Assembly (NCBI GenBank): GCA_963781885.1 | Contig: CAWAHW010000005.1 | Location: forward strand, 160,001 to 224,000 | Reading direction: 5' to 3' | Length of the DNA: 64,000 nt | Source: an uncultured Spirochaetota bacterium | GTDB lineage: Bacteria > Spirochaetota > Spirochaetia > SZUA-6 > Fen-1364 | Shown here: positions 1 to 64,000 of the stretch, in pieces | How positions within the stretch are numbered: the first letter of the stretch is position 1 | How the letters are laid out: each line of letters opens with the position of its first letter | Notes under the pieces: model-generated | The model's input: the letters and a program-made list of their open reading frames with translations, nothing else | Database searches by the model: none | What the model was told of the DNA's origin: nothing | Translations under genes and position numbers: made by a program

Positions 1-612
1 CACCTCCTCCTGCTTTCGAGCCGCGTCGATCTGGGTCTTGTTCGAGGAATCGACCTTCTTCTGTGCGGCGGCGACATCTGCCTGCCGCGCTTCCAGCACG
101 GGGGCGTACTGCGCGCGCAATGCCTCAAGTCCATCACTCTCCTGTGCTTGGAGCTTTTTGACGGCCGCAGCTACGCTCGGCGCGGAAACGTCCTGAGCGT
201 TCAGAACGGCGATCTGGCCCGCAATGTCGCTGGAGAGGGCCTCGCTCTTTGTCGCCAACTCTTGCTGCGCGTCCGCGAGCGACCTTTTCGCCTTGTCCAG
301 GTCGTTTTCGTTGTTTGCGGCGGAGTTCAATAGGTCCTTCAGATTAATGTCTTGAAAATCGGTGATGTCGACAGAGACCCTGCGGCTTTGGCTCTGAACG
401 AGAAACGTGAGAAGTACCGTCACCCCCGCGGCCACGATGACGAAGCATAGTATGAAAAAAGCCGTCCGAAAGCTGCGATTGGCTTTTGTCCGGGCAAACT
501 CCTCTTCCAGCTCGTACAGCTTTGGCTTTTCCGCGCGTATGCGGTTGGCCTCTTGGAGGAAAACCTCTTTGGCGCTCTCTGAGATATCTCTTACTTGCTT
601 TTCATCGTCCAT
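1..612 (-). CDS. Membrane-anchored coiled-coil hypothetical protein (partial, runs off the window start)
   Basis: Hand translation from ATG 612 (or 624) gives MDDEKQVRDISESAKEVFLQE..., one TM segment (AFFILCFVIVAAGVTVLLTFLV), then A/Q/E/K-rich helices with no stop to base 1. Overlaps the cyclase stop. Absent from the ORF track, probably because it has no stop codon in the window. Confidence 0.75.
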   Translation of the reverse strand, partial: MDDEKQVRDISESAKEVFLQEANRIRAEKPKLYELEEEFARTKANRSFRTAFFILCFVIVAAGVTVLLTFLVQSQSRRVSVDITDFQDINLKDLLNSAANNENDLDKAKRSLADAQQELATKSEALSSDIAGQIAVLNAQDVSAPSVAAAVKKLQAQESDGLEALRAQYAPVLEARQADVAAAQKKVDSSNKTQIDAARKQEEV

Positions 613-2294
613 GTTCCGTTCCATTCCTTCGGGCTCCTTCCGCTTTTCGTGCGTTCTCTGAACACGGATGCCATGCTCAGGTTGCAGCGGATGAACCGCT
701 TGTAGGCTTCCGTCCAGTCGCCATCCACATAGAAGCGCAGGCCCCTTGAAAAAAAGTCGAGCGCTTTCTCCAACGCGGGGGTCGCGATATCCTCGGGGAT
801 CGCCCAATAGATCCACTTCCCCTCTGTTTTGCCCTTTACCTGGACACGGTCAATCTCGATGAACCGAATGCCGTGAGAGGAAAAATGCGCCTCGACATCG
901 TCCTTCACGAACCCGGAGCAGATGACGGGAACATTGCAGAGCCGGGTGAGCCCCTCCAGCCGGGAAGCCGCGTTGACGTTGTCTCCGATGACGGTATTGG
1001 TCATCCGCTCCTGCGAGCCGATATTCCCGTAGAACACGTCGCCGCCGTCAATGCCAACGCCGACCTTGAGGAGAACGGCGTTGTAGATTCGCTCTTCCTC
1101 ACTTGTGAGAGATCCCCGCTGCCGAAGGATCGTGTCTCGCCGCTCCTCCATCCGCACGCGAAGCTCCGCCGCGTTGTCCTGAATGAGGTAGGCCGAGGTG
1201 ATGGCCTGCAACGATTTTTTTGCTCGGGACTCGGGGAAAGTGCCGTAGACGGCGAGGACGGCGTCGCCGATCAGCGACCCGATGATCCCGTCGTTGCCGA
1301 CCACGGCGCTGATGGCCTGTTCGTAGTGGATGTTCAGTAGCTTGATAATGTCCGTGCCAAGGGTCTCCGTCATTGCGGTGAAACTCCTGATGTCGGAAAA
1401 GAGGATGGTAAGCTCCATCCGGGCGCCCTCCAGCCGTATCTGCTTCTCGCGGTACGCCTGGACGGCGATGTCCTTGCTCACGAACTTGCGGAAGATGGTG
1501 ACGAGATTGTTGACGGAGCTGGAGAGGGCGTTCAACGCGACGCCGAGAAACGTGATCTCGTCATTTGGCGCGTGCGCAAGATCGATTATCTCCATTTGCG
1601 AATCGTTGCGCATCTTCATGATGGCGTTGGTGATCAGACCAACGTATCGCAGGATGTACCGGATCAGTATAATTCCGATGGCGATGATAACCAGGGAGAT
1701 GAGGATGATGATGAGGGAGATCTTCAGGAAGATCTGTCGGGAGCTCTGGTAAAGCTGGCCCAACTCCTCCGCGCGCAGAATGAACATATCCCATTTCTCG
1801 TTGTATTTGTACACGCCGAAATAGGCGGAACCGGAAAACCCGAAAGAAAGAAACCCCTCCGCGGCGGAGCTTCTGTTCGCATCGAGCACCGCAAGGGCAT
1901 GAGCGTCGGGAAAACTCTTCAGCCGAGGAATCCGCAAGGCCTGGAACACGAGGTTTCCATCGGGCGCGATGCCGATCGTGATCGCCTTGGATGCCTTCAG
2001 ATCCCGCAGTGCATACTGTTCGATCGCGTCCGTTGATTTCGCAAGATCGTGCGTAAACTGGTAAATGTCAAACTGCGTCGATGCGAACGTATACGTCTCT
2101 TTGAGGTCCTTGACCAACAAGTCCTCGGTGAGCTTGATGAGCTCCGAGCGGTTGAACATGAGGTTGATGTAGTTGGTCATGAGATTGGAAACGAGGATGA
2201 AGATGCTGAAGATAAGAACGATCTTCGTCACAAGGGGCACGACCCTCGTCGACCCAATCTTCTTTCCCAGAAATCCTTCTAGCGGGCTTTCCAT
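591..2294 (-). CDS. Membrane-bound class III adenylate/guanylate cyclase (2 TM, extracytoplasmic sensor, HAMP-like linker)
   Basis: FSDIRSFT, IGDAVLA, GVGID-G-VFYGNIGS, VIGDNVNAASRLE and VKGK motifs; C-terminal TPR-like tail ending WNGTWTMKSK. Confidence 0.9.
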   Translation of the reverse strand: MESPLEGFLGKKIGSTRVVPLVTKIVLIFSIFILVSNLMTNYINLMFNRSELIKLTEDLLVKDLKETYTFASTQFDIYQFTHDLAKSTDAIEQYALRDLKASKAITIGIAPDGNLVFQALRIPRLKSFPDAHALAVLDANRSSAAEGFLSFGFSGSAYFGVYKYNEKWDMFILRAEELGQLYQSSRQIFLKISLIIILISLVIIAIGIILIRYILRYVGLITNAIMKMRNDSQMEIIDLAHAPNDEITFLGVALNALSSSVNNLVTIFRKFVSKDIAVQAYREKQIRLEGARMELTILFSDIRSFTAMTETLGTDIIKLLNIHYEQAISAVVGNDGIIGSLIGDAVLAVYGTFPESRAKKSLQAITSAYLIQDNAAELRVRMEERRDTILRQRGSLTSEEERIYNAVLLKVGVGIDGGDVFYGNIGSQERMTNTVIGDNVNAASRLEGLTRLCNVPVICSGFVKDDVEAHFSSHGIRFIEIDRVQVKGKTEGKWIYWAIPEDIATPALEKALDFFSRGLRFYVDGDWTEAYKRFIRCNLSMASVFRERTKSGRSPKEWNGTWTMKSK

Positions 2295-2432
2295 TCTGCC
2301 ATCCTTGCGAATTCAAAGAATATGAAACACACCCACGGCAGTCAAGAAAAGGCCAGGGCCCTATAAGGAAGAGACGCGAGAACCTTCTTGCCGGACAGCA
2401 CGCGCGGTCATTTGCGACAGGTCGCGTGCAGC

Positions 2433-3312
2433 TCACGATGCAAAGTGATCGTCCAGGGCTTGGTCATGGGCTTCGGTCAGAGCCTGCCGGACCAGGACCG
2501 GGACAAGCGCGGTCCTGTATTCCTTGGAAGCGCGCAGTGGATTGGAGCGCACGTGACATTCGGCCTGCACGAGCGTGGCGGCGTGCTCGATCGCATTGTC
2601 GTCGAGCGCGCGCCCGATCAAGAATCTCTCGGCATCCCGCGCACGGAAGGGCAGTGCGGCCACCGGGCCCAGCGCCAGCGTCACGGCACCGATCGTCGCA
2701 TCGGGGTCCAGCCGGAGCGTCGCCGCGCAGTTTAGAATCGGCAGGGTGAGCGACGGTCGCCTGCCCACGCGCCGCCACGCGCTGCCGGAACCCGACTGCG
2801 GCACGGCGAATCGAAGATGGGACACCATCTGTCGCGTCGGGTCGAGCACGGAGGTCTTCGCGCCCCTGTACAGCGATTCGACGGCGACCCATTCGGGCTC
2901 CGCCCGCATCGACCACGCGGGCCTCGGCCTCCAGCGCCACCGCGGCGACACCACCGTCGGCCGCCGGCATCGCCTGCGCGATGTTGCCCGCCCACGTGGC
3001 CATCGCCTGAATCGGCGCAGCGCCCACGCAGGCGGCCGCTTGCGCAAGGCATCGTGCGCGCACGAGGACAAGGGCGGAATCGCGCAGCATCGCGAAAGTG
3101 ACCGCGGCGCCGATCCGTATCCACTCTCCGTCGACATCGATTCGATCAAGGCCGTCGATGCGCGTGATGTCCACGAGTGTCTGCGCGTCGACCCTCCCGT
3201 CGCGCAGCGCCTGCATCAAGTCGGTGCCGCCCGCGATGATGCGCGCCCGGCCGCCATGCCGGGTCAGGATGTCGACGGCCTGCTTAACGGTGTCGGCAAA
3301 GAGATAATTCAT
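2433..3312 (-). CDS. Xanthine dehydrogenase/CoxM-family FAD-binding subunit (frameshift near 2900)
   Basis: MNYLFADTVKQAV..IIAGGTDLM, RIGAAVTF, ATWAGNI, PAADG in one frame; continues EWVAVESLYRG..LRASKEYR in the 2433..3149 frame. Confidence 0.85.
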
Positions 3313-6068
3313 CCCTCTGCCTTTTTGCGGCGAATCGCTTCGAGCACGCGCTCCCCCGTCGCCGGCAAACGGCGGACCCGGGCGCCGATGGCGCGTGAGA
3401 TGGCGTTGACCATGGCCGGAGCAGTCGGCAGCATCGCGGCTTCGCCGAGGCCCTTGGCGCCAAGCGGGCCGTAGCGGCTTGGCGTCTCCACCAGGTGCAC
3501 GCGGATTTTCGGCGCGGAGCCCGCGGTCGGGATCATGTAGGTACTGAAGCCGGAGCTGAGACCGGGGAGCAGCTCCTCCATCAGCACGCTTCCCATGCCC
3601 ATCACGACGCTGCCCTCGATCTGCCCCTCGGTATCGCGCCGATTGATGACGCGCCCGACGTCGTGCGCCGCGCTGACCGACAGGACGCGCGTCACCCCGG
3701 TCTCCCTGTCGACCTCGACCTGGGCGACCTGGACGCCTGTCAGGAACATTGGAAGATACGCGTCGACGCGCACGATGTCCGGAAAAAGGGCTCGGAGGTC
3801 CATGCAGCCCTCGACGCGGCGGGACACGTGATCGTTCTCCATCTTCCGTGCCACCGCGGTGAGCGAGACCGCGCCGTGTTCGCAGAGGATACTTTCGTCG
3901 TTCACCGACATACCGTCGGGCGACTGGCCGAGCATTTTTGCACCGATGGAGAGTATGGTGGCGCGCAGTTTCTTCGCGGCGTCCGCGACCGCGCCGCCGA
4001 CCCAGTAGGTGCTGCGCGACGCGCCGGTGACGTCGCCGTCGAGCGTGCTCGCCGTGTCGGCGTTGACGAGGCGCAGCGCTGCCCGCGATACGCCCAGCCG
4101 CTCTGACGCAAGCTGGGTAAATACCGTCTCGATCCCCTGCCCGTAGTCCGCGCTCGACGCGTAGATTGTGAATCGCCCGTCCAAGCCGAGCTCGACCTCT
4201 GCACGGCTCAGGGGGCGCCCGAACTTGCCGAAACGATACCACATTCCCGCCACGCCGACGCCGCGGCGGAAAGCAGGCGGCGCATGGGCGTTGAAAAGCT
4301 CCACGCTCTGTTTCGCCTCCCGGTAATCCGGTTCAATGGCTTCGAGCACCTTGCGGAAGTCGATTGTCTCAGCGGCGCGGTAGCCGAGGCCGGTGACATC
4401 GTCTTGCCCGAGGGCGTTGCGCAGGCGAAGATCCAGCGGGTCCATTCCGAGCCGCTCGCTCAGCTCGTCGAGCGTGCATTCCATCGCAAAGGCGGCCTGG
4501 GGTGTTCCGAACCCTCGGAACTGCCCGGCCTTGGGCCCGTTGCTGTAGATCGCGCGTGCGTGGGCCCGCACCGCCTGCCAGCGGTAGGGACCCACGCTCG
4601 TGATCAACGGCGTAATTGGGCAGGTAGCGTCCGGCCGAATCGTAGGCGCCCTTGTTGATGCGGGCCTCGAACTCCATCCCCACAAGGCTTCCGTCCTGCT
4701 TCGATCCTATGACACAGTGGCACGAGTAGGGATGGCGCTTGGGAGCCGCGTTCATGACCTCCCGGCGCGTATACGCGAGCTGCACCGGCGCGTGGACGTG
4801 GTACGCGGCGAGCGCCGCGGCGGCCAGCGGCCAGATGTCCTGCTTGCCGCCAAAGCTGCCCCCGATGGGCGGCGTCACGACGCGAACGCGCTCCAGCGGC
4901 AGACCAAGGATTTTCGCCAGGTGCGCGCGGTCCCAATGCGGCTCGTGGTTTGCCCCGATTGCCGTGATGCAGCCGGACTCATCGACATAGGCAACGACGG
5001 CCTCCCTTTCGAGCGCCATGTGCGCTTGAAAGCTTGTCGCGTAGTCGGCTTCGATCGTGACTTCGGCTTCCTGCCGCGCGCGCTCGCTGTCGCCCGTCTG
5101 GATCGAGTCCTCCGCCAGAAGGTTGCCCCCCCGGTGGATGGGCAGTGCATCCGGCTCGAGCGCGCGATCGATCCCGATCGTATGAGGCAGCACGGAGTAT
5201 TCGACGCGCACGGCTCTTTCGCCGTTCAGAGCCGCCTCTCGGGACGCACCGATCACGATCGCCACCGGATCGCCCAGCATGCGCACGGTGTCGCCGACGG
5301 AGGCAAGCAGATGCTCGTCGAGCGAGTAGTCGCTCAGGCCATTCTCCCCCGGTACGTCAGAGGCAGTGAGAACCCGTACGACGCCCGGTACCGCGAGAGC
5401 GGGTGAGATGTCGATGCTCACGACGCGCGCGTGAAAATGCGGGCTGCGAACCACGCGCGCATAGTGAAGGTCAGGCATCGAAATGTCTTCCGCGAAAAGC
5501 GCGGCGCCGTTCACGCGATCCCAGCCGCCATGGCGTTCGGCGCTGCCGCCGATGGCGGGCGAATCGCCAGCGCGTCCGCCCGGCACTCGATTCGCCGCGC
5601 ATCCACGCGGCCGCCAATTCCACCGCTTCGACGATCTTGATGTATCCAGTGCAACGACAGAGATTGCCGTCAAGTGCGGCGACGATTTCATTCGCGCGTG
5701 GGATCGGGCTTGCGGTCCAGGAGCGCCTTGGCGGAAAGCAGGGTACCCGGAGTGCAATAGCCGCACTGGACGGCGCCGGTTTCCAGGAATGCCTTCTGAA
5801 GCGGATGTGGATGGTCAGGCGTGCCGAGCCCTTCGATCGTCGTGACCGAGCGTCCCGCGATCTTCCCGACGGGCAGCAGGCACGAGCGTACCGCCTCCCC
5901 ATCGACGATCACGGTGCACGCGCCGCACTCGCCTTCCCTGTCGCATCCTTGTTTCGTGCCGGTCAGTCCGAGCTCTTCCCGCAGGACACGGAGGAGCGGG
6001 GTGGCCGGATCCGCGTTCACGCTCACCGCCCGGGCGTTCAGCACGAAGCCGATGCCACCGGATGGCAT
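3309..6068 (-). CDS. Xanthine-oxidase-family molybdopterin enzyme with fused N-terminal 2x[2Fe-2S] domain (frameshifts near 5695, 5570, 4605)
   Basis: TKQGCDREGECGACTV, QCGYCTPG and NLCRCTGY Fe-S motifs, then IGGSFGGKQ, FRGFGTPQ, GQG, ASRST and GAKGLGE Moco motifs across successive ORFs. Confidence 0.85.
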
Positions 6069-7499
6069 CTATTTCCCGCCGTTCTTCAGGATGTAGTCGA
6101 TCTCGGCGCTCACGGTGGGAGCGAGCGGCACGGGTTTGTGCCCGTCCATGAGGGCAATCGTCTTGTCGCGCAGGCGATCGCTCAGCCGTTTGGACCCGTC
6201 GGCGGCCCAGTCGGCGAAGCGGCGGCGATCGAAGATCTGCGGCTGCCAGAGCTCCTTGTAGTGGCTCAAGGCGTGGTCCGTGGTCAGGAAATCCCCGCCC
6301 GGCCCGACCTGCTGGATGACCTCGAGCGCCAGGGACTCGGCGTCGACTGAAACGCCGCCCATGAAGCGGCGCATCATCGAGATATTCTCCGCGCACAGCA
6401 CCATCATCTCCGGCGACGACATCATGCCGGCCTCCAGGTAGCCGATGTCGTGCGCCAGGTTCGTGCCGGCGAGCAGCGCGATCAGGACGGAGAACGCGGC
6501 ATCGGTCGCCGCCTGCTCGTCCAACGCGCAGCTGTCCGAGTGACCTGCATAGCCCCAGGTGGGCAGTCCGTAGTGGCGGCCCATTTCCATCACGCCCACG
6601 CGGGCAAGCTGGAACTCCGGCGCGCCGTACACGGAGATCATTGTCCGCATATCCATGTGATGCAGGCCCGACCCGAAAACGAACGGGGCCCCTGCGTGCT
6701 TGAGCTGGTGAATCACGAGGCCTGAGAGCACCTCCGCGTTGCCAAGGGCGAGCCCTCCCGCAATTGTCGCCGGCGCGGTTGCACCCATCATCGGGGCGGG
6801 GGAGTGAACGACGGGGAGCTGCAGCTCCGCCATGTAAAGCAGCTTGCCCACCGCCGTTTCCGAGTGGCGGAGCGGCGTGGAAGGCTCCGAATAGAGGACA
6901 AAGGTGGGATTGAGCCGGAGCTGCTCGATGCCCCCTGCCGCCGCGCTCGCCATGGCCACAATTGCCTCGGCGTCCGCCCTGTCGTTGCAGACGACGACGT
7001 GTGGCTTGGTCGTGTGCGTCAGCATCAGAGCGTATTGCCGGCGATAAGCGTTCACTGCGCCCATTTCCGAAGGAATGCCCATGGACATGCAGAAATCGAG
7101 CTCCGGGATGGCGTCGACCAGGCGCACGCAGTCGATCACGTCCGCGGCGGTGAATGGCCGCCGCTCGCCCGTGCGGGGGTCGAGATAGTTGGGACAGTCC
7201 GAACCCGTGCCGAAATGCACGCGTCTGCCTTCAAGCGGCGCCACGACCTCGGCGCTTCCTCGCCGGCACAGGGCGACGCGCGACGGCGCCTGCGCGAGCG
7301 CCCACTCGACGAGACCCGGGGGGAGCCGAACCAGATTGCCTTCTGAGATCAACGCGTCTGTTCCCTTCAGGAGCGCGAGCGCCTCCTCATGCAGGACGCG
7401 CACACCCGTGCGCCGCAGGATCTCGAGGGACGCGTTGTGAATCATCTCGCAGTGTTCATGGCTCAACATTGCAAGTTGCGGCAGAGCGGTGCTGTCCAT
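6069..7499 (-). CDS. Trimethylamine methyltransferase (MttB) superfamily protein, non-pyrrolysine type
   Basis: IHNASLEILRRTGV, GATAPATIAGGLALGNAEVLSG, HYGLP, DEQA, GYLEAGMMSSPE, VGPGGDFL. No in-frame TAG; His lies at the approximate Pyl position (GYAGHSDS). SD AGGAG before ATG 7499. Confidence 0.9.
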   Translation of the reverse strand: MDSTALPQLAMLSHEHCEMIHNASLEILRRTGVRVLHEEALALLKGTDALISEGNLVRLPPGLVEWALAQAPSRVALCRRGSAEVVAPLEGRRVHFGTGSDCPNYLDPRTGERRPFTAADVIDCVRLVDAIPELDFCMSMGIPSEMGAVNAYRRQYALMLTHTTKPHVVVCNDRADAEAIVAMASAAAGGIEQLRLNPTFVLYSEPSTPLRHSETAVGKLLYMAELQLPVVHSPAPMMGATAPATIAGGLALGNAEVLSGLVIHQLKHAGAPFVFGSGLHHMDMRTMISVYGAPEFQLARVGVMEMGRHYGLPTWGYAGHSDSCALDEQAATDAAFSVLIALLAGTNLAHDIGYLEAGMMSSPEMMVLCAENISMMRRFMGGVSVDAESLALEVIQQVGPGGDFLTTDHALSHYKELWQPQIFDRRRFADWAADGSKRLSDRLRDKTIALMDGHKPVPLAPTVSAEIDYILKNGGK

Positions 7500-7548
7500 G
7501 TGGATTCTCCTTGAATCTGGCTCGAAGATGGGCGGCGTACTCACCGAA

Positions 7549-7577
7549 AGCCTATCGCACGCGGTATGGCAAGTCAA
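7549..7577 (-). promoter_or_regulatory. Sigma70-type promoter for the mttB-Mo enzyme operon
   Basis: TTGACT-17nt-TAGGCT on the minus strand. Confidence 0.55.
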
Positions 7578-7636
7578 TGCCGGCCACAATATTCCGTGGC
7601 ATTTGCAGCCGCAGCGGGGCGGGCCGACATCGATCT

Positions 7637-7664
7637 TTGACATTTCGCTCGCCCATGCTATTCT
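7637..7664 (+). promoter_or_regulatory. Sigma70-type promoter for the ABC transporter operon
   Basis: TTGACA-16nt-TATTCT with extended TG. Confidence 0.6.
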
Positions 7665-7711
7665 CCCCGGCGCGAGTCGTTGAACACATTCAAGCGAGGA
7701 GCACTGACGGC

Positions 7712-8741
7712 ATGCCGGGGATTGCATTCCAGGCGATCACAAAACGATTCAACAACACCGTCAAACCCGCGGTGGATGACGTCACCTTCGCCGTACCGGA
7801 AGGCAGCACCTGCATGCTGGTGGGGAGGTCCGGCGCGGGCAAGACAACCCTTCTCAGGATGGTCAACCGCCTCATCGAGCCAACGTCAGGCAGGATCCTC
7901 GTTTCCGGCAGGAATGTGCTGGAGGAGAATCCGATCGAGCTGCGGACGGCACATCGGATACGTGATCCAGCAGGTGGGGCTCTTTCCCCACATGAATGTC
8001 GCGGAGAATATCCGCATCACCGCGGAGGTGGCAGGCGGGTGGTCGAGGGGACGCCTCGACGAGCGCGTGGACGAGCTGCTCGACCTGGTCGGTTTGCCGC
8101 CCGCCGAGTATCGCAGGAGGTTTCCCCGGGAGCTCTCCGGCGGGCAGCAGCAGCGTGTCGGGCTGGCGCGCGCCCTGACGACCGATCCGGCGATCCTTCT
8201 GATGGATGAGCCATTCGGAGCGCTGGACGCCATCACGCGCGCCCAGATGCAGGACGAGCTTCTGCGCATCCAGCGCGACGTGCGAAAGACGATCCTGTTT
8301 GTCACGCACGACATGGAAGAGGCGCTGAAGCTGGGTGACCTGATCGCCGTCATGCACCATGGGAAACTAATGCAGCTGGGTGCGCCGGTTGACCTCCTGA
8401 CGAGCCCTGCCGACGAAATCGTGGCGCGGCTGGTCGGGTCCGACGACATGCTGCGGGAGCTCCGCTACCTGACGGCGTCGTCCGCCGTGGATGCCGCCTT
8501 CCCGGGAAGCGCCGCTCTCGGCCAACGCCTTCCGAGCTGCCCTCCACATGCCAGCCTGCTCGACGCCATGCTGAAACTTTTTGAGACGCGCGCCCCGGCC
8601 CTTTTGATCGATGCCGTCGATGGCCTGCCTGCCGGTCATGTCACGCTGGGGAGCATCATCACCATACTCCAGAAGGGACGCTCGCGGGGGAACGAACCCG
8701 AATCAGCAACCCTCCCCGGTCGTTCCTCCGTCGGACCGTGA
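7712..8741 (+). CDS. Osmoprotectant (OpuCA/ProV-like) ABC ATPase (frameshift near 7945)
   Basis: GRSGAGKTTLLRMVNRLIEPTSG, IGYVIQQVGLFPHM, LSGGQQQRVGLARAL, LLMDEPFGALD; degenerate CBS-like tail. Confidence 0.88.
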
Positions 8742-8753
8742 GGAAGGCGCGCA

Positions 8754-9410
8754 ATGCACTACCTGTTCAGCCCATTCAATTACCGTCTTTCCGATCCGGC
8801 GAGCATACCGAATCTCACGCTCCAGCACCTGAGCATCGTCGGTATCGCCATGTTCTTCTCCATCATCATTGCGATTCCGATCGGCGTCCTTGTGTCGCGC
8901 TATCGGCGTGTTTATCTTCCGGTCATCACCGTGGCGGGGATGCTGTACAGCATCCCCGGCATTGCATTCGTCGCCGTGCTCATTGCCGTCACGGGGCTCA
9001 CGTTGAAGACGATCCTTGTGCCTCTCATCGCCTACAACCAGCTCGCATTGATTCGAAACACCGTTGCGAGCATCAACGGGATCGACCCGTCCCTGATCCA
9101 GGTCGGTCACGCTATCGGCATGAACCGCCGCCAGTTGATCGGGCGCGTGATCTTCCCCCTGGCCCTCCCGGTCATCGTGGCGGGCATCCGGATCGCCACC
9201 GTGACGACAATTGGAATCGCGTCCCTTGCGGGGTTCATCGGTCAGGGCGGCCTGGGGTCGCTCATCTTCATGAACATCACCGTGCGGGACTATGACGCGA
9301 TACTTGGCGGCGCCCTTCTGCTGGCAGCCCTCGCCGTCATCGCGGATCTCATCCTGCTCTCCCTGCAGGCGGCGCTCAATCGCGGGCGCGGCGCCCTGTC
9401 CGTCTCGTAG
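8754..9410 (+). CDS. Osmoprotectant ABC permease
   Basis: OpuCB/ProW pattern: IRNT..GIDP..AIGM, LALPVIVAGIRIA, GQGGLG. Confidence 0.9.
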   Translation: MHYLFSPFNYRLSDPASIPNLTLQHLSIVGIAMFFSIIIAIPIGVLVSRYRRVYLPVITVAGMLYSIPGIAFVAVLIAVTGLTLKTILVPLIAYNQLALIRNTVASINGIDPSLIQVGHAIGMNRRQLIGRVIFPLALPVIVAGIRIATVTTIGIASLAGFIGQGGLGSLIFMNITVRDYDAILGGALLLAALAVIADLILLSLQAALNRGRGALSVS

Positions 9411-9422
9411 GGGCCGCGTGGC

Positions 9423-10070
9423 ATGGATGCCTTGCTGAGATTCTATCTCAACCCCCGCAATGACCTTTCCGGGCAGACAGTCGCCTTTTTCGGGCTGTGC
9501 TTCGCGCCCATCGCAATCTCCATCGTGATCGGCGTCCTGATCGGCATCCTGGTCTATCGGAACGCCTTGCTCTCCTTCATCTCCGTCAATCTGAGCAACC
9601 TGATCCGCGCCGTGCCCGTGCTCGCCGCGCTGTTCATATTCGTGCCCATCTTCAAGGTGGGATTTCTTCCCGCCGCGATCGCGCTCACATTGCTCGGCAT
9701 CCCGCCGGTTCTTCTCAATACCTATGTCGGGCTTCGCGGTATCGACCCCGCGTCCATCGAAGCGGCGCGCGGCATGGGGATGACGAATCGACAGATCCTG
9801 ATCCGCGTGCAGGCCCCACTCGTGCTCCCGGTGATCGCGGCAGGGGTGCGCACCTGCGCGGTGCAGGTCGTGGCGACCGCCCCCTTGGGAGGTTTGATCG
9901 GCGCCGGCGGCTATGGCGAATATATCGTCGATGGCGTGAACCGGCTGGATACAGTGGAAATCCTTGCCGGATCGATCCTGGTTGCTGCGCTGGCGATGCT
10001 CATCGAGATCGTCATGGGCGTCGCGGAGCGGCGCTTGACTCCCCCGGGGATGCGGGCGGTGAAAGTGTGA
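9423..10070 (+). CDS. Osmoprotectant ABC permease
   Basis: EAA motif IEAARGMGMT, PVIAAGVR, GAGGYG. Confidence 0.9.
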   Translation: MDALLRFYLNPRNDLSGQTVAFFGLCFAPIAISIVIGVLIGILVYRNALLSFISVNLSNLIRAVPVLAALFIFVPIFKVGFLPAAIALTLLGIPPVLLNTYVGLRGIDPASIEAARGMGMTNRQILIRVQAPLVLPVIAAGVRTCAVQVVATAPLGGLIGAGGYGEYIVDGVNRLDTVEILAGSILVAALAMLIEIVMGVAERRLTPPGMRAVKV

Positions 10071-10176
10071 TCCGGATCCAAGAGGATTTGATATACTTTC
10101 GTTGAAGCCTGCCCGTCGGGGCAAGCGCTATCCCGGATGGCGCCGTCCTTGAGACGGCGATTTCAAAGGAGGAACC

Positions 10177-11097
10177 ATGGTGTCGAAGGTGAGTGTGTCG
10201 TTGCGAAGGACGGCGGCGGTGCTTGTCATCCTGGCAAGCCTGGTGGCCGGCTCCGCCTTCGCGAGCCCGAAGGGAACCATAACCGTCGGCGGCAAGCTCG
10301 ACGTCGAGGCGCAATTGCTGACCGAGATGTACACGCAGTTGCTCCAGAACGGGGGCTACACTGTCAATGAGAAACTGGCGTTGGGAAACAGCATCATCGT
10401 CCACAAGGCCATCACGAGCGGCGTGATCGATCTCTACCCCGAGTTCACCGCGACCGGCCTGAACACCCTTGGGATCAAGTCATCGTACGATCCGCAAAAG
10501 GACTACCAGGCGGTCAAGAGCGGCTACGAGAAGAAGTTCCAGGTCACGTGGCTCGACATGGCTCCGCTGAACGACGGGTACGGGATCTGCACCACGACGG
10601 CGCTTTCCCAATCGCTCGGGATCATGACCATCTCCCAGCTCGTGCCGCAGGTCGCGCGGATCGTGCTCGCGTCGCCGAGTGACGGCATCGACTTCATCGA
10701 TGGTCTGAAATCTGCCTACGGCATCGATACAAGCAGCTTCAAGAGCCTGCAGAAGGTCGACTATTCAATCGGGTTCGCGTCTGTCGGCAGCGGGTCCGCC
10801 CAGATGTGCGTCGGGTACACCACCGATGGCTCGATCGCCAGCCAGGGCTACCTCTTCCTGACGGACGACAAGACCGGCTTCCCGCAGTTTCATCCCGCGC
10901 CCATCGTGCGCATGAGCGTGCTCACGAAGTATCCGGACATCGCGAAGATCCTGAACCCCCTCGCTCCCAAGCTGACGACGGACGTGAGCATCCAGCTGCA
11001 GGATCAGGTGGGCAAGCTGAAAACGAGCGGCATGTCGGTCACTGAGGCCGTCAAGCAGGTGGCGAAACAGTTCCTGCAGAGTGCCGGGTTGCTCTAA
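10177..11097 (+). CDS. Glycine betaine/choline-type ABC substrate-binding protein (OpuAC/OsmF family)
   Basis: Signal peptide, ITVGGKLDVEAQLL, IDLYPEFTATG, YTTDG, LTDDKTGFPQF; SD AAGGAGG. Confidence 0.9.
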   Translation: MVSKVSVSLRRTAAVLVILASLVAGSAFASPKGTITVGGKLDVEAQLLTEMYTQLLQNGGYTVNEKLALGNSIIVHKAITSGVIDLYPEFTATGLNTLGIKSSYDPQKDYQAVKSGYEKKFQVTWLDMAPLNDGYGICTTTALSQSLGIMTISQLVPQVARIVLASPSDGIDFIDGLKSAYGIDTSSFKSLQKVDYSIGFASVGSGSAQMCVGYTTDGSIASQGYLFLTDDKTGFPQFHPAPIVRMSVLTKYPDIAKILNPLAPKLTTDVSIQLQDQVGKLKTSGMSVTEAVKQVAKQFLQSAGLL

Positions 11098-11189
11098 AAG
11101 GGGACGGAGCCCGATCAACGCAGATGCCGACGAGCTGCGTTTTGGGCCCGCGCTCAGGTCTGTGAAGCGATAGAAGACATTTGTCGGTG

Positions 11190-11224
11190 CTGGAGCGACA
11201 TCGTTCTCCCGTCGCTCCAGTCTT
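11190..11224 (+). terminator. Strong hairpin after the ABC operon (possible terminator)
   Basis: Perfect 10-bp inverted repeat CTGGAGCGAC/GTCGCTCCAG followed by TCTT; U-tract is weak. Confidence 0.4.
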
Positions 11225-11453
11225 GCCGTCGGCGCCTACGCGCGGTCTGACCGCATCTCGCAGCGCGGTTCGCGACGCTGATGCCGACGATGAACCGCCC
11301 GTCCATGGACGCGCAAGGCGTGGCCGTCGATCGTGATGACGACCTTCGGTCAGATTCAGGCATTCTCCCTTTCAGGGGGCCGCTCGAAGTGACGCGAGGA
11401 GGGGCGTCGCCAGCTCTGTTGACAACATTCTGAAAAAGCCGTAAGGTCATTTA

Positions 11454-11576
11454 CAAGACTTGGCAAGGGAGGGAAGCGTATCTCTTGGCCGAGTAAGGGA
11501 ATGGCGGTCCGGTGCCAAGGCGTGACAACATCACGTAGCATCTCCGGACTCAAGTTCCGTTGCTCCTGCTTTTTTT
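11454..11576 (+). ncRNA. Candidate structured ncRNA (family unassigned)
   Basis: Upstream TTGACA-17-TAAGGT (11419-11447), two stem-loop domains, ends in T7; no credible ORF. Confidence 0.4.
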
Positions 11577-11631
11577 CCTTCGGGTGCCTTTGCGCGCCCG
11601 TCGCGGCCGCATACATTCCTGCGGCGACCTT

Positions 11632-11705
11632 CGGGCTGTAGCGCAGTTGGTAGCGCGTTCGGTTCGGGACCGAAAGGCCGGCGGTTTCAAACCCGCCCAG
11701 CCCGA
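11632..11705 (+). tRNA. tRNA-Pro (anticodon CGG)
   Basis: Acceptor CGGGCTG/CAGCCCG-A; D-arm GCGCAGTTGGTAGCGC; anticodon arm TTCGG-TTCGGGA-CCGAA; T-arm GGCGG-TTTCAAAC-CCGCC (one extra T). CCA is not encoded. Confidence 0.92.
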
Positions 11706-11949
11706 CAATTCACTATCTTATGGAGGGGCTCACCAGGGGCCCCGGTTGCATCGGTGGTATGATTTCACATTGCTTTTCACGGTCTATCGTACTGTGGTCC
11801 ATGGCGCCAAGGCCTGGGTCATCCGTTGCCTGACGGTGAAAAGATCAAACGCATCTTCGTTCACCCCGAAGCAGGCAAGCCTTTCGTCTCCCGGGGGACG
11901 CGGAGCGGCTCATCGAGGAGCTCCGCGCACAGTCGACGCGCGGATTCGG

Positions 11950-12555
11950 CACGAAGGTGGTGGATCTCGCGAAGTACCTCTTCCCTCTGATGGTCCGTGG
12001 GCGCAGCCTCAGGCGCGAAGGCGCGATGGCCGTTCGCTTGCCCCTCGTACGATCGCTGAGCACGAGCTGAACGCGCGCCCTACATATCATCCCGGGGATC
12101 GGCGAAGAGGCAATCCGCGATATCGACACGCAGGCGATCGATGCCTTCCTGTACTCGCTGGACGTTTCCGATCGCACGAGCTGTAATGTCGCCAGCACTC
12201 TCCGCGCGATCCTCAAGGAAGCCGTGTACCGCCGCATCATCACCGCGGTCCCGCCATCGAGCTCCCCGAGAAAAAAAGCCGCAAGCCGGCCGTGCTCACC
12301 CTGGATGAGCTCCACGCGCTTTCCCCGACGGGCCGTAGAGCGCTAATGAAGTTATGGGCAGGTGAAAAGACCCACCCGGAGATGCCCGGGGCCAGCCTTG
12401 CGCTCGCTGCGTGCCGAGCCGTCATGTTTTTCAGCGGCCTGCGTCCGCAGGAGGCCCGAGCGGTGCACCTCGACCAGCTCATCAAGCGACTGTCGGTATT
12501 GCTAGTGACCCGGAGCATGGACGGGGAGGGTGCGACACTTCACGAACTTGAATAG
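11950..12555 (+). pseudogene. Degenerate tyrosine recombinase (phage integrase) fragment
   Basis: Core-binding-like HIIPGIGEEAIRDIDTQAIDAFLYSL..LRAILKEAV and box I FSGLRPQEARAV in broken frames; no HxxR or catalytic Tyr; directly downstream of the tRNA. Confidence 0.7.
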
Positions 12556-12662
12556 GGCAATCGGGTAGGGTACGCCGCGGCCTTCCAGCCGGCACGGGGG
12601 TCGTGGACGGGCTACTAGGGTGACCCACCAGACTTCTGCAAGCTCAGTAGGCCGCGGGAACG

Positions 12663-12929
12663 TCAATAGAGCTCGGAGTGGGACCCAATACGCTCAAAAG
12701 TAATCTTTCCATTCGCGATACGATAAATCAGTGGAGTATCCGATTGAGGATGGCAACTCCGGTGGCCTTCCCAAGGACCGTGCAACGCATGATCATCAAA
12801 GGTCGGTGGTAGCGCACGTTCATTCACAAGTTCGTTCATGGCCCATTTGACAGGAGCGATGTTCTTTCCCGAGGCCTTCAGCTTCTTCCAGTCCTTTTTA
12901 AACTGGTGAGCACGGCCAGGGGTCAGCAT
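12663..12929 (-). CDS. yafQ: YafQ-family (RelE superfamily) mRNA interferase toxin
   Basis: FKKDWKKL, DHALHGPWEGHRSCH, LIYR, RIGSHSELY; TGATG coupling to the upstream gene. Confidence 0.85.
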   Translation of the reverse strand: MLTPGRAHQFKKDWKKLKASGKNIAPVKWAMNELVNERALPPTFDDHALHGPWEGHRSCHPQSDTPLIYRIANGKITFERIGSHSELY

Positions 12930-13141
12930 CAAGAATCGAGTTCGTTGAAAAGATCTTCGACGGATGCGAACTCAACGATATTCACGCCAGCTTCAGTCTC
13001 AGCCATTACTTGCTGGGTCATAGCATTCGGAACGAGAATCCCATTCGGACTGGCTGCGGTTTCCACGGTCATCAAAGAATCATAAGTCGCGGCCTGAGCC
13101 GTTGGTGATCTGGCTGGCGATTGTGTCATCACGAGCGTCAT
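12929..13141 (-). CDS. Putative antitoxin with DinJ/RelB-like C-terminus
   Basis: VPNAMTQQVMAETEAG..FASVEDLFNELDS acidic tail; SD GGAGG; coupled to the toxin. Confidence 0.7.
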   Translation of the reverse strand: MTLVMTQSPARSPTAQAATYDSLMTVETAASPNGILVPNAMTQQVMAETEAGVNIVEFASVEDLFNELDS

Positions 13142-13156
13142 CTATTCCTCCCGGCC

Positions 13157-13543
13157 CTATCTTGAGCCAATCAAATTGACCGGCACATTCCTGGAAATCA
13201 GCACCTGGCCATTAACAAGGAACTGCAGTACATATATGCCGGCTCTAACGATGATCGGAGGCACCATGAGAACAATCTCTACGCCACTTGTGGGATCCTG
13301 AATCTGCATTTCTCCCCCAGCCGAAAAAGCAACCTCCTGAGTATCCTCTCGCGCCAAGTTGAAAGTAAAAGTATTATGGCCCTGCAAGTTCTCAACTGCA
13401 GCGAAGAGATACCACGGCGGAATCTGGGCAGGGAATTGAGGAAGGTTGAACTTGCTAAACACCCCCACCAGGACCTTTTTTCCATTGTCTTCGGTGACGA
13501 TGACATCCGCCATAAGCAGGGCGGTCAATAGCGGTTCAGGCAT
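13157..13543 (-). CDS. Hypothetical beta-rich protein (DUF6941-like)
   Basis: LLMADVIVTEDNGKKVLVGVF..GIYVLQFLVNGQ pattern; 128 aa, low-GC codon usage. Confidence 0.65.
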   Translation of the reverse strand: MPEPLLTALLMADVIVTEDNGKKVLVGVFSKFNLPQFPAQIPPWYLFAAVENLQGHNTFTFNLAREDTQEVAFSAGGEMQIQDPTSGVEIVLMVPPIIVRAGIYVLQFLVNGQVLISRNVPVNLIGSR

Positions 13544-13716
13544 ACTTTCCCCATATAGACTCTCCTAAAAGTCTATCGTTACAATCTTCAGCGGTCAAGG
13601 ATAGAGACTGAAAATTCCATTTGAAGCTGCCAGATTTCTAATCTCGGGCCTCCCATGCGTCATTTTGACACAATCTCATCATTTCCGACCCTGGTATGGT
13701 CTCCAAGAAAGGCGGC

Positions 13717-13881
13717 CTATTCTTCTATTTCGTCCGTCTCGAACAGAAAGAAGGCTGGCCGTTTTGCTTCGACTTGCCTTAGACGTTGACTCAATTGCTC
13801 AATTTGAGCTTGTTTTCTTTTTCGTTCTACAAGCAACGTTCCAGGCGCCCTCTCCAGTTTCACCAGCAATTGGCGGAACAT
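13717..13881 (-). CDS. Possible 54-aa hypothetical protein
   Basis: Hand translation MFRQLLVKLERAPGTLLVERKRKQAQIEQLSQRLRQVEAKRPAFFLFETDEIEE*; no family recognised. Confidence 0.25.
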   Translation of the reverse strand: MFRQLLVKLERAPGTLLVERKRKQAQIEQLSQRLRQVEAKRPAFFLFETDEIEE

Positions 13882-13956
13882 CGTGAGGTATCCTTGTCCT
13901 GCAACTGATCCACGCCTCCTTGATCGTCTCCGCAGAGAAAGGCATAGGGCGACCTC

Positions 13957-14245
13957 CTATTTCTGGAGAAGGCCGTCCTCGATGCGGACCGGCGGAGTCG
14001 CTGAGATCAGGTGCGATAAATCGATGGAATTGGCATCTTGCACGAGGAAGTTGTACGATGATGCGTCGATGGTGACCGTTCCCGTCGATCCTACGCCGAG
14101 CTCGCCGGTGTCATTCGCAATTGCAAAAGAATAGCTCCCACTCGACGGGCCGGTGAAGGTCATGTCCGCGTTGAACGTCCACGCCGGCGCCGCTCCATTG
14201 CCACGTTCCTATGAAGGGATTCGCGTTGTAGCCAGTGACGATCGG
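13957..14245 (-). pseudogene. Fragment of an exported or lipoprotein-like gene
   Basis: NPFIGTWQWSG followed, after a frame change, by WTFNADMTFTGPSSGSYSF..; no N-terminus or signal peptide found. Confidence 0.35.
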
Positions 14246-14611
14246 CCGCAGCTCGCGAGTATCTCCTTGATAAGCCTTATTTCAACTCTCACAGTGATAC
14301 TCCGACGGAAAAAGAATGATGTCGCTGGACGATCCTTCCGATCGACGACAATGGAGTGGCGCCAAAGTCACTGCTTCCCGTTCGGACATTCCGCCTCGCC
14401 CATGGGCAGGATAGGTCAATCAGATTGAACCTGTGAAGAAAAAAGGCTCCTGAAGGCGATAGGGCGTGTCCTCCTCGTCATTCAAGCGAAAGAAATGACG
14501 ACCGCTCTCTCGCGTCTCATCGCGTTGATCGGCAAGGGGGCCTGTAGCCCGGCCTGCATGCATAGAACGGTGCGGTCCCCGGCGAATGCCCGCGCCCCGC
14601 GTGCGCCCTCT

Positions 14612-16153
14612 TCATGTCGAGTAGCCGGGGAAATAGTCGCTGCGGATGTGCCGGCGGGGCACCCCGACGTTTCGCAGGACGTTCTTCATCGTGTTCACCA
14701 TGCCAGGGGACCCGGAAACGAAGAAGTGGCGTGCGGCGAAATCGGGGACGTCGCGCCTGATCATCGCCGCATCGATGACGCCCGTACGGCCCTGCCAGCC
14801 CGTGCGGGCTTTTGCCTTGTTAGTGAGCGTGTGGACCACACGTACGCCGGCCTTCTTCTCCGCGTCGCAGAGCACGTCCTTGAAAACGATCTCCTCCTCG
14901 CGGTAATTCGAATAGAGAAGCACGATGTCGCGGCGCTGCCCGGTGTCCACAAGATATTTGATCATGCTGCGGAATGGCGTGATCCCGATCCCTCCTGCAA
15001 TGAAGGCAAGCGGCACCGACGGATCCTTCGGAAGCACAAAGTCGCCGCCCAGCTCCCCCGCGGTGATCGCGGAGCCCGGCTCCATGCGGGCCAGAAACTG
15101 CTTGTAGCGGGAAAGCGGGGGCGTGAAGCGCGCGGCAATCATGATGTCGGGCTCCGTCGGCGAGGAGGCGATGCTGAAATGACGCCTGCTTCCCCTGCTG
15201 TCCCCATGCGGGACGGGCAGCGTCCATTCCATGTACTGCCCCAGCTTGTGCGTGAAACCCGCGGGCTTTGCAAACGTGAAAGCCCAGATGCCGCTGCCGA
15301 TCTCACGCGACTCCTTCAAGGAAAGGCGTGCCTTGAAGCTCGGGCTCACGACGTAGGAAAACAGGTTCCCCACAAGGAGTGCATCTTCCGGTGTCAGGTT
15401 CTGGCCGAGTATCGTGAGCTGTGGCTGGTAGAGAAAAGCGACGATGGCGGCGTAGACGATCTGGAAGGGAAAGCTCTTTGGCGACGTCATGGGCTCCGTG
15501 AACATGACGGCGGTGAAGAATAAGAGCGACGTCTGGCCGAAGACAAATAGCACGCTCCGCAGAACAAGGTCGAGCGTGAGGCCCTGGACAAGGGCCAGCC
15601 CGACGTTGAAGACAAGGAATGCCCCGAGGAATACCCCGACGAGCCTAATCCTGCTCACTTTGCGTACCAGGAGCAGTCCGCCGACAACGACGAGGGGAAG
15701 GAGCGCCATGCTGCCCACCCACCAGCTTGCAAAGCTTCCGAATACGAGCCCTGAGAAGAGAGCGCCGATGGCGGCGGGATTGAATGCGTGCTGACGCCGC
15801 AGGGCCAGAAGGTATTTGGAGGCAATGGCGACAAGCCCGGCCAGGGCAATGATGCCCGCGTGGCGGACATCGGTGATGAGGGACGCGGGCGCGAGGATGA
15901 GGGCCAGGATGAGAGCCGTGATGAGGCTGGATTCGGGATTCGAGCGGATCCTGAAGAGCCGTGCAAAGAGCGCATTCGCGCCGACGCACGCGGCAAGGAG
16001 GATGGCCGTCGAGGAAAGGATGCCGATTGGGTCCACGGGCACGACCCCGAAGGCGCCCAGGACAATCCCGAGCCCGAGTAGGGCCGCAAGATAGTACAGG
16101 GTGAGCCTGTACATCGTGAAGCGGTTCAGGAATCTGTCGACGATCTGCATCAT
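14612..16153 (-). CDS. RnfD/NqrB-like membrane domain fused to an FNR-type FAD/NAD(P)-binding reductase
   Basis: About 9-10 TM with HAFNPAA and MFTEPMTSP; C-terminal RHFSIAS, GGIGITP, YSN, SGSPGM, DYFPGY. Confidence 0.85.
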   Translation of the reverse strand: MMQIVDRFLNRFTMYRLTLYYLAALLGLGIVLGAFGVVPVDPIGILSSTAILLAACVGANALFARLFRIRSNPESSLITALILALILAPASLITDVRHAGIIALAGLVAIASKYLLALRRQHAFNPAAIGALFSGLVFGSFASWWVGSMALLPLVVVGGLLLVRKVSRIRLVGVFLGAFLVFNVGLALVQGLTLDLVLRSVLFVFGQTSLLFFTAVMFTEPMTSPKSFPFQIVYAAIVAFLYQPQLTILGQNLTPEDALLVGNLFSYVVSPSFKARLSLKESREIGSGIWAFTFAKPAGFTHKLGQYMEWTLPVPHGDSRGSRRHFSIASSPTEPDIMIAARFTPPLSRYKQFLARMEPGSAITAGELGGDFVLPKDPSVPLAFIAGGIGITPFRSMIKYLVDTGQRRDIVLLYSNYREEEIVFKDVLCDAEKKAGVRVVHTLTNKAKARTGWQGRTGVIDAAMIRRDVPDFAARHFFVSGSPGMVNTMKNVLRNVGVPRRHIRSDYFPGYST

Positions 16154-16926
16154 GACTGGATGTACCTCGCAAAGCCCGGTGTGAACGTCGCGGTGCCTGT
16201 CTTTTCGATCATGTAGGCGTCGACATCCGGCAGCGACGCCAGGAAATTGACTCCGTCCCTGCCCATGGCGAACGCGGCGGTTGCAAAACGATCCGCTTCA
16301 TACACGTCGGGACCGATGACGGTCATGCTCGCGATCTCGTCCGCCGCCGTGCCTGTCCGCGGGTTCCAGATATGCGCGCCGCGGATATAGGTGCCGGAGG
16401 TGGCAATGCCGCGATTCGTGAGGGAAAGGCGGCGGACGAGCTTCGACGGCTCGAAGGGACTGCGGATGCCGATGGACCAGGGAGAGCCCTCGTCGTTGGC
16501 GCCGCGTATCTCCATGTCGCCGCCCGCTTCGATGCAAAAGCTGATGAAGCCGTCGTCGTCGAGCAGCCGCGCGGCGCGGGCAATGGCCCAGCCCTTGACC
16601 AGCCCACTGGGATCGAAGCGCCCCTTCGCGCGGACGTCGAAGTACCCGTCGGTCTCCCGGCGGGTCTGCTCGGAGAGCGCGAGCACCTCGCGCATCTCCA
16701 CGCTCGCCTCCGCTTCCGCGAGCTCGCCGCGGTCGATGCGGGAGGTTTCGCTTGTGGGCTTGTAGGGGCTGAACCTCTCGTCTACGTCGCGGAAAGAATC
16801 GAAGATGCTGCTTATCGCGTCGTCGACGGTGGAATGGCGCGCCCCGGCAGGGGCGCCGTCCATCCTCTCCCGATCGGGGATCGCCACGGTGATCGGCATC
16901 CCCATGATCAGCTCGGTGCGTTTCAT
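16150..16926 (-). CDS. apbE: FAD:protein FMN transferase (ApbE)
   Basis: MGMPI, FSPYKPTSETS, DPSGLVKGWA, AGGD, ATSG, HIWNP, ADRFATAAF. Confidence 0.92.
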   Translation of the reverse strand: MKRTELIMGMPITVAIPDRERMDGAPAGARHSTVDDAISSIFDSFRDVDERFSPYKPTSETSRIDRGELAEAEASVEMREVLALSEQTRRETDGYFDVRAKGRFDPSGLVKGWAIARAARLLDDDGFISFCIEAGGDMEIRGANDEGSPWSIGIRSPFEPSKLVRRLSLTNRGIATSGTYIRGAHIWNPRTGTAADEIASMTVIGPDVYEADRFATAAFAMGRDGVNFLASLPDVDAYMIEKTGTATFTPGFARYIQS

Positions 16927-17321
16927 ACGCCGGCCGGCTTCAGGGCTGCCTGGAGGGACTTGATGAATGCGTCGCTCGTGAACGTCGCGCCGCTGATGAA
17001 GTCCACCTTGTAGCTCTGCGCGCCGACGGCTTCCTGGATGAGGTAGGGGAGGGCGATGCCGTTGATGTAGTGCGACCTTCCGTTGTCGTTGGGATACTCG
17101 AGGACCTTCACGTCCGTGAGCGACCCGTTCTTGACGATGGCCTGCACTTTGACGTAGCCGTAGAAGGCGTATTCCCTCTTGCCCGTGAAGGCGCCGTCCT
17201 TCAACGTATAGGACACCTTTGTTGCGGGTGCCGCGAAGGCTCCCCCGGCCCCTGCCAGCAGGAGCGCCGCTGCGGAGGCCATGGCCGCCGCTGTCCGTCT
17301 GAACTGTCCGTTGTGCTTCAT
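16923..17321 (-). CDS. Exported FMN-binding (flavinylated) protein
   Basis: Signal peptide ending AFA; flavinylation motif VDFISGATFTS; SD GAGGAG. Confidence 0.9.
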   Translation of the reverse strand: MKHNGQFRRTAAAMASAAALLLAGAGGAFAAPATKVSYTLKDGAFTGKREYAFYGYVKVQAIVKNGSLTDVKVLEYPNDNGRSHYINGIALPYLIQEAVGAQSYKVDFISGATFTSDAFIKSLQAALKPAGV

Positions 17322-17341
17322 TTCCGTTCTCCTCTGCGTTC

Positions 17342-17388
17342 AGTGTCGGAAGCGAAGATGAAGAGGAGATGAAGCGACGGGAGATGAA
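17342..17388 (-). promoter_or_regulatory. Putative OmpR-family binding box (TTCATCT direct repeats) with -10 GACACT
   Basis: Plus-strand AGATGAA at 17356, 17367 and 17382; the 11-bp-spaced pair lies near the -35 region of the FMN-binding gene. Confidence 0.5.
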
Positions 17389-17417
17389 TGAAAAATTATA
17401 AAGCCGTTCGCGCGGGG

Positions 17418-18452
17418 CTATGCGGCGGGGAAACGGAGCGTGATCGTGGTGCCGGCGTTCGGCGTGCTTTCCGCGAGGAATGAGCCGCGGTGCTCCTCCA
17501 CCGTCGTGCGGACGATCGTGAGGCCGAGACCCGCGCCGCCGCCATGCGCGCCGCGGGCGCGGTCGCCGCGGAAGAACGGCTCCGTGATGTGGGGCAGGTC
17601 ATCCGGGTCGATCCCGATTCCGGTGTCTGTAACGCTGAGGATGACGTGGCTTCCCGCCCGGTGGACCTTCACCTTTACCTCCCCCCCGGCGCGCGTATAG
17701 GCCAGCGCATTTTCCAGCACGTTGAAAAGCGCCCGCTCAATGGCAAAGGAGTTGCCGCTGATGCAGGCCGCCGCGCCGGTTTCCGCTACCAGCCGGATAC
17801 CCGCCGATTCCGCGCGGCGCGCGAGCTTCGCGGTGAGGGCGCGCGCCGTCTGCGCGAGGTCCACCTTCGCAAGAGGCGTCGCAGCCGGGGCACCCGGCGC
17901 GCCGCTGCGGGCAAGATCGAGCATCTGCTCCACCATCGTCGACATCCGCGCGATCTCCTCCAGCGAGCTTTCGATCACCTTGCGCGCCTCTGCGCTCAGG
18001 CCGCCCGCGCGCAGCGTGACCTCCGCCTCGCTCCGCATGACCGCCAGGGGCGTGCGCAGGTCGTGGGCGGCGTTCGCGTAGAAGTTCTGCTCCTCCGCCA
18101 CGGCGGCGCGGATGGGACGGAGCGTTCGCGTGGCGAGCAGCCAGCTGAGCGCGCCGGCAGCCACGATCGTGATGATGTCGGCCATGACGATCGTGCGCCC
18201 CAGCGATTCGAGATATTCCGCGACGCCGGGCCGGTCATCAGGCCCTTCCGCGGGTGGAAGCCCGGCCACGGATCTCCTGTGGTCGATGCTCTCCACGTCG
18301 TGGGCGTGGAACTCGTACAGCGACGCGCTCAGGAGCACCACGATGGCGACGATGATCGCCAGGTAGAGGAGGGAGAGCTTTCGGCGCGCGGAGCGGAAGC
18401 GCTCAGCGCTTGAACCGGTATCCCGCGCCACGGAGTGTCTCGATGCGATCAT
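17418..18452 (-). CDS. Sensor histidine kinase (2 TM, short external loop)
   Basis: H-box AAHDLRTPL, N-box NVLENALAY, G1 DTGIGI, F-box FFRGD, G2 GAGLGL; start codon uncertain. Confidence 0.9.
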   Translation of the reverse strand: MIASRHSVARDTGSSAERFRSARRKLSLLYLAIIVAIVVLLSASLYEFHAHDVESIDHRRSVAGLPPAEGPDDRPGVAEYLESLGRTIVMADIITIVAAGALSWLLATRTLRPIRAAVAEEQNFYANAAHDLRTPLAVMRSEAEVTLRAGGLSAEARKVIESSLEEIARMSTMVEQMLDLARSGAPGAPAATPLAKVDLAQTARALTAKLARRAESAGIRLVAETGAAACISGNSFAIERALFNVLENALAYTRAGGEVKVKVHRAGSHVILSVTDTGIGIDPDDLPHITEPFFRGDRARGAHGGGAGLGLTIVRTTVEEHRGSFLAESTPNAGTTITLRFPAA

Positions 18453-19077
18453 TGCTTCCCGCTTCCGCCAGCTTGCGGCGCACGTTCTTCACGTGCACCT
18501 CCACGACATTGCTGCCCGCGTCGAACTCCTGGTCCCAGAGCCGCCGCGTGATCTGCTCCCGCGTGAGCACCTGTCCCGCGTGGCGCATGAGCAGCTCCAG
18601 GAGCCCGAACTCCTTGGCGGTCATGGCCACCATGTTCCCCGCAACCCTGATCTCGCGCGTGCCGGGGTCGAGCTCGATCTCCCCTTCGCTCAGCGTCATC
18701 TGCACCGGCTCACGCGGTCTGCGCAGGAGCGCCCGGATGCGGGCGGCAAGCTCGTCGAAGGAGAATGGCTTCGTGAGATAATCATCCGCGCCGGCGTCCA
18801 GCCCGAGCACACGGTCGGGTACCGCGTCGCGCGCGGTGAGCATCAGGATCGGCACGATGCGCCCCGACGAGCGGATGGACCGGCACAGCGCCAGCCCGTC
18901 GCCGTCGGGAAGCATCCGGTCGAGCAGGATCGCGTCGTAGTCATCGCGCAGCATGGAGAGAAGCGTGCGCGCGTCGGCGGCGCTGCCTGCGGAGTCGACT
19001 GCATATCCCTCCTGCTGGAGGCCCTTCTTCAGCGACGCCGCGAGCTTTTCATTGTCCTCCACCACCAGGAGCCGCAT
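18403..19077 (-). CDS. OmpR/PhoB-family response regulator
   Basis: MRLLVVEDN, LLDRMLPDGDG, LTA, DDYLTKPF, wHTH VVEVHVKNVRRKL..TLRGAGY. Confidence 0.93.
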   Translation of the reverse strand: MRLLVVEDNEKLAASLKKGLQQEGYAVDSAGSAADARTLLSMLRDDYDAILLDRMLPDGDGLALCRSIRSSGRIVPILMLTARDAVPDRVLGLDAGADDYLTKPFSFDELAARIRALLRRPREPVQMTLSEGEIELDPGTREIRVAGNMVAMTAKEFGLLELLMRHAGQVLTREQITRRLWDQEFDAGSNVVEVHVKNVRRKLAEAGSNDRIETLRGAGYRFKR

Positions 19078-19161
19078 GGTGCAAAGATACCATGAAAGGC
19101 TCCCGCGGGCATAAGGCTGCTTTTTGTTGACGTTGCCTTGCACTGCTGGTAGCATTCCGGC

Positions 19162-20088
19162 GTGTTTCGCCTCGTCGTGATTTCGCTTCTGGTTGCTGCC
19201 GTCCTTCCTTGCATTCGATTCGACCGACCCGCCAGTCATGCCGCGGCTCCGGTGCGGATCCCACAGCCCGGCGAGCGCGAGATGCAGGCTCTGGCGGCGG
19301 CCTGGCCCGACAGAATCGCGCAGAGCGCCTTTCGCGACGGCGATTGGATGGTGCTGCTCGGCACCCAATGGTTTGCCTGGGCGGACGGCCGCATGCTGCC
19401 GGAGGAGGATCGGGGCGATTGGGAGAAGTACGCCCCCATGACTTTCTATCGCTATCCGCTGGAGCTTCCGTCCCTTTCTCCCCTGAGCGACGAACAGGCA
19501 GCCGCGATCCGAAGCCGCGTGAAAAGCGAGCAGCTCAATCCGCCGCGGAGAAACGAGCAATTCCTTGGGGCGCTGCTGCACGCGGGCGATCGTCAATCCA
19601 CCGCCGCCCATTTGGTATACATGCAGATCGCCGGATTTCCCGTCACCGTCCATGAGAGCATCCGGGTTCCCCTCCTTCACGTCGCGTCGGAGCTGGCGAT
19701 CTTGCGCGGCGCGGACGCCGAGGTGGCGGCATTTCTCCGCAGCCTCCACGAAATGGATGGATACAACTACCGGTTCGTCGAGGGCACGCGCACGCGCAGC
19801 CTCCACAGCTACGGACTTGCAATCGATATGATCCCGAGGAGCTACGGGGGAAAACACGCGTATTGGCAGTGGGCCATGAGCACGGTGAGCGACTGGTGGG
19901 CGGTCCCCTACGCCGAGCGGTGGATGCCGCCGCAGGCATTCGTGAAGGCCTTCGAGCGCGAAGGATTCGTCTGGGGCGGGAAGTGGCTTTTCTTCGACAC
20001 GATGCACTTCGAGTACAGGCCCGAGATATTCCGGCTCGCCGCCGAAGACGGATTGCCCGCGGACGCGCCGGGTCCGCAGGGGCGATAG
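19162..20088 (+). CDS. M15-family peptidase (peptidoglycan D,D-carboxypeptidase/endopeptidase-like), exported
   Basis: SLHSYGLAID, GFVWGGKW, DTMHFEY; N-terminal hydrophobic signal. Confidence 0.85.
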   Translation: MFRLVVISLLVAAVLPCIRFDRPASHAAAPVRIPQPGEREMQALAAAWPDRIAQSAFRDGDWMVLLGTQWFAWADGRMLPEEDRGDWEKYAPMTFYRYPLELPSLSPLSDEQAAAIRSRVKSEQLNPPRRNEQFLGALLHAGDRQSTAAHLVYMQIAGFPVTVHESIRVPLLHVASELAILRGADAEVAAFLRSLHEMDGYNYRFVEGTRTRSLHSYGLAIDMIPRSYGGKHAYWQWAMSTVSDWWAVPYAERWMPPQAFVKAFEREGFVWGGKWLFFDTMHFEYRPEIFRLAAEDGLPADAPGPQGR

Positions 20089-20139
20089 GTTGCCGCCCCG
20101 CATGAAGCCCGGCACCGCCTGCCCGGGACCCGTCGGCCG

Positions 20140-21867
20140 CTATTCCGGGGACTGTACCGAGCTGAGAAGCCTTTCCGCGCCTTCCTGGAACGCCGCGGCC
20201 GCTGACCTGTAGTCGAAGCCCACGATCACGCTGAGCCCGCTGTACAGCGATTCGTGGAGGAACGCGGCGAGCAGCTTCAGGTAGGGCCGGCCGTCGATCC
20301 GGGAGGCGCCGTCCACGATCACAAGGCCATTCAGATCGAGGGCGCGCGCGACGGCGGAGACCTGGCGCATGACGAGCGCATGGATCGTTCCCAGCGCCTT
20401 CAGGTAGCGCTGCCGGTACAACGGATCGCGCTCGACGAGCGTGCGGATCTGGCGGAACCGATCCCGCACCTTGTGTCCCTTCTGATTGACCCGGTGGGGT
20501 ATCAGCCCCCTCAGCACCGTCACGAGGGTCCGGGACTGGAACAGCTTGTGCAGGGAGAAATAGAAAAGCAGCAGGATACCCTGGTTGCGCATGAGGCCGC
20601 TGCCGCGCGCGGCGCGGTTGAGGATGACGAGGAATCGCCCCAGCTCGCGGTCGATCGCCTTGTCCGCCCCCGGCGGGAGCCGGCTGCCGAAGGGGCTTCG
20701 CGCCTCCTCCCACCGGCGTATCTGCTCGGCGACGAGCTCCTCCATGCGCTGCATCTCCCGCCGCAGGCCGCTCTGCTTGACCTTGACGAGAAAGCCCCGG
20801 AGGGCCTCGGTCTCGGCGGCATCGAAGACATGTGCCGGCTTTTCCGCGCCTTGTCCTGAAACGGCGGCCATGGCGACGCCGAAATAGCCGTCCAGCTCAA
20901 TAAGGTAGGCAGCCGGATCCTTGATCGAGGGGTTTCGATGCACATAGGAGGTGACCATGTCGAGGATGCGCGCCGGGATGCCGATTTTTTTCGCCGCCTG
21001 CATGAGGAGGCGCCGCTGCGCGTACTCCAGCGCGTCGCGCATCGATTTCAGCACGTGGATGGAGGGGCTGGGCTCGCCCTGGAGCAGATCGAGGGCGGGG
21101 TCCTCCGGCACAAAGGCGAAATCCCGCAGGAACGCCGTGTCGTCGGGGGAGAGGCGGTCCTCCTCCGGCACGAGCCGATTGTAGTTCCCCGCCACGTCGC
21201 TGGGATGGAAGCCGTCCTTCAGCCTGCGTGAGTAGCGGTTGTGCCAGAGGTGCACGAGGGTGCCCGGGTATAGGCGGAGGACTTCCTTCACGTAGGCGCC
21301 CGCCGACGCGTGCGCCGTCGGCTCGGGGTTCGTCACGAGCACGAGCCTCTTCATGAACGGCACGTAGGCGAGGTTGTCATCATAGCTCATGCCGGCCGGC
21401 ATGTCGAAGATCAGAATGTCGTAGCGGCCGTCGATCTCCGCCAGATACCGGCCGTAGATCAGCTCCATGATCTGTCGGGCTTCCGCGGCTTTGAGCTTCT
21501 GGAAAGGGAAGAGTATTTCCAGGCCCTTGAAGACCGGCAGGATGAACGATCCCAACCCGTCCGTCGGCGACGCCTTGTCGCGCGCCTTCAGCACCTGCTC
21601 GGACTCGTAAATGTCCAGGAGAGAGGCGACGTCGGAAAGCGGGTCAAGGTCGGCCAGCCCGACGCGGAGGCCCTTGCGCGCATAGTAGATCGCGAGGTTG
21701 CACGCCGTGATGGTCTTTCCGACGCCACCCTTGCCCGAGCTCACGGCGACGGACTTGCCGACGACCCGGCGCAACGACGCCTGGTCGGAGCCCGCGAGCA
21801 TGCGCCGCGCGGTCTCGGAGAGGGATCCCGCGGATTCCCGGCCGCGCTCCGCCACGGTGCGCGTCAC
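20140..21867 (-). CDS. MinD/FlhG/ParA-family ATPase with long C-terminal extension
   Basis: Deviant Walker A SGKGGVGKT, DLD, FDMPAG, VTNPEPTA, PEDP; about 300-aa helical tail. Confidence 0.8.
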   Translation of the reverse strand: MTRTVAERGRESAGSLSETARRMLAGSDQASLRRVVGKSVAVSSGKGGVGKTITACNLAIYYARKGLRVGLADLDPLSDVASLLDIYESEQVLKARDKASPTDGLGSFILPVFKGLEILFPFQKLKAAEARQIMELIYGRYLAEIDGRYDILIFDMPAGMSYDDNLAYVPFMKRLVLVTNPEPTAHASAGAYVKEVLRLYPGTLVHLWHNRYSRRLKDGFHPSDVAGNYNRLVPEEDRLSPDDTAFLRDFAFVPEDPALDLLQGEPSPSIHVLKSMRDALEYAQRRLLMQAAKKIGIPARILDMVTSYVHRNPSIKDPAAYLIELDGYFGVAMAAVSGQGAEKPAHVFDAAETEALRGFLVKVKQSGLRREMQRMEELVAEQIRRWEEARSPFGSRLPPGADKAIDRELGRFLVILNRAARGSGLMRNQGILLLFYFSLHKLFQSRTLVTVLRGLIPHRVNQKGHKVRDRFRQIRTLVERDPLYRQRYLKALGTIHALVMRQVSAVARALDLNGLVIVDGASRIDGRPYLKLLAAFLHESLYSGLSVIVGFDYRSAAAAFQEGAERLLSSVQSPE

Positions 21868-21889
21868 ACGAATGCCCCTGGATCAGCGG

Positions 21890-23149
21890 TCACAGGATCT
21901 CCAGCGGCGGGGGCGGGGCGCCGCCTTCCCACGTGCCCTCCATGCTCACGTCGAAGGGCTTGCCGTAGAGGTATTCGAACAGGAACTGGAAATCCGCCTC
22001 CTCGATCTTGAGAAAGAGCACGCCGAAGTACGCGTTCTCCGCGTCCTTGAACTTCCGCATGATCCTCCCCCCCACGGGGATCGTGCGCCGGTCCATCTTC
22101 ACGGTGAGCTCCAGGTCGGTATGCACGAGCAGCTCCTTGGTGAGGTCCGCCGCCGTGTGCGCGAACAGCAGCCCCGATGCGCTCATGTCGATGATGGGCG
22201 CCTCGTACCGCCTCTCCGTGCTGTTCTCCACCTTGAAATAGCCGTTGGTGACAAGGGAGAAGCACAGCACCTTGGCGAACTGCTGGACGTACTCCAGGAG
22301 GTCCCGGGAGATCCTTTCCCGGCGCGCCGCCGTGTTCCAGACGTGGATGTACCCGACGACGTACTCGTTGTACAGCACGGGGCACCACAGCTCCGCGACG
22401 ATCTCCTTTTTCGTCTTCTCGTAGAGGATGTTGCCCAGCTTGCTCGTGATCACGTAGGGCTGGACCCCCGCCTCTTCCTCCAGCTTGATCAGCTCTCCCT
22501 TCGTGACGATCCGCTCGTCGGGGAACGGGTCGCGCACGGGGAAGTCATCCGCCGTCGACGGGATCCACAGGCACTTGCCGGTGCGCACGACCGTCTTTTC
22601 CTCCCAGGAGCGGGGCATCTTGTCGCGGAGCATGACGATCTTGTTGTCAGTCGCCTTCGATTCCATCTCCATGCGGAAAGTCTTCACGACTTCCTGGATG
22701 CGCTTTGCATCGAAGGTGGTGTCCTCTTCGGGAGGCTGCACGGGCGTGAAATGCTCCGACTTGGGGAAGTTCAGCTCCACCTTGGAGCCGTGGAGGCTGA
22801 AGGTCACGTCGATGGAGCCCTGCAGCTGGACCCTTTCGTACTTCCGCTGCAGATTCTTGTAGACTCCCGGCGGGTGCGTGACGACCACATGATCCGGGGT
22901 CGCTTCCAGGACGCGCGACGTGAAGGTGTGGTAGTTGTTCTTCAGATAGAAAAAGACGCGGATGTCCTCGCCGGCGACGAATCCTTCGAGCTTTCCCTCC
23001 AGGGGGCTCAGCTCCAGGCGATCGTCGGTGACGCCGGAGAAGCGGCAATGGAACTCTTTCCTGCTCCCATGCAGGTCACAGGCCGCATTGTCGTCCACGA
23101 GTGACTTGAAGACAAACTCTTTCTCTATCCGCCCGACTTCCGTGCCCAT
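21890..23149 (-). CDS. PilZ-type (DUF1577-like) putative c-di-GMP receptor
   Basis: N-terminal YcgR-like barrel, QRKYER (RxxxR), inserted GAF-like segment, DMSASGL (DxSxxG). Confidence 0.75.
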   Translation of the reverse strand: MGTEVGRIEKEFVFKSLVDDNAACDLHGSRKEFHCRFSGVTDDRLELSPLEGKLEGFVAGEDIRVFFYLKNNYHTFTSRVLEATPDHVVVTHPPGVYKNLQRKYERVQLQGSIDVTFSLHGSKVELNFPKSEHFTPVQPPEEDTTFDAKRIQEVVKTFRMEMESKATDNKIVMLRDKMPRSWEEKTVVRTGKCLWIPSTADDFPVRDPFPDERIVTKGELIKLEEEAGVQPYVITSKLGNILYEKTKKEIVAELWCPVLYNEYVVGYIHVWNTAARRERISRDLLEYVQQFAKVLCFSLVTNGYFKVENSTERRYEAPIIDMSASGLLFAHTAADLTKELLVHTDLELTVKMDRRTIPVGGRIMRKFKDAENAYFGVLFLKIEEADFQFLFEYLYGKPFDVSMEGTWEGGAPPPPLEIL

Positions 23150-23153
23150 GGCG

Positions 23154-23936
23154 TCACTCCTGCAGGAGCCATCGATAGTCCGAGGGGAAGTACTTGTCCT
23201 TCGACTTCTCCTTCTTCACGGCGAGCTCCCCGAGACTGATCTGCATGTCCTCGACGAGCCAGAGCCTTCCCACCGGCGCGAGATAGATCTCCCCTTCGGT
23301 GGAGCTTTGTTCCGCGAACAGCCTGAGCGGGGCCGTGACCTCTCCATCGTCCCGGCGCGTGGGTGCGCCGAGCCGGAACGATTTCGGTGTGTTGCCGTTC
23401 GCCATCTCGTACTTCAGACTCTCCACGAGCGCCGCCTGTGAATCCGGGACGATGAGCTTCGCATCCACGTTGCCCGCAACCAGCGCGGCGAGGAAAATCC
23501 CTGCCGCTGCCATGGCGGCGCTCTGGTCCGCCGCCCCGGTGCGGTCGTCACCGAGCAGGCCGATCTTGAAATCCTCCGGCAGGATGCGCGTGGAGCGGCC
23601 CAGCGCCATGAGGGAGGCCGCATCTGAGAAAGCGCTTGGCTTCGACGGCTCGCCCGTCGGTTTCTGCGGGTTGAGCACGATCGCACTTGACGGCTTCTGC
23701 CCGGGAGACGCGGCGGGGGCCGCGGGAGCCGCGGCAGCGGTCGAGGCGCCGGCCGGTGATGCTGTGCCGGCTGTTCGCGGTGCCACCGGAGTCGTCACGG
23801 CTGCCGACGCTCCGCCCGCCGCCGCGGCGTTCGCGGTCCCCGGCTGTCGGGGACTTCGCTGGCACGCTGCCATCGACAGGGAAACCACCAGGGCGGTGGC
23901 GAGCAACAGCCGTCGCGTCACAGTTTTTTGTATCAT
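23154..23936 (-). CDS. Hypothetical lipoprotein
   Basis: Lipobox MAAC, A/P/T-rich linker, small globular C-terminus. Confidence 0.7.
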   Translation of the reverse strand: MIQKTVTRRLLLATALVVSLSMAACQRSPRQPGTANAAAAGGASAAVTTPVAPRTAGTASPAGASTAAAAPAAPAASPGQKPSSAIVLNPQKPTGEPSKPSAFSDAASLMALGRSTRILPEDFKIGLLGDDRTGAADQSAAMAAAGIFLAALVAGNVDAKLIVPDSQAALVESLKYEMANGNTPKSFRLGAPTRRDDGEVTAPLRLFAEQSSTEGEIYLAPVGRLWLVEDMQISLGELAVKKEKSKDKYFPSDYRWLLQE

Positions 23937-24026
23937 GGAACGTGCTTTTCCGTCTACGCCGGCGTCGTCCTGCGGGCGATCGGGACAGCTTTACAGAGCA
24001 CCCGCATCGTCATACTGTGGACGGGC

Positions 24027-25316
24027 ATGGGCGAAACCGAGCGTATTCTCGCACATCTGGAAAACGACTACACCGAGCCGATCCGCGACCCCATCTGGAA
24101 GCACATCTACGTGTCCCGCCCCCTGCTTGCGATCATCGAGCAGGAGCAATTCCAGAAGCTGGACCGGATCCGGCAGCTCGGTCCCGCGGCGCTCGTCTAC
24201 CCGGGCGCGACCCATACGCGGCGCAGCCACAGCCTCGGCGTGCTTCACCTGGCCCGGCGTCTCATCACGACGCTCGTGCGGAAAAACCACGATGTCGACA
24301 TCAGCATGGAAGGGGTGAAGGCTTTCCTCTGCGCGGCCCTTCTCCACGACATCGGTCACTACCCATTCGCCCATTCGCTGAAGGACCTCGACGTGGAGGC
24401 GCACGAGGCGATTGCGGCGCGGCAGATCCTGTCGGATTTCGCCCCCGCGATACGCGCGCACCTCGGCATCGAGCCGGAGGCGGTCGCCGCGATCATCGAC
24501 AAGGGAACGCGCTACACGGGCAGCGTGAATGTCGGCTTTTTCTGGAAGATACTCTCCGGCGTGCTGGATCCAGACAAGCTCGACTATCTCAATCGCGATG
24601 CGTTCTACTGCGGCGTGCCCTATGGCATCCAGGACGTCGATTTCATCCTGGAGGAGGTCTACCCCCATGCGGGCAAAGGCGTGGCGATAAGCCCCAAGGG
24701 AATCACCGCGTTGGAGAACATCCTCTTCTCGAAATACCTCATGTACAAGACGGTGTATTGGCACAAGACCGTGCGCATCGCCACCGCCATGATCAAGAAG
24801 GCCATCGCCCTTGCGCTCGCGGACAGCGCGATCGGTCGACCTGACCTCTATGGTCTGGACGACGAGCAGTTCTCCCAGCGCTTCGATGCGAAGCGTTTCT
24901 CCGGCTTCCAGCTCATCGAGGACACCCGCCGCAGGATGCTGCACAAGCAGGTGATGCACATCCCGTTCGCGGAGGACTCCGCCCTGCATCGCGGGCTGGA
25001 GAAGATCGAGACGCGGCTCGAGCTGGAACGACAGATCGCGCAGGAAGCGGCGGACGCGCTGGGGCGCGAGGTGCGGCCGGAGCATGTCATCGTCGATGTG
25101 CCCGAGCGTCTCTCCTTCGAGATCGACATCCCCGTCATCGATCCGCGCCAGGCGGAGCCGGAAGAGGGGGACGCCGGGGATTCCTCCTACGTCTTCAACT
25201 GGATGGGGCACCGGGATTTTCCACAGTCCCTGCGCTCCATTTCCGTGTGCGCGCGCGCCGATGCCGACCTGCTCGCCGTCCTGTCCCGCATGAATCTGCC
25301 CCGGCGCTTCGGCTGA
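24027..25316 (+). CDS. HD-domain phosphohydrolase (SAMHD1/dNTPase-like)
   Basis: IRDPIW, RIRQLG, YPGATHTRRSHSLG, ALLHDIGHYPFAH, DPDKLDYL, VYWHK. Confidence 0.9.
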   Translation: MGETERILAHLENDYTEPIRDPIWKHIYVSRPLLAIIEQEQFQKLDRIRQLGPAALVYPGATHTRRSHSLGVLHLARRLITTLVRKNHDVDISMEGVKAFLCAALLHDIGHYPFAHSLKDLDVEAHEAIAARQILSDFAPAIRAHLGIEPEAVAAIIDKGTRYTGSVNVGFFWKILSGVLDPDKLDYLNRDAFYCGVPYGIQDVDFILEEVYPHAGKGVAISPKGITALENILFSKYLMYKTVYWHKTVRIATAMIKKAIALALADSAIGRPDLYGLDDEQFSQRFDAKRFSGFQLIEDTRRRMLHKQVMHIPFAEDSALHRGLEKIETRLELERQIAQEAADALGREVRPEHVIVDVPERLSFEIDIPVIDPRQAEPEEGDAGDSSYVFNWMGHRDFPQSLRSISVCARADADLLAVLSRMNLPRRFG

Positions 25317-26119
25317 TGAGGGAATTGTCGGCCGCGGATGCGCAGCTTCTGGAGCGCTTCGCCCACCACGTCGGAAGGGGAATCAGCAGGTTCTCCATGA
25401 TACGCCCCGGCGACCGCGTGCTCATCGGGGTCTCCGGCGGCAAGGATTCCCTTGCGCTCAGCCTCGCGCTTGTCGTGCGGAAGAAATGGGTGCCCATCGA
25501 CTACGAGCTTTGCGCCGTCCAGGTGGAATGGCGGGAGTACCCGATGAGCGCGGAGGAGAAGGCGGGAATCGACGCATTCTACGAAGAGCTGGGCATTCCC
25601 TTCTCCCGGGTGCAGGCGCAGATCGCCCCGGCATCGTTCACGAAGAAGTTCAGCTGCTATACGTGCTCGCGCAACCGCAAGAGGATCCTTTTCGACGAGG
25701 CGGCGCGCCGGGGCGCGGGGCGCATCGCCCTTGCCCATCACATGGACGACATCGCCCAGACCACGCTCCTCAACATGTTCTTCCACGGCGAGTTTTCCAC
25801 GATGATGCCCGTGCAGGAGTTTTTCGGAGGCTCACTGGCCGTCATCCGGCCGCTCTGCGAGGTGCGGGAGGCGGAGGTGGCGCGTCTTGCCGCCCGTCTT
25901 TCGCTGCCCACCGCGCCCAATCGATGCCCCAACGCCCACACGAACAGGCGCACGCTGATGAAGGAGATCCTGCGCACGGCGACCCATGCCAACAGGAATG
26001 CCGTGTCAAACGTGTATTCGTCGCCGTGGCGGATCAATCGCGACTACCTTCCTTCGGCGCCCGCGGATGCCGGTAACGACGGGGAAAGCGACGACGCCTT
26101 GCCGGAGGACTGGCTCTGA
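25316..26119 (+). CDS. ttcA: tRNA 2-thiocytidine biosynthesis protein TtcA
   Basis: PP-loop SGGKDS, CYTCSRNR, HHMDD, IRPL, CP; TGATG coupling. Confidence 0.85.
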   Translation: MRELSAADAQLLERFAHHVGRGISRFSMIRPGDRVLIGVSGGKDSLALSLALVVRKKWVPIDYELCAVQVEWREYPMSAEEKAGIDAFYEELGIPFSRVQAQIAPASFTKKFSCYTCSRNRKRILFDEAARRGAGRIALAHHMDDIAQTTLLNMFFHGEFSTMMPVQEFFGGSLAVIRPLCEVREAEVARLAARLSLPTAPNRCPNAHTNRRTLMKEILRTATHANRNAVSNVYSSPWRINRDYLPSAPADAGNDGESDDALPEDWL

Positions 26120-26138
26120 CGTAGAATCCCGGTGACTC

Positions 26139-26888
26139 ATGCGATGTGCGATCATCAGTGACATACACGCCAACGGGGAAGCGTTGGCGGCGGTGCTTGC
26201 GGAAATTGACACCCTCGACGTGGAGGCCGTCTATTGCCTCGGCGACCTTGTCGGGTACAACGCCGACCCGGACTTCTGCGTGCGGACGGTGCTTTCCCGG
26301 TGCGATGCGACGATACGCGGCAATCACGACAAGGCAGTGGCGGGTCTTCTGACGCTGGAATGGTTCAACGGCAACGCGCGGGATGCCGCGCTCTGGACCC
26401 GCGGCGCCGTCTCGGAAGACACAATGGCTGCCCTGCGCGCGCTCGTCCAGGGACCGAAGCAGCCGGCGTCGGGCATCCTGCTCTGCCACGGCACGCCGTA
26501 CGACGAGGATGAGTACCTTCTGGACCGGCAGACGATGGAACTGAGCATGCAATGCGTCGAAAAAGACTGGCCGGAAACAAGCTTTTGCTTCCACGGGCAC
26601 ACCCATTCCCCGCTCATTGCGTCCAGAAAAAGGGGCGAATCGCGCATCCGCGTCCACACGTGGCAGGAGACGACCCGCCTGGAGGCGCATTCGGTTTATC
26701 TCATCAACCCCGGTTCCGTGGGCCAGCCGAGGGATGGAATAGCCATGGCATCTTTTGGTATATTAGATAGCGGCAAAATGCTCTACACGAACCGGCGCGT
26801 GGCCTATGATATACCCGCTACCCAGGAGAAGATCGTGAGGGCAGGGCTGCCCCCCGTGCTTGCGCGACGTCTTGCCGAAGGGCGATAG
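26139..26888 (+). CDS. Calcineurin-like metallophosphoesterase
   Basis: SDIHAN, GDLVGY, RGNHD, HG, GHTH, NPGSVGQPRDG. Confidence 0.9.
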   Translation: MRCAIISDIHANGEALAAVLAEIDTLDVEAVYCLGDLVGYNADPDFCVRTVLSRCDATIRGNHDKAVAGLLTLEWFNGNARDAALWTRGAVSEDTMAALRALVQGPKQPASGILLCHGTPYDEDEYLLDRQTMELSMQCVEKDWPETSFCFHGHTHSPLIASRKRGESRIRVHTWQETTRLEAHSVYLINPGSVGQPRDGIAMASFGILDSGKMLYTNRRVAYDIPATQEKIVRAGLPPVLARRLAEGR

Positions 26889-26901
26889 GAGAGGAGAGGG
26901 G

Positions 26902-27345
26902 ATGAAATCTCAGCTCATGGAGGAAAGGATCCGCCGCGTGTCGGTGCTCTTTTCCGAGCTTAGCTTCCGTGTGGTCGAGGATGAACGGTCTCACAACGCC
27001 TATTCGGCGACCTTCGAGGACGACGATGCGTTTCAGGCCGGCGTGCTCATCGAACGGGGGAGCAGGTTCCTGGAGCTGGCGTATGCCCTCACGTTTCCGC
27101 CCACGTTTTCCCAGCTCATGAAGGGCAAGCTGGAAGAGATGCTGAAGATCTGCTACGAGTTCGGCTGCTATATAAGCCTCCAGCAGACGGCATCGGAGAT
27201 AAACTATTCCGTGTTCACCAAAATCTATTACTCGGGCTTGAACTACTATTCGCTTCGGGACAGCCTCCGCGATTTCCGCGAATGCGTCGCCGCCCTGATG
27301 GATCTCCTGGAGCTGGGCAAGGAAGCAAGCGAAAGCTCGCTGTAG
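26902..27345 (+). CDS. Hypothetical protein (possible YbjN/T3SS-chaperone-like fold)
   Basis: Strong SD GGAGAGG, 147 aa, typical codon bias; the fold is a guess from the alpha/beta pattern. Confidence 0.65.
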   Translation: MKSQLMEERIRRVSVLFSELSFRVVEDERSHNAYSATFEDDDAFQAGVLIERGSRFLELAYALTFPPTFSQLMKGKLEEMLKICYEFGCYISLQQTASEINYSVFTKIYYSGLNYYSLRDSLRDFRECVAALMDLLELGKEASESSL

Positions 27346-27418
27346 CTCGCCGCGGGGTTTTTCCGTCGCCGCAGCCTCCCGGGCCGACACGACAGGGCGA
27401 CGCCCGCCGCTCATCGAT

Positions 27419-27706
27419 TCAATAGCTTTCCGAAAAGACCTCTGTTTCCTGGAGCACGCCTTCGCAGTTCTTCTCCACGAACGCAAGCGCCTTCTGCATG
27501 ACCGACTCGCCGAACGCGCGGGAGTTGGACACGATTGCCGCGCCCAGCTGGGCGTGCGAAAGTGAATCCTGGAGATCCACCTCCGCGACGGACATGTGGA
27601 ACTTGTTCGCGAGCTTCTCCTTGAGCGACACGACGATCCGTCTCTTGTCCTTGATGGATTCCACCGGGGGCAGGGCGATGCGGAACTGGATCATGGAGAC
27701 GACCAT
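27419..27706 (-). CDS. DUF503 (YlxP-like) protein
   Basis: SIKDKRRIV.SLKEKL.NKFHMSVAEVDLQD...LGAAIVSN. Confidence 0.85.
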   Translation of the reverse strand: MVVSMIQFRIALPPVESIKDKRRIVVSLKEKLANKFHMSVAEVDLQDSLSHAQLGAAIVSNSRAFGESVMQKALAFVEKNCEGVLQETEVFSESY

Positions 27707-27715
27707 CCCGAGAGT

Positions 27716-28831
27716 CTACTCGTCCTTGAGGAGATCCGCCAGATTGTCGATCGTCGGGACCGGCGATTCCGCCTCCGCGCTCTGCCGGTCCTTCAGCGGG
27801 AGGTAGACACCGTTGTAGAGCGCGGCAAGCTCGAACACGTCGTCCTGCTCGCTGCCCTCCGGGATGCGCACCTCGAGGTTGTAGCCCGGCTCCGACAGGC
27901 CGCGCTTCATCACGTGGATGGGGTCGGAGATGCCCAGCGCGAAGCGAGGCGCGTAGAGGAAGAGGAATCCCAGGACGGCGAGCACGACCGCGATGAAGAA
28001 GACCATGCCCTCGCGGGACGATGTGGCGCCCAGCGGCCTCTGGTCCACGTACACCCCAACGCCGTCCACGTTCACGTAGTCGTAGTCGCCGGCCATGAAG
28101 TGCGTGTCGTAATACGCGGGCGCATAGCGGGTCCAGGCGGTGTTTCCGCCCGGCGCGCGCACGACGAGGAGGGACGCGTCCAGCGCCGCGGCTGCCGCGG
28201 CCCGGTCGGCGAGCCCCACGCTTCCACCGGCGGCAAGGGCGCGCGCGCGGGCCATCTGGCCGTCCGTATATGGCGTTTCGAGCCCCGGGAGGACGCCCGT
28301 GCTTTCCAGCACCGATGCCCCGATCAGCCAGAAGACGAGGAGAGAGACCGCGATGGTCGTGATGGTGGAGAGATGGCGCTGGGCCATGGGCGAGCTCACG
28401 TAGCGGATGCCGCGGAAGAGCTTGATGACCCGCAGGAGCCGCAGGATGCGCGCGATCCGTATCGCCTTGATCACCTTCAGCGTGTTCAGGAAGCTCCCGG
28501 CTCCCGCAAAGAGCCCCACGCCCGCCATCAACGCCAGCACGTGCGGGAAGGAGCTCAGGAGGAGCAGCGGAATGGAGGCGAGAAAGTCGACCCATCCGCG
28601 CTGGTGAAAGAGGTAGTTTCGCGCCTCCCCATTCGTGAGGGCCACGTAGAGGCGCACGAGGAACTCCACCGTGAAGAAGAGGTCGAAGCCGAGCCCTGCC
28701 CAGATGATCGCGCTCCGGGCTGCCACCGTCCAGCCGGCGACGCTCGCCAGGTCCTCGATGAAGGTGTGGATGAGCGCGCCGACGATGACGACGACGACGA
28801 CAGTTTCAAGGATCTCTGCCAATTTGCGCAT
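27716..28831 (-). CDS. Ion_trans-like voltage-sensor domain protein with extracytoplasmic domain and HAMP-like tail; no pore motif seen
   Basis: S2 FDLFFTVEFLVR, S3 WVDFLASIP, S4 KVIKAIRIARILRLLRVIKLFR; then TM-loop-TM and ISDPIHVM..DDVFELAALYN. Confidence 0.75.
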   Translation of the reverse strand: MRKLAEILETVVVVVIVGALIHTFIEDLASVAGWTVAARSAIIWAGLGFDLFFTVEFLVRLYVALTNGEARNYLFHQRGWVDFLASIPLLLLSSFPHVLALMAGVGLFAGAGSFLNTLKVIKAIRIARILRLLRVIKLFRGIRYVSSPMAQRHLSTITTIAVSLLVFWLIGASVLESTGVLPGLETPYTDGQMARARALAAGGSVGLADRAAAAAALDASLLVVRAPGGNTAWTRYAPAYYDTHFMAGDYDYVNVDGVGVYVDQRPLGATSSREGMVFFIAVVLAVLGFLFLYAPRFALGISDPIHVMKRGLSEPGYNLEVRIPEGSEQDDVFELAALYNGVYLPLKDRQSAEAESPVPTIDNLADLLKDE

Positions 28832-28840
28832 CAGCGGCTC

Positions 28841-29794
28841 CTACCAGCCATTCTCAGAGGCGATGGTGTACAGCTCGTCGAGCATCCCGGCGTCCAGGCC
28901 GTGCCAGCGCGCGTTCTTTCGATTCACGTTGAACCAGCTCTTGTCGGGCGAATCGGCGCCGCGATCGACCACAAGCCCCGGCGCGAGGGTGCGCCCGCGC
29001 AGCGCGAGGATCGCCGAAAGACGCGCCACGGCTTCCACGTTCGGCGTGAGGGGGAAGGCGAGCGTCCCGCGAAGCCCCATGCCGATGACGGAAGAGGGGA
29101 GGGAAGGCACGAGGGCGGCGATGTTGGGGAGGATCTTCTGGAGATACGATTCCTGCAGCGGCGCGAAGCCTGCATCCTTCTCCACCCGCTCCCCGGCGGT
29201 GATGAAAAGGTACGCGGAGGGCCGAAGCACGAGCAGCACGCGCGTGAGGTCGACGACCGCCGCCGGGACCAGATTCAACCGCTGGACGCGCGTGATTTCC
29301 ACATAGGTGTATTTCTTTCTCTCCCACGCCTGCGGGATATACTTGTCAGCGAGATCGGCGCGCGCCGCGGACACCGATCCGGCGAGGGCCCCCCGGGCAA
29401 TGGGGTGTGCCGCGGCCCGCTGGAGCAGGGCCCTCAGCTCCGTGCGGATGTTCGGCGGCACCTGCCGTCCGCCGGCCATGACCGGGAAGAAGGAGAAGCC
29501 GAGGCGCGTGGAGGCCAGCTCATCGAGGTCCGCCGCAAGCCCCCTGTCGGAGACGGCCTTTATCGCGCGTGCGACAAGGGCGGCCGGCTTCTGCCAGCCC
29601 TGGCTCACGTCGAGGCCCAGGGAGCCGAATATCGAGAGAAGCTGCGGACCGTTGGCGCGCAGGAACTGCAGCGCCTGCTCCTCTTTCTGCAGGGCAGGGA
29701 GCTGGCGCAGCGCCGGCGTATCGAGCATGCGGGAGGCGAATCGTGCGATCGAATCGGGAGATGCTTCCACTTCTCTTATTTTCGGCCCGGGCAT
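28841..29794 (-). CDS. Hypothetical protein
   Basis: 317-aa ORF with typical codon bias, co-oriented 10 bp upstream of the voltage-sensor gene. Confidence 0.7.
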   Translation of the reverse strand: MPGPKIREVEASPDSIARFASRMLDTPALRQLPALQKEEQALQFLRANGPQLLSIFGSLGLDVSQGWQKPAALVARAIKAVSDRGLAADLDELASTRLGFSFFPVMAGGRQVPPNIRTELRALLQRAAAHPIARGALAGSVSAARADLADKYIPQAWERKKYTYVEITRVQRLNLVPAAVVDLTRVLLVLRPSAYLFITAGERVEKDAGFAPLQESYLQKILPNIAALVPSLPSSVIGMGLRGTLAFPLTPNVEAVARLSAILALRGRTLAPGLVVDRGADSPDKSWFNVNRKNARWHGLDAGMLDELYTIASENGW

Positions 29795-29835
29795 TCATTT
29801 ACATGAACCGCGCTTCCATTGAATAATGGCCCCAG

Positions 29836-32800
29836 ATGGCACGGACGCGCGCTTGCATCACAGTGCTGTGCATCGCCCTGCTTCTTCTGGCGGTCGTGCG
29901 CGTCTCCGCGGACGGCGTGTTCGTGCCTGCCGCCGAGGCTCCCACGACCATTTTTGCCACGAAGCTTGGAAGCGCAGATGTCGACCTGAGCCTCCTGGGC
30001 TCGTGGACGGCGGGCATATCATTTGGAACGGGATTTCTCTATGCCCCCGGCCAGACCCAACCCCTCCAGGCGCTGGACGGGTTCCCGGGCCTGACGCTGG
30101 GATTTCTCTTCAGCCAGACGCCGGATATCACCGCCAGCCTGAACTTGCTCAAGAGATTCTTTCTCGATGCCACGCTGATTGGAAGCTTCGACAACAACGC
30201 TCTGCAGATGGGCTATCGGGGAGCGCCGGGAGAGGTGCTGCAGTCGGTGATCCTGGGAACGCAGGGCATCACGATAAGTCCCAGCGCCTTCCTTCAGATT
30301 CCGGACCAGCCCAAAGGCTCCCTGGGCGCCTCCGCGGAGCTCACCTCGGGCTCTTCAACGAACGACCTGCTCCTGCGTTGGGACCCGACCACGCAAAAAC
30401 AAAAGACTTTCATCGGGAAAAACGAGCTCACCGAGCAGGAGGTGGGCATCGATGCCTACACCCGCGGGATGTATTTTTTCCTCCCCGACACGGGCCTGGA
30501 TGCCAACACGCTCACGGTCCTGATCGAGGATCCCGCGGGCACCGTGACGGGCTCCGACCAGCGGAAGTATCGAACCGCAACCTATACCGACGTCGTCCTG
30601 GACTCCGTGCAGGGGTTGGTGTCGCTGCGCAACGCGCTGAAAGGCAGAGTGCTCGTCTTCTATAGGAAGAACGGTTTCAGCGTCGGGGATCCGGCAATCG
30701 GCCGCGGCGGGCTTCCCGGCACGACCGGGGGCGGGCTCATTCGTGACCCGACCGCGTCGGTGAATTTCGATTTCACCGTGAACCCGTATCTCGGCCAGAA
30801 CATGGCAAATCGGGAGGTGAGCGTGCCGGGCGTCGGCAATTGCCTTCTCCTCTGGCAGCCGGGCGACAACTCGCCGTTCGAGATGGACAACTCCTACGCC
30901 TTTTCCGCGACCCCGCCCACGGACGTATCGAAGATTTCCTTCCAATTCAATCTGAAGGACACGACGGCCGTTGCACCGGCGAAAATCATCTTCCAGAGCA
31001 TTCCCGCGGAGAAGCGATTCCTTGCGCTGCAGAATGCGAATCTCCGCGCCACGTATGAAAACTTTTACCCCTTCTCCCAATACGTCGATGCCAACGGCCA
31101 GAGTCACAGCGCGGACCCGCTTGGCCTCCTCTACGGTCCGCAGCACGACTCCCTGGCCGGCACGCTGGACTTCGACCTTCTCGTCCAGTTCCTGACCCCG
31201 ATCACCGACTACACCCTGGAGGCCAACATCGAGCCCGGCTCCGTGCAGGTCACGGTGAACGGTGTGGCGGAAGACCGTTTCGAGGTCGACGCGGCGTCGG
31301 GCAAGCTCACCCTCGACGTGCCCATACTCCCGACGGACCGCATCGAAGTGACCTACCGCATCGCCGAGCAGGGAAGCACGGGTGGCGACATCCTTTTCGC
31401 GTGGAAGGACAAGATACCGCTTGCAGACTGGGCGACGCTCACGCTTTCAGCCGGGCTGCGATGGAATGCCAATCCCTGGACCTTTTCACAGGAGCCCTAT
31501 TCCAAGTCGGGCACGGTCATTGCCGCGGTGGGCATAGACGGTGCATCGGGCCCGATTTCCTACTCCGCGCAGGCGGGCGTCGCCTACACGAACCCTGATA
31601 CAACGGGCACGCTGCGCCTCTTCGGCATGGAGGGCAGCTCCACCAGCATCGACATCTCGGAGGAGCTCGATTATCCCGCCAGTGCGCCCGCGTCAGCCAG
31701 CGGACTCCTCTTCACCTCAACCCAGGCCAACCGGGGGGAGCTGCTTTATCGGGACTATCGGGTCTATGGTGCTCTGGGAGCAGCAACCCTGCAGCCCATC
31801 GATGGGTCTGCGGCTCCCAACCCGCCGCCGGATCCCAAGCCATACGCGAACGGCTCGCGCATGGGGCCTTATAATGTGGCAGGCAACGCGACAAGCAAAA
31901 ATGCAACCAATCTTGTGCTCGAATATAGCCTGTCGGCCAACACCTGGGCTGGGACGCAAATACCTGTTTCAGCCGGAAGCGACGTGGATCTTTCCAGCGC
32001 GCGGGCGATCTCCGTGCGCCTGCGCGGCATCAACCAGACCGGGACGGTGACGGCGTATCTCCAGATCGGGAGCATCTCAGAAGACCTCGACGGCCAGGCA
32101 GCCGCCACGGCGACGCCAAAAAGTGAAGGATCGGCCGCGGATGCAGGGTTCGATTTCGTGGATGCCGCGAACGGTGTTACATTGAAGGTGGGCGCGAAAT
32201 ATGACCAGAACGGGAGCCTGGTAGGAAACGGGGTCCTCGACACGGAGGACCGCAATGCCAACGGCATCCTGGACCTCGAGGATTCCAGCCGCGTCGTGAC
32301 CCTGACGCTTCCGTCGTTGACGTCAGGTGCGGATTGGACGGCCGCGACATTTGCGCTTACCGACGATGAAAGGCAGGCGCTTGTTGCCGCGCGCTCGGTG
32401 CGCATCATCATCATGTCGACGGGCCAGGCCTCAGGCGACATCATCCTCGATTCCATCTCCGTGGAGGCAACGCCATTCTGGCCCGAGGCATCGACTCCCG
32501 ATCGTCCCCATATTTCCGTCCGGCAGATTCCCGAGTACCTGTCGGCGAACGACCCCGGATCCGGCCACCGCCTGGAGGACGCCTTCTCCGCAACGTACAA
32601 GCTTTTCCACCCCAACGGCGAGCAGAACGAGGTGCTGGAAACGGGATGGGGAGTGGACGGGACGCCGATAACCAGCGCGTTTTCGATCAAGGGATTCGTG
32701 CCGCAGGGCACGGGGGGCATACAGTACCAGACATTCGTGACTTATTTCCGCACCCCGACGTTGGGCGTGCAGTACACATTCTCCTTTGCCGATTCCACCG

Positions 32801-34776
32801 CGAATGTCGCAGAGCCGCGCATCAAATGGCATTACACGCCCACGAGCACGGGCTGGCACGAGCTGAAGGTCACATCGTTGAACGGCGGCCAGGTCCTTGT
32901 CGACGGGACGCCAATCGGCACGTGGGATAAGTTCGATTCGGGCTACGGGAGCCTCTCCTTCCTGCAGATCGACGTTCCGGCAGGGGTGCCGACAGGTTTC
33001 TTCTATCTGGATGAGGTTTACTGCACGGATCCCGCCGCTGACTTCGGCGCGGCATTCGTAGGAACCTTTTCCGCAAAGCTGCCGGGAACCATACTGGGAA
33101 TCGGCAGCGTGCCGATCCTGGCAAATGTCGCCTTCCGCCAGGACGTGTCGCTTGCCACGGCGGGCTTCTCCTCGCTCTATGGCATTCCCTTGCAGACATC
33201 CGACGTCTCGTCCCGAACGCACGTGGACGCGGATATCGCGACGGCCCGGACGAGCATCGACCTGCTCGTGCAGGACGAGGGAGGCACGCCATCGATCTCC
33301 GGCGGCCACCGCGTCACCCTCCCTTCATTCGGTCTGCCGGTCTCCCTCACCGATGCCTTTTCCCTCACCGACATCGGCGATTTCTCCCGGGAGGATTCGC
33401 TCGCGCTCACCGGTGGCTCCCTTCTGGGGCTCACGGTCGACGCAAGCGCGAACGCGGCAACGGGGAACACGGCCAATTTCGGGCTCCTCACGCAGACATG
33501 GCAGGGAGGGCTCACGTTCAATCCATTTTCCCCGCTGACGACCACGACGCAGCTCTCCCTTTCACAGGTGGTGGACGGCTATCCCTATCCCGTCATTCCC
33601 GAGTGGTACGGCGAGCGCTGGGTGCGGGAAGCGTCGCTCCTTCTGCCCTGGGAGGAGGGGAGCGATATTACCCGGACGGAAAAGCTGTCGTTCACCGCCG
33701 GGATGCCGGCCGCGCCGCTGGGCTTCAGCTTCGCGGCGTCGGCGGATGCGAATGGCAGCGACTATGCCCCCGCGGGCTTCACCCAGCAGAATGATCTTTC
33801 CGCCGCCCTTTCCCTTCTCCTGAACCTGGGACCCCAGTCCTCCTCGGACAGCTTCAGCATCACCTACAAGCGCGTCCTGAGCCTCGATACGACGCCTGCC
33901 CTGGGTCCCCGGTTCCAGGCGGAAACCGACGAGCTGGCCCGCATCCTCGGGCTGCAGGACTTTTTCGTGCAGGCCATCCCCATTGCCGAGATATTCACGG
34001 ACATCACGCCCCAGGCGCGCATTGCGTGGGCGACGGTGAGCCAGGGAAGCTACTCGCCGTCGCTCGCCTTCAACCTGCAACGCAGCTACGGCTCGCGCCT
34101 CATCGACCTGATCGTGCCGTCGAGCCTCGAGCTGGACATCGGCCAGGAGCTCGACAAGGCCGCCGACCTGTACCAGACCGTCGCATATATCCGGCCGCGC
34201 ATGACGACGCGCGCCGTGAATCTCTTCGGCGCGCTGGGCGCATACCCGCTCCTCACGGCGGTCCGCACCGACGAATACGACCTGGATCTCAGCGGGTCGC
34301 TGGAAGGGCCGCCCGGCGCCACGCCGGTCCTGGCAACCATCTCCGTCGAGGGATATGCGACGCTCACCGGCGCCGGGGACAACGCGCTCACGCTCCTGGA
34401 AACCTTTCGACGCGACCAGCCGACAGTTCCGCCGCTCGGTGTGACGCTCACGAACGACTCACAGGCGATCCTGGACTGGAAGCTCCTGCCGCAGAAAGGC
34501 ATCCCCCTGCCGCTCATCCCGCCGGACATCGCCGCAACGGGGCACTTCGAGAACCGCGAGAGCGCCGATCTCACCATTTCATGGCAGGAGTCGGGCGCCT
34601 TTCACCCCTTCACGGTGCTTTTCGGGCATGCGACGTCGCTCGTGTATGCCGGCCACGGATCGATTAAGGCCAGCGCGAATCTCGGCGTGGACGTCGAAAA
34701 CCCCGCGGTGACGGGCCAGGGGCTGGTCTGGCGTTTTGCCGTCAGCGCCGCGCTGGAGGCAAAGTTGACATTCTGA
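29836..34776 (+). CDS. Very large exported, probably outer-membrane, protein with SprA-like motifs
   Basis: Signal peptide (..VSA/DG), beta-rich 1646 aa, C-terminal beta-signal ..LEAKLTF; motifs IEPGSVQVTVNG..FEVDAASGKL and DTEDRNANGILD. Confidence 0.75.
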   Translation: MARTRACITVLCIALLLLAVVRVSADGVFVPAAEAPTTIFATKLGSADVDLSLLGSWTAGISFGTGFLYAPGQTQPLQALDGFPGLTLGFLFSQTPDITASLNLLKRFFLDATLIGSFDNNALQMGYRGAPGEVLQSVILGTQGITISPSAFLQIPDQPKGSLGASAELTSGSSTNDLLLRWDPTTQKQKTFIGKNELTEQEVGIDAYTRGMYFFLPDTGLDANTLTVLIEDPAGTVTGSDQRKYRTATYTDVVLDSVQGLVSLRNALKGRVLVFYRKNGFSVGDPAIGRGGLPGTTGGGLIRDPTASVNFDFTVNPYLGQNMANREVSVPGVGNCLLLWQPGDNSPFEMDNSYAFSATPPTDVSKISFQFNLKDTTAVAPAKIIFQSIPAEKRFLALQNANLRATYENFYPFSQYVDANGQSHSADPLGLLYGPQHDSLAGTLDFDLLVQFLTPITDYTLEANIEPGSVQVTVNGVAEDRFEVDAASGKLTLDVPILPTDRIEVTYRIAEQGSTGGDILFAWKDKIPLADWATLTLSAGLRWNANPWTFSQEPYSKSGTVIAAVGIDGASGPISYSAQAGVAYTNPDTTGTLRLFGMEGSSTSIDISEELDYPASAPASASGLLFTSTQANRGELLYRDYRVYGALGAATLQPIDGSAAPNPPPDPKPYANGSRMGPYNVAGNATSKNATNLVLEYSLSANTWAGTQIPVSAGSDVDLSSARAISVRLRGINQTGTVTAYLQIGSISEDLDGQAAATATPKSEGSAADAGFDFVDAANGVTLKVGAKYDQNGSLVGNGVLDTEDRNANGILDLEDSSRVVTLTLPSLTSGADWTAATFALTDDERQALVAARSVRIIIMSTGQASGDIILDSISVEATPFWPEASTPDRPHISVRQIPEYLSANDPGSGHRLEDAFSATYKLFHPNGEQNEVLETGWGVDGTPITSAFSIKGFVPQGTGGIQYQTFVTYFRTPTLGVQYTFSFADSTANVAEPRIKWHYTPTSTGWHELKVTSLNGGQVLVDGTPIGTWDKFDSGYGSLSFLQIDVPAGVPTGFFYLDEVYCTDPAADFGAAFVGTFSAKLPGTILGIGSVPILANVAFRQDVSLATAGFSSLYGIPLQTSDVSSRTHVDADIATARTSIDLLVQDEGGTPSISGGHRVTLPSFGLPVSLTDAFSLTDIGDFSREDSLALTGGSLLGLTVDASANAATGNTANFGLLTQTWQGGLTFNPFSPLTTTTQLSLSQVVDGYPYPVIPEWYGERWVREASLLLPWEEGSDITRTEKLSFTAGMPAAPLGFSFAASADANGSDYAPAGFTQQNDLSAALSLLLNLGPQSSSDSFSITYKRVLSLDTTPALGPRFQAETDELARILGLQDFFVQAIPIAEIFTDITPQARIAWATVSQGSYSPSLAFNLQRSYGSRLIDLIVPSSLELDIGQELDKAADLYQTVAYIRPRMTTRAVNLFGALGAYPLLTAVRTDEYDLDLSGSLEGPPGATPVLATISVEGYATLTGAGDNALTLLETFRRDQPTVPPLGVTLTNDSQAILDWKLLPQKGIPLPLIPPDIAATGHFENRESADLTISWQESGAFHPFTVLFGHATSLVYAGHGSIKASANLGVDVENPAVTGQGLVWRFAVSAALEAKLTF

Positions 34777-34841
34777 AAAGTGCGAGATAGCTTTATGGCC
34801 ATGCGGGGTATATAATTGTGGCAGGCTTCAAGGAGGTCGCA

Positions 34842-36212
34842 ATGACTGTTGTGTTCAAGCGTTGTGCGCTGGTTCTTGCCTTGTTCAGCCTTGCGGTCGG
34901 CTCGGTGTTTGCACAGAGCGCGCCGCCAGCGAACGCGTTCGGATTCAAAATGGGACTGGACTTGGGCGCGCAGACCTTCACGACTGGCGTACCCAACGAC
35001 CCAGACGCGGGAAGCTTCGAATTCCTCGGGCTCTCCCCGGACATCTCCTTCGGGCCGTTCGGAATCGGTCTCGACCTGACGATCAACTATACGTTGAATG
35101 GACCCCCGGGAGTGGCCCCCGTTGCCAACGAATTCTACATCCGCAAATCGGACTGGGTCCCCACGGATTTTGCCGACTTCCTGAGACTGTATCTGGGCAA
35201 GTTCTCCTACGTGCGATGGGGTGAGGCGGGCGATCCCCTGTTCATCAAGTTCGGCTCCTTCAAGGATGCCACGCTCGGTGACGGCTTCATCATGGGGGAT
35301 TACAACAACGCACTCTTTCTCCCCAACGACCGCCACCTGGGGCTTCAGGCGAACCTCGACGGATCGCTCTTCAAGTTCCCCTTCATTGGTCTGGAGACGG
35401 TGGTCGGCAATGTTTCCACCATGGACGTGGTGGGCGGCAGACTCTACGTGCGGCCGCTCGTCGCCACGCAGATCCCCATCCTCAGCAACCTTGAGATCGG
35501 GCTCACCGGCGTTTTTGACACGGGTCTGAATACCGACACGGCCGCCACTCCCGCCACGGTGTTGGGCGGCGACGTGCAGCTCCCGGTCGTATACGTCAAG
35601 GACATCGTTTCAATGCTGGCGTTTACGGATGTCGCTTTTGAGGGCAAGAGCGCGGGCGGCATGCTGGGCGTCGGCGGCAAGCTCCTGAACTTCATTTCCT
35701 ATGGCGCGCAGCTTCGCGTCCTCGGTTCCGGCTTCCAGCCGGGCTATTTCGGCACCACCTACGACGACTACGCGACGGGGCGCGGCGTGGAATACGCATC
35801 CCTCCAGAATGCTGCCGCGGGCGGCTTCACGTTCGGCTGGGAGTCGAGCCTGGGAACATCGTTCCTCAACGACAAGTTCATTTTCCTCGTGAAGCTCGAT
35901 TCGCCCTTCGTCACGACGGAAACGGATCCTGCGCTGACGCTGCCGCATCTCACCGGCATCCTTTCGCTGGCGGAGGGCGTCGTGCCCGGCATCACGTTCG
36001 ACTTCATCTATGACAAGACACAGATCGACAGCTTTGCGTCCCTGGTGAGCGCCAAGAACGCCCTCATCAAAGCTCAGGTGAACTTCCAGACCGGCGGGGC
36101 GGTGATCTCCTTCGTCTACAATATCACCTACACGGGAGTCCCGGACCGCAACAACAACAACAGCACGTGGGTGGTCCAGTCCGGGCTGCAGAGCTCGATC
36201 CCGCTGTTCTAG
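34842..36212 (+). CDS. Putative outer-membrane beta-barrel protein
   Basis: TATAAT and SD AAGGAGG before ATG 34842; signal peptide VFA/Q; amphipathic strands; terminal Phe. Confidence 0.75.
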   Translation: MTVVFKRCALVLALFSLAVGSVFAQSAPPANAFGFKMGLDLGAQTFTTGVPNDPDAGSFEFLGLSPDISFGPFGIGLDLTINYTLNGPPGVAPVANEFYIRKSDWVPTDFADFLRLYLGKFSYVRWGEAGDPLFIKFGSFKDATLGDGFIMGDYNNALFLPNDRHLGLQANLDGSLFKFPFIGLETVVGNVSTMDVVGGRLYVRPLVATQIPILSNLEIGLTGVFDTGLNTDTAATPATVLGGDVQLPVVYVKDIVSMLAFTDVAFEGKSAGGMLGVGGKLLNFISYGAQLRVLGSGFQPGYFGTTYDDYATGRGVEYASLQNAAAGGFTFGWESSLGTSFLNDKFIFLVKLDSPFVTTETDPALTLPHLTGILSLAEGVVPGITFDFIYDKTQIDSFASLVSAKNALIKAQVNFQTGGAVISFVYNITYTGVPDRNNNNSTWVVQSGLQSSIPLF

Positions 36213-36228
36213 GAAAAGGGAGGAAAGA

Positions 36229-38480
36229 ATGAAGACGAGAGTTTTCTTCGCGATTGCGCTCGCCGCCTTGCTGGTGATCCCAGGAATGCTGTTCGCGCAG
36301 TCGGCTCCGGCGAAACCAAAGCCGCCGGCGATATCGGTCACCATCAGCTACATCGAAAACAACAGCGGAAACTTCGACGTCAAGGACGAAAAGGGCGTCT
36401 CCGTGAGCCCGACGCCGTCCGAAGGCGACGAGCTGAAGCTGGGCTGGACGGTGCTCACGGGGGCAGGCGATTCCGCCGAGCTCCAGTTGAATCACACCAG
36501 CACCATCGTGAAGATTTCGCAGAACACGAACTTCCGGCTCGACAAGCTGCGCTCCGACACGGGCGGCCAGGACGTCTTCTCAATGGCGTTCGGCAAGGTC
36601 CGCACCGTCGCGGGCAAAGCCTCGGGCAAGGACCAGTACCAGATCAAGACCCCGTCGGCGGTCTGCGGTGTCCGCGGGTCCGACGTGGTCGTGGAGTTCC
36701 AGGAGGGAGCGTTCGCGAAGCTCTCCACCCTTGAAGGCACGGGCTGGATACAGAACGCGGCCGGCCAGGCGCTCGACGTGGCGCAGGGATTTGCCGCTGA
36801 CGCGCTCGCCGCCACCTTCACGGCGGTCCAGATTCCCCCCGACGTGCTTGACAGCCTGACGAAAGATATGACGTTCGTCCGCCTGGACCCGGCCGCGGTG
36901 CTGGCGATCAACAAGGCCTACCAGGCGTCCCTGCTGCCGTCCAACAACGCCGCAACCGGCAACGCGCCGTCGACACCCGCGGCCCCCGCCACTCCCCCGG
37001 CGCCGCCGAAGCCGACCTGGCTTGACGACGTGATGGCGAAGATCAAGCAGATACTCGGCGTGGAGATCGGCTCGATCACGATCAGCGGGACCACGTACAG
37101 CGAGGTTATTGCTCAGCCGACATTCGCGCTGGGAAGCCTGAAGATGTCGCTGTACCTCCCGATCATCTATCAGACCGACATGTTCAATACTAAAGACTGG
37201 TACCACCCCCAGGGAAATGACGAATGGAGTTTCGGCGGTCTTCTCACCGGGAAGATCAATCCCGACCCCTGGGCCTTTGCGCAGGATTTTGCGAATGACC
37301 TGTTCCTGAAGATCCGCTACATCGAATGGGGCCACCAGAGGGATCCCTTCTTCTTCAAGGTCGGAAACCTGGATGACATCACAATCGGCCACGGTCTCAT
37401 CATGAGCAACTTCGCCAACGACGCCGATTTCCCCGCGATCCGCCGCACCGGCGTGAACCTGGGTCTCGATTTCGGCGGCGTGGGAATCGAAGCGATGATG
37501 AACGACGCAGCGGCGCCGGACATCGTGGGCGGCCGCCTCTACGTGCGCCCGGTGAAGGGCTTCAAGGCAGCCCTCGGGGTCACGGGCATCGTTGACCTGA
37601 ACCCCGCCAAGGATTGGCCGGCGGGGGCGCCTGACGTCGGAAGCCCGATCTTCATCAATCCCGGCGTGGACCTCGATCTGCCCTTCGTGGAGAGCAATTT
37701 CTTCGGACTCGTGGCCTTTGCCGACGCGGCAGTCATGGTTCCGTACTTCCAGACCAAGCCCGACGAATCCGACCTATTCCAATATCCGCGCAGGGATTCG
37801 ACTTCAAGGCGGTGCTTCCCGACGCGAGCAACCTCGCGGACATCAAGAACTGGGGCGTCGCTGCCGGTCTGTTCGGCAACGTGGTGACGAAGGACATCAC
37901 CTGGCGCCTGGAGTTCCGCGACTACACCGGTGCATTCATTCCGGACTTCTACAACTCGGACTACGAACGGGACCGCACGCAGATGGTCTCCCAGGTTCTC
38001 CAGTACCTGGAGAACCCCGCGGCGTCGCAGTACAACCAGACCCTCGGCATCTTCGGCGAAGGGGGATTCACCTGGCCCAAGGTTTTCAGCCTCACGCTGA
38101 ACTACTTCTGGCCGTGGACCCAGGACCCGACGACGCACGCATTCACATTCGGCAACGACCATTTCCTGGCCAAGTTCACCCTGGAGCCGGGCGTCATCCC
38201 CGTTGTCAAGATATTCGGCTCCGTCTCCTATGAGAGGACGAACTTCGTTCCCGCGCTGCTGAACGGGACGACGAACGGGCCCACGCTGTTCGACGCAAAC
38301 ACGGTGGTTGCCGCCACCATTGGATATCCGATCAGCGACAGCCTCGACGTATCGGTGTCGTACACGGAGACGGCGCGCCGCGATTCGGCAGGAAACGTGA
38401 TGTACGATCCTTCGTCGCTTGGCGGGCTGCTGCCTTACATGGACAGCTCGGTCTCCATCACGATGAGCTCGCAACTCTGA
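36229..38480 (+). CDS. FecR-domain plus putative beta-barrel fusion protein (frameshift near 37780)
   Basis: Signal peptide, FecR motifs (TGAGDSAEL, IKTPSAVCGVRGS), P/A linker, barrel region paralogous to the upstream gene; continues in the 37812..38480 frame. Confidence 0.75.
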
Positions 38481-38483
38481 TGA

Positions 38484-40175
38484 ATGTCTGATCCCACCCC
38501 TCGGTCCCGGAGGATACACTTCCTCCGGGACGAGGTCTTCCGCAAGATCGCGGCCGGCGAGGTAATCGACCGGCCGTTTTCCATTGTGCGGGAGCTTCTG
38601 GATAACGCGATTGATGCGGGATCTGCATCCATCGACGTGCACCTGGAAGCGGGAGGGCTTTCGCGTGTCCGCGTCGTCGACGACGGCGCGGGCATGGACC
38701 GCGACGATCTTTCTCTCTGCTGGCAGCCGCACACGACCTCCAAGATCGACAGTGAGGACGACCTGCTGCGCGTCACCAGCCTGGGTTTCCGAGGGGAGGC
38801 CCTGGCGAGCATCGGCATGTGCAGCAGGCTGGAGATCGTGAGCAAAGTGCAGGGCCCGGGACCGGCGCACCGGCTGGAGGTCCGCGACGGCAGGCAAAGC
38901 GCGCTCGAGCCCTGCCAGGGCAAGCCGGGCACAACCGTGGACGTGTCGGAGCTTTTTTTCAATTACCCCGCGCGGAAGAAATTCCTCCGCAGCGCGTCGG
39001 CGGAATCCGGTCTGTGCCGGACGGCTTTTCTCGACAAGGCGGTTGCGCACCCTTCAATTGCATTTCGTCTCTTCATCGATGGCGCGCTGAAGATGTCCCT
39101 GCCCGCGGGCACGGCCGTGCAGAGGATTTCACTGGCCTATGAGCCCCTGATCGGCGCGGCGCCGCTCACGGCGTCGGAGGAGCGCGGGGCAGGGTTCACC
39201 GTGTCGGTCGTGGCCGGGGATCGCGAATTGCGCCGGCGCGACCGCAAGCTGTTGCAGGCATTCGTGAACGGCCGTCGGGTCTTCGAGTTTGCGCTTCTCC
39301 AGGCCGCGGAGTTCGGATTCGCGGGTGCCGTTCCCGGCGGCTGGCATCCCGCGGCGTTCATCTTCGTGCGCATCGACCCCTCTCTGGTGGACTTCAATAT
39401 CCACCCGGCCAAGAAAGAAGTCAGGTTCAGGAATCTCGCCGACGTGCACCACGCGGTCGTCGAAGCTGTGAGGAAACAGGCGGCTCCCGCGCCGCCGCAG
39501 GCGCCGGTCGCGCCTTCGCTCCGCTCCGCAGCTTCCGGCCAAGCTGCCATTTCCCGACCGCGCACGGAGCAAGAGCTTACGCTTCCCCTTGCACCCGACC
39601 CAGTGCCGTCTCCGCAGGCCGACGGTGCCGGCATACGCTATCTCGGCCAGGTGTTCGGCGTCTTCCTCGTCTTTGAGCTCCCGGACAGGCTCGTGATCAT
39701 GGATCAGCATGCCGCCCACGAGAGGATCCTTTTCGAGCGGCTGAGCGCACGAGCTCCGGCGATGCAGGACATGCTTTTTCCGCTTTGCTTCGACGTGTCG
39801 GAGGAGGAAGAGAGCCGGCTGGAAAGATCGGCAGCCGACCTGCTCGGGCTCGGCGTGGAGCTGCGCAAGGCCGGTCCGCGCGCCTTCGAGGTGACCGCCC
39901 TGGCGGAGCACTTCGCGTCAATACCCGAGGAGGCGCTTGTGGAGCTCATTCGCGGTGTCGGCGGCGAGGAATGGCAGTATGCTTTCCGCGCAACGGCGGC
40001 CTGCCGCATGGCGATCAAGGAAGGCGACCGCGTGGACCCCGTCACTGCCCGCGAGCTCTGCAGCCAGGCCCTGGAGCTGCCCGTGCCCCGCTGCCCTCAT
40101 GGCAGACCCATCTGGCACCAGCTGAGCGAGGAATCGCTGCGCCGGCTCGTCGATCGGCCGGTTGACCGTCGATGA
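38484..40175 (+). CDS. mutL: DNA mismatch repair endonuclease MutL
   Basis: IAAGEVIDRP, ELLDNAIDAG, GFRGEALAS, DFNIHPAKKEV, DQHAAHERILFE, ACR, CPHGRP. Confidence 0.97.
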   Translation: MSDPTPRSRRIHFLRDEVFRKIAAGEVIDRPFSIVRELLDNAIDAGSASIDVHLEAGGLSRVRVVDDGAGMDRDDLSLCWQPHTTSKIDSEDDLLRVTSLGFRGEALASIGMCSRLEIVSKVQGPGPAHRLEVRDGRQSALEPCQGKPGTTVDVSELFFNYPARKKFLRSASAESGLCRTAFLDKAVAHPSIAFRLFIDGALKMSLPAGTAVQRISLAYEPLIGAAPLTASEERGAGFTVSVVAGDRELRRRDRKLLQAFVNGRRVFEFALLQAAEFGFAGAVPGGWHPAAFIFVRIDPSLVDFNIHPAKKEVRFRNLADVHHAVVEAVRKQAAPAPPQAPVAPSLRSAASGQAAISRPRTEQELTLPLAPDPVPSPQADGAGIRYLGQVFGVFLVFELPDRLVIMDQHAAHERILFERLSARAPAMQDMLFPLCFDVSEEEESRLERSAADLLGLGVELRKAGPRAFEVTALAEHFASIPEEALVELIRGVGGEEWQYAFRATAACRMAIKEGDRVDPVTARELCSQALELPVPRCPHGRPIWHQLSEESLRRLVDRPVDRR

Positions 40176-40214
40176 CGGGTGGAAGCGGGGCCGGTGTCAG
40201 CGCACCCGCTCGGG

Positions 40215-42146
40215 CTATAGCTGGTGTAAAAGGCTCTGGGCCTCGTCCTTCAGCGACTGCTTGGGATTCTTCGCGATCAGCTTCGTGAGAAGGTCCTTGG
40301 CGTCCTTCGTGTTGTTTTCCTTCACGTAGACACGCGCCAGCTTGACGTAGACGTCCATATTCGTCGGATCCTTGCTCAGCACGTCGAGGAAGGCCGTCTT
40401 TGCGTCCGGCGTCTGGCCGTTCTCCGCGTAGGCGAGCCCCAGGTTGTATTCGGTCACCGTTGAGCTGGGCTGGATGGACAGCGCCTTGGAGAGATGCGTG
40501 ATGCTGTCCTGGTATTGCTGCTGGTGGAGGTAGACATTGCCCAGGTTATTCTGCACCTCGTACGATTCCGGCACGATCTGCTCTGCCGCCTGCAGCAAGG
40601 GCAACGCCTTATCCGCCATGCCTTTCGTGTCGTAGAGGGCGCCGAGGTTGATGAGGGCAGGGGAGAGCTTCGGGTCCTTCTGGACCGCAAGGGTGTAATA
40701 CTTCACCGCATCGTCGGCGTTTCCCAGCTTGTCGTTGACAAGACCCAGAACGTAGGTGCTCGACGCGGAGCCGCCGTCCTTGTCGACGGCCTTCTGGGCG
40801 TACGGCAGCGCCTCTCGCGCCTTGCCGAGCTTCACCTTGACCTGCGCCATGTTGTAGTTTGCGATGACGCTATCCGGTTCCAGCGTGAGCGCTTTCGTCA
40901 ATGTCGCCTCGGCCCCCGCGAAGTCGCCGCGCGCCATGTAGGCGGAACCAAGCTCGCGAGAATCAGCCGGCGTTGTCCGGCGCGAATTGCGCCGCCGACT
41001 TGAAGGAATCCAGCGCGCCCGCCGCATCGCCCTGGCCGCGCAGGAGGTAGCCGATCATGTAATAGGCGTCGGCGAAGTCCCTCTTGGTCGCGATGGCAGC
41101 CTTGAAGGCGCCGATCGCTTTCGTCGTGTCCCCGAGCTGCACGAGCGTCATGCCGCGGTTGAAATGCGCCGAGGTGAAATCGGGCTTCAGCGCCACGCAG
41201 GCCTCGAAGGATTTCTGCGCATCGGTGAAGAGCTTTGCACGGTACTGCAGCTTGCCCAGCGCGTAGAGGGAATCCGCGTCACTGGGATTCAGGCGGACCG
41301 CGGTCTGGTATTCCTTCATGGCCTGGTCGGAAAGCTTGCGGGCATCGTATATCTCGCCCAGAGTCTTGTGCGGCACCCAGTTGTCGGGGTTTTTTGCAAT
41401 AGCCGCGTTCGAAAAGTCCACTGCCTTCTGGACATTTGCCGGGTCAGAGGGATTTTCCCTCAGGTAGGAGAGACCCGCATAGCCAAGGGCGTCGGAATTG
41501 TCGGGTGCGAGCCCGGCGGCCTGCTCAAAGTCCTTCCTGGCTTCCGTGTAGCGGCCGGCGTTGAAGGCAGCGCCGCCCTTCTGCATGAGATCCGCAACTT
41601 TCTTCTGCAGCTCCTTTTCCTTCGCCGATGCGTCGTCCGGCGGCTTCACGGGCTGCTGCACGACGATCTGCTGGGGCTGACCGTTCTTGAGGGAGTCGCC
41701 CAGCCTCGCGAGGCTCGCCTTCAGCTGGTCCTGCTGCGCCTGCAGGGCGGCAAGCTCGTTCTGCTTGGCGGCATCGTCGGCTGCTTTCTTCTTCGCAAGG
41801 ATGTCGTCCAGGGCCGCCTTGACGCGAGGGTCGTCTATTTTCAAGGTGTCAAGAACGTTGAGCGCGCGGTCGTAGTCCCCTTCCCGGCGTAGTAATCGGC
41901 GAGCTTCAGGCCGTCGTCCACCCGGGAGGCCGCCGCGTGGCCGCTCACGATCACGCCGACACCGACCCCGGCGCCGGCAAGGACCACGAGGCCGATGATG
42001 AGGCCGATCACGAGCGGACGGGAGAGGCGCGCCCGTTCCGGGCCTTTCTTCCGCGGTGAACGCGGGCTCGCGGAGGCGCGCCCCGTTTTTGCAGCAGCGG
42101 CACGGCCCGCGGTGGACGCCTTGATGAGGGGTATTTTCTGCTGCAT
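40215..42146 (-). CDS. Membrane-anchored multi-TPR protein (frameshifts near 41880 and 40965)
   Basis: N-terminal TM, coiled coil, then many TPRs across three consecutive ORFs (41841..42146, 40963..41844, 40215..41027). Confidence 0.8.
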
Positions 42147-42148
42147 CG

Positions 42149-42829
42149 TTAATCCTTGATGTCGACGCTGACGGGATCGCTCTGGCCGTTGATGGACTCG
42201 ACGCTCAGGTTTTTTGTCGCATCCCCGGCATTCTTGAGACTGTTCTGGACGTCGTTCATGAGCGCCTGTTGCTTGGCGACCTCCGCGAGGCGCGCCTTTT
42301 CCTTGTCATCCTGCGCCTTGCGCAGGAGGGCCATCACCTTTTCGATGTTCGGCCGCTGGGGATCCTGCGGCGAAAGCTGGAGGAAGAGCGTGTAGTCGGC
42401 GAGCGCGCCGTCGAAGTTGCCCAACTGCAGGCGGGAATTGGCCCTGTTGAGGTAGCCGTCGGAAAGCCCCTTGTTCGCGGCCAGCGCATTTGAGTACATG
42501 TCTTCCGCGAACGTGAACTCCTTGCGGGAGAAGAAATCGTTTCCCATGTTGAAATAGAACAGATCCTTGTACGCCGATGCCACCGGGAGCCCCTGCTTGA
42601 GGATGTCGATCGACTTCTGCGCGTCGCCGAGCTGCTGGTAGATGATACCGAGGTACAGATAGGTCTTTTCGTTGGAAGGGTCGTCATTCAGCGCGCTTTC
42701 AAGCAGCGGGCGGGCATCCTGCGGCTTGTTCTGGACGTACAGCGCCTCGCCCTTGTCGAAGAACTCGGAGGAACCGAATGCGCCCGACCCGACGACGATC
42801 AGGGCAAGGACAAGAGCAATCCGTTTCAT
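42149..42829 (-). CDS. Exported TPR protein
   Basis: Signal peptide MKRIALVLALIVVGSGAFG; 4-5 TPR motifs. Confidence 0.85.
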   Translation of the reverse strand: MKRIALVLALIVVGSGAFGSSEFFDKGEALYVQNKPQDARPLLESALNDDPSNEKTYLYLGIIYQQLGDAQKSIDILKQGLPVASAYKDLFYFNMGNDFFSRKEFTFAEDMYSNALAANKGLSDGYLNRANSRLQLGNFDGALADYTLFLQLSPQDPQRPNIEKVMALLRKAQDDKEKARLAEVAKQQALMNDVQNSLKNAGDATKNLSVESINGQSDPVSVDIKD

Positions 42830-42967
42830 CGCGTTCCCCCCCCTACAAATATAGCGCAGCGGAGACAACCTGTCGCCTGCCGCGCACCCCCGGGACGCGG
42901 CCGCAACGGCCCTTACTCTATCGTCGGTCGGGAAAGGGGATGCGTGAAGCGCTTTCAGGCCTTCGAA

Positions 42968-43252
42968 TCAGGCCCTGTTGCCCTCAAGCGTGCGGTTCTC
43001 CCGCGGACCGTCCTGGAGCGCCTGATGGATGTAGTCCACGGTGTCCGCGACGGACAGGAGGCGCTCGGCCGAATCGTCCGGGATATTGATCCCGAATGCC
43101 TCCTCCAGCTCGTAGACGATCTCAGCGACATCGAGGGAGTCCAGTCCCAGGTCGAGCTTCAGATTCTTGTCGGGCGTGAAGGCGCTTCTTTCCGCGGCGC
43201 TGTGCCGGGATAGAATGTCGATCAGCTTCTCCTCGATCTCCCGTCTGTCCAT
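42968..43252 (-). CDS. acpP: Acyl carrier protein
   Basis: DLGLDSLDVAEIVYELEEAFGINIPD with phosphopantetheine Ser; SD GGAGG. Confidence 0.9.
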   Translation of the reverse strand: MDRREIEEKLIDILSRHSAAERSAFTPDKNLKLDLGLDSLDVAEIVYELEEAFGINIPDDSAERLLSVADTVDYIHQALQDGPRENRTLEGNRA

Positions 43253-43405
43253 ACTGCCCTCCTGAGGGTGGTACCGGTCATTTATAGCGCGGCCCTGCCG
43301 TCCGTGTCAAAGCGCCCCGGCCGGTGGCGCACGACGGGGGGGGCGGGCGGTCGCGGGCCCGCGTTGCACCCCTCCGGCTCTTTCACTATATTCTTATGCC
43401 GACAC

Positions 43406-44065
43406 ATGAGACTCCTCTGTATTGCCGATCACGTCGATCCCGTCATCTACAGCTCCGGCCTCAAGCAGCGCTACGGGAAGGTGGACCTTGTGCTGAGCGC
43501 GGGGGACCTGACGCTCGGGTACTACGATTTCATTGTGAGCACGCTGAACAAGCCCCTCCTGTTCGTCTTCGGCAATCACCACCTCGAGCAACGGCAGGCC
43601 TATCGCGCGAAATACGACCCTTTCCAGGGAAGGGACGCCCTGGAGCACAGCGTCGGCGCCACGTGCCTGGAGGGCAAGGTCATGCGGGTCGCCGGGCTCA
43701 CGCTTGCGGGGCTGGGGGGAAGCATCTGGTACAATGGCGGGGAGAACCAGTACACCGACGTCGGCATGTTCCTGACCATGCTCCGCCTCATCCCGGGCAT
43801 GCTCTGGCACCGTGTCTTTCACGGCAGATTCCTCGACGTCCTCCTCACCCATTCGCCGCCCTATGGCATCAACGATCTCCCGGATCCCTGTCACACGGGG
43901 TTTCGCGTCCTCCTCTGGTTCATGCGGACCTTCAAGCCGCGCTACCTCATCCATGGCCACGTCCATCTCTACGACCGCAACGCGTCGCGGGAAGCCCGCT
44001 ACGCGGCGACGACCATCATCAATGCGTACGACCACATCGTCCTCGACCTGGAGAAAGCGCCATGA
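43406..44065 (+). CDS. Metallophosphoesterase
   Basis: ADH, AGDL, FGNH, THSPP, HGHVH. Confidence 0.85.
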   Translation: MRLLCIADHVDPVIYSSGLKQRYGKVDLVLSAGDLTLGYYDFIVSTLNKPLLFVFGNHHLEQRQAYRAKYDPFQGRDALEHSVGATCLEGKVMRVAGLTLAGLGGSIWYNGGENQYTDVGMFLTMLRLIPGMLWHRVFHGRFLDVLLTHSPPYGINDLPDPCHTGFRVLLWFMRTFKPRYLIHGHVHLYDRNASREARYAATTIINAYDHIVLDLEKAP

Positions 44066-44991
44066 ACGACACCCTGTACACCTCGATGGCCCGCACGGAC
44101 TTCGGTCGGCTGCGGACGCGCGAAACCCTCATGCGCATCGTGTCGCTCTTCAAGGCGCAGCGCGACGAGATGCTTTCCCTGGGGGACGTCCGCTCCATCC
44201 TGCGGCCCGCCTCCGAGACCTACCGGGGAATGCGGACGGTGCCCATCGACAAGATCGTGGGGAGCGAGGGGCGGTTCAAGGACTTTAACAAGGCCTTCCT
44301 GCCGCGGCACGACAAGATGGCGCGCCGCTGGATGCGCGTCGATATGGCCCACTACCAGAACGTCGTGCTGCCGCCCATCAGCGTCTTCGAGATCGGCGGC
44401 GTCTACTTCGTGCGCGACGGCAACCATCGCGTGTCGGTGGCAAAGTCGCAGGGCGCCGAGTTCATCGACGCGGAGGTCGTCTCCCTCGCGTCGAAAATCG
44501 CCCTCACGCCCGCCATGAGCCGGGAGGAGATGAAGCGCGCCGTCGTCGCCTTCGAGAGGAGGAGCTTCTTCGAGGAAACGCATCTGGACAGGCTCCGCCC
44601 CGATTGCGACATTTCGTTCACCGAGGTGGGCCGCTACGACGAGCTCCTGACGCACATCCGCGAGCATAAGTGGTACATCAATTTGAAAAAGGCGGAGGAG
44701 ATCCCCTTCGACAAGGCCGCGCTGTCCTGGTACGACAACGTCTATTTCCCGATTGTCCGCATCGTGCGCGAATCGCGGGTGCTCGCCCGGTTTCCGCGGG
44801 CCACCGAGGCGGACCTCTACGTGTACGTGGGTCGTCATTGGAGCGAGCTCATCAAGCGCTACGGACCGCTTTTCACGCTGGAAGAGGCGGCGGAGGACTT
44901 CACGATCCCGCCGCGCGCGCACGGGTTCGTCACAGCGCTGGGGTCCGCGGCCGGCCGGGTGGCCGCGCTGTTCAGGCGCCGCGGCGGCTAG
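44062..44991 (+). CDS. ParB/Srx-like N-terminal domain plus DUF4032-like helical domain protein
   Basis: IVGSEGR..DF, LPPISV, YFVRDGNHRVSVAK; C-terminal HIREHKWY..WYDNVY.P..EADLY; ATGA overlap with the upstream gene. Confidence 0.75.
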   Translation: MNDTLYTSMARTDFGRLRTRETLMRIVSLFKAQRDEMLSLGDVRSILRPASETYRGMRTVPIDKIVGSEGRFKDFNKAFLPRHDKMARRWMRVDMAHYQNVVLPPISVFEIGGVYFVRDGNHRVSVAKSQGAEFIDAEVVSLASKIALTPAMSREEMKRAVVAFERRSFFEETHLDRLRPDCDISFTEVGRYDELLTHIREHKWYINLKKAEEIPFDKAALSWYDNVYFPIVRIVRESRVLARFPRATEADLYVYVGRHWSELIKRYGPLFTLEEAAEDFTIPPRAHGFVTALGSAAGRVAALFRRRGG

Positions 44992-45362
44992 GCGCCCCGG
45001 ATGAAGGCGGCGTAGGCGTCCTCGTCCAGGAGCAGATCGAGCTCCATGGGATCCGACATCTCGATCGCGAAGAGCCAGCCGTCGCCCAGCGGGTCGCGGT
45101 TGACGAGGATGTAGTTCTCCTCCGCGGAGAGCGCGGCATTCACCTCCACGATGGTGCCCGTGACGGGGGCGTAGATCTCGCTGGAGGATTTCAGGGAATC
45201 GACCGTGCAGGCCACGTCGCCGCGCTGAACGGCCGTGCCGGCGGCGGGAAGCTCGATGTAGGCGATTTCGCCCAGCTCGCCCTGCGCGAAGTCGGAGATG
45301 CCCACCCGCGCGCGCGTGCCGTCCACGGCGATCCAGGTGTGATCCTTCGAATAGCGCCGCAT
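44988..45362 (-). CDS. gcvH: Glycine cleavage H protein (lipoyl carrier)
   Basis: YSKDHTWI, GISDFAQGELG, lipoyl Lys in DSLKSSSEIYAPVTG, NRDPLGDGWL. Confidence 0.92.
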   Translation of the reverse strand: MRRYSKDHTWIAVDGTRARVGISDFAQGELGEIAYIELPAAGTAVQRGDVACTVDSLKSSSEIYAPVTGTIVEVNAALSAEENYILVNRDPLGDGWLFAIEMSDPMELDLLLDEDAYAAFIRGA

Positions 45363-45374
45363 GCCTGCCCCTCC

Positions 45375-47846
45375 TCAGTCCAGAAGCGGGTTGGCGCCGG
45401 GCGCCGCGGCCGTGCCGGTGTTGTCGGGGGCTGGCGTCCCCTGATCGGTCGCGGGGGGGGTGTCGAACGTGCTCCCCAGCGAGTTGCGCAGGTTGTCCAG
45501 CGTCTCGTTCGTCTGGTCGGCGTTGTACTGCTCGATCTCGTCGAATGTCTTCGGCTCGGTGCCGGTGAGGAAGATCTCCGTGATCTTTTTTGTCGTCGCA
45601 GCCGTGGGGAGGAGCCCGCTCACGGCGCTCACCTGGACGCTCACGAGACCCGTTTCCGGCTTGGCAAACTGGCGGATGGGAAGGTCCTTGTGGATGATCT
45701 TGTTGTACTGACCCCACACCGGGCCCGCCTTCAGCCCGCCCGTGATGGACGTGCCCATCGAGGTGTTGCCGTCGTCAAAACCGAAGTACAGCGCCGTGGT
45801 CACGTACGGCGAGAATCCCACGGTCCACGCATCTTCCCAGTTCTGCGTCGTCCCGCTCTTGCCCGCAAAGGGCTGCGCCTTGTCGTTCCAGATGTCGAGC
45901 ACCTGGCCGGCTCCCGTGAGCGTTCCCTCGCGGAGCGTGCTCTGCAGGATGCTCGTCATGATGTAGGCGGTCTGCGGGCTCATGACCTGCGCGGCATCGC
46001 CTTTGCGGTTCTCCATCGCGAGGGCTTCCTTGGCAGGCTCCAGGATGACCTTGCCGTCGCGGTCTTCAATGTAGCGGATGGCGACCGGCTCCACCTCCCT
46101 GCCGCCGTTGGCAAAAATCGAGTACGCGCGCGCCATTTCCAGCGGGCTCACGTAGGTCACGCCGAGCCCGAGCGGGTAGTACCGGGGGAAGCGCTTGTCG
46201 ATCTCCGCCGGGTCCGTCACGCCGAGCATCCGGCTGGCCCTCTGGATGGCGGCGTCGAAGCCGATGCCGTCGAGAATCTTGAGCGACGGGACGTTCATGG
46301 ATTCCGCGAGCGCGTTGCGGAGGAGAACCCTGCCGTGCCACGTGCCCTGGTAGTTCTGGGGCTCGTAGGTCGTGCCGTCCGCCTTCGTGAAGATCACCGG
46401 CGCGTCCAGGATCATGCTCGCGGCGGTGAACTTGCGCGAGTCGATGGCCGCGGAATAGTACAGGGGTTTGAAGGTGGACCCCGGCTGCACCCGTGACTGC
46501 GAGGCGCGGTTGAACTGGTCGCCGCGGGAGAACTGCCGCCCGCCGACCATGGCGAGGATGTAGCCATTGCCGGGATCCATGGAGACGAGCGCCCCCTGGA
46601 TCTGCGTCTTGCGCGTTACGGCGAGCGACGTGTCGATGCCGGCCGAGACGATGTCCTCCGCCTTTGTCAGGCCGAACAGGGACGAGACGATCTCCACCAC
46701 CGGGGCGATGTTCGTGGAGTATTCGCGCTTCGCATTGCCCGTCGCGTTGCGGTTGCGGATCATCAGGTCGTCGATGTCGAACGTGAAACCCAGCATGTCC
46801 ACGAGGGGGAGGAAAAGGCTGTTCGTGGAGGCGAGCTTCGTGCCCGCCGTCTTCAGGTACGTGTCGTTGACGTCGTCGATACCCTTCGCCATCTGGTCAT
46901 CGGCCGCTTTCTGGTAGTCGAGATTGAGCGTCGTGTGGACCACCAGGCCGTCCTTCAGGTAGTCATAGCCGCCCACGAGCAGGTCATCGAGCTTGCTCCG
47001 CACGTATTCGCTGAAATACGGCGCCTTGTCCTCACGGTCGAGGAAGGCGCTGGAGTTCGCGCGGGTGAAATCGTACTTGTCCCAGAACTCATTGTAGGAA
47101 TCGTCCGCCTGCTTCCGCGTCACGTACCCCAGCCGCACCATGCTGTCCAGCGTGTCCTTCTGGAGCTTGCGGGCGCGCTGGGGGTTGCGGATGGGCGAGT
47201 TGGCCGTGGGGCTGGAGAGCTGCACGACGAGCATGACCGATTCTGCCAGGGTGTCATTCCAGACGTCGTGCTTGAAGAAGAACTTGCTGGCGGCCTGAAC
47301 GCCGACGTTGCCGTGTCCGAAGGGCATCTCGTTGAGATACATCTCCAGTATCTCGTCCTTGGTGTAGCGCCTTTCCATCTGGACGGCCCACCAGAGCTCC
47401 GCGAGCTTGCGCTTGATCGTGATATCGCGCCGCGCCTGATGCAGCTGGCCCGCGAGCTCCTGCGTGATGGTGCTGCCACCGGAGACGTATCGCCCGGTGG
47501 CGATGTTGAAGCCGGCGCGCAGCAGGCCTTTGATATCGAAACCGTGGTGATGGTAGAAGTTCCTGTCCTCGCGCGTGACCACGGCGTCCTGCAGGTACTT
47601 CGGGATCTGGTCGATCGTCACCGGCTCCCTGTTCTGGTCGCCGAAGAACTCTGTGATCTCACGATCGTTGATATCGAGGATTTTCGTGGGCAGCACCGCC
47701 GCCGGATCGCTGAACTGCTCCATGGCGGAGGCGTTGTGCGTTGCGGCAAGGGCAAAACCAAGCAGAACACCCAGGACGATGGCAACCGCGAAGGACGAAA
47801 TCAGAAGGATTTCAAAAACAGATCTCTTTTTCGGGCGTGGTCGCAC
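45375..47846 (-). CDS. Class A penicillin-binding protein (PBP1A)
   Basis: TG motifs EDRNFYHHHG, GGSTITQEL, RKLAE; TP motifs STFK, SMN, KSG. GTG 47846 chosen from the promoter position. Confidence 0.93.
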   Translation of the reverse strand: MRPRPKKRSVFEILLISSFAVAIVLGVLLGFALAATHNASAMEQFSDPAAVLPTKILDINDREITEFFGDQNREPVTIDQIPKYLQDAVVTREDRNFYHHHGFDIKGLLRAGFNIATGRYVSGGSTITQELAGQLHQARRDITIKRKLAELWWAVQMERRYTKDEILEMYLNEMPFGHGNVGVQAASKFFFKHDVWNDTLAESVMLVVQLSSPTANSPIRNPQRARKLQKDTLDSMVRLGYVTRKQADDSYNEFWDKYDFTRANSSAFLDREDKAPYFSEYVRSKLDDLLVGGYDYLKDGLVVHTTLNLDYQKAADDQMAKGIDDVNDTYLKTAGTKLASTNSLFLPLVDMLGFTFDIDDLMIRNRNATGNAKREYSTNIAPVVEIVSSLFGLTKAEDIVSAGIDTSLAVTRKTQIQGALVSMDPGNGYILAMVGGRQFSRGDQFNRASQSRVQPGSTFKPLYYSAAIDSRKFTAASMILDAPVIFTKADGTTYEPQNYQGTWHGRVLLRNALAESMNVPSLKILDGIGFDAAIQRASRMLGVTDPAEIDKRFPRYYPLGLGVTYVSPLEMARAYSIFANGGREVEPVAIRYIEDRDGKVILEPAKEALAMENRKGDAAQVMSPQTAYIMTSILQSTLREGTLTGAGQVLDIWNDKAQPFAGKSGTTQNWEDAWTVGFSPYVTTALYFGFDDGNTSMGTSITGGLKAGPVWGQYNKIIHKDLPIRQFAKPETGLVSVQVSAVSGLLPTAATTKKITEIFLTGTEPKTFDEIEQYNADQTNETLDNLRNSLGSTFDTPPATDQGTPAPDNTGTAAAPGANPLLD

Positions 47847-47852
47847 AAAAAA

Positions 47853-47881
47853 AGGATACGGGTGGGGGGAGGCTTTGTCAA
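47853..47881 (-). promoter_or_regulatory. Sigma70 promoter giving a putative leaderless PBP1A mRNA
   Basis: TTGACA-17-TATCCT-6nt-GTG. Confidence 0.65.
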
Positions 47882-47910
47882 CGGGTGGCGTTGCGCGGCA
47901 GGGCGTCGGC

Positions 47911-47944
47911 AAAAAAAGAGGCCGGCTCCCGAAGGCGCCGGCCT
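47911..47944 (-). terminator. Rho-independent terminator
   Basis: AGGCCGGCGCC-TTCG-GGAGCCGGCCT-C-T7 on the minus strand. Confidence 0.85.
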
Positions 47945-48029
47945 ACCTGGTGTGGTGTCTTCCGACATAGTAAACTGGGAGGGGAACTATATCTTGGACA
48001 CCAACACCTTTCTTATCGTCACCCGATTA
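47911..48029 (-). ncRNA. Candidate sRNA with C-rich (anti-SD-like) loop
   Basis: Long hairpin 48008-47949 with loop TTCCCCTCCCAGTTTA, followed by the terminator; possible -10 TAAAGT at 48041-48036. Confidence 0.45.
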
Positions 48030-48058
48030 CCCTAAACTTTAGCCCAATATCGCCCTCA

Positions 48059-48985
48059 TCACGCTTTTACGCGGATGAGCTGCAGCGGATCGGTGGTCCC
48101 CTTCTTTGTCAGCACCTCGAAATGAAGGTGGGGGCCAGTCGCGCGCCCCGTGTGCCCGACGGCGCCGATCAAGGCGCCGGTACTCACCGCCTGATGAATA
48201 GTAGCACTTATGACCGACAAGTGTCCATAGACAGTTTGGTAGCCTCCGGGGTGCGTGATGACGATGAAGTTGCCCAGAACGTCGTTCCTTCCCACTTCTT
48301 CGACGACACCTTCCCGCGCCGCGTAGACCGGTGTGCCTTCCGCGGCCCCTATGTCGACGCCGGTATGGAACTCCGGGCTGCCGGTGAAGGGATCGCTCCG
48401 CCAGCCGTACATCGAGGTGATATGTCCGTGGTCGATAGGCGTGCGGTAGAGGATGAGCAGAAAAAAGGCCCTTTCGACACTCGAAAATGATTCAGCGGGG
48501 AAAAAATAGACCTGTTCCTGCCTGCCTCCCCGGGTCACGACAAGCGGGACAGGCTTTTTTCCCGCAGCCAGCCGGGTGGAAAGCACCATGTTCTCGAGGT
48601 CGCCCCGGGGCGGGTTATTGACGAAAAGGCCGTCCTCGCTCGGGATCAGTATCGTCGCAAGGGCATTGAACGCGTCCTTGTTTCCGGCGCCGTTCAGCGA
48701 GGCAAGCGACTCATAGCGGAGCCCGAGCCTCGCGTTCAGCGAGAAAAGGTCCTCGTTCTGCCGCTTCGCGTAGGCGAAAATGCTGAGAGCGGGAAACGTC
48801 GGGGGCTCGGGGCTGTGCGCTTCCGCGAGGCGGCGGAAATCGTCCAGCTCGGCCTGCTGCTGCACGAACAGCGCGTCATCATGGCTGAGGACCCTGAGCT
48901 CAGGGTACGTCGGCGAGGCCCCGACCGCGATGCCAGGGAGGCAGAAGAGCGCGCAGAGGGCCATCAAGGAGGCGACGTACTTCAC
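48059..48985 (-). CDS. M23-family peptidoglycan endopeptidase with LysM-like segment
   Basis: HTGVDIG, YGHL, TGPHLHFE; signal peptide; LASLN-type LysM-like segment. Confidence 0.9.
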   Translation of the reverse strand: MKYVASLMALCALFCLPGIAVGASPTYPELRVLSHDDALFVQQQAELDDFRRLAEAHSPEPPTFPALSIFAYAKRQNEDLFSLNARLGLRYESLASLNGAGNKDAFNALATILIPSEDGLFVNNPPRGDLENMVLSTRLAAGKKPVPLVVTRGGRQEQVYFFPAESFSSVERAFFLLILYRTPIDHGHITSMYGWRSDPFTGSPEFHTGVDIGAAEGTPVYAAREGVVEEVGRNDVLGNFIVITHPGGYQTVYGHLSVISATIHQAVSTGALIGAVGHTGRATGPHLHFEVLTKKGTTDPLQLIRVKA

Positions 48986-49452
48986 TCAATGCCATTTTCG
49001 GCAGGAATGCGTTGTTGCTTTCGCGGATTGAGCGCCCCCCGCGCGCGGCCCAGCAGCCAGAGAACGCCCATCCAGAGGAGCGCGCCGGGCACGGCGAATA
49101 TCCAGATGCCGCGGACAAAGAGCACGAGGAGGCCGTAGATGCCGCCCAGCGCCACAAGCGCGATCAGCACGGCGAGGCCTGCCCTCAGCGCGGACCGCAG
49201 GGGACGGCCGGGATCGCGGCGCGTGCGCCGCGCGCGGAGTATCGATCGGATCACGAGGAAAAAAAGGCCCGCGGCTGCAAGGGCGAGCACAAGCAGCGTA
49301 TAGGTTTCCCGCCGCGAGGTCGCCAGGAGCCAGAGCGGCCAGGCGATGAGGAAACCCAGCGCAGCGCTGCCGGCCAGGAGACCGAGAAAGAAGCCGACCT
49401 TCCGTGCCGCCTCGCCCGCGGCGGCAAGCGATGCGCGAAACCCGCCCTTCAC
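48982..49452 (-). CDS. Hypothetical 4-TM membrane protein
   Basis: Four hydrophobic segments; GTGA overlaps on both sides. Confidence 0.65.
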   Translation of the reverse strand: MKGGFRASLAAAGEAARKVGFFLGLLAGSAALGFLIAWPLWLLATSRRETYTLLVLALAAAGLFFLVIRSILRARRTRRDPGRPLRSALRAGLAVLIALVALGGIYGLLVLFVRGIWIFAVPGALLWMGVLWLLGRARGALNPRKQQRIPAENGIE

Positions 49453-50369
49453 GGCGTGTCCAGCTCCGCGAGGCTCTTGCGGTAGGTGTCTGCATCCGCC
49501 GTGCGGCCCAGAGCGTCCGCCGCGGCAACAAGACCCGTCAGCGCCTTTTTCATGTCGGCCTTGATCCCGAGCGTCGTGAAGACCAGGTACGCCCTCTGGT
49601 AGTAGTCGAAGGCGGCTGCGGTGTCGCCCTTTTTCGTGGAGATCAGGCCCAGCGCGTAGAGATCCCCGGCGATGGCGCGTGAGCTCTCGATCTGCTTGTC
49701 CAGGCTGAGGGCGAGGGTGGCGTTCTTGAGGGCGTCGTCGTAGCGGCCCGCCAGCGAGTGCACGGAGGCGATCATGTAGTAGTCGGAGGCAGCCTGCTCG
49801 GTGAGCTTGCCGGCAAGGTCCAGGTCGAGCGCCTTGCCGTAGTATTCCAGGGCCTTGGCGGGATCGGAGAGATTCTTCGCGGCCGTGCCCAGATCGTGAT
49901 AGAGGATGGCCGTCTGCGCCGGCGTGCGGGAGCCTGCCGGCATGGCGAGGGCTTTCTCAAACGTCGCCCGCGCGCTGTCCGCGTTGCCCTTTGAGAGGTA
50001 CAGCTCCCCGAGATTCAGCGTCGTGACAAAAAGCAGGTCCGGCTTTGCCCCCTCGGCGAGCTCCCGCGCCCGGGTGAGGATGTCCTCCGCCATCGAAAGA
50101 GCGCCCATGGAGATATAGGTCTTTCCCAGCGCATTGTAGACGTCGATCACGCCTTCCGTGTCGTCGATGGAGGTGTATTCCCCGAGGGAGAGGGTGAAGA
50201 ACTGCACCGCAAGCTCGTAACGGCCCTGCCGGTAGTATCCGTCACCCGTCGCCGCATCCTGCGCGGCCTGGTTCTTCGTCGTGCTCACGGTGTCCGATTT
50301 CTTCGGCGGGGTGGAACAGGAGAGCACGATGAGGCAGCAGCCGAGCGCCGCGACCGCCTTCCGCATCAA
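49449..50369 (-). CDS. TPR lipoprotein
   Basis: Lipobox VLSC; multiple TPRs. Confidence 0.85.
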   Translation of the reverse strand: MMRKAVAALGCCLIVLSCSTPPKKSDTVSTTKNQAAQDAATGDGYYRQGRYELAVQFFTLSLGEYTSIDDTEGVIDVYNALGKTYISMGALSMAEDILTRARELAEGAKPDLLFVTTLNLGELYLSKGNADSARATFEKALAMPAGSRTPAQTAILYHDLGTAAKNLSDPAKALEYYGKALDLDLAGKLTEQAASDYYMIASVHSLAGRYDDALKNATLALSLDKQIESSRAIAGDLYALGLISTKKGDTAAAFDYYQRAYLVFTTLGIKADMKKALTGLVAAADALGRTADADTYRKSLAELDTP

Positions 50370-51493
50370 AAGTTCTCGTCCCGGTAGCTTGAAACCGGTG
50401 CAGTCGGCGGAGCCGCCTGCGGCACGCCGCCCTTGAGGAGCGGATTGTTCTTCGCCGCTTCCAGAACGTCCTTGGCGGAGTCGAGGGTGTCGCTGCCCTT
50501 TTCCAGGATGCTGGAGACCTGCGGCCGGGAGCCATTCACGAAATCGACGAAGCTGCGGATCTGCGTGATGATGCCGTTGACGTTCTTCACCGCGGTATCC
50601 ACCTGGGTGTACAGCTCGTTGGAGTCGTTCAGGAACGTGTCCACTGAGCCCTTCGGATCCAGCAACCTCGTGGCAAGACCCTGCGTGTTGGAGAGCTGGC
50701 TCGTCATGGTTTTCAGGTTCTGCGAGATCACGTCGAGATTCGTCGACAGGTCGCCGATGACGCCGCGTGTCTTGACCGAAATATCGTTGAGATTGTCGGA
50801 GATGGCCGACAGCTTGTCCACGAGCGCGTCGATCTTCCCGTTGATGTCGCCCACGGCATTGTTCACCTTTGTCGGCGTCGCGGCGAATCCCGTGATCATT
50901 GTGCCGACGGGCCCACCGGTGCCGGTGAAGGCGACGTTGATGGACGTCGCCACCTTGCGGATCTCCAGGATGGCCGCCCGCGCATCGTCGAGCGCCGGGT
51001 TGAGCTTTGCGATCACCGAGCCGATGACGTCCGCGTCCTTAGGGATCTCCACCTTGCCGTCGACGACGAGCTGACGGCCTTCTGGCGTGTCATAGCTGGG
51101 GATGTAGGAGCCTTCAGCGAGGGGGGGCAAACTGTTGAGACCCGGGTGGAACTTCATCGTTGTGCCGAGGCCGATGGCGCTGGAGGTGAGCTCCAGGATC
51201 GAATCCGGCTTCACGCGGTCGTAGTAGGTGTCCTCGACGTAGAAGCGCACGTCGACATCGTTGTTCTCATTGAGGGTGATGCGAGTGATCCTGCCGATCT
51301 CGAAGCCCTTGAGGCTGATCGGCATTCCCTCCGAGATACCCGCGCCGGAGGAGAACTTGCTCGTGAACCAGTAGTTGCGCGCGAACCAGCGCTGGTTGAT
51401 CCCGATGAAAATCAGGATGGCCGCGGCGCCGAGTATGGCCAGGAGGAGGAAGAAACCTACGATCTGTTCGGAGAATCGGATCTTGAACCTCAT
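50366..51493 (-). CDS. MCE/MlaD-family protein with long helical C-terminus
   Basis: TM anchor, GISEGMPISLKGFEIGRI MCE domain, heptad-rich tail, NPLLKG. Confidence 0.88.
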   Translation of the reverse strand: MRFKIRFSEQIVGFFLLLAILGAAAILIFIGINQRWFARNYWFTSKFSSGAGISEGMPISLKGFEIGRITRITLNENNDVDVRFYVEDTYYDRVKPDSILELTSSAIGLGTTMKFHPGLNSLPPLAEGSYIPSYDTPEGRQLVVDGKVEIPKDADVIGSVIAKLNPALDDARAAILEIRKVATSINVAFTGTGGPVGTMITGFAATPTKVNNAVGDINGKIDALVDKLSAISDNLNDISVKTRGVIGDLSTNLDVISQNLKTMTSQLSNTQGLATRLLDPKGSVDTFLNDSNELYTQVDTAVKNVNGIITQIRSFVDFVNGSRPQVSSILEKGSDTLDSAKDVLEAAKNNPLLKGGVPQAAPPTAPVSSYRDENF

Positions 51494-51546
51494 CCCGGCA
51501 CCGATCCTATCCCGCCCTCTTGCACGCTGTCAATTCGATGCATTCT

Positions 51547-52350
51547 TCACCGCTCCCGTCCCCCGTCCTCTCCGTCGAGGAGCTGCAGGAGGTCCGTGTC
51601 GTAGCTGGCGATCTGGCCGAGGAGCTGCGAAAGGATGGCCCGCACGCGCGCGTTGCGCGATCCCTTGACCTCGTCGAAATCGCCGGCAGCGATCACCTGG
51701 CCCTCGTCCATCACGACGAGCCGGTCGGCAAGCTGTGCCGTGAGCTCGGGGTCGTGCGTGACGGCGATGATCGTGGCCCCGCGCGCTTTCAGCTCGCGGA
51801 TCATGGCGTTGACCTTCCCCGTCATGGCGTGGTCGATGGAAAGGGTGGGCTCGTCGAGGAAGAGGAGGGTGGGGTCCACGATGAGGGCGCGCAGGAAAGA
51901 GGCGATCTTGCGCTCGCCGCCGGAAAGCGCCGCCGGTCGCTCCGCCGCCGATTCCGCCAGACCCGCGTGCTCCAGGGAGTGGGCGACCTTCCTGTCGATC
52001 TCGTGCCGCGCAAGACCGGGGAAATGGATCTGCAGCGGCAGGGCGAGATTCTCATAGAGGGTCTTGTTCTCCCAGAGCGCCCCGTCCTGGAAGACGAAGC
52101 CGTTCGTTCGCCGCATCTCGAGTGCCGCGCGCTCCGACATCTGGAACACGTTCTTTCCCTTGAAGAACACCGCGCCGGCGTCGGCGGGGATGAGCCCCGC
52201 GGCGACCTTCAGGAGCGTGCTCTTGCCGCAGCCCGACGGCCCCATGATGACGGTGCTCTTGCCCGCGGCAAAGCCCGCGTTCACCCCCCGCAGCGCCGCG
52301 TAGCCGCCCAGCGTGAGATGCACGTCGCGCACCGAGATCAGCTCTTCCAT
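51547..52350 (-). CDS. MlaF-like ABC ATPase
   Basis: GPSGCGKST, FVFQDGALW, LSGGE, FLDEPT. Confidence 0.88.
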   Translation of the reverse strand: MEELISVRDVHLTLGGYAALRGVNAGFAAGKSTVIMGPSGCGKSTLLKVAAGLIPADAGAVFFKGKNVFQMSERAALEMRRTNGFVFQDGALWENKTLYENLALPLQIHFPGLARHEIDRKVAHSLEHAGLAESAAERPAALSGGERKIASFLRALIVDPTLLFLDEPTLSIDHAMTGKVNAMIRELKARGATIIAVTHDPELTAQLADRLVVMDEGQVIAAGDFDEVKGSRNARVRAILSQLLGQIASYDTDLLQLLDGEDGGRER

Positions 52351-52369
52351 ACCCGTTCCATCGGCGTGC

Positions 52370-53146
52370 TCAGACATAATAGATGAGTGTGATGATGGCA
52401 TCGGCAATGAAACACAGGACGAAGCCCTGACCGACCGCCTTGATCGCGGCGCGCGGGATCTCTGTCACCGACGCGCTCACCTTGAAACCCTGGAACGTCG
52501 CAACGACCGGTATGATCACCCCGAAGGCAAAGGATTTCACGAGCATGGAGACGATGTCGCGGGCCTGGAGGGCGCGCAGGAGCTCGCGGAAGTATTCCAC
52601 GATGGGAATGGGGTTGATGAGCTGGGCGACGAGGAAGGAGCCGATGAGCCCGAAGAAGTTGAAATAGATCGTGAGCGCCATGACGGAAATCGTGACCCCG
52701 AGCACGCGGGGCACCACGAGATAGGAGATGGGATTGATCCCCACCGAGACGTAGGCCTCGATCTCGTGCGAGACGACCATGTTGCCCAGCTCCGTCGCGA
52801 TCGCCGTCCCCGACCGCGCAATGATGACGAACGCGGTCAGGAGGGGACCCAGCTCCCGGGTGATCACGATGATGAGGATGTTGTACATGAGGGTCGTCTG
52901 TCCGAATCGGGGGAGGATGGAGCCTCCCTCCACGATGATCACCGCGCCGATGGAGAGCGCGATGAGGGCGAGCACGTTGAGCGCTTCCACGCCTGTAAAG
53001 AGAATCTGCAGGATCAGAACCTTGAAGGCGACCTGTTTGCGCCGCATGAAGAGCGCGGTCTCTTTGACGACCTGGTAGAAAAAGCCCAGCGCGTAGGCGT
53101 AATCACGCACCTTGCGGTGTGCCCAGTTGCCGAGCGCTGCGACCAT
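52370..53146 (-). CDS. MlaE-family permease
   Basis: RELGPLLTAFVIIARSGTAIATELGNM, YLVVPR. Confidence 0.92.
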   Translation of the reverse strand: MVAALGNWAHRKVRDYAYALGFFYQVVKETALFMRRKQVAFKVLILQILFTGVEALNVLALIALSIGAVIIVEGGSILPRFGQTTLMYNILIIVITRELGPLLTAFVIIARSGTAIATELGNMVVSHEIEAYVSVGINPISYLVVPRVLGVTISVMALTIYFNFFGLIGSFLVAQLINPIPIVEYFRELLRALQARDIVSMLVKSFAFGVIIPVVATFQGFKVSASVTEIPRAAIKAVGQGFVLCFIADAIITLIYYV

Positions 53147-53153
53147 GCCGGGG

Positions 53154-53182
53154 AGTATAGTTCAGCCGTCGTGCCGTGGCAA
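53154..53182 (-). promoter_or_regulatory. Sigma70 promoter giving a putative leaderless mlaE mRNA
   Basis: TTGCCA-17-TATACT-7nt-ATG. Confidence 0.65.
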
Positions 53183-54004
53183 GAAAAGCCTGTCGAGCAG
53201 CGCGTCGGCAACCTCGCGGCCCGCGGTGCTGAACCCAAGCTGCCGCTGCGGCACGTGCGGGCCATGGAAGTCGGAGCCGCCCGTCACGGCCATGTCCAGC
53301 TCCCGCGCGAGCTTCTCGAAGCGGTGTGTCTCTTTCAGCGTATGGTTGGGGTGCCACGCCTCGATTCCGCCGACCCCCTGGTCCCGGCAGGCGGAGAAAA
53401 AAGTGCGCAGGGCCGGCCCCCGTATGCCCAGCGAGACGGGGTGGGCGATGACTGCCACGCCGCCGGCCGCGCGGATGGCGGCGGTGGCCTCCCGGAGGGG
53501 CAGGCAGGCGCGCGGCTCGTAGTAGGGCATGCCCTTGCCAATGAGCCGCTTGAACGCGGCATCGATGGAATTGACGACCTTCTTCCGGGTGAGAAGCTGC
53601 GCGATATGCGCCCGGCTCACGATGTCGCCGCCGGCCATTGCCGCAAGCTCTTCCATCGTGATGTCCATGCCCGCCGCGCGCATCTTTTCGACCATGCGCT
53701 CGTTCCTTGTCCTTCGCGACTGCTGGACGGCCGCCAGCGCGCCTGCAAGGATTTTCCGATCGCCGTCCAGGCCGACACCGAGAAGGTGAAACTCGCCCGT
53801 CTCCAGCTCTATCTCGATCTCCACGCCGGGGACGAAGCGCAGCCCGCTGCCGTCTGCGCGCGCCCGCGCGCGGTCGAGCCCGTCCAGGGTGTCGTGGTCA
53901 GTCAGGGCGAGCGCGCGCAGACCCCGCTGGATCGCAAGCTCGATCAGCTTTTCCGGCGGGTACGCGCCGTCGGACGCCGTGGAGTGGGTGTGAAGATCTA
54001 TCAT
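53162..54004 (-). CDS. PHP-domain phosphoesterase (TrpH/YciV-like)
   Basis: DLHTHSTASDG, LTDHD, GVE, HLL, AHP, GGSDFHG. Confidence 0.92.
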   Translation of the reverse strand: MIDLHTHSTASDGAYPPEKLIELAIQRGLRALALTDHDTLDGLDRARARADGSGLRFVPGVEIEIELETGEFHLLGVGLDGDRKILAGALAAVQQSRRTRNERMVEKMRAAGMDITMEELAAMAGGDIVSRAHIAQLLTRKKVVNSIDAAFKRLIGKGMPYYEPRACLPLREATAAIRAAGGVAVIAHPVSLGIRGPALRTFFSACRDQGVGGIEAWHPNHTLKETHRFEKLARELDMAVTGGSDFHGPHVPQRQLGFSTAGREVADALLDRLFLPRHDG

Positions 54005-54040
54005 TTGACATGATAATAATTCATTGCGTAAGCTCGATCC

Positions 54041-55337
54041 ATGGACCCGATCTTTCGTGCACCGCGCGGGCTGGGCGGCAGCCTGCGTCCGCCGCCGGAC
54101 AAATCCATCACGCATCGGGCCCTGATGCTCGCCGGCGTGTCCTCGGGTCCGTGCCGCATCACCCATCCTCTGGCAACGGGCGACTGCATCTCCACCCGCG
54201 CGCTGCCTGGAAGCGCTGGGTGCCGCCTTCCGCGAATCGCGGGAGGGCCTGGAAGCGCAGGGCGTTGGTCTGCGGGGGCTGCGGGAGCCGCCGCGCGTTC
54301 TGGACGCCGAGAACTCGGGCACGACGACGCGGCTCCTCAGCGGGCTCCTTGCCGGGCAGCCGCATTTTGCAGTTCTCACCGGGGATGCCTCCCTCCTCAC
54401 GCGTCCCATGGGCAGGGTCGTGGAGCCGCTGCGAAAGATGGGAGCCTCCATCCAGGGCAGGGAAGGGGGCCGGTACGCACCGTTGTGCTTCCTTCCCGGC
54501 ACCGGCGCCCTTGCGCCCCTAGAGTGGAAGCTTCCCGTTCCCAGCGCGCAGGTGAAAAGCTGCCTGCTTTTCGCGGGGCTTCGCGCCACCGGGCCGTCCA
54601 CGATCGGCGGAATGACGGCCTCCCGTGACCACACCGAGCGGATGCTCCGTCACCTGGGTGTTCGCCTGGAGGAGCATGAAGGGACGCTCACGGTCCATCC
54701 GGTGAAAAGCCTGCCGGGTTTCGACGTCGTGGTGCCGGGCGACATCTCATCGGCGGCATTCTTCATCACCGCCGCCCTCATTGGAGGCCGCGAGCTTTCG
54801 ATTGCAGGCTGCGGGATCAACCCGACGCGCGCGGGCTTCCTGGAGGTCGTGCGCCGCATGGGCGCGCTCGTCACGACGCGGCAGGACGGCGAATCCCTCG
54901 GTGAGCCGGTGGGCACGATCGCGGTTTCTCCGGGCGATCTGCGCGGGACGACCGTTACGCCGGCGGAGGTTCCCGACCTGATCGATGAGATACCGCTGCT
55001 TGCCGTTCTGGGGCTTTTTGCGCGCGGCGTGACCGTCGTACACGGCGCGGAAGAGCTTCGCTTCAAGGAGAGCGACCGCCTGCAGATGATCGCCGCGATG
55101 GCGGAAGGCCTTGGCGGCAGGGTGGAGCTGCACGCGGACGGGTTCTCCGTGGAAGGGCCGCAGGCGCTCCACGGCGGAGCAGTCGATCCCCGGGGCGACC
55201 ACCGGATCGCGATGGCAGCGGCCGTTGCGGGCGCCGGGGTGCGCGATGGCGTGAAGGTCACGGGTTTCGACTGTGCGCGGGTCTCCTATCCCAACTTTGT
55301 CCGCGATTTTCTCTCACTCGGGGGGGAGGTCGCGTGA
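54041..55337 (+). CDS. aroA: EPSP synthase (frameshift near 54200)
   Basis: PPDKSITHRA, ENSGTTTRLL, RPMGRV, SAQVKS, RDHTERML, PGDISSAAF, IDEIP, KESDR, DHRIAM. Confidence 0.93.
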
Positions 55338-56377
55338 GCGCGGAGCTTTCCTTTTCCATCGGCGGGTCATCCACGGAGGTCGTGTTCGCCGACTCCCCGC
55401 TCTGCGCCGAGGCGTCACTCACCGTGTTCGACGAGACGACCAGGTCGCTTTTCGGCGCGGGCGTCGCCAATGCGGTAAGCATCCCACCGGGTGAAAAGGA
55501 AAAGGGCTGGCAGAGCGTCCATGCCGTGCTGGAGGAGGCCGCGCGGAAAGGGGTGGGCCGCGACGGGGTGATCGCGGGGGTCGGCGGCGGCGTGGTCTGC
55601 GACGTCACCGCCTTTGCCGCATCGATCTACATGCGGGGCTGCGGCCTCGTGCTCGCGCCGACAACCCTGCTCGCGATGGTGGATGCGTCGCTGGGCGGCA
55701 AGACCGGCATCGACTTCCTCGGCTACAAGAACCTCGTGGGGAGCTTCTATCCGGCGTCGCGCATCATCATCAGCCTTTCCGCCGTGCGGAGCCTTCCCCC
55801 GCGGGAATATCTCTCGGGGCTCGCGGAGGTCATCAAGACGGCCGTGATCGGAGACGGCGAGCTTTTTTCGATGCTGGAGAGCCGCCGTGAGTCTATACTG
55901 GCGCGGGAACCTTCCGTGGTCCGCGAGATGATCCGACGCAGCCTCACCGTCAAGGGAAGGGTCGTGGAGCAGGATCCCCGGGAGAAGGGGATCCGCGCCC
56001 TCATGAACCTGGGACACACGTTCGGCCACGCGCTGGAAAGCGCGACGGGTTTCAGCGCCTGGACGCACGGCGAGGCGGTGGCCTGGGGCATGGGCCGCGC
56101 CCTGGCGGCGGGGATCAATGCCGGCATCACGGACACCGCATTTGCAGAGCGCCTGCGGGCATTGCTTGTCTCCTACGGCTACCGGCTTTCGGCCGGCATG
56201 GGCTACGATCAGCTTGCGGCCGCTTTCGCGCGCGACAAGAAGCGCAAGGACGGCCGGACGCGCCTGGTGATACCGTGCGGCATCGGTGACATCCGTGTCC
56301 GCGAGGCCACGGTGGAGGAATGCGCCGCCGCGCTCGTCGATGAGCGGCCGCGGCTGAAGGAGCGGGGGTCGCCATGA
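55334..56377 (+). CDS. aroB: 3-dehydroquinate synthase
   Basis: GGGVVCD, PTTLLAMVDASLGGKTG, KNLVG, NLGHTFGHALE, HGEAV, DKK. Confidence 0.95.
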   Translation: MSAELSFSIGGSSTEVVFADSPLCAEASLTVFDETTRSLFGAGVANAVSIPPGEKEKGWQSVHAVLEEAARKGVGRDGVIAGVGGGVVCDVTAFAASIYMRGCGLVLAPTTLLAMVDASLGGKTGIDFLGYKNLVGSFYPASRIIISLSAVRSLPPREYLSGLAEVIKTAVIGDGELFSMLESRRESILAREPSVVREMIRRSLTVKGRVVEQDPREKGIRALMNLGHTFGHALESATGFSAWTHGEAVAWGMGRALAAGINAGITDTAFAERLRALLVSYGYRLSAGMGYDQLAAAFARDKKRKDGRTRLVIPCGIGDIRVREATVEECAAALVDERPRLKERGSP

Positions 56378-57009
56378 AGATAGAAAAAAGCACCTTCGAA
56401 AAGTCGGTGCGCTTCTACGACCAGGGAGCCGTGATCTTCCGGGAGAACGACGAAGGCGGGGAGATGTTCATCATCATCCAGGGCGTCGTGGAGATCCGCA
56501 AGTCCACGGGACCCGCGTCGAGCAAGATCCTCACGACGCTCCAGAAAGGCGACATGTTCGGCGAGATGGCCATCATCGAGAAGCAGCCGCGCTCGGCGAG
56601 CGCGGTGGCCATCCAGCCCACGCGCGTGCTCGTGCTCAACGACAAGCTTTACGATTCGATGGTCGGCACCAATCCCGACTTCGCCCGCAAGATGAACCGC
56701 GTGCTCTCGGAGCGCATCCGGCGGGCGGATGCCATCATCCAGAATATCATGACCACGAACCGTCAGAACCAGCTCTGGACGGGGCTCATGCAGTATGCGC
56801 GGGAAAAGGGCGTCGCCACGTTCAAGGGCAACCGCGTGGGGATTGCGGACTTCACCATCTGGGCGGTTCAGCACCTGGGCATGAGCGACAAGGACGTGCA
56901 GGGCATTCTCGCCCAATTCCTGAAGCGCGAAATCATCGCCTTTTCCGCGCGGGGCAAGGATGAGATCATCGTCGAGATCAAGGAAGACATGGTGCTTCCC
57001 GAGGGGTGA
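56374..57009 (+). CDS. Cyclic-nucleotide-binding domain protein (Crp-like)
   Basis: IFREND.G.EMF, GDMFGEMAII..PRSASA; C-terminal wHTH-like region; ATGA overlap with aroB. Confidence 0.85.
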   Translation: MKIEKSTFEKSVRFYDQGAVIFRENDEGGEMFIIIQGVVEIRKSTGPASSKILTTLQKGDMFGEMAIIEKQPRSASAVAIQPTRVLVLNDKLYDSMVGTNPDFARKMNRVLSERIRRADAIIQNIMTTNRQNQLWTGLMQYAREKGVATFKGNRVGIADFTIWAVQHLGMSDKDVQGILAQFLKREIIAFSARGKDEIIVEIKEDMVLPEG

Positions 57010-57048
57010 GCAGCGATTCTCATTGCAATGAATGCCGCGGCGTGAAGG

Positions 57049-59517
57049 CTACTCCTCCAGCATGTCGGAGATCAGGTGATAGAGCCGGGCGGCGGTCTCC
57101 TTGTTTTCCGCCGACAGCATTTCACCGGGCTCATCGGCAAGACGTTCCAGGCTCGCAAGCGTCTCCGTCCGCGCCGTGAGGAGGCTCTTTTCCGACTTGA
57201 ACCAGTAGTTGCCCTTCCAGTCCGTGTACAGGGTGAGGAAACCCAGGGACCGGGCCTTTTTCTGCAGCGGGCAGAGACAGAGGAGGCGCGGCAGGTTCGC
57301 GCAGATCTCCCTTCCCTGCGATGCAAACGGGTAGGTCTTTCCCTGCGGCCAGCTCTCCCAGACGCCTTCCTCCGTATGGATGTACGGCGCCAGTGACAAC
57401 ACGACTCCCAGCTTCATGCCGGAAAGTATTTCCCTGCCCTCCCAGAGGATCGTGCCCCGCATGTTCTTGTGGGCGGGAAGACTGGACGGGGAAATCTCCT
57501 TGAGCAAGGGGCGAAGCTTCTGCCAGTCCAGCGAGACGAGCTTCCGGCCGCCTTTGATCGTTTTGATCGGGAACGCCTGGCCGCCGATCTTTATCTGGTT
57601 CGTGAAGTCGCGCGGCTTCTCCTTCTCCTCCACGGGTGCGGCGCCCTTCACGAATGCGCTCTGCAGAAGCGGAGAGATGCGCCCCAGCATGGGCTTCTTC
57701 AGCGGCGAGACCGAGCGCGCGTACATGCGCGACGTCCGCACGATCTCTCCTGCCACGATGTAGGGCGGATTCTCGCGGAACATCAGCGATCCCGGGTGAA
57801 TCTGGATGCGGTCAGCAGTGAGGCTGCGATAGATTCCCTTGCCCGTCCGCTCGCAGACGAACTGGATGAGCCCGCGGGAGACGGCGCAGAGGAAGTCGTC
57901 CCAGGGGCCGCCGGAGCCTATGGGCACGCCGATGGCGCTCACGATCTCTTCGAGCTGGCCCTTGATGTTGGCGATCTCGTTCATGGTCCGCAGGTCGAGG
58001 TAATGCGTGTCGCAGAACCGGGCGCGGTTGCCCGAGCGCATGAATGCCTCGAATATGCGCTGGTAGGAGACGAAGTCCCCCAGCGGGTCGTGGAATGTAT
58101 GGTGGGCGCGCCGTGCCTCCAGCTCTTCTCCCGCGGGAAGGAGAAAGGGAGAGTTCACGGAAAGGAACGTGGCGGCGATGATGACTTCCTCGATGACGGA
58201 GGGATACGCCCGGATGGCCTCCACGATCATGCGCGCGTGCTTGGGCAGGATGGGGAAGGTGCACATCATCCGGCCGGTCTCCGTGAGGAGGCGCTCGTCG
58301 TCCAGCGCGTCCAGGAGCTTCAGGGTCTCCACCGCGGAGCGGATGCCGTCCTGGCCCGGGGGAGAGAGAAAATCGAACGATTCGAAGTCCTGGATGCCGA
58401 GCTCCGCCATGCGGAGCACCACCTCCGAGAGATCGGTGCGGAGGATCTCCTCCATGGTGTACTGGGGGCGCGCCTCCAGGTCCTTCCGCGTGTAGAGACG
58501 GTAGCAGACGCCGGGCGCGGTGCGTCCGGCCCGGCCGCGGCGCTGGTTGCACGACGCCTTGGACACCGGCACCTCGATGAGCGATTCGGTGAACGTGCGC
58601 GGGCTGTAGAAGTTCACCTTGCCCAGGCCCGTGTCGATGACGTGCACAACGCCGTCGATCGTGATGCTCGTCTCGGCGATGTTCGTGGCGACGATCACCT
58701 TGCGCTTGCCGGGGTACTCGTCGAAGACCTTCGCCTGGTCCTCGTGCGAAAGCCTGCCGTACAGCGGGAGCAGGGCAAGCTCCTGTTCCCTGTCCATGTC
58801 GGCGAGCATCTTGATGCAATCCTTGATGGCGAGCTCCCCGGGCAGGAAGATGAGGATGTCGCCCTGCTGCTTTTTCTTCATGACGCCGATGACGATGTCG
58901 AGGATGCGCGCCTGGAGGCTCTCCGTGTCGCCTTCCACCTCGGGCGGCGCGTAGACGAGCTCCACCGGGTACATGGGCGCCTCGATGCTCACGACGGGGC
59001 AGCCGTCGAAGTATTCCGAGAAGACCTCGACATTGATGGTCGCCGAAGAGACGATGACGCGGAACTCGGGGCGCGCCGCCAGGATCCCCTTCAGCATGCC
59101 CAGGATGAAGTCGATGTTGAGGCTGCGCTCGTGCGCCTCGTCGACCATGAGCACGCTGTAGCGCGAGAGGAGGCGGTCGCTCTTCAGCTCTTGGAGAAGG
59201 ATGCCGTCCGTCATGATCTTGATCACCGTCTCCAGGGAGGTCTTGTCCTCGAAACGCATCGTATAGCCGACGATCCGCGGGATCTCCGTCTTGATCTGAC
59301 GCGCGATGAACTCGGAAACGGAGACGGCGGCGATGCGGCGCGGCTGGGTGACGCCCACCACGCCGTTGCGGGTGTAGCCCGCCTCGTGGAGGATGAGCGG
59401 GATCTGCGTCGTCTTGCCCGAGCCCGTCGGGCTTTCCACGACGATGACCTGGTGGCTCGCCAGGGCCGCCAGGATCTTTTCACGCTGCTCGTAGACCGGC
59501 AGCTTGTAGGGATTCAT
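57049..59517 (-). CDS. hrpA: DEAH-box ATP-dependent RNA helicase HrpA
   Basis: SPTGSGKTTQ, TQPRRIAA, DEAH, SAT, TNIAETSITI, QRRGRAGR. Confidence 0.93.
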   Translation of the reverse strand: MNPYKLPVYEQREKILAALASHQVIVVESPTGSGKTTQIPLILHEAGYTRNGVVGVTQPRRIAAVSVSEFIARQIKTEIPRIVGYTMRFEDKTSLETVIKIMTDGILLQELKSDRLLSRYSVLMVDEAHERSLNIDFILGMLKGILAARPEFRVIVSSATINVEVFSEYFDGCPVVSIEAPMYPVELVYAPPEVEGDTESLQARILDIVIGVMKKKQQGDILIFLPGELAIKDCIKMLADMDREQELALLPLYGRLSHEDQAKVFDEYPGKRKVIVATNIAETSITIDGVVHVIDTGLGKVNFYSPRTFTESLIEVPVSKASCNQRRGRAGRTAPGVCYRLYTRKDLEARPQYTMEEILRTDLSEVVLRMAELGIQDFESFDFLSPPGQDGIRSAVETLKLLDALDDERLLTETGRMMCTFPILPKHARMIVEAIRAYPSVIEEVIIAATFLSVNSPFLLPAGEELEARRAHHTFHDPLGDFVSYQRIFEAFMRSGNRARFCDTHYLDLRTMNEIANIKGQLEEIVSAIGVPIGSGGPWDDFLCAVSRGLIQFVCERTGKGIYRSLTADRIQIHPGSLMFRENPPYIVAGEIVRTSRMYARSVSPLKKPMLGRISPLLQSAFVKGAAPVEEKEKPRDFTNQIKIGGQAFPIKTIKGGRKLVSLDWQKLRPLLKEISPSSLPAHKNMRGTILWEGREILSGMKLGVVLSLAPYIHTEEGVWESWPQGKTYPFASQGREICANLPRLLCLCPLQKKARSLGFLTLYTDWKGNYWFKSEKSLLTARTETLASLERLADEPGEMLSAENKETAARLYHLISDMLEE

Positions 59518-59653
59518 CCTATTTTCACCTCACTCTTGTCCGGAAGCGTGCCGGCGCGTTACACTATACCCGGTAGGGAGGAGGACGCCAATCCTTACGC
59601 CGGGCAAAAAGGGAGCGCGCGCCGAACGCTTCGACCAGGAGGTCGCGGCATTC

Positions 59654-60730
59654 GTGCGGACCGTCCCGCTCATGGTGCCCCGCGAGATCGAAGCGCATGT
59701 GGCGGCATGCGGATACGTGGGGCAGGAGAAAGCCGTGCGCGCGATCTCCCTGGGCGCCTACCGTCACGTGAGCCGCCTGCGCCGCATCTGGCTGGAAGGC
59801 GCGCGCCGCGAAGAGCTGCCGCCCAAGACCACGATGCTTTTCGTCGGGCCCACCGGCTGCGGCAAGACCTATCTTGTCGAAATCCTTTTCCGCGACATCC
59901 TGCGGCTTCCCACCGTGGTCATCGACATGACGGGCTTCTCTGAGACCGGCTACGTCGGACAGGACGTCAATTCCATCCTGACGCGGCTTCTCTATGCCGC
60001 CGACATGAGTCTGGCATACGCGGCAACCGGCATCGTCTGTCTCGATGAGTTCGACAAGCTCGCGTCGGGCCAGAACAGCGCGGTATTCTCCGGCGCCGGC
60101 ACGACCAAGGACGTCTCGGGTCTCGGCGTGCAGCGGGAGCTCCTGAAGATGCTGGAAGCAATAGAAATTCCCGTGCCGCTGGAGTACACCCATTCCGACT
60201 ATGCGCCCAAGGCGGTCATGTCGACGCAGGACGTGGGCTTCGTCGCCTGCGGGGCATTCTCCGGTCTCAAGGGCATGATCGAGCAGAGGGGGGAGGAGCA
60301 CATCGGTTTCGGCCGCACCCCCCTGTCGGGAGAGCAGGAGCGCATCGCGGTCACCTACTCGGAGGATGATGTGATGCTCGCGCGCAACTTCATGAGCTAC
60401 GGCTTCCTCCCGGAGCTGATCGGCAGGTTCCGCCGCATCGTGCCGTTCGGCGCGCTGAGCCGCGAGCAGCTCTCCCAGATCCTCCGCAGCACGCTTCTCG
60501 TGCAGTACGTCAATGAGTTCCAGCTCGAAGGCAAGGAGCTGGTGGTGGAGGAGGGCGTGCTCGACCGCGTCGTGGAGGAGAGCCTCCGCAAGGAGACCGG
60601 CGCGCGGGCGCTCGAAGCCAGCCTCATGCGCTACCTCGAAGAGGCGGCATTCGAGGCTTTCTCCGAGCCGTCGCTTCGCCGCGTCGCTCTCACCCTGAAA
60701 GAAGACAGGATTGTCCACGATATCTCCTGA
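59654..60730 (+). CDS. ClpX-like AAA+ unfoldase lacking the zinc-binding domain
   Basis: GPTGCGKT, GYVG, LDEFDK, DVSGLGVQRELLKMLE, IGF loop, PELIGR, TGARAL; start may lie upstream at 59585. Confidence 0.85.
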   Translation: MRTVPLMVPREIEAHVAACGYVGQEKAVRAISLGAYRHVSRLRRIWLEGARREELPPKTTMLFVGPTGCGKTYLVEILFRDILRLPTVVIDMTGFSETGYVGQDVNSILTRLLYAADMSLAYAATGIVCLDEFDKLASGQNSAVFSGAGTTKDVSGLGVQRELLKMLEAIEIPVPLEYTHSDYAPKAVMSTQDVGFVACGAFSGLKGMIEQRGEEHIGFGRTPLSGEQERIAVTYSEDDVMLARNFMSYGFLPELIGRFRRIVPFGALSREQLSQILRSTLLVQYVNEFQLEGKELVVEEGVLDRVVEESLRKETGARALEASLMRYLEEAAFEAFSEPSLRRVALTLKEDRIVHDIS

Positions 60731-61583
60731 GCGGATCGTCGGGGCGGAAATCATGCGGCTCGTGGAGGAGCAGGTCGCCATGGGGCCCCGTGCGCCGGGC
60801 AGCGATGCGCACGAGCGGTGCGCCGCGATGCTGGAGGAGAGACTGCGCGCCCACACGGACGCCGTCACGCGGCAGGGCTTTTCCGTGAGCTTCCGCGGCG
60901 CGCAGGTGGACTGCACGAATGTCGTCGGGATCTTTGCCGCCGACGGGGCGGGACCGGCGCTCCCGCCTCTTCTCCTGGGCGCGCACTACGACACGCGCAT
61001 ACGAGCGGACCGCGAGGAGAATCCTGCAAGACGCGCGCTGCCCATTGCCGGTGCCAACGACGGAGGCTCCGGGACGGCGGTGCTCCTGCACCTGCTCCCC
61101 CGGCTTGCGCAGGCCGCTCTCCCGCGCGACGTGGTGGTTGCATTCTTCGACGCGGAGGACATGGGGAACATCGACGGCAAGGAGTTCGCGCTGGGGTCGA
61201 CGTGGCTTGCCGATCACCCGGTCGGCGGCTGCGTGCCGGCGGAGGCCATCGTGCTGGACATGGTCGGCGGCAGGGACATGGTGCTCGACGTCGACGCGTC
61301 CATCCTCGGCCATGCGCCCAGCCGGCAGCTCACGACGAGCCTTTTCCGCATTGGCATGGACAATGGGTGGGAGCCGTTCACCCGGGAGAAGAACAACAAG
61401 GTGAAGTACATCATCGCGGACCACAGCCCATTTGCGCGCCGGGGAACCGCGTCGGCCATCCTTATCGACATCGACTATCCCGAGTGGCACACCCTCGGGG
61501 ACCTGCCCGCGGCGATGTCCGCCGGGTCGCTCGCCATCACCGAAGAAGCTCTCTGGCTTTATCTATCGCGGCAGCCAGACTGA
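60711..61583 (+). CDS. M28-family peptidase (glutaminyl-cyclase-like)
   Basis: GAHYD, GANDGGSG, FFDAED, LDM, DH, WHT motifs. Confidence 0.85.
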   Translation: MSTISPERIVGAEIMRLVEEQVAMGPRAPGSDAHERCAAMLEERLRAHTDAVTRQGFSVSFRGAQVDCTNVVGIFAADGAGPALPPLLLGAHYDTRIRADREENPARRALPIAGANDGGSGTAVLLHLLPRLAQAALPRDVVVAFFDAEDMGNIDGKEFALGSTWLADHPVGGCVPAEAIVLDMVGGRDMVLDVDASILGHAPSRQLTTSLFRIGMDNGWEPFTREKNNKVKYIIADHSPFARRGTASAILIDIDYPEWHTLGDLPAAMSAGSLAITEEALWLYLSRQPD

Positions 61584-62844
61584 GCCCGTCGTAGCTCTGC
61601 CGGGACCGCAGGTCCTTCAGGCCGACAATGCCCCCGGCCATCTCGGCGCTCCCGCAGACAAGCGCAAGGGGTATCGCCCTTTTCTCCGCGTACGCGAACT
61701 GCACCGCGAGCTTCTTCTGCTCGGGATAGACCTCGGCCGGGATGCCCGCGGCCCGCAGGGACCGCGCGAACGAATGATAGGTGCCGACGAGCGAAGGCTC
61801 GATGAGAAGCACGAGGACCGAGGACCCCGTTCCGGTTCCCCGGGAAAGACCCAGCTCTTCCATGGCGGCCATGAGCCTGTCGATGCCGATGGAAGCCCCG
61901 ACGCCCGGCAGATTCTGCCGGGTGTAGAGCGACGCCAGGTCATTGTACCTGCCCCCCGAGCAGACAGAGCCGATGTCGGGCAGGTCGGTGAGGAACGTCT
62001 CGAAGACGATGCCGGTATAGTAGTCCAGCCCGCGCGTGATTGAAGGATCGAGCGTGAAGGAATCCGCGACGCCGAGGTCTTCCTGCGCCTTGCGCAGGTC
62101 GGAAAGCCGTACGATGCCGTCGTTGTCCGCGCCGACCGCCCGCCGCATCTTTTCCAGCGTCGCCTCCTGGCTCGCCTCCAGGCGCGTGAAATCCACGATG
62201 CGTGCGGCGTTCTGCTCGCCGGCTATGTCGGCAAGCAGCGCGCGCGTCTTTTCTTCCCCAATCTTTCTTTGCTTGTCGATGGCCCTGAGAAGCTCGACGG
62301 ATTTCCCTTCCAGCCCCAACCGGGCAAGGTAGGCGTTGAAGACCCCGCGGTGCGCGTACCGGATGGACGATTTTTCCATGCCGAGCGACGTCATGCTTTC
62401 CTTCATGAGGAGGAGTATCTCCAGGTCCGCCGAGGCGGAGTCGGTGCCGACCACGTCGAAATCGACCTGCATGAACTCGCGGTAGCGGCCGCGCTGGGTG
62501 TTCTCCCCGCGCCATACCTTTGCCGCGTGCCAACGGCGGAAGGGCAGGCCGACCTCGGCGAGATGCGCCGCCATGAAGCGGGCAAAGGGGACGGTCAGAT
62601 CGAAGCGCATCGCCACGTCGCGGCCGCCATGATCCGTGAACCGGTAGACCTCCTTGTCCGTCTCGCCGCCGCCCTTGCCGAGCAGCACCTCCGCGAACTC
62701 GAGCACCGGTGTGTCGATGGGCACGAAGCCGAAGCCCGCGAATACTTTTTCCAGCTTCCGCACGATCGCGATGCGCTGCAGCTCCTTGTCGGGAAGGAAA
62801 TCGCGAAAGCCCTTGGGGATGCGCGGCTCGATGAGGTCGTTCAT
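61537..62844 (-). CDS. hisS: Histidyl-tRNA synthetase
   Basis: PKGFRDF, RFDLTVP, RGENTQRGRYREFMQ, RGLDYYTG, GGRYNDL, GIDRL. Confidence 0.97.
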   Translation of the reverse strand: MNDLIEPRIPKGFRDFLPDKELQRIAIVRKLEKVFAGFGFVPIDTPVLEFAEVLLGKGGGETDKEVYRFTDHGGRDVAMRFDLTVPFARFMAAHLAEVGLPFRRWHAAKVWRGENTQRGRYREFMQVDFDVVGTDSASADLEILLLMKESMTSLGMEKSSIRYAHRGVFNAYLARLGLEGKSVELLRAIDKQRKIGEEKTRALLADIAGEQNAARIVDFTRLEASQEATLEKMRRAVGADNDGIVRLSDLRKAQEDLGVADSFTLDPSITRGLDYYTGIVFETFLTDLPDIGSVCSGGRYNDLASLYTRQNLPGVGASIGIDRLMAAMEELGLSRGTGTGSSVLVLLIEPSLVGTYHSFARSLRAAGIPAEVYPEQKKLAVQFAYAEKRAIPLALVCGSAEMAGGIVGLKDLRSRQSYDGLSLAAAIDKARELLR

Positions 62845-62914
62845 CCTGGAAGTAAATGCGCCGTCGGGGGACCTGTCAATGGCTCCGGCGGGAGCGGGGC
62901 GGGCCGCCTGCTTC

Positions 62915-62942
62915 TTGACATTCCCCGTCAACGGGATAGGAT
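62915..62942 (+). promoter_or_regulatory. Sigma70 promoter for pcnB
   Basis: TTGACA-16-TAGGAT. Confidence 0.55.
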
Positions 62943-62970
62943 GTGGGCAGCAACATATTGGGACCGCACA

Positions 62971-64000
62971 TTGCTTTTCAGATACGGAAAAACATCAAAC
63001 GGCACCATCGAAAAAAAGGCCCACATCTACACGCCTGACGAGCACGGCATAGATCCGCGCCTTGTCGGCGCCGACGCCGTTCTGGGTGATCCGCGGGCTG
63101 CGGAAGGAAGGCTTCCAGGCCTACGTGGTCGGCGGGGCCGTGCGCGACTTGCTCGTCGGGCGCACGCCGAACGATTTCGACATCGCCACGAATGCGCACC
63201 CCCAGCAGATCAAGCGGATATTCCGCTCGGCGCGCATCATCGGCCGCAGGTTCCGTCTCGTTCACGTGTACAGCGGCAGGGACACGTACATCGAAGTGAG
63301 CACGTTCCGCTCCCACAGCCCGGTGGCGGAAGACGGAATGCCGCTGCCGGAGGATGCCAACAACCACTTCGGCACGATGGAAGAGGATTCGCAGAGACGG
63401 GACTTCACGGTGAATGCCCTCTACTACTGCCCCATCGACGGGCAGTTGATCGACTACGTGGGCGGCTACGAGGACATCCGCCAGAAGAGGCTGCGCACCC
63501 TGGCGAAGGCGGAAGCGTCGTTCGTGGAAGACCCCGTGCGCATGATCCGGGCGGTGAAGTACGCGAGCCTTCTCGATTTCCCCATCCCGCTTCCCATGGC
63601 CGGGCTCATTCGCCGGCTGCGCGAATCGCTTCTCACCTGCTCGCGCGAGCGGGTCACCGAGGAGGTGTTCAAGATCCTCACCTCGGGGGCATCGGCGACG
63701 ATCCTGGAAAATGCGCACAGGCTTCGTCTCTTTGAGATCATCCTCCCCGCGCACGAGCGGAAGCTGATGGAGAGCCGCGCGCGCTTCGCGGAGACGGCAT
63801 TCGGGATCAAGCTTGCGGAGCTCGACGCGCGCACGGCGCAGGGCGTCAGCCTGGACAGGGGCGACATGTTCGCCTTTCTCTTTGCCGACCTTGCGCGGGA
63901 GCGCGCCGAGCTCTTTGCCGGCGATGAGCCGGACCTGCTCGTGCAGCGATTCATCCGCAGCGAATCGGCGCCGCTTTTTCCGTCGAAAAAGGACCTCGCG
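62971..64000 (+). CDS. pcnB: Poly(A) polymerase I (partial; frameshift near 63070)
   Basis: YVVGGAVRDLL, DFDIAT, PAP signature IIGRRFRLVHV, EVSTFR, RRDFTVNAL, EDPVRMIRA. Confidence 0.9.

Follow-up and report, generated by a model that had tools for sequence, protein, structure and literature searches.

Organization of the locus

The analysed window, a 64,000-nt stretch spanning positions 160,001–224,000 of the forward strand of contig CAWAHW010000005.1 (C5; all positions below are in window numbering), carries a seven-gene cassette coding for an MttB-superfamily methyltransferase, a fused Fe-S/Mo hydroxylase, its FAD subunit, and the ATPase, permease 1, permease 2 and substrate-binding protein of an ABC importer (Table 1). 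The genes for the non-pyrrolysine MttB, the Fe-S/Mo hydroxylase and the FAD subunit occupy the minus strand, and the OpuC/ProU-like operon (ATPase, two permeases and OpuAC-type binding protein, 7712–11097) is divergent. The mttB stop codon (TAG, 6069–6071) is directly followed by the ATG of the Fe-S/Mo gene (6068–6066), and the stop of the latter overlaps the start of the FAD-subunit gene in a shared ATGA at 3309–3312; with an abutting stop/ATG pair and an ATGA overlap, the mttB, Mo and FAD genes are predicted to be translationally coupled. This layout agrees with a previous sequence-only reading of the same DNA, which however missed five insertions that break three of the seven genes as assembled.

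The MttB start most likely lies at 7499, as in the orthologues; an alternative start at 7727 was disfavoured by the alignment to these orthologues. The region between mttB and the ABC operon contains one sigma-70-like site at 7637–7664 on the plus strand, identified as a consensus match only, and gave no family match in Rfam.

Table 1. Positions of the cassette genes, the divergent intergenic region and the frameshift sites in the window
Feature	Position	Strand	Basis or remark
FAD-binding subunit (292 aa in orthologues)	2433..3312	-	broken by a single extra base at ~2893
Frameshift site 4, extra base, FAD subunit	2893	-	alignment to orthologues
Fused [2Fe-2S]/molybdopterin hydroxylase, xanthine-oxidase family	3309..6068	-	Pfam domains; four frame pieces here
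Frameshift site 3, extra base, MoCoBD_1 domain	4607	-	alignment, split domain
Frameshift site 2, extra base, linker between Fe-S and Mo parts	~5568	-	alignment to orthologues
Frameshift site 1, extra base, Fe-S domain	5690	-	alignment to orthologues
Non-pyrrolysine MttB-superfamily methyltransferase, 476 aa, intact	6069..7499	-	PF06253, 305.6 bits
Divergent intergenic region, mttB / ABC operon	7500..7711	.	sigma-70-like site inside
ABC transporter ATPase, ProV/OpuCA-like	7712..8741	+	one 1-base insertion near 7944
Fifth insertion, extra base, ATPase gene	near 7944	+	alignment; ABC_tran split
ABC permease 1, intact	8754..9410	+	BPD_transp_1; 80–83% identity to orthologues
ABC permease 2, intact	9423..10070	+	BPD_transp_1; 83–87% identity to orthologues
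Secreted substrate-binding protein, OpuBC/OpuCC/EgtUC type	10177..11097	+	OpuAC, 130.9 bits

Frameshifts in three cassette genes

Alignment to intact orthologues revealed five single-base insertions, three in the Mo gene and one each in the FAD and ATPase genes, and the Pfam domains broke exactly at the insertion points. Because of its three insertions, the Fe-S/Mo gene, which forms single ORFs of 918–934 aa in the orthologues, is divided into four frame pieces: its domains (Fer2, Fer2_2, Ald_Xan_dh_C, MoCoBD_1 and MoCoBD_2) are spread over ORFs at 5688–6068, 5471–5902, 4369–5766 and 3309–4685, and tblastn with the intact orthologues returned four collinear pieces. The position of site 2 is approximate because this stretch is poorly conserved. 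Likewise, the FAD_binding_5 and CO_deh_flav_C domains of the FAD subunit fall in two frames, and the ABC_tran domain of the ATPase is split at profile position 53.

Compared to a same-genus genome, 14 of the 98 genes tested across the genome (124 kb) were split, including those for proteins of 1176 and 1282 aa, which is far too many for real pseudogenes. The shift was of the +1 type in 10 of these 14 genes and in all five cassette insertions, resembling a technical signature. A 197-nt short-read contig of run X1 (window 5588–5785) has one base fewer at 5693 and is in frame; it covers one of the five insertion sites, has three further mismatches and may stem from a closely related strain. The broken cassette genes are as conserved as the intact genes of locus L026 at similar divergence, with equal amino-acid identity to L024, and contain no stop codons or deletions besides the frameshifts. 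The 14 split genes and the in-frame contig at its one covered site argue that the five insertions are most probably assembly errors, and the cassette is therefore probably functional in the organism. Several observations point instead to decay, in which the insertions would be real, the Mo hydroxylase and ATPase genes would be pseudogenes, and only MttB, both permeases and the binding protein would be left. The frameshift density in the cassette (5 in 8.7 kb) is higher than in the genome at large (1 per 8.9 kb; Poisson P ~0.003), all five insertions lie within three genes while the other four (3.7 kb) are intact, and rpoB and rpoC are intact whereas selD and a yqeB-like gene, both markers of selenium-dependent Mo hydroxylases, are split. 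Real decay is thus conceivable; set against the number and type of the split genes, the preserved conservation and the short-read contig, we regard it as unlikely.

Family placement of the cassette proteins

The MttB gene was the only MttB-family match in the genome and has no internal stop. Its product scored 374.7 against TIGR02369 (cut-off 525) and showed 76–83% identity to orthologues in four spirochaete-type loci. It shares the superfamily fold, the length and the lack of pyrrolysine with MtgB of Desulfitobacterium hafniense (PDB 2qne, 9yce), to which it aligns over nearly the full length, yet with only 176 bits. One of the four glycine-betaine-binding residues of MtgB is kept; the other three are replaced in the alignment (Y97 by S, R312 by W and F356 by G), which speaks against an MttB confined to glycine betaine. 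Besides MtgB, the characterised non-pyrrolysine members are MtpB, MtcB, MtyB and MthB (PMC13080624, section 7), and our literature search found coupling to a Mo hydroxylase reported for none of these five systems.

For the Mo enzyme, nicotinate dehydrogenase of Eubacterium barkeri (NdhFSLM; 3hrd) outscored every other solved relative in each of the four modules: 162.7 bits for the Fe-S part (next solved relative, 141), 261 bits for the L part (next, 163), 175 bits for the M part (next, 125) and 75.4 bits for the FAD subunit (next, 73.1). Both enzymes have the same cofactor set of two [2Fe-2S] clusters, Mo-pterin and FAD, and the catalytic Glu motif is retained (KGLGEAAM). In contrast to the four separate subunits of E. 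barkeri, S, L and M form one 918-aa chain in the cassette; no curated model for the E. barkeri enzyme was passed, and genes for nicotinate fermentation were absent near the cassette. None of the curated equivalog models, including those for xanthine dehydrogenase and aldehyde oxidoreductase, was passed by the Mo enzyme. A true xanthine dehydrogenase was rejected, all of its equivalog models scoring far under their cut-offs, so that the Mo enzyme does not group with the purine enzymes, a grouping that the sequence-only reading had named as contrary to its proposal.

An intact orthologue of the ATPase scored 277 bits against TIGR01186 proV (cut-off 326.6). In the binding protein, the four aromatic residues that form the cage of quaternary-amine binding proteins are all retained (F90, Y135, Y214 and F238), according to a visual reading of the alignment against the residues given in PMC9732360. 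Its best solved relatives are the ergothioneine-binding EgtUC domains (117 bits). Compared to EgtUC of the Streptococcus pneumoniae EgtUV importer (7txl, 9egi), the cage is preserved, as are K242 and T296, which contact the carboxylate, but G244, E375 and R379, which are specificity or contact residues for ergothioneine (PMC9732360), correspond to D42, S166 and G170. Also unlike in EgtUV, binding protein and permease are not fused, the former being a lipoprotein-like chain of its own. That the closest solved relative binds ergothioneine, and not a pyridinium betaine, counts against trigonelline as the ligand.

Candidate corrinoid partners elsewhere in the genome

The sequence-only reading had found no corrinoid protein, second methyltransferase or RamA activator in the window. 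This was borne out, with RACo included: hits to PF02310, PF02607, PF00809 and PF14574 all fell outside C5:160001-224000, and a Pfam scan over the remainder of the window detected none of the three components. The genome search located them on other contigs. Four B12-binding_2 proteins are encoded, one of which, at C2:105641-106351, matches the MtgC model best (203 bits). Next to glyA on contig C1 lies a gene for a methyl-THF:corrinoid methyltransferase (329 bits, cut-off 259), and contig C3 carries a complete RACo-type activator. The genome thus resembles the MtgB/MtgC/MtgA system in its components, although here their genes are not linked to mttB but spread over three contigs. B12-binding_2 matches, mostly open frames of 213–246 aa, were present in 13 of 13 other cassette-bearing genomes searched.

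Conservation of the linkage

Among 26 loci found by MttB alone, 21 contained a xanthine-oxidase-family enzyme, which in 18 cases was of the same fused Mo type (at least 43% identity). The MttB tree placed the window within a 20-row group (SH-aLRT 93), in which the Mo gene lies at most 2.1 kb away in 18 rows. The linkage is therefore conserved across phyla, and the pairing is kept in Spirochaetota and Chloroflexota despite different gene orders. All seven genes recur in four spirochaete-type relatives (L023–L026), where only 4 nt separate the tblastn matches of MttB and Mo protein, so that the genes abut there as well. Each of the five copies has different flanks and the cassette is apparently mobile; a point against the pathway proposed below is that no downstream nicotinate-catabolic genes travel with it in the flanks of this copy or of L023–L026. 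An unbiased search starting from the Mo protein found an adjacent MttB in only two of four new loci, while the contigs of the other two were short or truncated. Within the MttB clade, L036 has no Mo gene within 10 kb upstream, and our literature search, as far as it reached, turned up no paper that connects the two enzyme families, as would be expected of mere neighbours without a common pathway. Translational coupling in five copies, the pairing across two phyla and the joint movement of the genes as a cassette count against such a chance neighbourhood, which we consider very improbable.

A sister MttB clade of the same genus (L011–L022) showed 62–64% identity to the window MttB and was identical at all 19 columns examined, among them the counterparts of pyrrolysine and of the MtgB substrate residues. 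All 12 of the 12 same-genus loci pair the sister MttB with a cytoplasmic DMSO-reductase-family Mo enzyme and carry an Opp-type importer; among solved structures, this Mo enzyme comes closest to thiosulfate/polysulfide reductase and acetylene hydratase. The triad of importer, MttB and molybdoenzyme is thus the same, whereas the molybdoenzyme and the importer are both of unrelated families; the sister molybdoenzyme had no match in the present genome (92.55% complete).

Proposed pathway and its substrate

With the linkage conserved, the Mo enzyme apart from xanthine dehydrogenases, three of the four glycine-betaine residues of MtgB replaced in MttB and corrinoid partners present in the genome, uptake, N-demethylation and ring hydroxylation, as the sequence-only reading proposed, remain the best reading. 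Judged from the protein families, the cassette probably serves to import a single quaternary-nitrogen compound and to convert it in two steps, demethylation by MttB and hydroxylation by the Mo enzyme. From the observed gene content, tight coupling, conserved linkage, unlinked corrinoid components and family placement, we infer the order of steps, the corrinoid partner, the electron acceptor and the substrate. The OpuC/EgtU-like importer would bring the compound in, and MttB would then transfer a single N-methyl group from it to a corrinoid protein in the Co(I) state, whose gene lies outside the cassette and for which the MtgC-like protein on C2 is the best candidate. The methyl group would pass to tetrahydrofolate through the methyl-THF:corrinoid methyltransferase next to glyA, with the RACo-type activator repairing oxidised cobalt. 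Demethylation would most likely yield an N-heteroaromatic carboxylate, which the nicotinate-dehydrogenase-like Fe-S/Mo/FAD enzyme would hydroxylate with water, electrons exiting through the FAD subunit.

Trigonelline, converted via nicotinate to 6-hydroxynicotinate, is a reasonable if tentative guess that leads the substrate ranking, with hercynine/ergothioneine as the rival. One paper (PMC10805028) mentions trigonelline in peat as an aromatic methylamine that might be a hitherto unknown substrate. The sister system with its different molybdoenzyme fits trigonelline/nicotinate poorly, to judge from its shared pocket columns, DMSO-reductase-family partner and Opp importer, and opens the histidine-betaine reading. 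Here, by the same cassette logic, MttB would take a methyl off the trimethylammonium group of hercynine or ergothioneine and the Mo enzyme would attack imidazole C2, a carbon comparable in kind to xanthine C8; in the sister clade this role would fall to a DMSO-reductase-family enzyme that may resemble the ergothioneine synthase module. The kinship of the binding protein with EgtUC and the sister pairing are consistent with this, as are a related MttB cluster (L042) with a histidine ammonia-lyase fragment, HutP and a formiminotransferase-cyclodeaminase domain in its flanks, and true methylaspartate ammonia-lyase genes in seven Chloroflexota loci, which are compatible with histidine-glutamate-mesaconate fermentation. 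However, the ergothioneine determinants of EgtUC are lost, the hut genes occur only with a clade having a different, three-subunit Mo enzyme (~30% identity), and we know of no xanthine-oxidase-family enzyme acting on hercynine; a histidine betaine is thus rather doubtful as the substrate.

The other substrate reading, also raised from sequence before, makes the Mo enzyme an aldehyde oxidoreductase that would supply MttB, for example by oxidising choline-derived betaine aldehyde to glycine betaine for demethylation. The Fe-S/Mo protein has the fused single-chain architecture of the Desulfovibrio gigas and D. desulfuricans aldehyde oxidoreductases (MOP; 1sij, 1dgj) and aligns to them end to end (428 and 396 bits), NF045668 is its second-best NCBIfam model, and Fe- or Zn-type alcohol dehydrogenase genes occur in several Chloroflexota loci. 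But the NF045668 score (570 bits) is far under the cut-off of 1100, and both Mo domains score lower with the Desulfovibrio enzymes (147–155 and 90–110 bits) than with nicotinate dehydrogenase, which weakens the betaine-aldehyde alternative. The cassette moreover has a separate FAD subunit, which the Desulfovibrio enzymes are not known to have, alcohol dehydrogenase genes are found in none of the five spirochaete-type cassettes, and MttB keeps one of the four glycine-betaine residues of MtgB, making this reading improbable. Coupled uptake, demethylation and hydroxylation is thus the preferred reading, and the cassette points to an undescribed oxygen-free breakdown route for a methylated nitrogen compound.

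Layout of the cassette

A sequence-only reading of the window had placed an MttB-type demethylase gene directly against a molybdenum hydroxylase operon and opposite a betaine-type importer, and junction sequences and domain matches bore this layout out. The TAG stop of mttB (6071–6069) is followed without a spacer by the ATG (6068–6066) of the fused [2Fe-2S]/molybdopterin gene of the xanthine-oxidase family, whose stop overlaps the start codon of the FAD-subunit gene within an ATGA. The MttB match to PF06253 was full-length (305.6 bits against a cut-off of 25; profile positions 26–492 of 500). The claim that the 64-kb window lacks a corrinoid protein, a second methyltransferase and a RACo/RamA gene also stood, since none was found there. 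No Rfam family other than tRNA matched within 1–14500, so that no cobalamin riboswitch was found. The same reading had overlooked five frameshifts, which leave three of the seven genes not open as assembled. Downstream of the binding-protein gene, at a distance of 535 nt, lies a tRNA-Pro(CGG) gene (11632–11706, + strand). A search of the cassette ends for direct repeats derived from a tRNA found none, and ORFs at 11359–12552 gave no Pfam match. A low-GC stretch (50%) at 13001–14000 contains a DUF6941 gene (13160–13564, − strand).

Features of the cassette and of the candidate corrinoid system in the host genome (bare coordinates, window; C1–C3, other coordinates on host contigs)
Feature	Position	Orientation	Description
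MttB-superfamily gene	ORF 6069–7727, likely start 7499	−	PF06253; 476 aa from the likely start, as in all orthologues
ABC operon	starts 212 nt from mttB, ends 11097	divergent from mttB	ATPase, two permeases, OpuAC-type binding protein
Candidate corrinoid partner	C2:105641–106351		237-aa ORF; MtgC model 203 bits (cut-off 370), cognate corrinoid protein domain 179 (cut-off 215)
B12-binding_2 protein			231-aa ORF; adjoins MtaA/CmuA-like fragment
B12-binding_2 protein			CarH-like regulator
B12-binding_2 protein			387 aa
Methyl-THF:corrinoid methyltransferase	C1:267218–268033		272 aa, adjoins glyA; model passed (329 against 259)
RACo-type activator	C3:105424–107341		complete

The frameshifts are probably assembly errors

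In the three broken genes, Pfam domains were divided among overlapping ORFs in differing frames. With intact orthologues as tblastn queries, the Fe-S/Mo gene appeared as four collinear pieces and the FAD and ATPase genes as two each, and DNA alignment with three orthologous loci located one extra window base near each of 5690, 5568, 4607, 2893 and 7944. As assembled, the reading frames of the Mo hydroxylase (Fe-S/Mo and FAD genes) carry four of these 1-base insertions.

We weighed assembly error against real, very recent decay by surveying indels genome-wide: 208 long ORFs, taken from 400 kb of a genome of the same genus, were compared with the whole host genome. Among the 98 distinct genes (124 kb) with a counterpart of at least 50% identity, 14 showed a frame change inside the match, ten of the +1 type and four of the −1 type. 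This background of one break per 8.9 kb affects 14% of genes, proteins of 1176 and 1282 aa included, far more than a living genome tolerates. The rpoB and rpoC genes are intact; selD is in two pieces, and so is a yqeB-like gene. Examples of indels in the assembly lie at C2:564299–567665, C4:273843–277608, C2:423512–424436 and C2:463809–464568. A 197-nt short-read contig from sequencing run X1 covers the site near 5690 with one base fewer at 5693 and a mismatch at 5695, after which the frame is continuous; it bears three other-letter differences in all and for that reason possibly comes from a close strain. This check reaches one of the five sites, two further runs (X2, X3) and most of X1 giving no usable cover. 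The broken genes were also compared with the intact genes of L026, a spirochaete-type locus equally diverged from the related locus L024. Identity to L024 was 75.5% for the window and 74.0% for L026 in the Fe-S/Mo gene, 67.2 and 61.8% in the FAD gene, and 78.1 and 78.6% in the ATPase gene; amino-acid identity thus gave no sign of relaxed selection on the broken genes, a comparison with little power for recent decay. In favor of decay, five breaks in 8.7 kb amount to a density above the background (Poisson P about 0.003), but the equally split genes elsewhere, the open frame of the X1 contig and the undiminished conservation of the broken genes speak against it. We consider decay unlikely and regard all five frameshifts as, with good probability, assembly errors. 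Elsewhere in the window, an EPSP synthase match (54126–55334, + strand) begins at profile position 50 of 417 in its open frame, and its N-terminal part may have been lost through another frameshift.

At a rate of about one frame-breaking indel every 9 kb, this assembly requires caution over gene calls and counts of pseudogenes, and the window offers an example of assembly indel errors that can be mistaken for pseudogenes.

Conservation and mobility of the MttB–Mo linkage

A scan with MttB as the sole query, taking one genome per species, returned 26 loci. Genes of the xanthine-oxidase family were present in 21 of them, comprising 18 with the same fused Fe-S/Mo type (43–78% identity, some cut by contig ends) and three with only a three-subunit type about 30% identical; they were absent from L036, L043, L044, L046 and L047. 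A reciprocal search from the Mo protein added four loci, two with an adjacent MttB gene and two on short or truncated contigs. All seven genes occurred in the same order at 67–87% identity in four spirochaete-type loci (L023–L026, labelled Rectinemataceae, Treponemataceae or unclassified), where the tblastn matches to MttB and the Mo protein lay 4 nt apart, indicating that the genes abut. The flanks were chemotaxis genes in L023; MCP, HD-GYP and URO-D-like genes in L024; U32 peptidase, ABC-F protein and TyrRS genes in L025; a sugar ABC system, LacI and a CGGC-domain gene in L026; and adenylate cyclase and tRNA-Pro in the window. The flanks differ in all five copies, which argues that the seven genes move together as a unit.

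In a quick maximum-likelihood tree of MttB (75 rows, midpoint root), the window protein fell inside a 20-row group (SH-aLRT 93), in which a Mo gene lies at most 2.1 kb away in 18 rows; the exceptions are L034, where a FAD gene stands at the contig start, and L036. The five spirochaete-type rows formed a clade (support 100) amid Chloroflexota rows, a placement that is weakly supported (80–81). Transfer of the cassette between Spirochaetota and Chloroflexota, in either direction, appears likely from these sequences. A foreign origin argued from base composition was dropped, the GC content of the cassette (62–67%) being close to that of the contigs (61–64%). Among 121 genomes of the order of L037 (labelled Anaerolineales), close orthologues (at least 55% identity) occurred in only three, and the remaining matches at E 1e-100 or better were paralogues 30–39% identical. 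A stripped-down form of MttB with a molybdoenzyme is present in the Chloroflexota locus L083.

Several Chloroflexota MttB/Mo clusters carry additional genes. A methylaspartate ammonia-lyase gene occurs in seven loci (L027, L030, L033, L035, L037, L040 and L041), the L037 protein scoring 392.6 against an equivalog cut-off of 286. Six of the seven also hold a PRK07475-type Asp/Glu-racemase-like gene, and two to four extra MttB paralogues are close by. Within 10 kb of the clusters, the annotated loci showed no corrinoid gene.

An MttB whose predicted pocket differs from that of MtgB

The host genome encodes a single MttB-family protein. Its solved relatives are the pyrrolysine-type MttB (186 bits), MtgB (176) and a Sinorhizobium protein (144). 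A pyrrolysine-type enzyme was rejected: TIGR02369 gave 374.7 bits against 525, the gene has no internal stop, and the pyrrolysine position (X in 7xcl) aligns to His320. The glycine betaine site of MtgB, formed by Y97, R312, H348 and F356 (PMC13080624), was likewise not matched, with one of the four residues kept when the alignment to 9yce was read by eye (chain index equal to residue number minus 2): Y97 corresponds to S100, R312 to W315, H348 to H350 and F356 to G358. All 20 rows of the window group share the same residues at these four positions, at H320 and at D101, Y105, Y317, Y354 and E356; among 38 other paralogues the residues vary. According to the same paper, the characterized non-pyrrolysine MttB enzymes all act on aliphatic quaternary amines and have adjacent corrinoid genes (PMC13080624).

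The Mo hydroxylase resembles nicotinate dehydrogenase

The Mo enzyme retains all expected parts: Fer2/Fer2_2, a/b hammerhead, MoCoBD_1 and MoCoBD_2 domains, with a FAD_binding_5/CO_deh_flav_C subunit. In its KGLGEAAM sequence (GxKGxGE motif), the catalytic glutamate is kept and lines up with the glutamate of GAKGVGEP in NdhM. With the intact orthologue of L024 as query, no NCBIfam equivalog cut-off was reached. Xanthine dehydrogenase proper was rejected (NF043082, 464 against 780; NF007426, 432 against 916; TIGR03196, 428 against 784; TIGR02965, 281 against 850), as were the selenium-dependent xanthine dehydrogenase (TIGR03311, 578 against 830, the best NCBIfam match) and the MOP-type Mo-dependent aldehyde oxidoreductase (NF045668, 570 against 1100). 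Aligned end to end, Desulfovibrio aldehyde oxidoreductases scored best (428 and 396 bits), because the fusion is common to both. Module by module, the best solved relative was the nicotinate dehydrogenase of E. barkeri in all four cases: 162.7 for the Fe-S part (next 141), 175 for the M part (next 125), 75.4 for the FAD subunit (next 73.1) and 261 for the L part (next 163; aldehyde oxidoreductases 147–155, XDH about 122). The E. barkeri enzyme has four subunits (F/S/L/M), whereas S, L and M are fused in the window type. Together, model and module scores indicate that the predicted enzyme is not a purine xanthine dehydrogenase and resembles a heterocycle hydroxylase more closely than an aldehyde oxidoreductase. 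Since the host genome holds two further xanthine-oxidase-family enzymes, its selD and yqeB-like genes are uninformative on the cassette enzyme.

The importer

The binding protein matched PF04069 (OpuAC) at 130.9 bits, and its best solved relatives were EgtUC ergothioneine-binding domains (117 bits), followed by Lmo1422, OpuBC-derived sensors and OsmF. The aromatic cage of the OpuBC/OpuCC/EgtUC class is kept, F293, Y341, Y419 and Y443 of EgtU corresponding to F90, Y135, Y214 and F238, and so are two EgtUC carboxylate contacts. The ergothioneine specificity of EgtU was rejected, with G244 replaced by D42, E375 by S166 and R379 by G170, although F is retained at the Y-to-F switch position. By these residues, the ligand should be a quaternary-nitrogen carboxylate, bound with a specificity unlike that of EgtU.

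A sister system with an unrelated molybdoenzyme

Of 20 same-genus genomes, 12 had a best MttB match of just 62–64% identity, and no xanthine-oxidase-family Mo subunit was found beside these 12 genes; the sole Mo-query match nearby, in L011, was confined to 64 Fe-S residues about 9 kb off. These MttB sequences form a sister clade (support 100) identical to the window clade at all 19 columns examined. In each of the 12 loci (L011–L022), MttB adjoins a 725-aa cytoplasmic enzyme of the DMSO-reductase family, whose best solved relatives are thiosulfate/polysulfide reductase and acetylene hydratase, and an Opp-type binding protein is present in nine. The 725-aa enzyme had no match in the host genome (92.55% complete). 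The loci of both clades point to a recurring triad: an MttB of a single pocket type, a molybdoenzyme and an importer, the last two exchangeable between unrelated families.

Related MttB proteins (56–59% identical) occur with three more MttB paralogues in L042:1–21420 and L048 (Syntrophomonadaceae). Their neighbors are a three-subunit Mo hydroxylase of another type, an Opp importer, and PrpD-like, histidine ammonia-lyase, HutP and formiminotransferase-cyclodeaminase domain genes.

Corrinoid partners elsewhere in the genome

Four host proteins combine B12-binding_2 and B12-binding domains, and for the ORF at C2:105641–106351 the best NCBIfam models were MtgC and the cognate corrinoid protein domain. 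Genes for a corrinoid protein, a methyltransferase and an activator are all in the genome, unlinked; judged from these matches, the predicted component set for corrinoid-dependent methyl transfer of the MttB type is present. B12-binding_2 matches were found in all 13 other cassette-bearing genomes searched, mostly as open frames of 213–246 aa. For marine-bacterial MtgB, the cobalamin module is likewise unlinked (PMC12478193).

Other B12-binding proteins were seen in these genomes. At C2:469884–470849 of the host, an HTH and B12-binding (CarH-like) protein amid phytoene synthase, lycopene cyclase and desaturase genes suggests light-regulated pigment synthesis. At C1:210060–214545, the gene for a small B12-binding protein (163-aa ORF) has a homologue of methylaspartate ammonia-lyase close by, with 40% identity to the L037 protein; the pair suggests that the host has a glutamate mutase/methylaspartate pathway. 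In each of the genomes of L037, L040 and L041, a single contig (G048:C2, G049:C5 and G050:C5) carries three small corrinoid-protein genes, about 25–40 kb from the MttB/Mo cluster if on its contig.

Candidate substrates and implications

The interpretation offered earlier, a route of uptake, demethylation and hydroxylation, is supported in part. Trigonelline would fit as substrate, given the likeness of the Mo enzyme to nicotinate dehydrogenase and the betaine-type importer; it occurs in peat and has been named as a possible unknown aromatic methylamine (methylotrophic) substrate (PMC10805028). Hercynine or ergothioneine would also fit, considering the EgtUC likeness of the binding protein, the hut genes beside the related MttB cluster of L042, and the sister DMSO-reductase-family enzyme, which resembles the MES module in class (PMC9516567). 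Betaine aldehyde fits least. Full-text searching of the literature turned up no publication linking an MttB-family enzyme to a molybdenum hydroxylase or to trigonelline, ergothioneine, hercynine or homarine, and no anaerobic demethylation route for ergothioneine or hercynine was found in the literature.

We tentatively propose, as a possible rather than a probable reading, that the MttB proteins of one clade form an obligate team with an importer and a molybdoenzyme, and that two unrelated families can serve as the molybdoenzyme: a nicotinate-dehydrogenase-like enzyme of the xanthine-oxidase type in the window and in Chloroflexota, and a DMSO-reductase type in the rest of the genus. The system would amount to an anaerobic pathway, widespread and so far undescribed, for aromatic N-methyl betaines (trigonelline or hercynine/ergothioneine); in it, corrinoid-dependent demethylation would be linked to an oxygen-independent attack on the heteroaromatic ring, and the cassette would have spread horizontally between phyla. 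The small size of the cassette, seven genes, leaves the hypothesis open to direct test. An MttB clade consistently wired to a Mo hydroxylase would add a substrate class and a pathway design to anaerobic methylotrophy, and either of these substrates would connect betaines from plants or fungi with the flow of C1 units in anoxic soils and sediments.

Follow-up and report, generated by a model that had tools for sequence, protein, structure and literature searches.

The gene at positions 27716..28831 is best read as encoding a voltage-sensor protein that lacks a pore and has the architecture of a bacterial transmembrane receptor. The gene lies in the window, a stretch of 64,000 nucleotides from an uncultured Spirochaetota bacterium, and its product is referred to here as the sensor. 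We estimate a probability of roughly 0.55 that the sensor responds to membrane potential, with or without periplasmic input, and signals through a neighboring 317-residue protein (hyp317). The sensor gene, its parts, and its two neighbors are as follows:

27716..28831, minus strand: whole sensor gene, 371 amino acids plus stop, ATG start
28409..28828, minus strand: voltage-sensor domain (VSD) S1–S4, residues 2–141, from the Ion_trans and Ci-VSP structural matches
28409..28492, minus strand: S4 helix with eight lysines or arginines, one at every third residue (residues 119–140)
28298..28408, minus strand: S4–TM5 linker and TM5 (148–178), with S147, Q151 and H153 invariant (alignment and model)
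28040..28297, minus strand: periplasmic α/β domain, residues 179–264, extracytoplasmic PAS/Cache (PDC)-like by predicted fold
27932..28039, minus strand: TM6, residues 265–300, from the AlphaFold2 model
27785..27931, minus strand: HAMP-like helix–connector–helix, residues 301–349, with a near-invariant LPLKDR at its end
27719..27784, minus strand: C-terminal tail, residues 350–371, a variable acidic linker followed by a conserved end motif of the L.IDD...L type
28841..29794, minus strand: hyp317, a 317-residue cytoplasmic protein, candidate output partner from gene pairing and complex prediction
27419..27706, minus strand: DUF503 (YlxP-like) gene at the end of the operon (Pfam PF04456, 91.4 bits against a cut-off of 22.4)

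The sensor gene is separated by 9 bases from the hyp317 reading frame and likewise by 9 bases from the DUF503 gene, and a promoter and terminator scan of positions 27200–30000 found no element on the minus strand. The AlphaFold2 model of the 371-residue sensor has a mean pLDDT of 73.9, with residues 355–371 below 50. With the whole sensor as query, a search of PDB sequences returned S4-type matches only, at E of at least 0.17, and Foldseek with the whole model gave no match at E ≤ 0.001. In databases, the sensor goes under the name 'ion transporter'.

The sensor has a true and complete S1–S4 VSD with an intact charge-transfer center, in agreement with the preliminary description of this DNA, which had listed both the countercharges and eight basic residues in S4. 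The helices span residues 2–32 (S1), 36–66 (S2), 79–103 (S3), and 114–141 (S4). VSDs are defined by basic residues at every third position of S4 and by a charge-transfer center composed of a phenylalanine and a glutamate in S2 and an aspartate in S3. Residues 119–140 of the sensor, KVIKAIRIARILRLLRVIKLFR, carry lysine or arginine at positions 119, 122, 125, 128, 131, 134, 137, and 140, and the motifs FFTVEFLVR and WVDF are located at residues 52–60 and 80–83. The Pfam profile Ion_trans (PF00520) matches the sensor with 43 bits against a cut-off of 25 (E 4e-11), and the same profile was found in all 28 members of the sensor family that were scanned; the VSD match is not due to chance. It is confined to S1–S5, where residues 8–174 correspond to profile positions 4–146 of 241. 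The top structural match among 48,161 PDB representatives is the VSD of Ci-VSP (4g7v_S; Z 13.1, rmsd 3.1, 124/136 residues aligned), followed by the sensors of Nav, Kv, and Cav channels with Z of 10–11.4. Foldseek's own matches give the same picture: the best 50 rows align 98–161 residues, and in none does the alignment run on beyond the voltage sensor to a pore domain.

The S4 charges and the charge-transfer center are the most strictly conserved positions of the sensor in an alignment of 81 rows reaching down to about 42% identity. Six S4 charges (K119, K122, R125, R128, R131, and R134) are conserved in 81/81 rows, K137 is kept in 80/81, and position 140 is arginine or lysine in 68/81. In the charge-transfer center, F53 is conserved in 80/81 rows, and E56 and D82 in all 81, as is R60 in S2. 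These positions also bear on whether the VSD itself conducts, forming a voltage-gated proton or cation leak (Hv1-like or through a gating-pore current) regulated by the receptor module and the partner. Hv1 is a precedent for pore-less VSD proteins that conduct, and S1 of the sensor contains two acidic residues that are invariant, E9 and D27, as well as a polar histidine or glutamine at position 22. The hallmarks of Hv1 are the S4 motif RxWRxxR, a selectivity aspartate in S1, and a coiled coil at the C terminus, immediately behind S4; the sensor, however, lacks RxWRxxR, and its S4 continues into TM5. We consider conduction through the VSD very unlikely: the unbroken ladder of six to eight S4 charges with a full F/E/D center is as in non-conducting sensors, and the conserved cytoplasmic hairpin and partner gene better suit signaling.

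The sensor is devoid of a pore loop. The pore helix and filter that 6TM channels have between S5 and S6 are both missing, and the string GYG is absent from the sensor sequence, the nearest being PGYNLEV in the cytoplasmic part. TM5 and TM6 are connected by approximately 86 residues, close to the 100 estimated beforehand. We also looked at the case, raised with the preliminary description, in which this loop models as a pore helix and filter, and found that it is modeled as an α/β sensor-type domain. In short forms of the sensor (290 and 298 residues), only about 10 residues separate TM5 from TM6. An unconventional voltage-gated channel, lacking a classical P-loop and with its pore built from TM5 and TM6 of several subunits, would agree with the six-TM layout, the conserved S4–TM5 linker like that of 6TM channels, the 'ion transporter' name, and the Ion_trans match of one relative (P0190), which reaches profile position 221 of 241. 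The end of the sensor's own match at 146 of 241, the missing filter motif, the folded insert, and the ten-residue loop of the short forms nevertheless make such a channel highly improbable. Moreover, the best 50 structural matches all end within 161 aligned residues, short of a pore domain, and the HAMP-like segment hints at a dimer, not a tetramer. HAMP domains require a dimer, in which they form a parallel four-helix bundle.

In most lineages, the insert between TM5 and TM6 is predicted to be a small extracytoplasmic PAS/Cache-like sensor domain, and the earlier claim of a receptor-type soluble insert is thereby supported by modeling. PAS/Cache sensor domains of this kind lie between two TM helices and consist of a long N-terminal helix and, after it, an antiparallel sheet interspersed with helices. 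Modeled alone, the insert reaches a pLDDT of 89.5 and a pTM of 0.79. Its best fold match is the extracellular domain of the histidine kinase WalK (4ywz_A; Z 6.8, rmsd 2.9, 87 residues aligned), and the best 50 VIA matches are mostly extracytoplasmic sensor domains, from histidine kinases and chemoreceptors, with modest Z of 4.4–6.8. Foldseek with the insert alone gave no match at E ≤ 0.001, and the Pfam scan of the sensor gave no Cache match. Residues Y241, Y250, D263, and R265 are invariant (alignment A1).

It is also possible, if unlikely, that the sensor is mainly a receptor of a periplasmic ligand, with the PAS/Cache-like domain as the real input and the VSD serving as an anchor or a potential-dependent gain modulator. 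The confident fold of the domain, its resemblance to ligand-binding sensor domains, its four invariant residues, and the TM–sensor–TM–HAMP layout shared with chemical receptors speak for this role. However, the resemblance is limited to Z ≤ 6.8, and the short forms have lost the periplasmic domain but not the VSD, the HAMP-like hairpin, or the partner gene. Furthermore, the strictest conservation is found in the S4 charges and the charge-transfer center, for which a plain membrane anchor would have no use.

The segment following TM6 tentatively resembles a HAMP domain by its place in the protein, its secondary structure, and its profile register. As it scores below the Pfam HAMP threshold, it is labeled 'HAMP-like' and is not counted as a member of the HAMP family. 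The stretch SDPIHVMKRGL...DDVFELAALYN, previously pointed out as HAMP-like, corresponds to residues 302–340, from which the tail runs to residue 371; the assignment stands as to place, shape, and register, but not as to the Pfam cut-off or the length of the first helix. Helices 304–313 and 331–354 directly follow TM6 in the AlphaFold2 model (block pLDDT 61–71), and the first of them is about two residues below the usual length by manual count. Comparison by hhalign with 28 HAMP domains from the same genome gave E 3.8e-4 at a probability of 36%, with 45 columns in the HAMP register P...G-x-L...DEIG-x-LA-x-x-FN. The whole-protein profile returned the HAMP register again, with E 2.3e-3 at a probability of only 12%, and the negative control, hyp317 against HAMP, gave E 0.34. 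The Pfam HAMP profile (PF00672, cut-off 25 bits) does not match the sensor at E ≤ 1; it scores in one of 28 family members (E 0.066), and one distant relative reaches 18.5 bits. A search of the whole genome with PF00672 found 29 other places, the sensor gene not among them. An HMMER profile built from the last 95 residues found no HAMP protein among PDB sequences, and its matches, a seed protein and a β-galactosidase (E of at least 0.19), were dismissed as chance. The first Foldseek match of the whole sensor model is a model of WalK, composed of TM, sensor, TM, and HAMP, at a non-significant E of 0.36.

The sensor copy in the window is not truncated, since none of the homologs examined has a C-terminal enzyme domain. 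An enzyme at the C terminus of homologs had been named beforehand as the sign of truncation, and the lack of an output domain in cis now extends to every homolog examined. We found 400 relatives at E ≤ 0.001, and the 120 listed are 274–404 residues long, mostly 371–400. Among 1.84 billion representatives, 281 clusters match at E ≤ 0.001, and the longest among the matches listed has 509 residues. The ten longest relatives contain no extra Pfam domains, no PTEN-like phosphatase follows S4 in Pfam and NCBIfam scans of the sensor, and no relatives longer than 650 residues, fused forms included, were found, which is weak evidence. The sensor is found across free-living Spirochaetota and is present in 84 of 401 Spirochaetota genomes. 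A literature search by locus tag for a possible counterpart in Borrelia burgdorferi gave no paper. At locus L119, in a small AT-rich genome, a degenerate copy of the sensor is located beside a cheY-like gene.

The sensor and hyp317 genes form a near-obligate pair. Hyp317 was detected in 68 of the 401 Spirochaetota genomes, 63 of which also have the sensor; in 61 of these 63, it lies directly upstream on the same strand. Counted by locus, hyp317 is upstream of the sensor gene in 78/80, with both misses at locus ends, and the two genes overlap at locus L113. The DUF503 gene is present in 76/80 loci, and two further syntenic neighbors, big1646 and hyp161, occur in 71/80 and 70/80. As the neighborhood is syntenic across loci, adjacency in close relatives is partly inherited order, and the argument from adjacency is carried by the deep cases, the short forms and L119. 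Hyp317 was not detected in 21 of the 84 sensor-holding genomes, most of which carry a paralog with other neighbors.

The pairing of hyp317, a protein of no known family, with the sensor gene is new here. Hyp317 has a conserved C-terminal motif, VDRGAD..SW...R.N....D...LDE (alignment A5), and its residues D277, G279, S286, W287, R292, and N294 are invariant. It matches nothing in Pfam and NCBIfam, its best match to PDB sequences has E 0.24, and the ESM Atlas gave no usable match; for a relative (P0383), Atlas scores fell under the Atlas's own bars, with a poor model. Prediction of the sensor–hyp317 complex scored 0.60 (runs of 0.60, 0.01, and 0.60), compared to 0.01 for the best of three controls; the mark it passed is reached by 58/80 solved complexes and 2/110 mismatched pairs, but scores of 0.60 or below comprise only 7/80 solved complexes and both passing mismatches. 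By the method's own rating, such a pass is wrong in the majority of cases unless the pair was likely to begin with. The runs share at least 59% of contacts, and the pLDDT of hyp317 is at least 78. This multimer prediction, proposed earlier as a check, faintly suggests that hyp317 may bind the sensor.

Together with the gene pairing, the complex prediction makes hyp317 a strong candidate for the output partner of the sensor, which it probably is. The preliminary description had named two possible partners, the 317-residue neighbor and the DUF503 protein; the adjacency in 61/63 genomes and the complex score of 0.60 favor the former, while the latter was rejected as a specific partner. The DUF503 gene is the only one in this genome, the family occurs also in control genomes (which were not searched for the sensor), and it was not detected beside the sensor gene in six short-form or partial-match loci. 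It is probably tied to the sensor by gene order only.

We hypothesize that a change in membrane potential would shift S4, and that the S4–TM5 linker, with its residues S147, Q151, and H153, would relay the movement to the TM5/TM6 hairpin and then to the HAMP-like segment. In histidine kinases and chemoreceptors, HAMP is driven by TM2 along the same route. Where a periplasmic domain is present, it may contribute or modulate a chemical input. Hyp317 could read how the HAMP-like helices are set, together with the LPLKDR motif and the acidic end motif of the C terminus, and would be the actual output of the system. The logic would be that of voltage-sensing phosphatases, in which a sensor controls an effector, except that the effector would act in trans and be reached through a receptor-type coupler.

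The sensor shares with Ci-VSP and TPTE a pore-less four-helix VSD that controls a cytoplasmic effector, which is presumed in the spirochete protein. Ci-VSP and TPTE are eukaryotic and have the phosphatase fused in cis right after S4, whereas in the bacterial sensor S4 leads into two more TM helices with a periplasmic domain and into a HAMP-like hairpin, and a separate protein of no known family is the presumed effector. Hv1 and TMEM266, which are dimeric, also have a VSD without a pore domain; however, their coiled coil starts just after S4, and they lack TM5/TM6, an outside domain, and a HAMP-like part. Hv1 conducts protons through its VSD. The second half of the sensor has the TM–PAS/Cache sensor–TM–HAMP layout of receptors of the WalK, CitA, and PctD or TlpC type. 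Those receptors lack a VSD in front, and their HAMP domain leads on to a kinase, MCP, or cyclase module, whereas the sensor ends about 20 residues after its hairpin, the HAMP-like part of which is below the Pfam threshold. KvAP and NavAb/NaChBac belong to the same VSD family (Ion_trans) and have the same charge-transfer residues in S2 and S3, but they are tetramers with a P-loop and selectivity filter between S5 and S6, features that are absent or unsupported in the sensor. At the level of function, the sensor would resemble energy taxis receptors of the Aer/Tsr type, which report the energetic state of the cell via a HAMP domain. Aer and Tsr sense redox or proton-motive force indirectly, via FAD-PAS or unknown means and not a charged S4, and their MCP domain gives the signal in cis.

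Only a few proteins, all of them eukaryotic, are known in which a VSD controls an output other than a pore. In passages of a 2024 review of voltage sensors, the bacterial examples named are channels only, and to that extent bacterial VSDs have been described essentially in channels alone; full-text literature searches found no published description of the sensor family. A bacterial phylum appears to have coupled a textbook S4 sensor to receptor-type signaling hardware and a private cytoplasmic partner. The sensor is thus a direct, testable candidate for the reading by bacteria of their own membrane potential, and the small, easily expressed two-gene system is suited for studying how S4 movement might drive a HAMP-like switch. 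Hyp317, for its part, has no known family or fold.

The pair also gives a starting point for the long-standing question of electrical signaling in spirochete motility. In the 1980s, membrane potential was reportedly argued to take part in chemosensory signaling of Spirochaeta aurantia. The flagellar motors at the two ends of a long, thin cell need to be coordinated more quickly than diffusion permits. We speculate that the sensor and hyp317 could be the missing voltage-reading step of spirochete behavior, although we regard this as quite unlikely. If so, the occurrence of the sensor across free-living Spirochaetota and the L119 copy next to a cheY-like gene would point to a conversion of electrical into biochemical signals at each cell pole.

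The sensor, a 371-residue protein, is encoded between two smaller genes.

27419..27706, minus strand: DUF503 (YlxP-like) gene, 95 aa, on the other side of the sensor gene from hyp317
27716..28831, minus strand: sensor gene, 371 aa
28841..29794, minus strand: hyp317, gene of a 317-aa cytoplasmic protein

The three genes share one strand with 9 bases between each, and therefore form a compact operon, which is divergent from a 1646-residue ORF and convergent with a 161-residue ORF. The 1646-residue ORF (29836-34776, +) starts with a signal-like segment and occupies the same place in 71 of 80 public loci. The 161-residue ORF (26860-27345, +) has no Pfam family, yet surpasses all other genes of the neighborhood in conservation, with 87-94% identity where the sensor has only 58-65%. 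A run of three ORFs (23928-26888, +) adjoins the operon in many loci. It encodes HD-domain-like (462 aa) and PP-loop/TilS-like (290 aa) proteins, named from sequence reading, whose ORFs overlap by 70 bases; the third product, of 249 aa, is a metallophosphoesterase (Metallophos_2 in Pfam, E 4.7e-19).

The sensor gene encodes a true voltage-sensor domain. The Pfam Ion_trans profile scores 43 bits on residues 8-174 (cut-off 25, E 4e-11), and the match spans only profile positions 4-146 of 241, from S1 to the start of S5. The AlphaFold2 model, built on a 28-row alignment (mean pLDDT 73.9, pTM 0.64), contains helices S1 (2-32), S2 (36-66), S3 (79-103), S4 (114-141), TM5 (148-178) and TM6 (265-300). 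Among 48,161 PDB representatives, the closest structure is that of the Ci-VSP voltage-sensor domain in isolation (4g7v_S; Z 13.1, rmsd 3.1, 124 of 136 residues aligned), followed by Nav, Kv and Cav sensors (Z 10-11.4); re-examination of the 513 best Foldseek chains agrees with this result. The sequence strings quoted in the preliminary description are all present in the protein at the places it gave.

Conservation was evaluated in an alignment of 81 rows, comprising the sensor and the relatives present in 80 public loci of spirochaetes, with identity down to about 42%. The S4 residues K119, K122, R125, R128, R131 and R134 are each present in 81/81 rows, K137 is present in 80/81, and position 140 is basic in 68/81. 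In S2, D50 and F53 are each kept in 80/81 rows and E56 and R60 in all 81, as is D82 of S3; D27 of S1 is found in 80/80 rows that have a residue there. The S2 pattern F-x-x-E-x-x-x-R together with the S3 aspartate is the charge-transfer center of Kv and Nav sensors. A less likely explanation is that the domain itself conducts, as in Hv1. In the S4-TM5 linker of the family, S147, Q151 and H153 are each invariant (81/81 rows).

The sensor has no pore. In the best 50 of the 513 Foldseek chains, which align over 98-161 residues, no pore-domain alignment was found. Scanning of 401 Spirochaetota genomes revealed forms in which the family profile is matched at positions ~1-175 and ~262-372 with nothing in between. 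The two short sensors that we read, of 290 aa (locus L113, 2050-2922, +) and 298 aa (locus L110, 4132-5028, -), link TM5 to TM6 by about ten residues and lack the periplasmic domain. This link is too short to hold a pore helix and a filter. An unconventional pore built from TM5 and TM6 is the less likely rival explanation here. The predicted loop structure and the short link favor the earlier view that a pore loop is absent.

When modeled alone on a 54-row alignment, the TM5-TM6 segment forms two helices, two strands, a helix and two strands (pLDDT 89.5, pTM 0.79). Foldseek returned nothing for this model at E <= 0.001. The exhaustive VIA-align list consists mostly of extracytoplasmic sensor domains of histidine kinases and chemoreceptors (Z 4.4-6.8), with WalK as the best match (4ywz_A; Z 6.8, rmsd 2.9, 87 aligned) and PctD, McpU, TlpC, PfeS, CitA, CusS, LapD and others further down. 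Because the Z scores are modest, we name the domain PAS/Cache-like rather than a member of that class. The resemblance would suit a ligand receptor with an auxiliary voltage sensor, a less likely reading; against it, the L113 and L110 short sensors retain the voltage-sensor domain, the cytoplasmic hairpin and the hyp317 gene.

The cytoplasmic hairpin directly follows TM6 and is modeled as a helix (304-313), a connector and a second helix (331-354), with block pLDDT of 61-71. It is HAMP-like, not a proven HAMP domain. The Pfam HAMP model has no match in the sensor, matches one of 28 family members (E 0.066), and reaches 18.5 bits, under the cut-off of 25, in one distant relative; a HMMER profile of the hairpin region found no HAMP protein among PDB sequences. 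The same genome has 29 HAMP matches, and we built a HAMP profile on 28 of them for comparison with the family. The C-terminal part aligns in the canonical register over 45 columns (E 3.8e-4, probability 36%), pairing D-P with R-P, G-Y-N-L with G-D-L, and DDVF-x-LA-x-x-YN with DEIG-x-LA-x-x-FN. The whole 384-column family profile has its single best match in the same stretch and register (E 2.3e-3); as a control, the hyp317 profile was aligned too and scored E 0.34 over 10 columns. By our count, the first helix falls about two residues short of the usual HAMP length. The HAMP-like segment of the preliminary description resembles HAMP in position, in modeled helix-connector-helix fold and, tentatively, in profile register, and lacks a match to HAMP in Pfam or the PDB. 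The hairpin ends in a near-invariant LPLKDR motif (L344 79/81, P345 78/81, K347 79/81, D348 65/81, R349 76/81), beyond which a variable acidic linker leads to a conserved L.IDD...L-type end. The genome itself (4.64 Mb, 7 contigs) has 29 HAMP-profile matches in proteins of 369-1630 aa, and is therefore rich in conventional receptors beside the atypical sensor.

The sensor is not a truncated copy. A word-index search at E <= 0.001 found 400 relatives. Those listed, 120 in number, range from 274 to 404 aa, mostly 371-400, and come from Spirochaetia under the names 'ion transporter' or 'hypothetical protein'. Most of them carry PF00520 alone; for five, no Pfam annotation is recorded. An exhaustive HMMER search of 1.84 billion representatives gave just 281 clusters at E <= 0.001, of which 216 pass 1e-10 and 130 pass 1e-30. 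The longest relative among 150 clusters listed has 509 aa, the ten longest have no extra Pfam domain, and a search for relatives above 650 aa came back empty, which is weak evidence by the tool's own account. The preliminary description was to be refuted by a pore-like loop or, as a sign of truncation, by an enzyme domain in homologs; the loop does not model as a pore, and no homolog with an enzyme domain was found.

The gene hyp317 lies upstream of the sensor in 78 of 80 public loci; in the other two (L040, L067), the sensor match lies no more than 145 bases from where the locus starts. The 1646-residue ORF (71), the 161-residue ORF (70) and the HD protein (68) are conserved as well. The whole neighborhood is syntenic, and therefore close relatives alone prove little about the pairing. 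The 401-genome sample is more telling: the sensor occurs in 84 genomes (E <= 1e-10), hyp317 in 68 (E <= 1e-5), and both in 63. In 61 of these 63, hyp317 is on the contig and strand of the sensor, and its match stops between -50 and 700 bases ahead of the sensor match, mostly at less than 100 bases. The pair is kept in short-form lineages, where a radical-SAM hemW-like gene replaces DUF503 3' of the sensor; hyp317 is directly upstream in L113 and L110, and overlaps the sensor gene in L113. Most of the 21 of 84 sensor-holding genomes without a hyp317 match have a 352-367-aa paralog with other neighbors.

Complex prediction for the sensor and hyp317 returned 'weak support' with a score of 0.60 (runs 0.60, 0.01, 0.60), and the best of three controls was 0.01. 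Of 80 solved complexes, 58 pass the mark, as do 2 of 110 mismatched pairs; scores of at most 0.60 belong to only seven of those 80 complexes and to both passing mismatches. At least 59% of contacts agree between runs, and the pLDDT of hyp317 is at least 78. Together with the genomic prior, the score moderately raises the odds that the two proteins bind, and hyp317 remains the probable partner among those proposed earlier. It has no relatives in Pfam, NCBIfam or the PDB, and no usable Atlas match. Its family of 123 proteins (E <= 0.001), all unnamed or 'hypothetical', comes from Spirochaetota-type sources only, and is most conserved in a C-terminal VDRGAD..SW...R.N....D...LDE block.

DUF503, the alternative partner proposed earlier, is downstream of the sensor in 76 of 80 public loci. 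We rejected it as a specific partner: it is the single copy in the genome, family members turn up in 4 of the 14 control genomes (counted irrespective of the sensor), and six examined loci with short forms or partial matches yielded no DUF503 match next to the sensor.

We hypothesize a mechanism for the observed architecture, conservation and gene pairing. S4 would move with the membrane potential, and the invariant S4-TM5 linker would pass this movement to TM5 and TM6, from where it would reach the HAMP-like hairpin. The parts that hyp317 may read are the hairpin, LPLKDR and the end motif, and the periplasmic domain, where present, may provide a second input. Spirochaeta aurantia reportedly uses membrane-potential signaling; a link of the sensor to it is conceivable, with low probability. 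Full-text literature searches found no description of the sensor family. New here are the conserved hyp317 pairing with its predicted contact, the sensors without a periplasmic domain, a degenerate copy, a paralog, and the case against DUF503. The accessible part of a 2024 voltage-sensor review names, for bacteria, channels only.

The degenerate pair (L119:3203-5106, -) is located in a small AT-rich genome with 33% G+C. Its hyp317 relative has 287 aa and overlaps a sensor relative of 348 aa, which matches the family profile over 338 columns (hhalign probability 98%, E 2.5e-13) and has lost most S4 charges. The pair is convergent with a CheY-like response-regulator ORF (L119:2227-2667, +), and identical proteins are catalogued as 'hypothetical protein' of Borrelia sp. 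The paralogous subfamily of 352-367 aa (L116:3939-4997, +; also L117, L118, L120 and L121) has the architecture of the sensor, ends just past WLPVKGR, and has no hyp317 nearby. In three of the five loci, the downstream gene encodes a TM/coiled-coil protein (about 420 aa) that carries NHTWSH, a polysaccharide-deacetylase-like motif. A small upstream ORF is present in four of the five (L116, L117, L118, L121); the one read, that of L116, is partly masked and contains a caspase-like DSCNSG motif.
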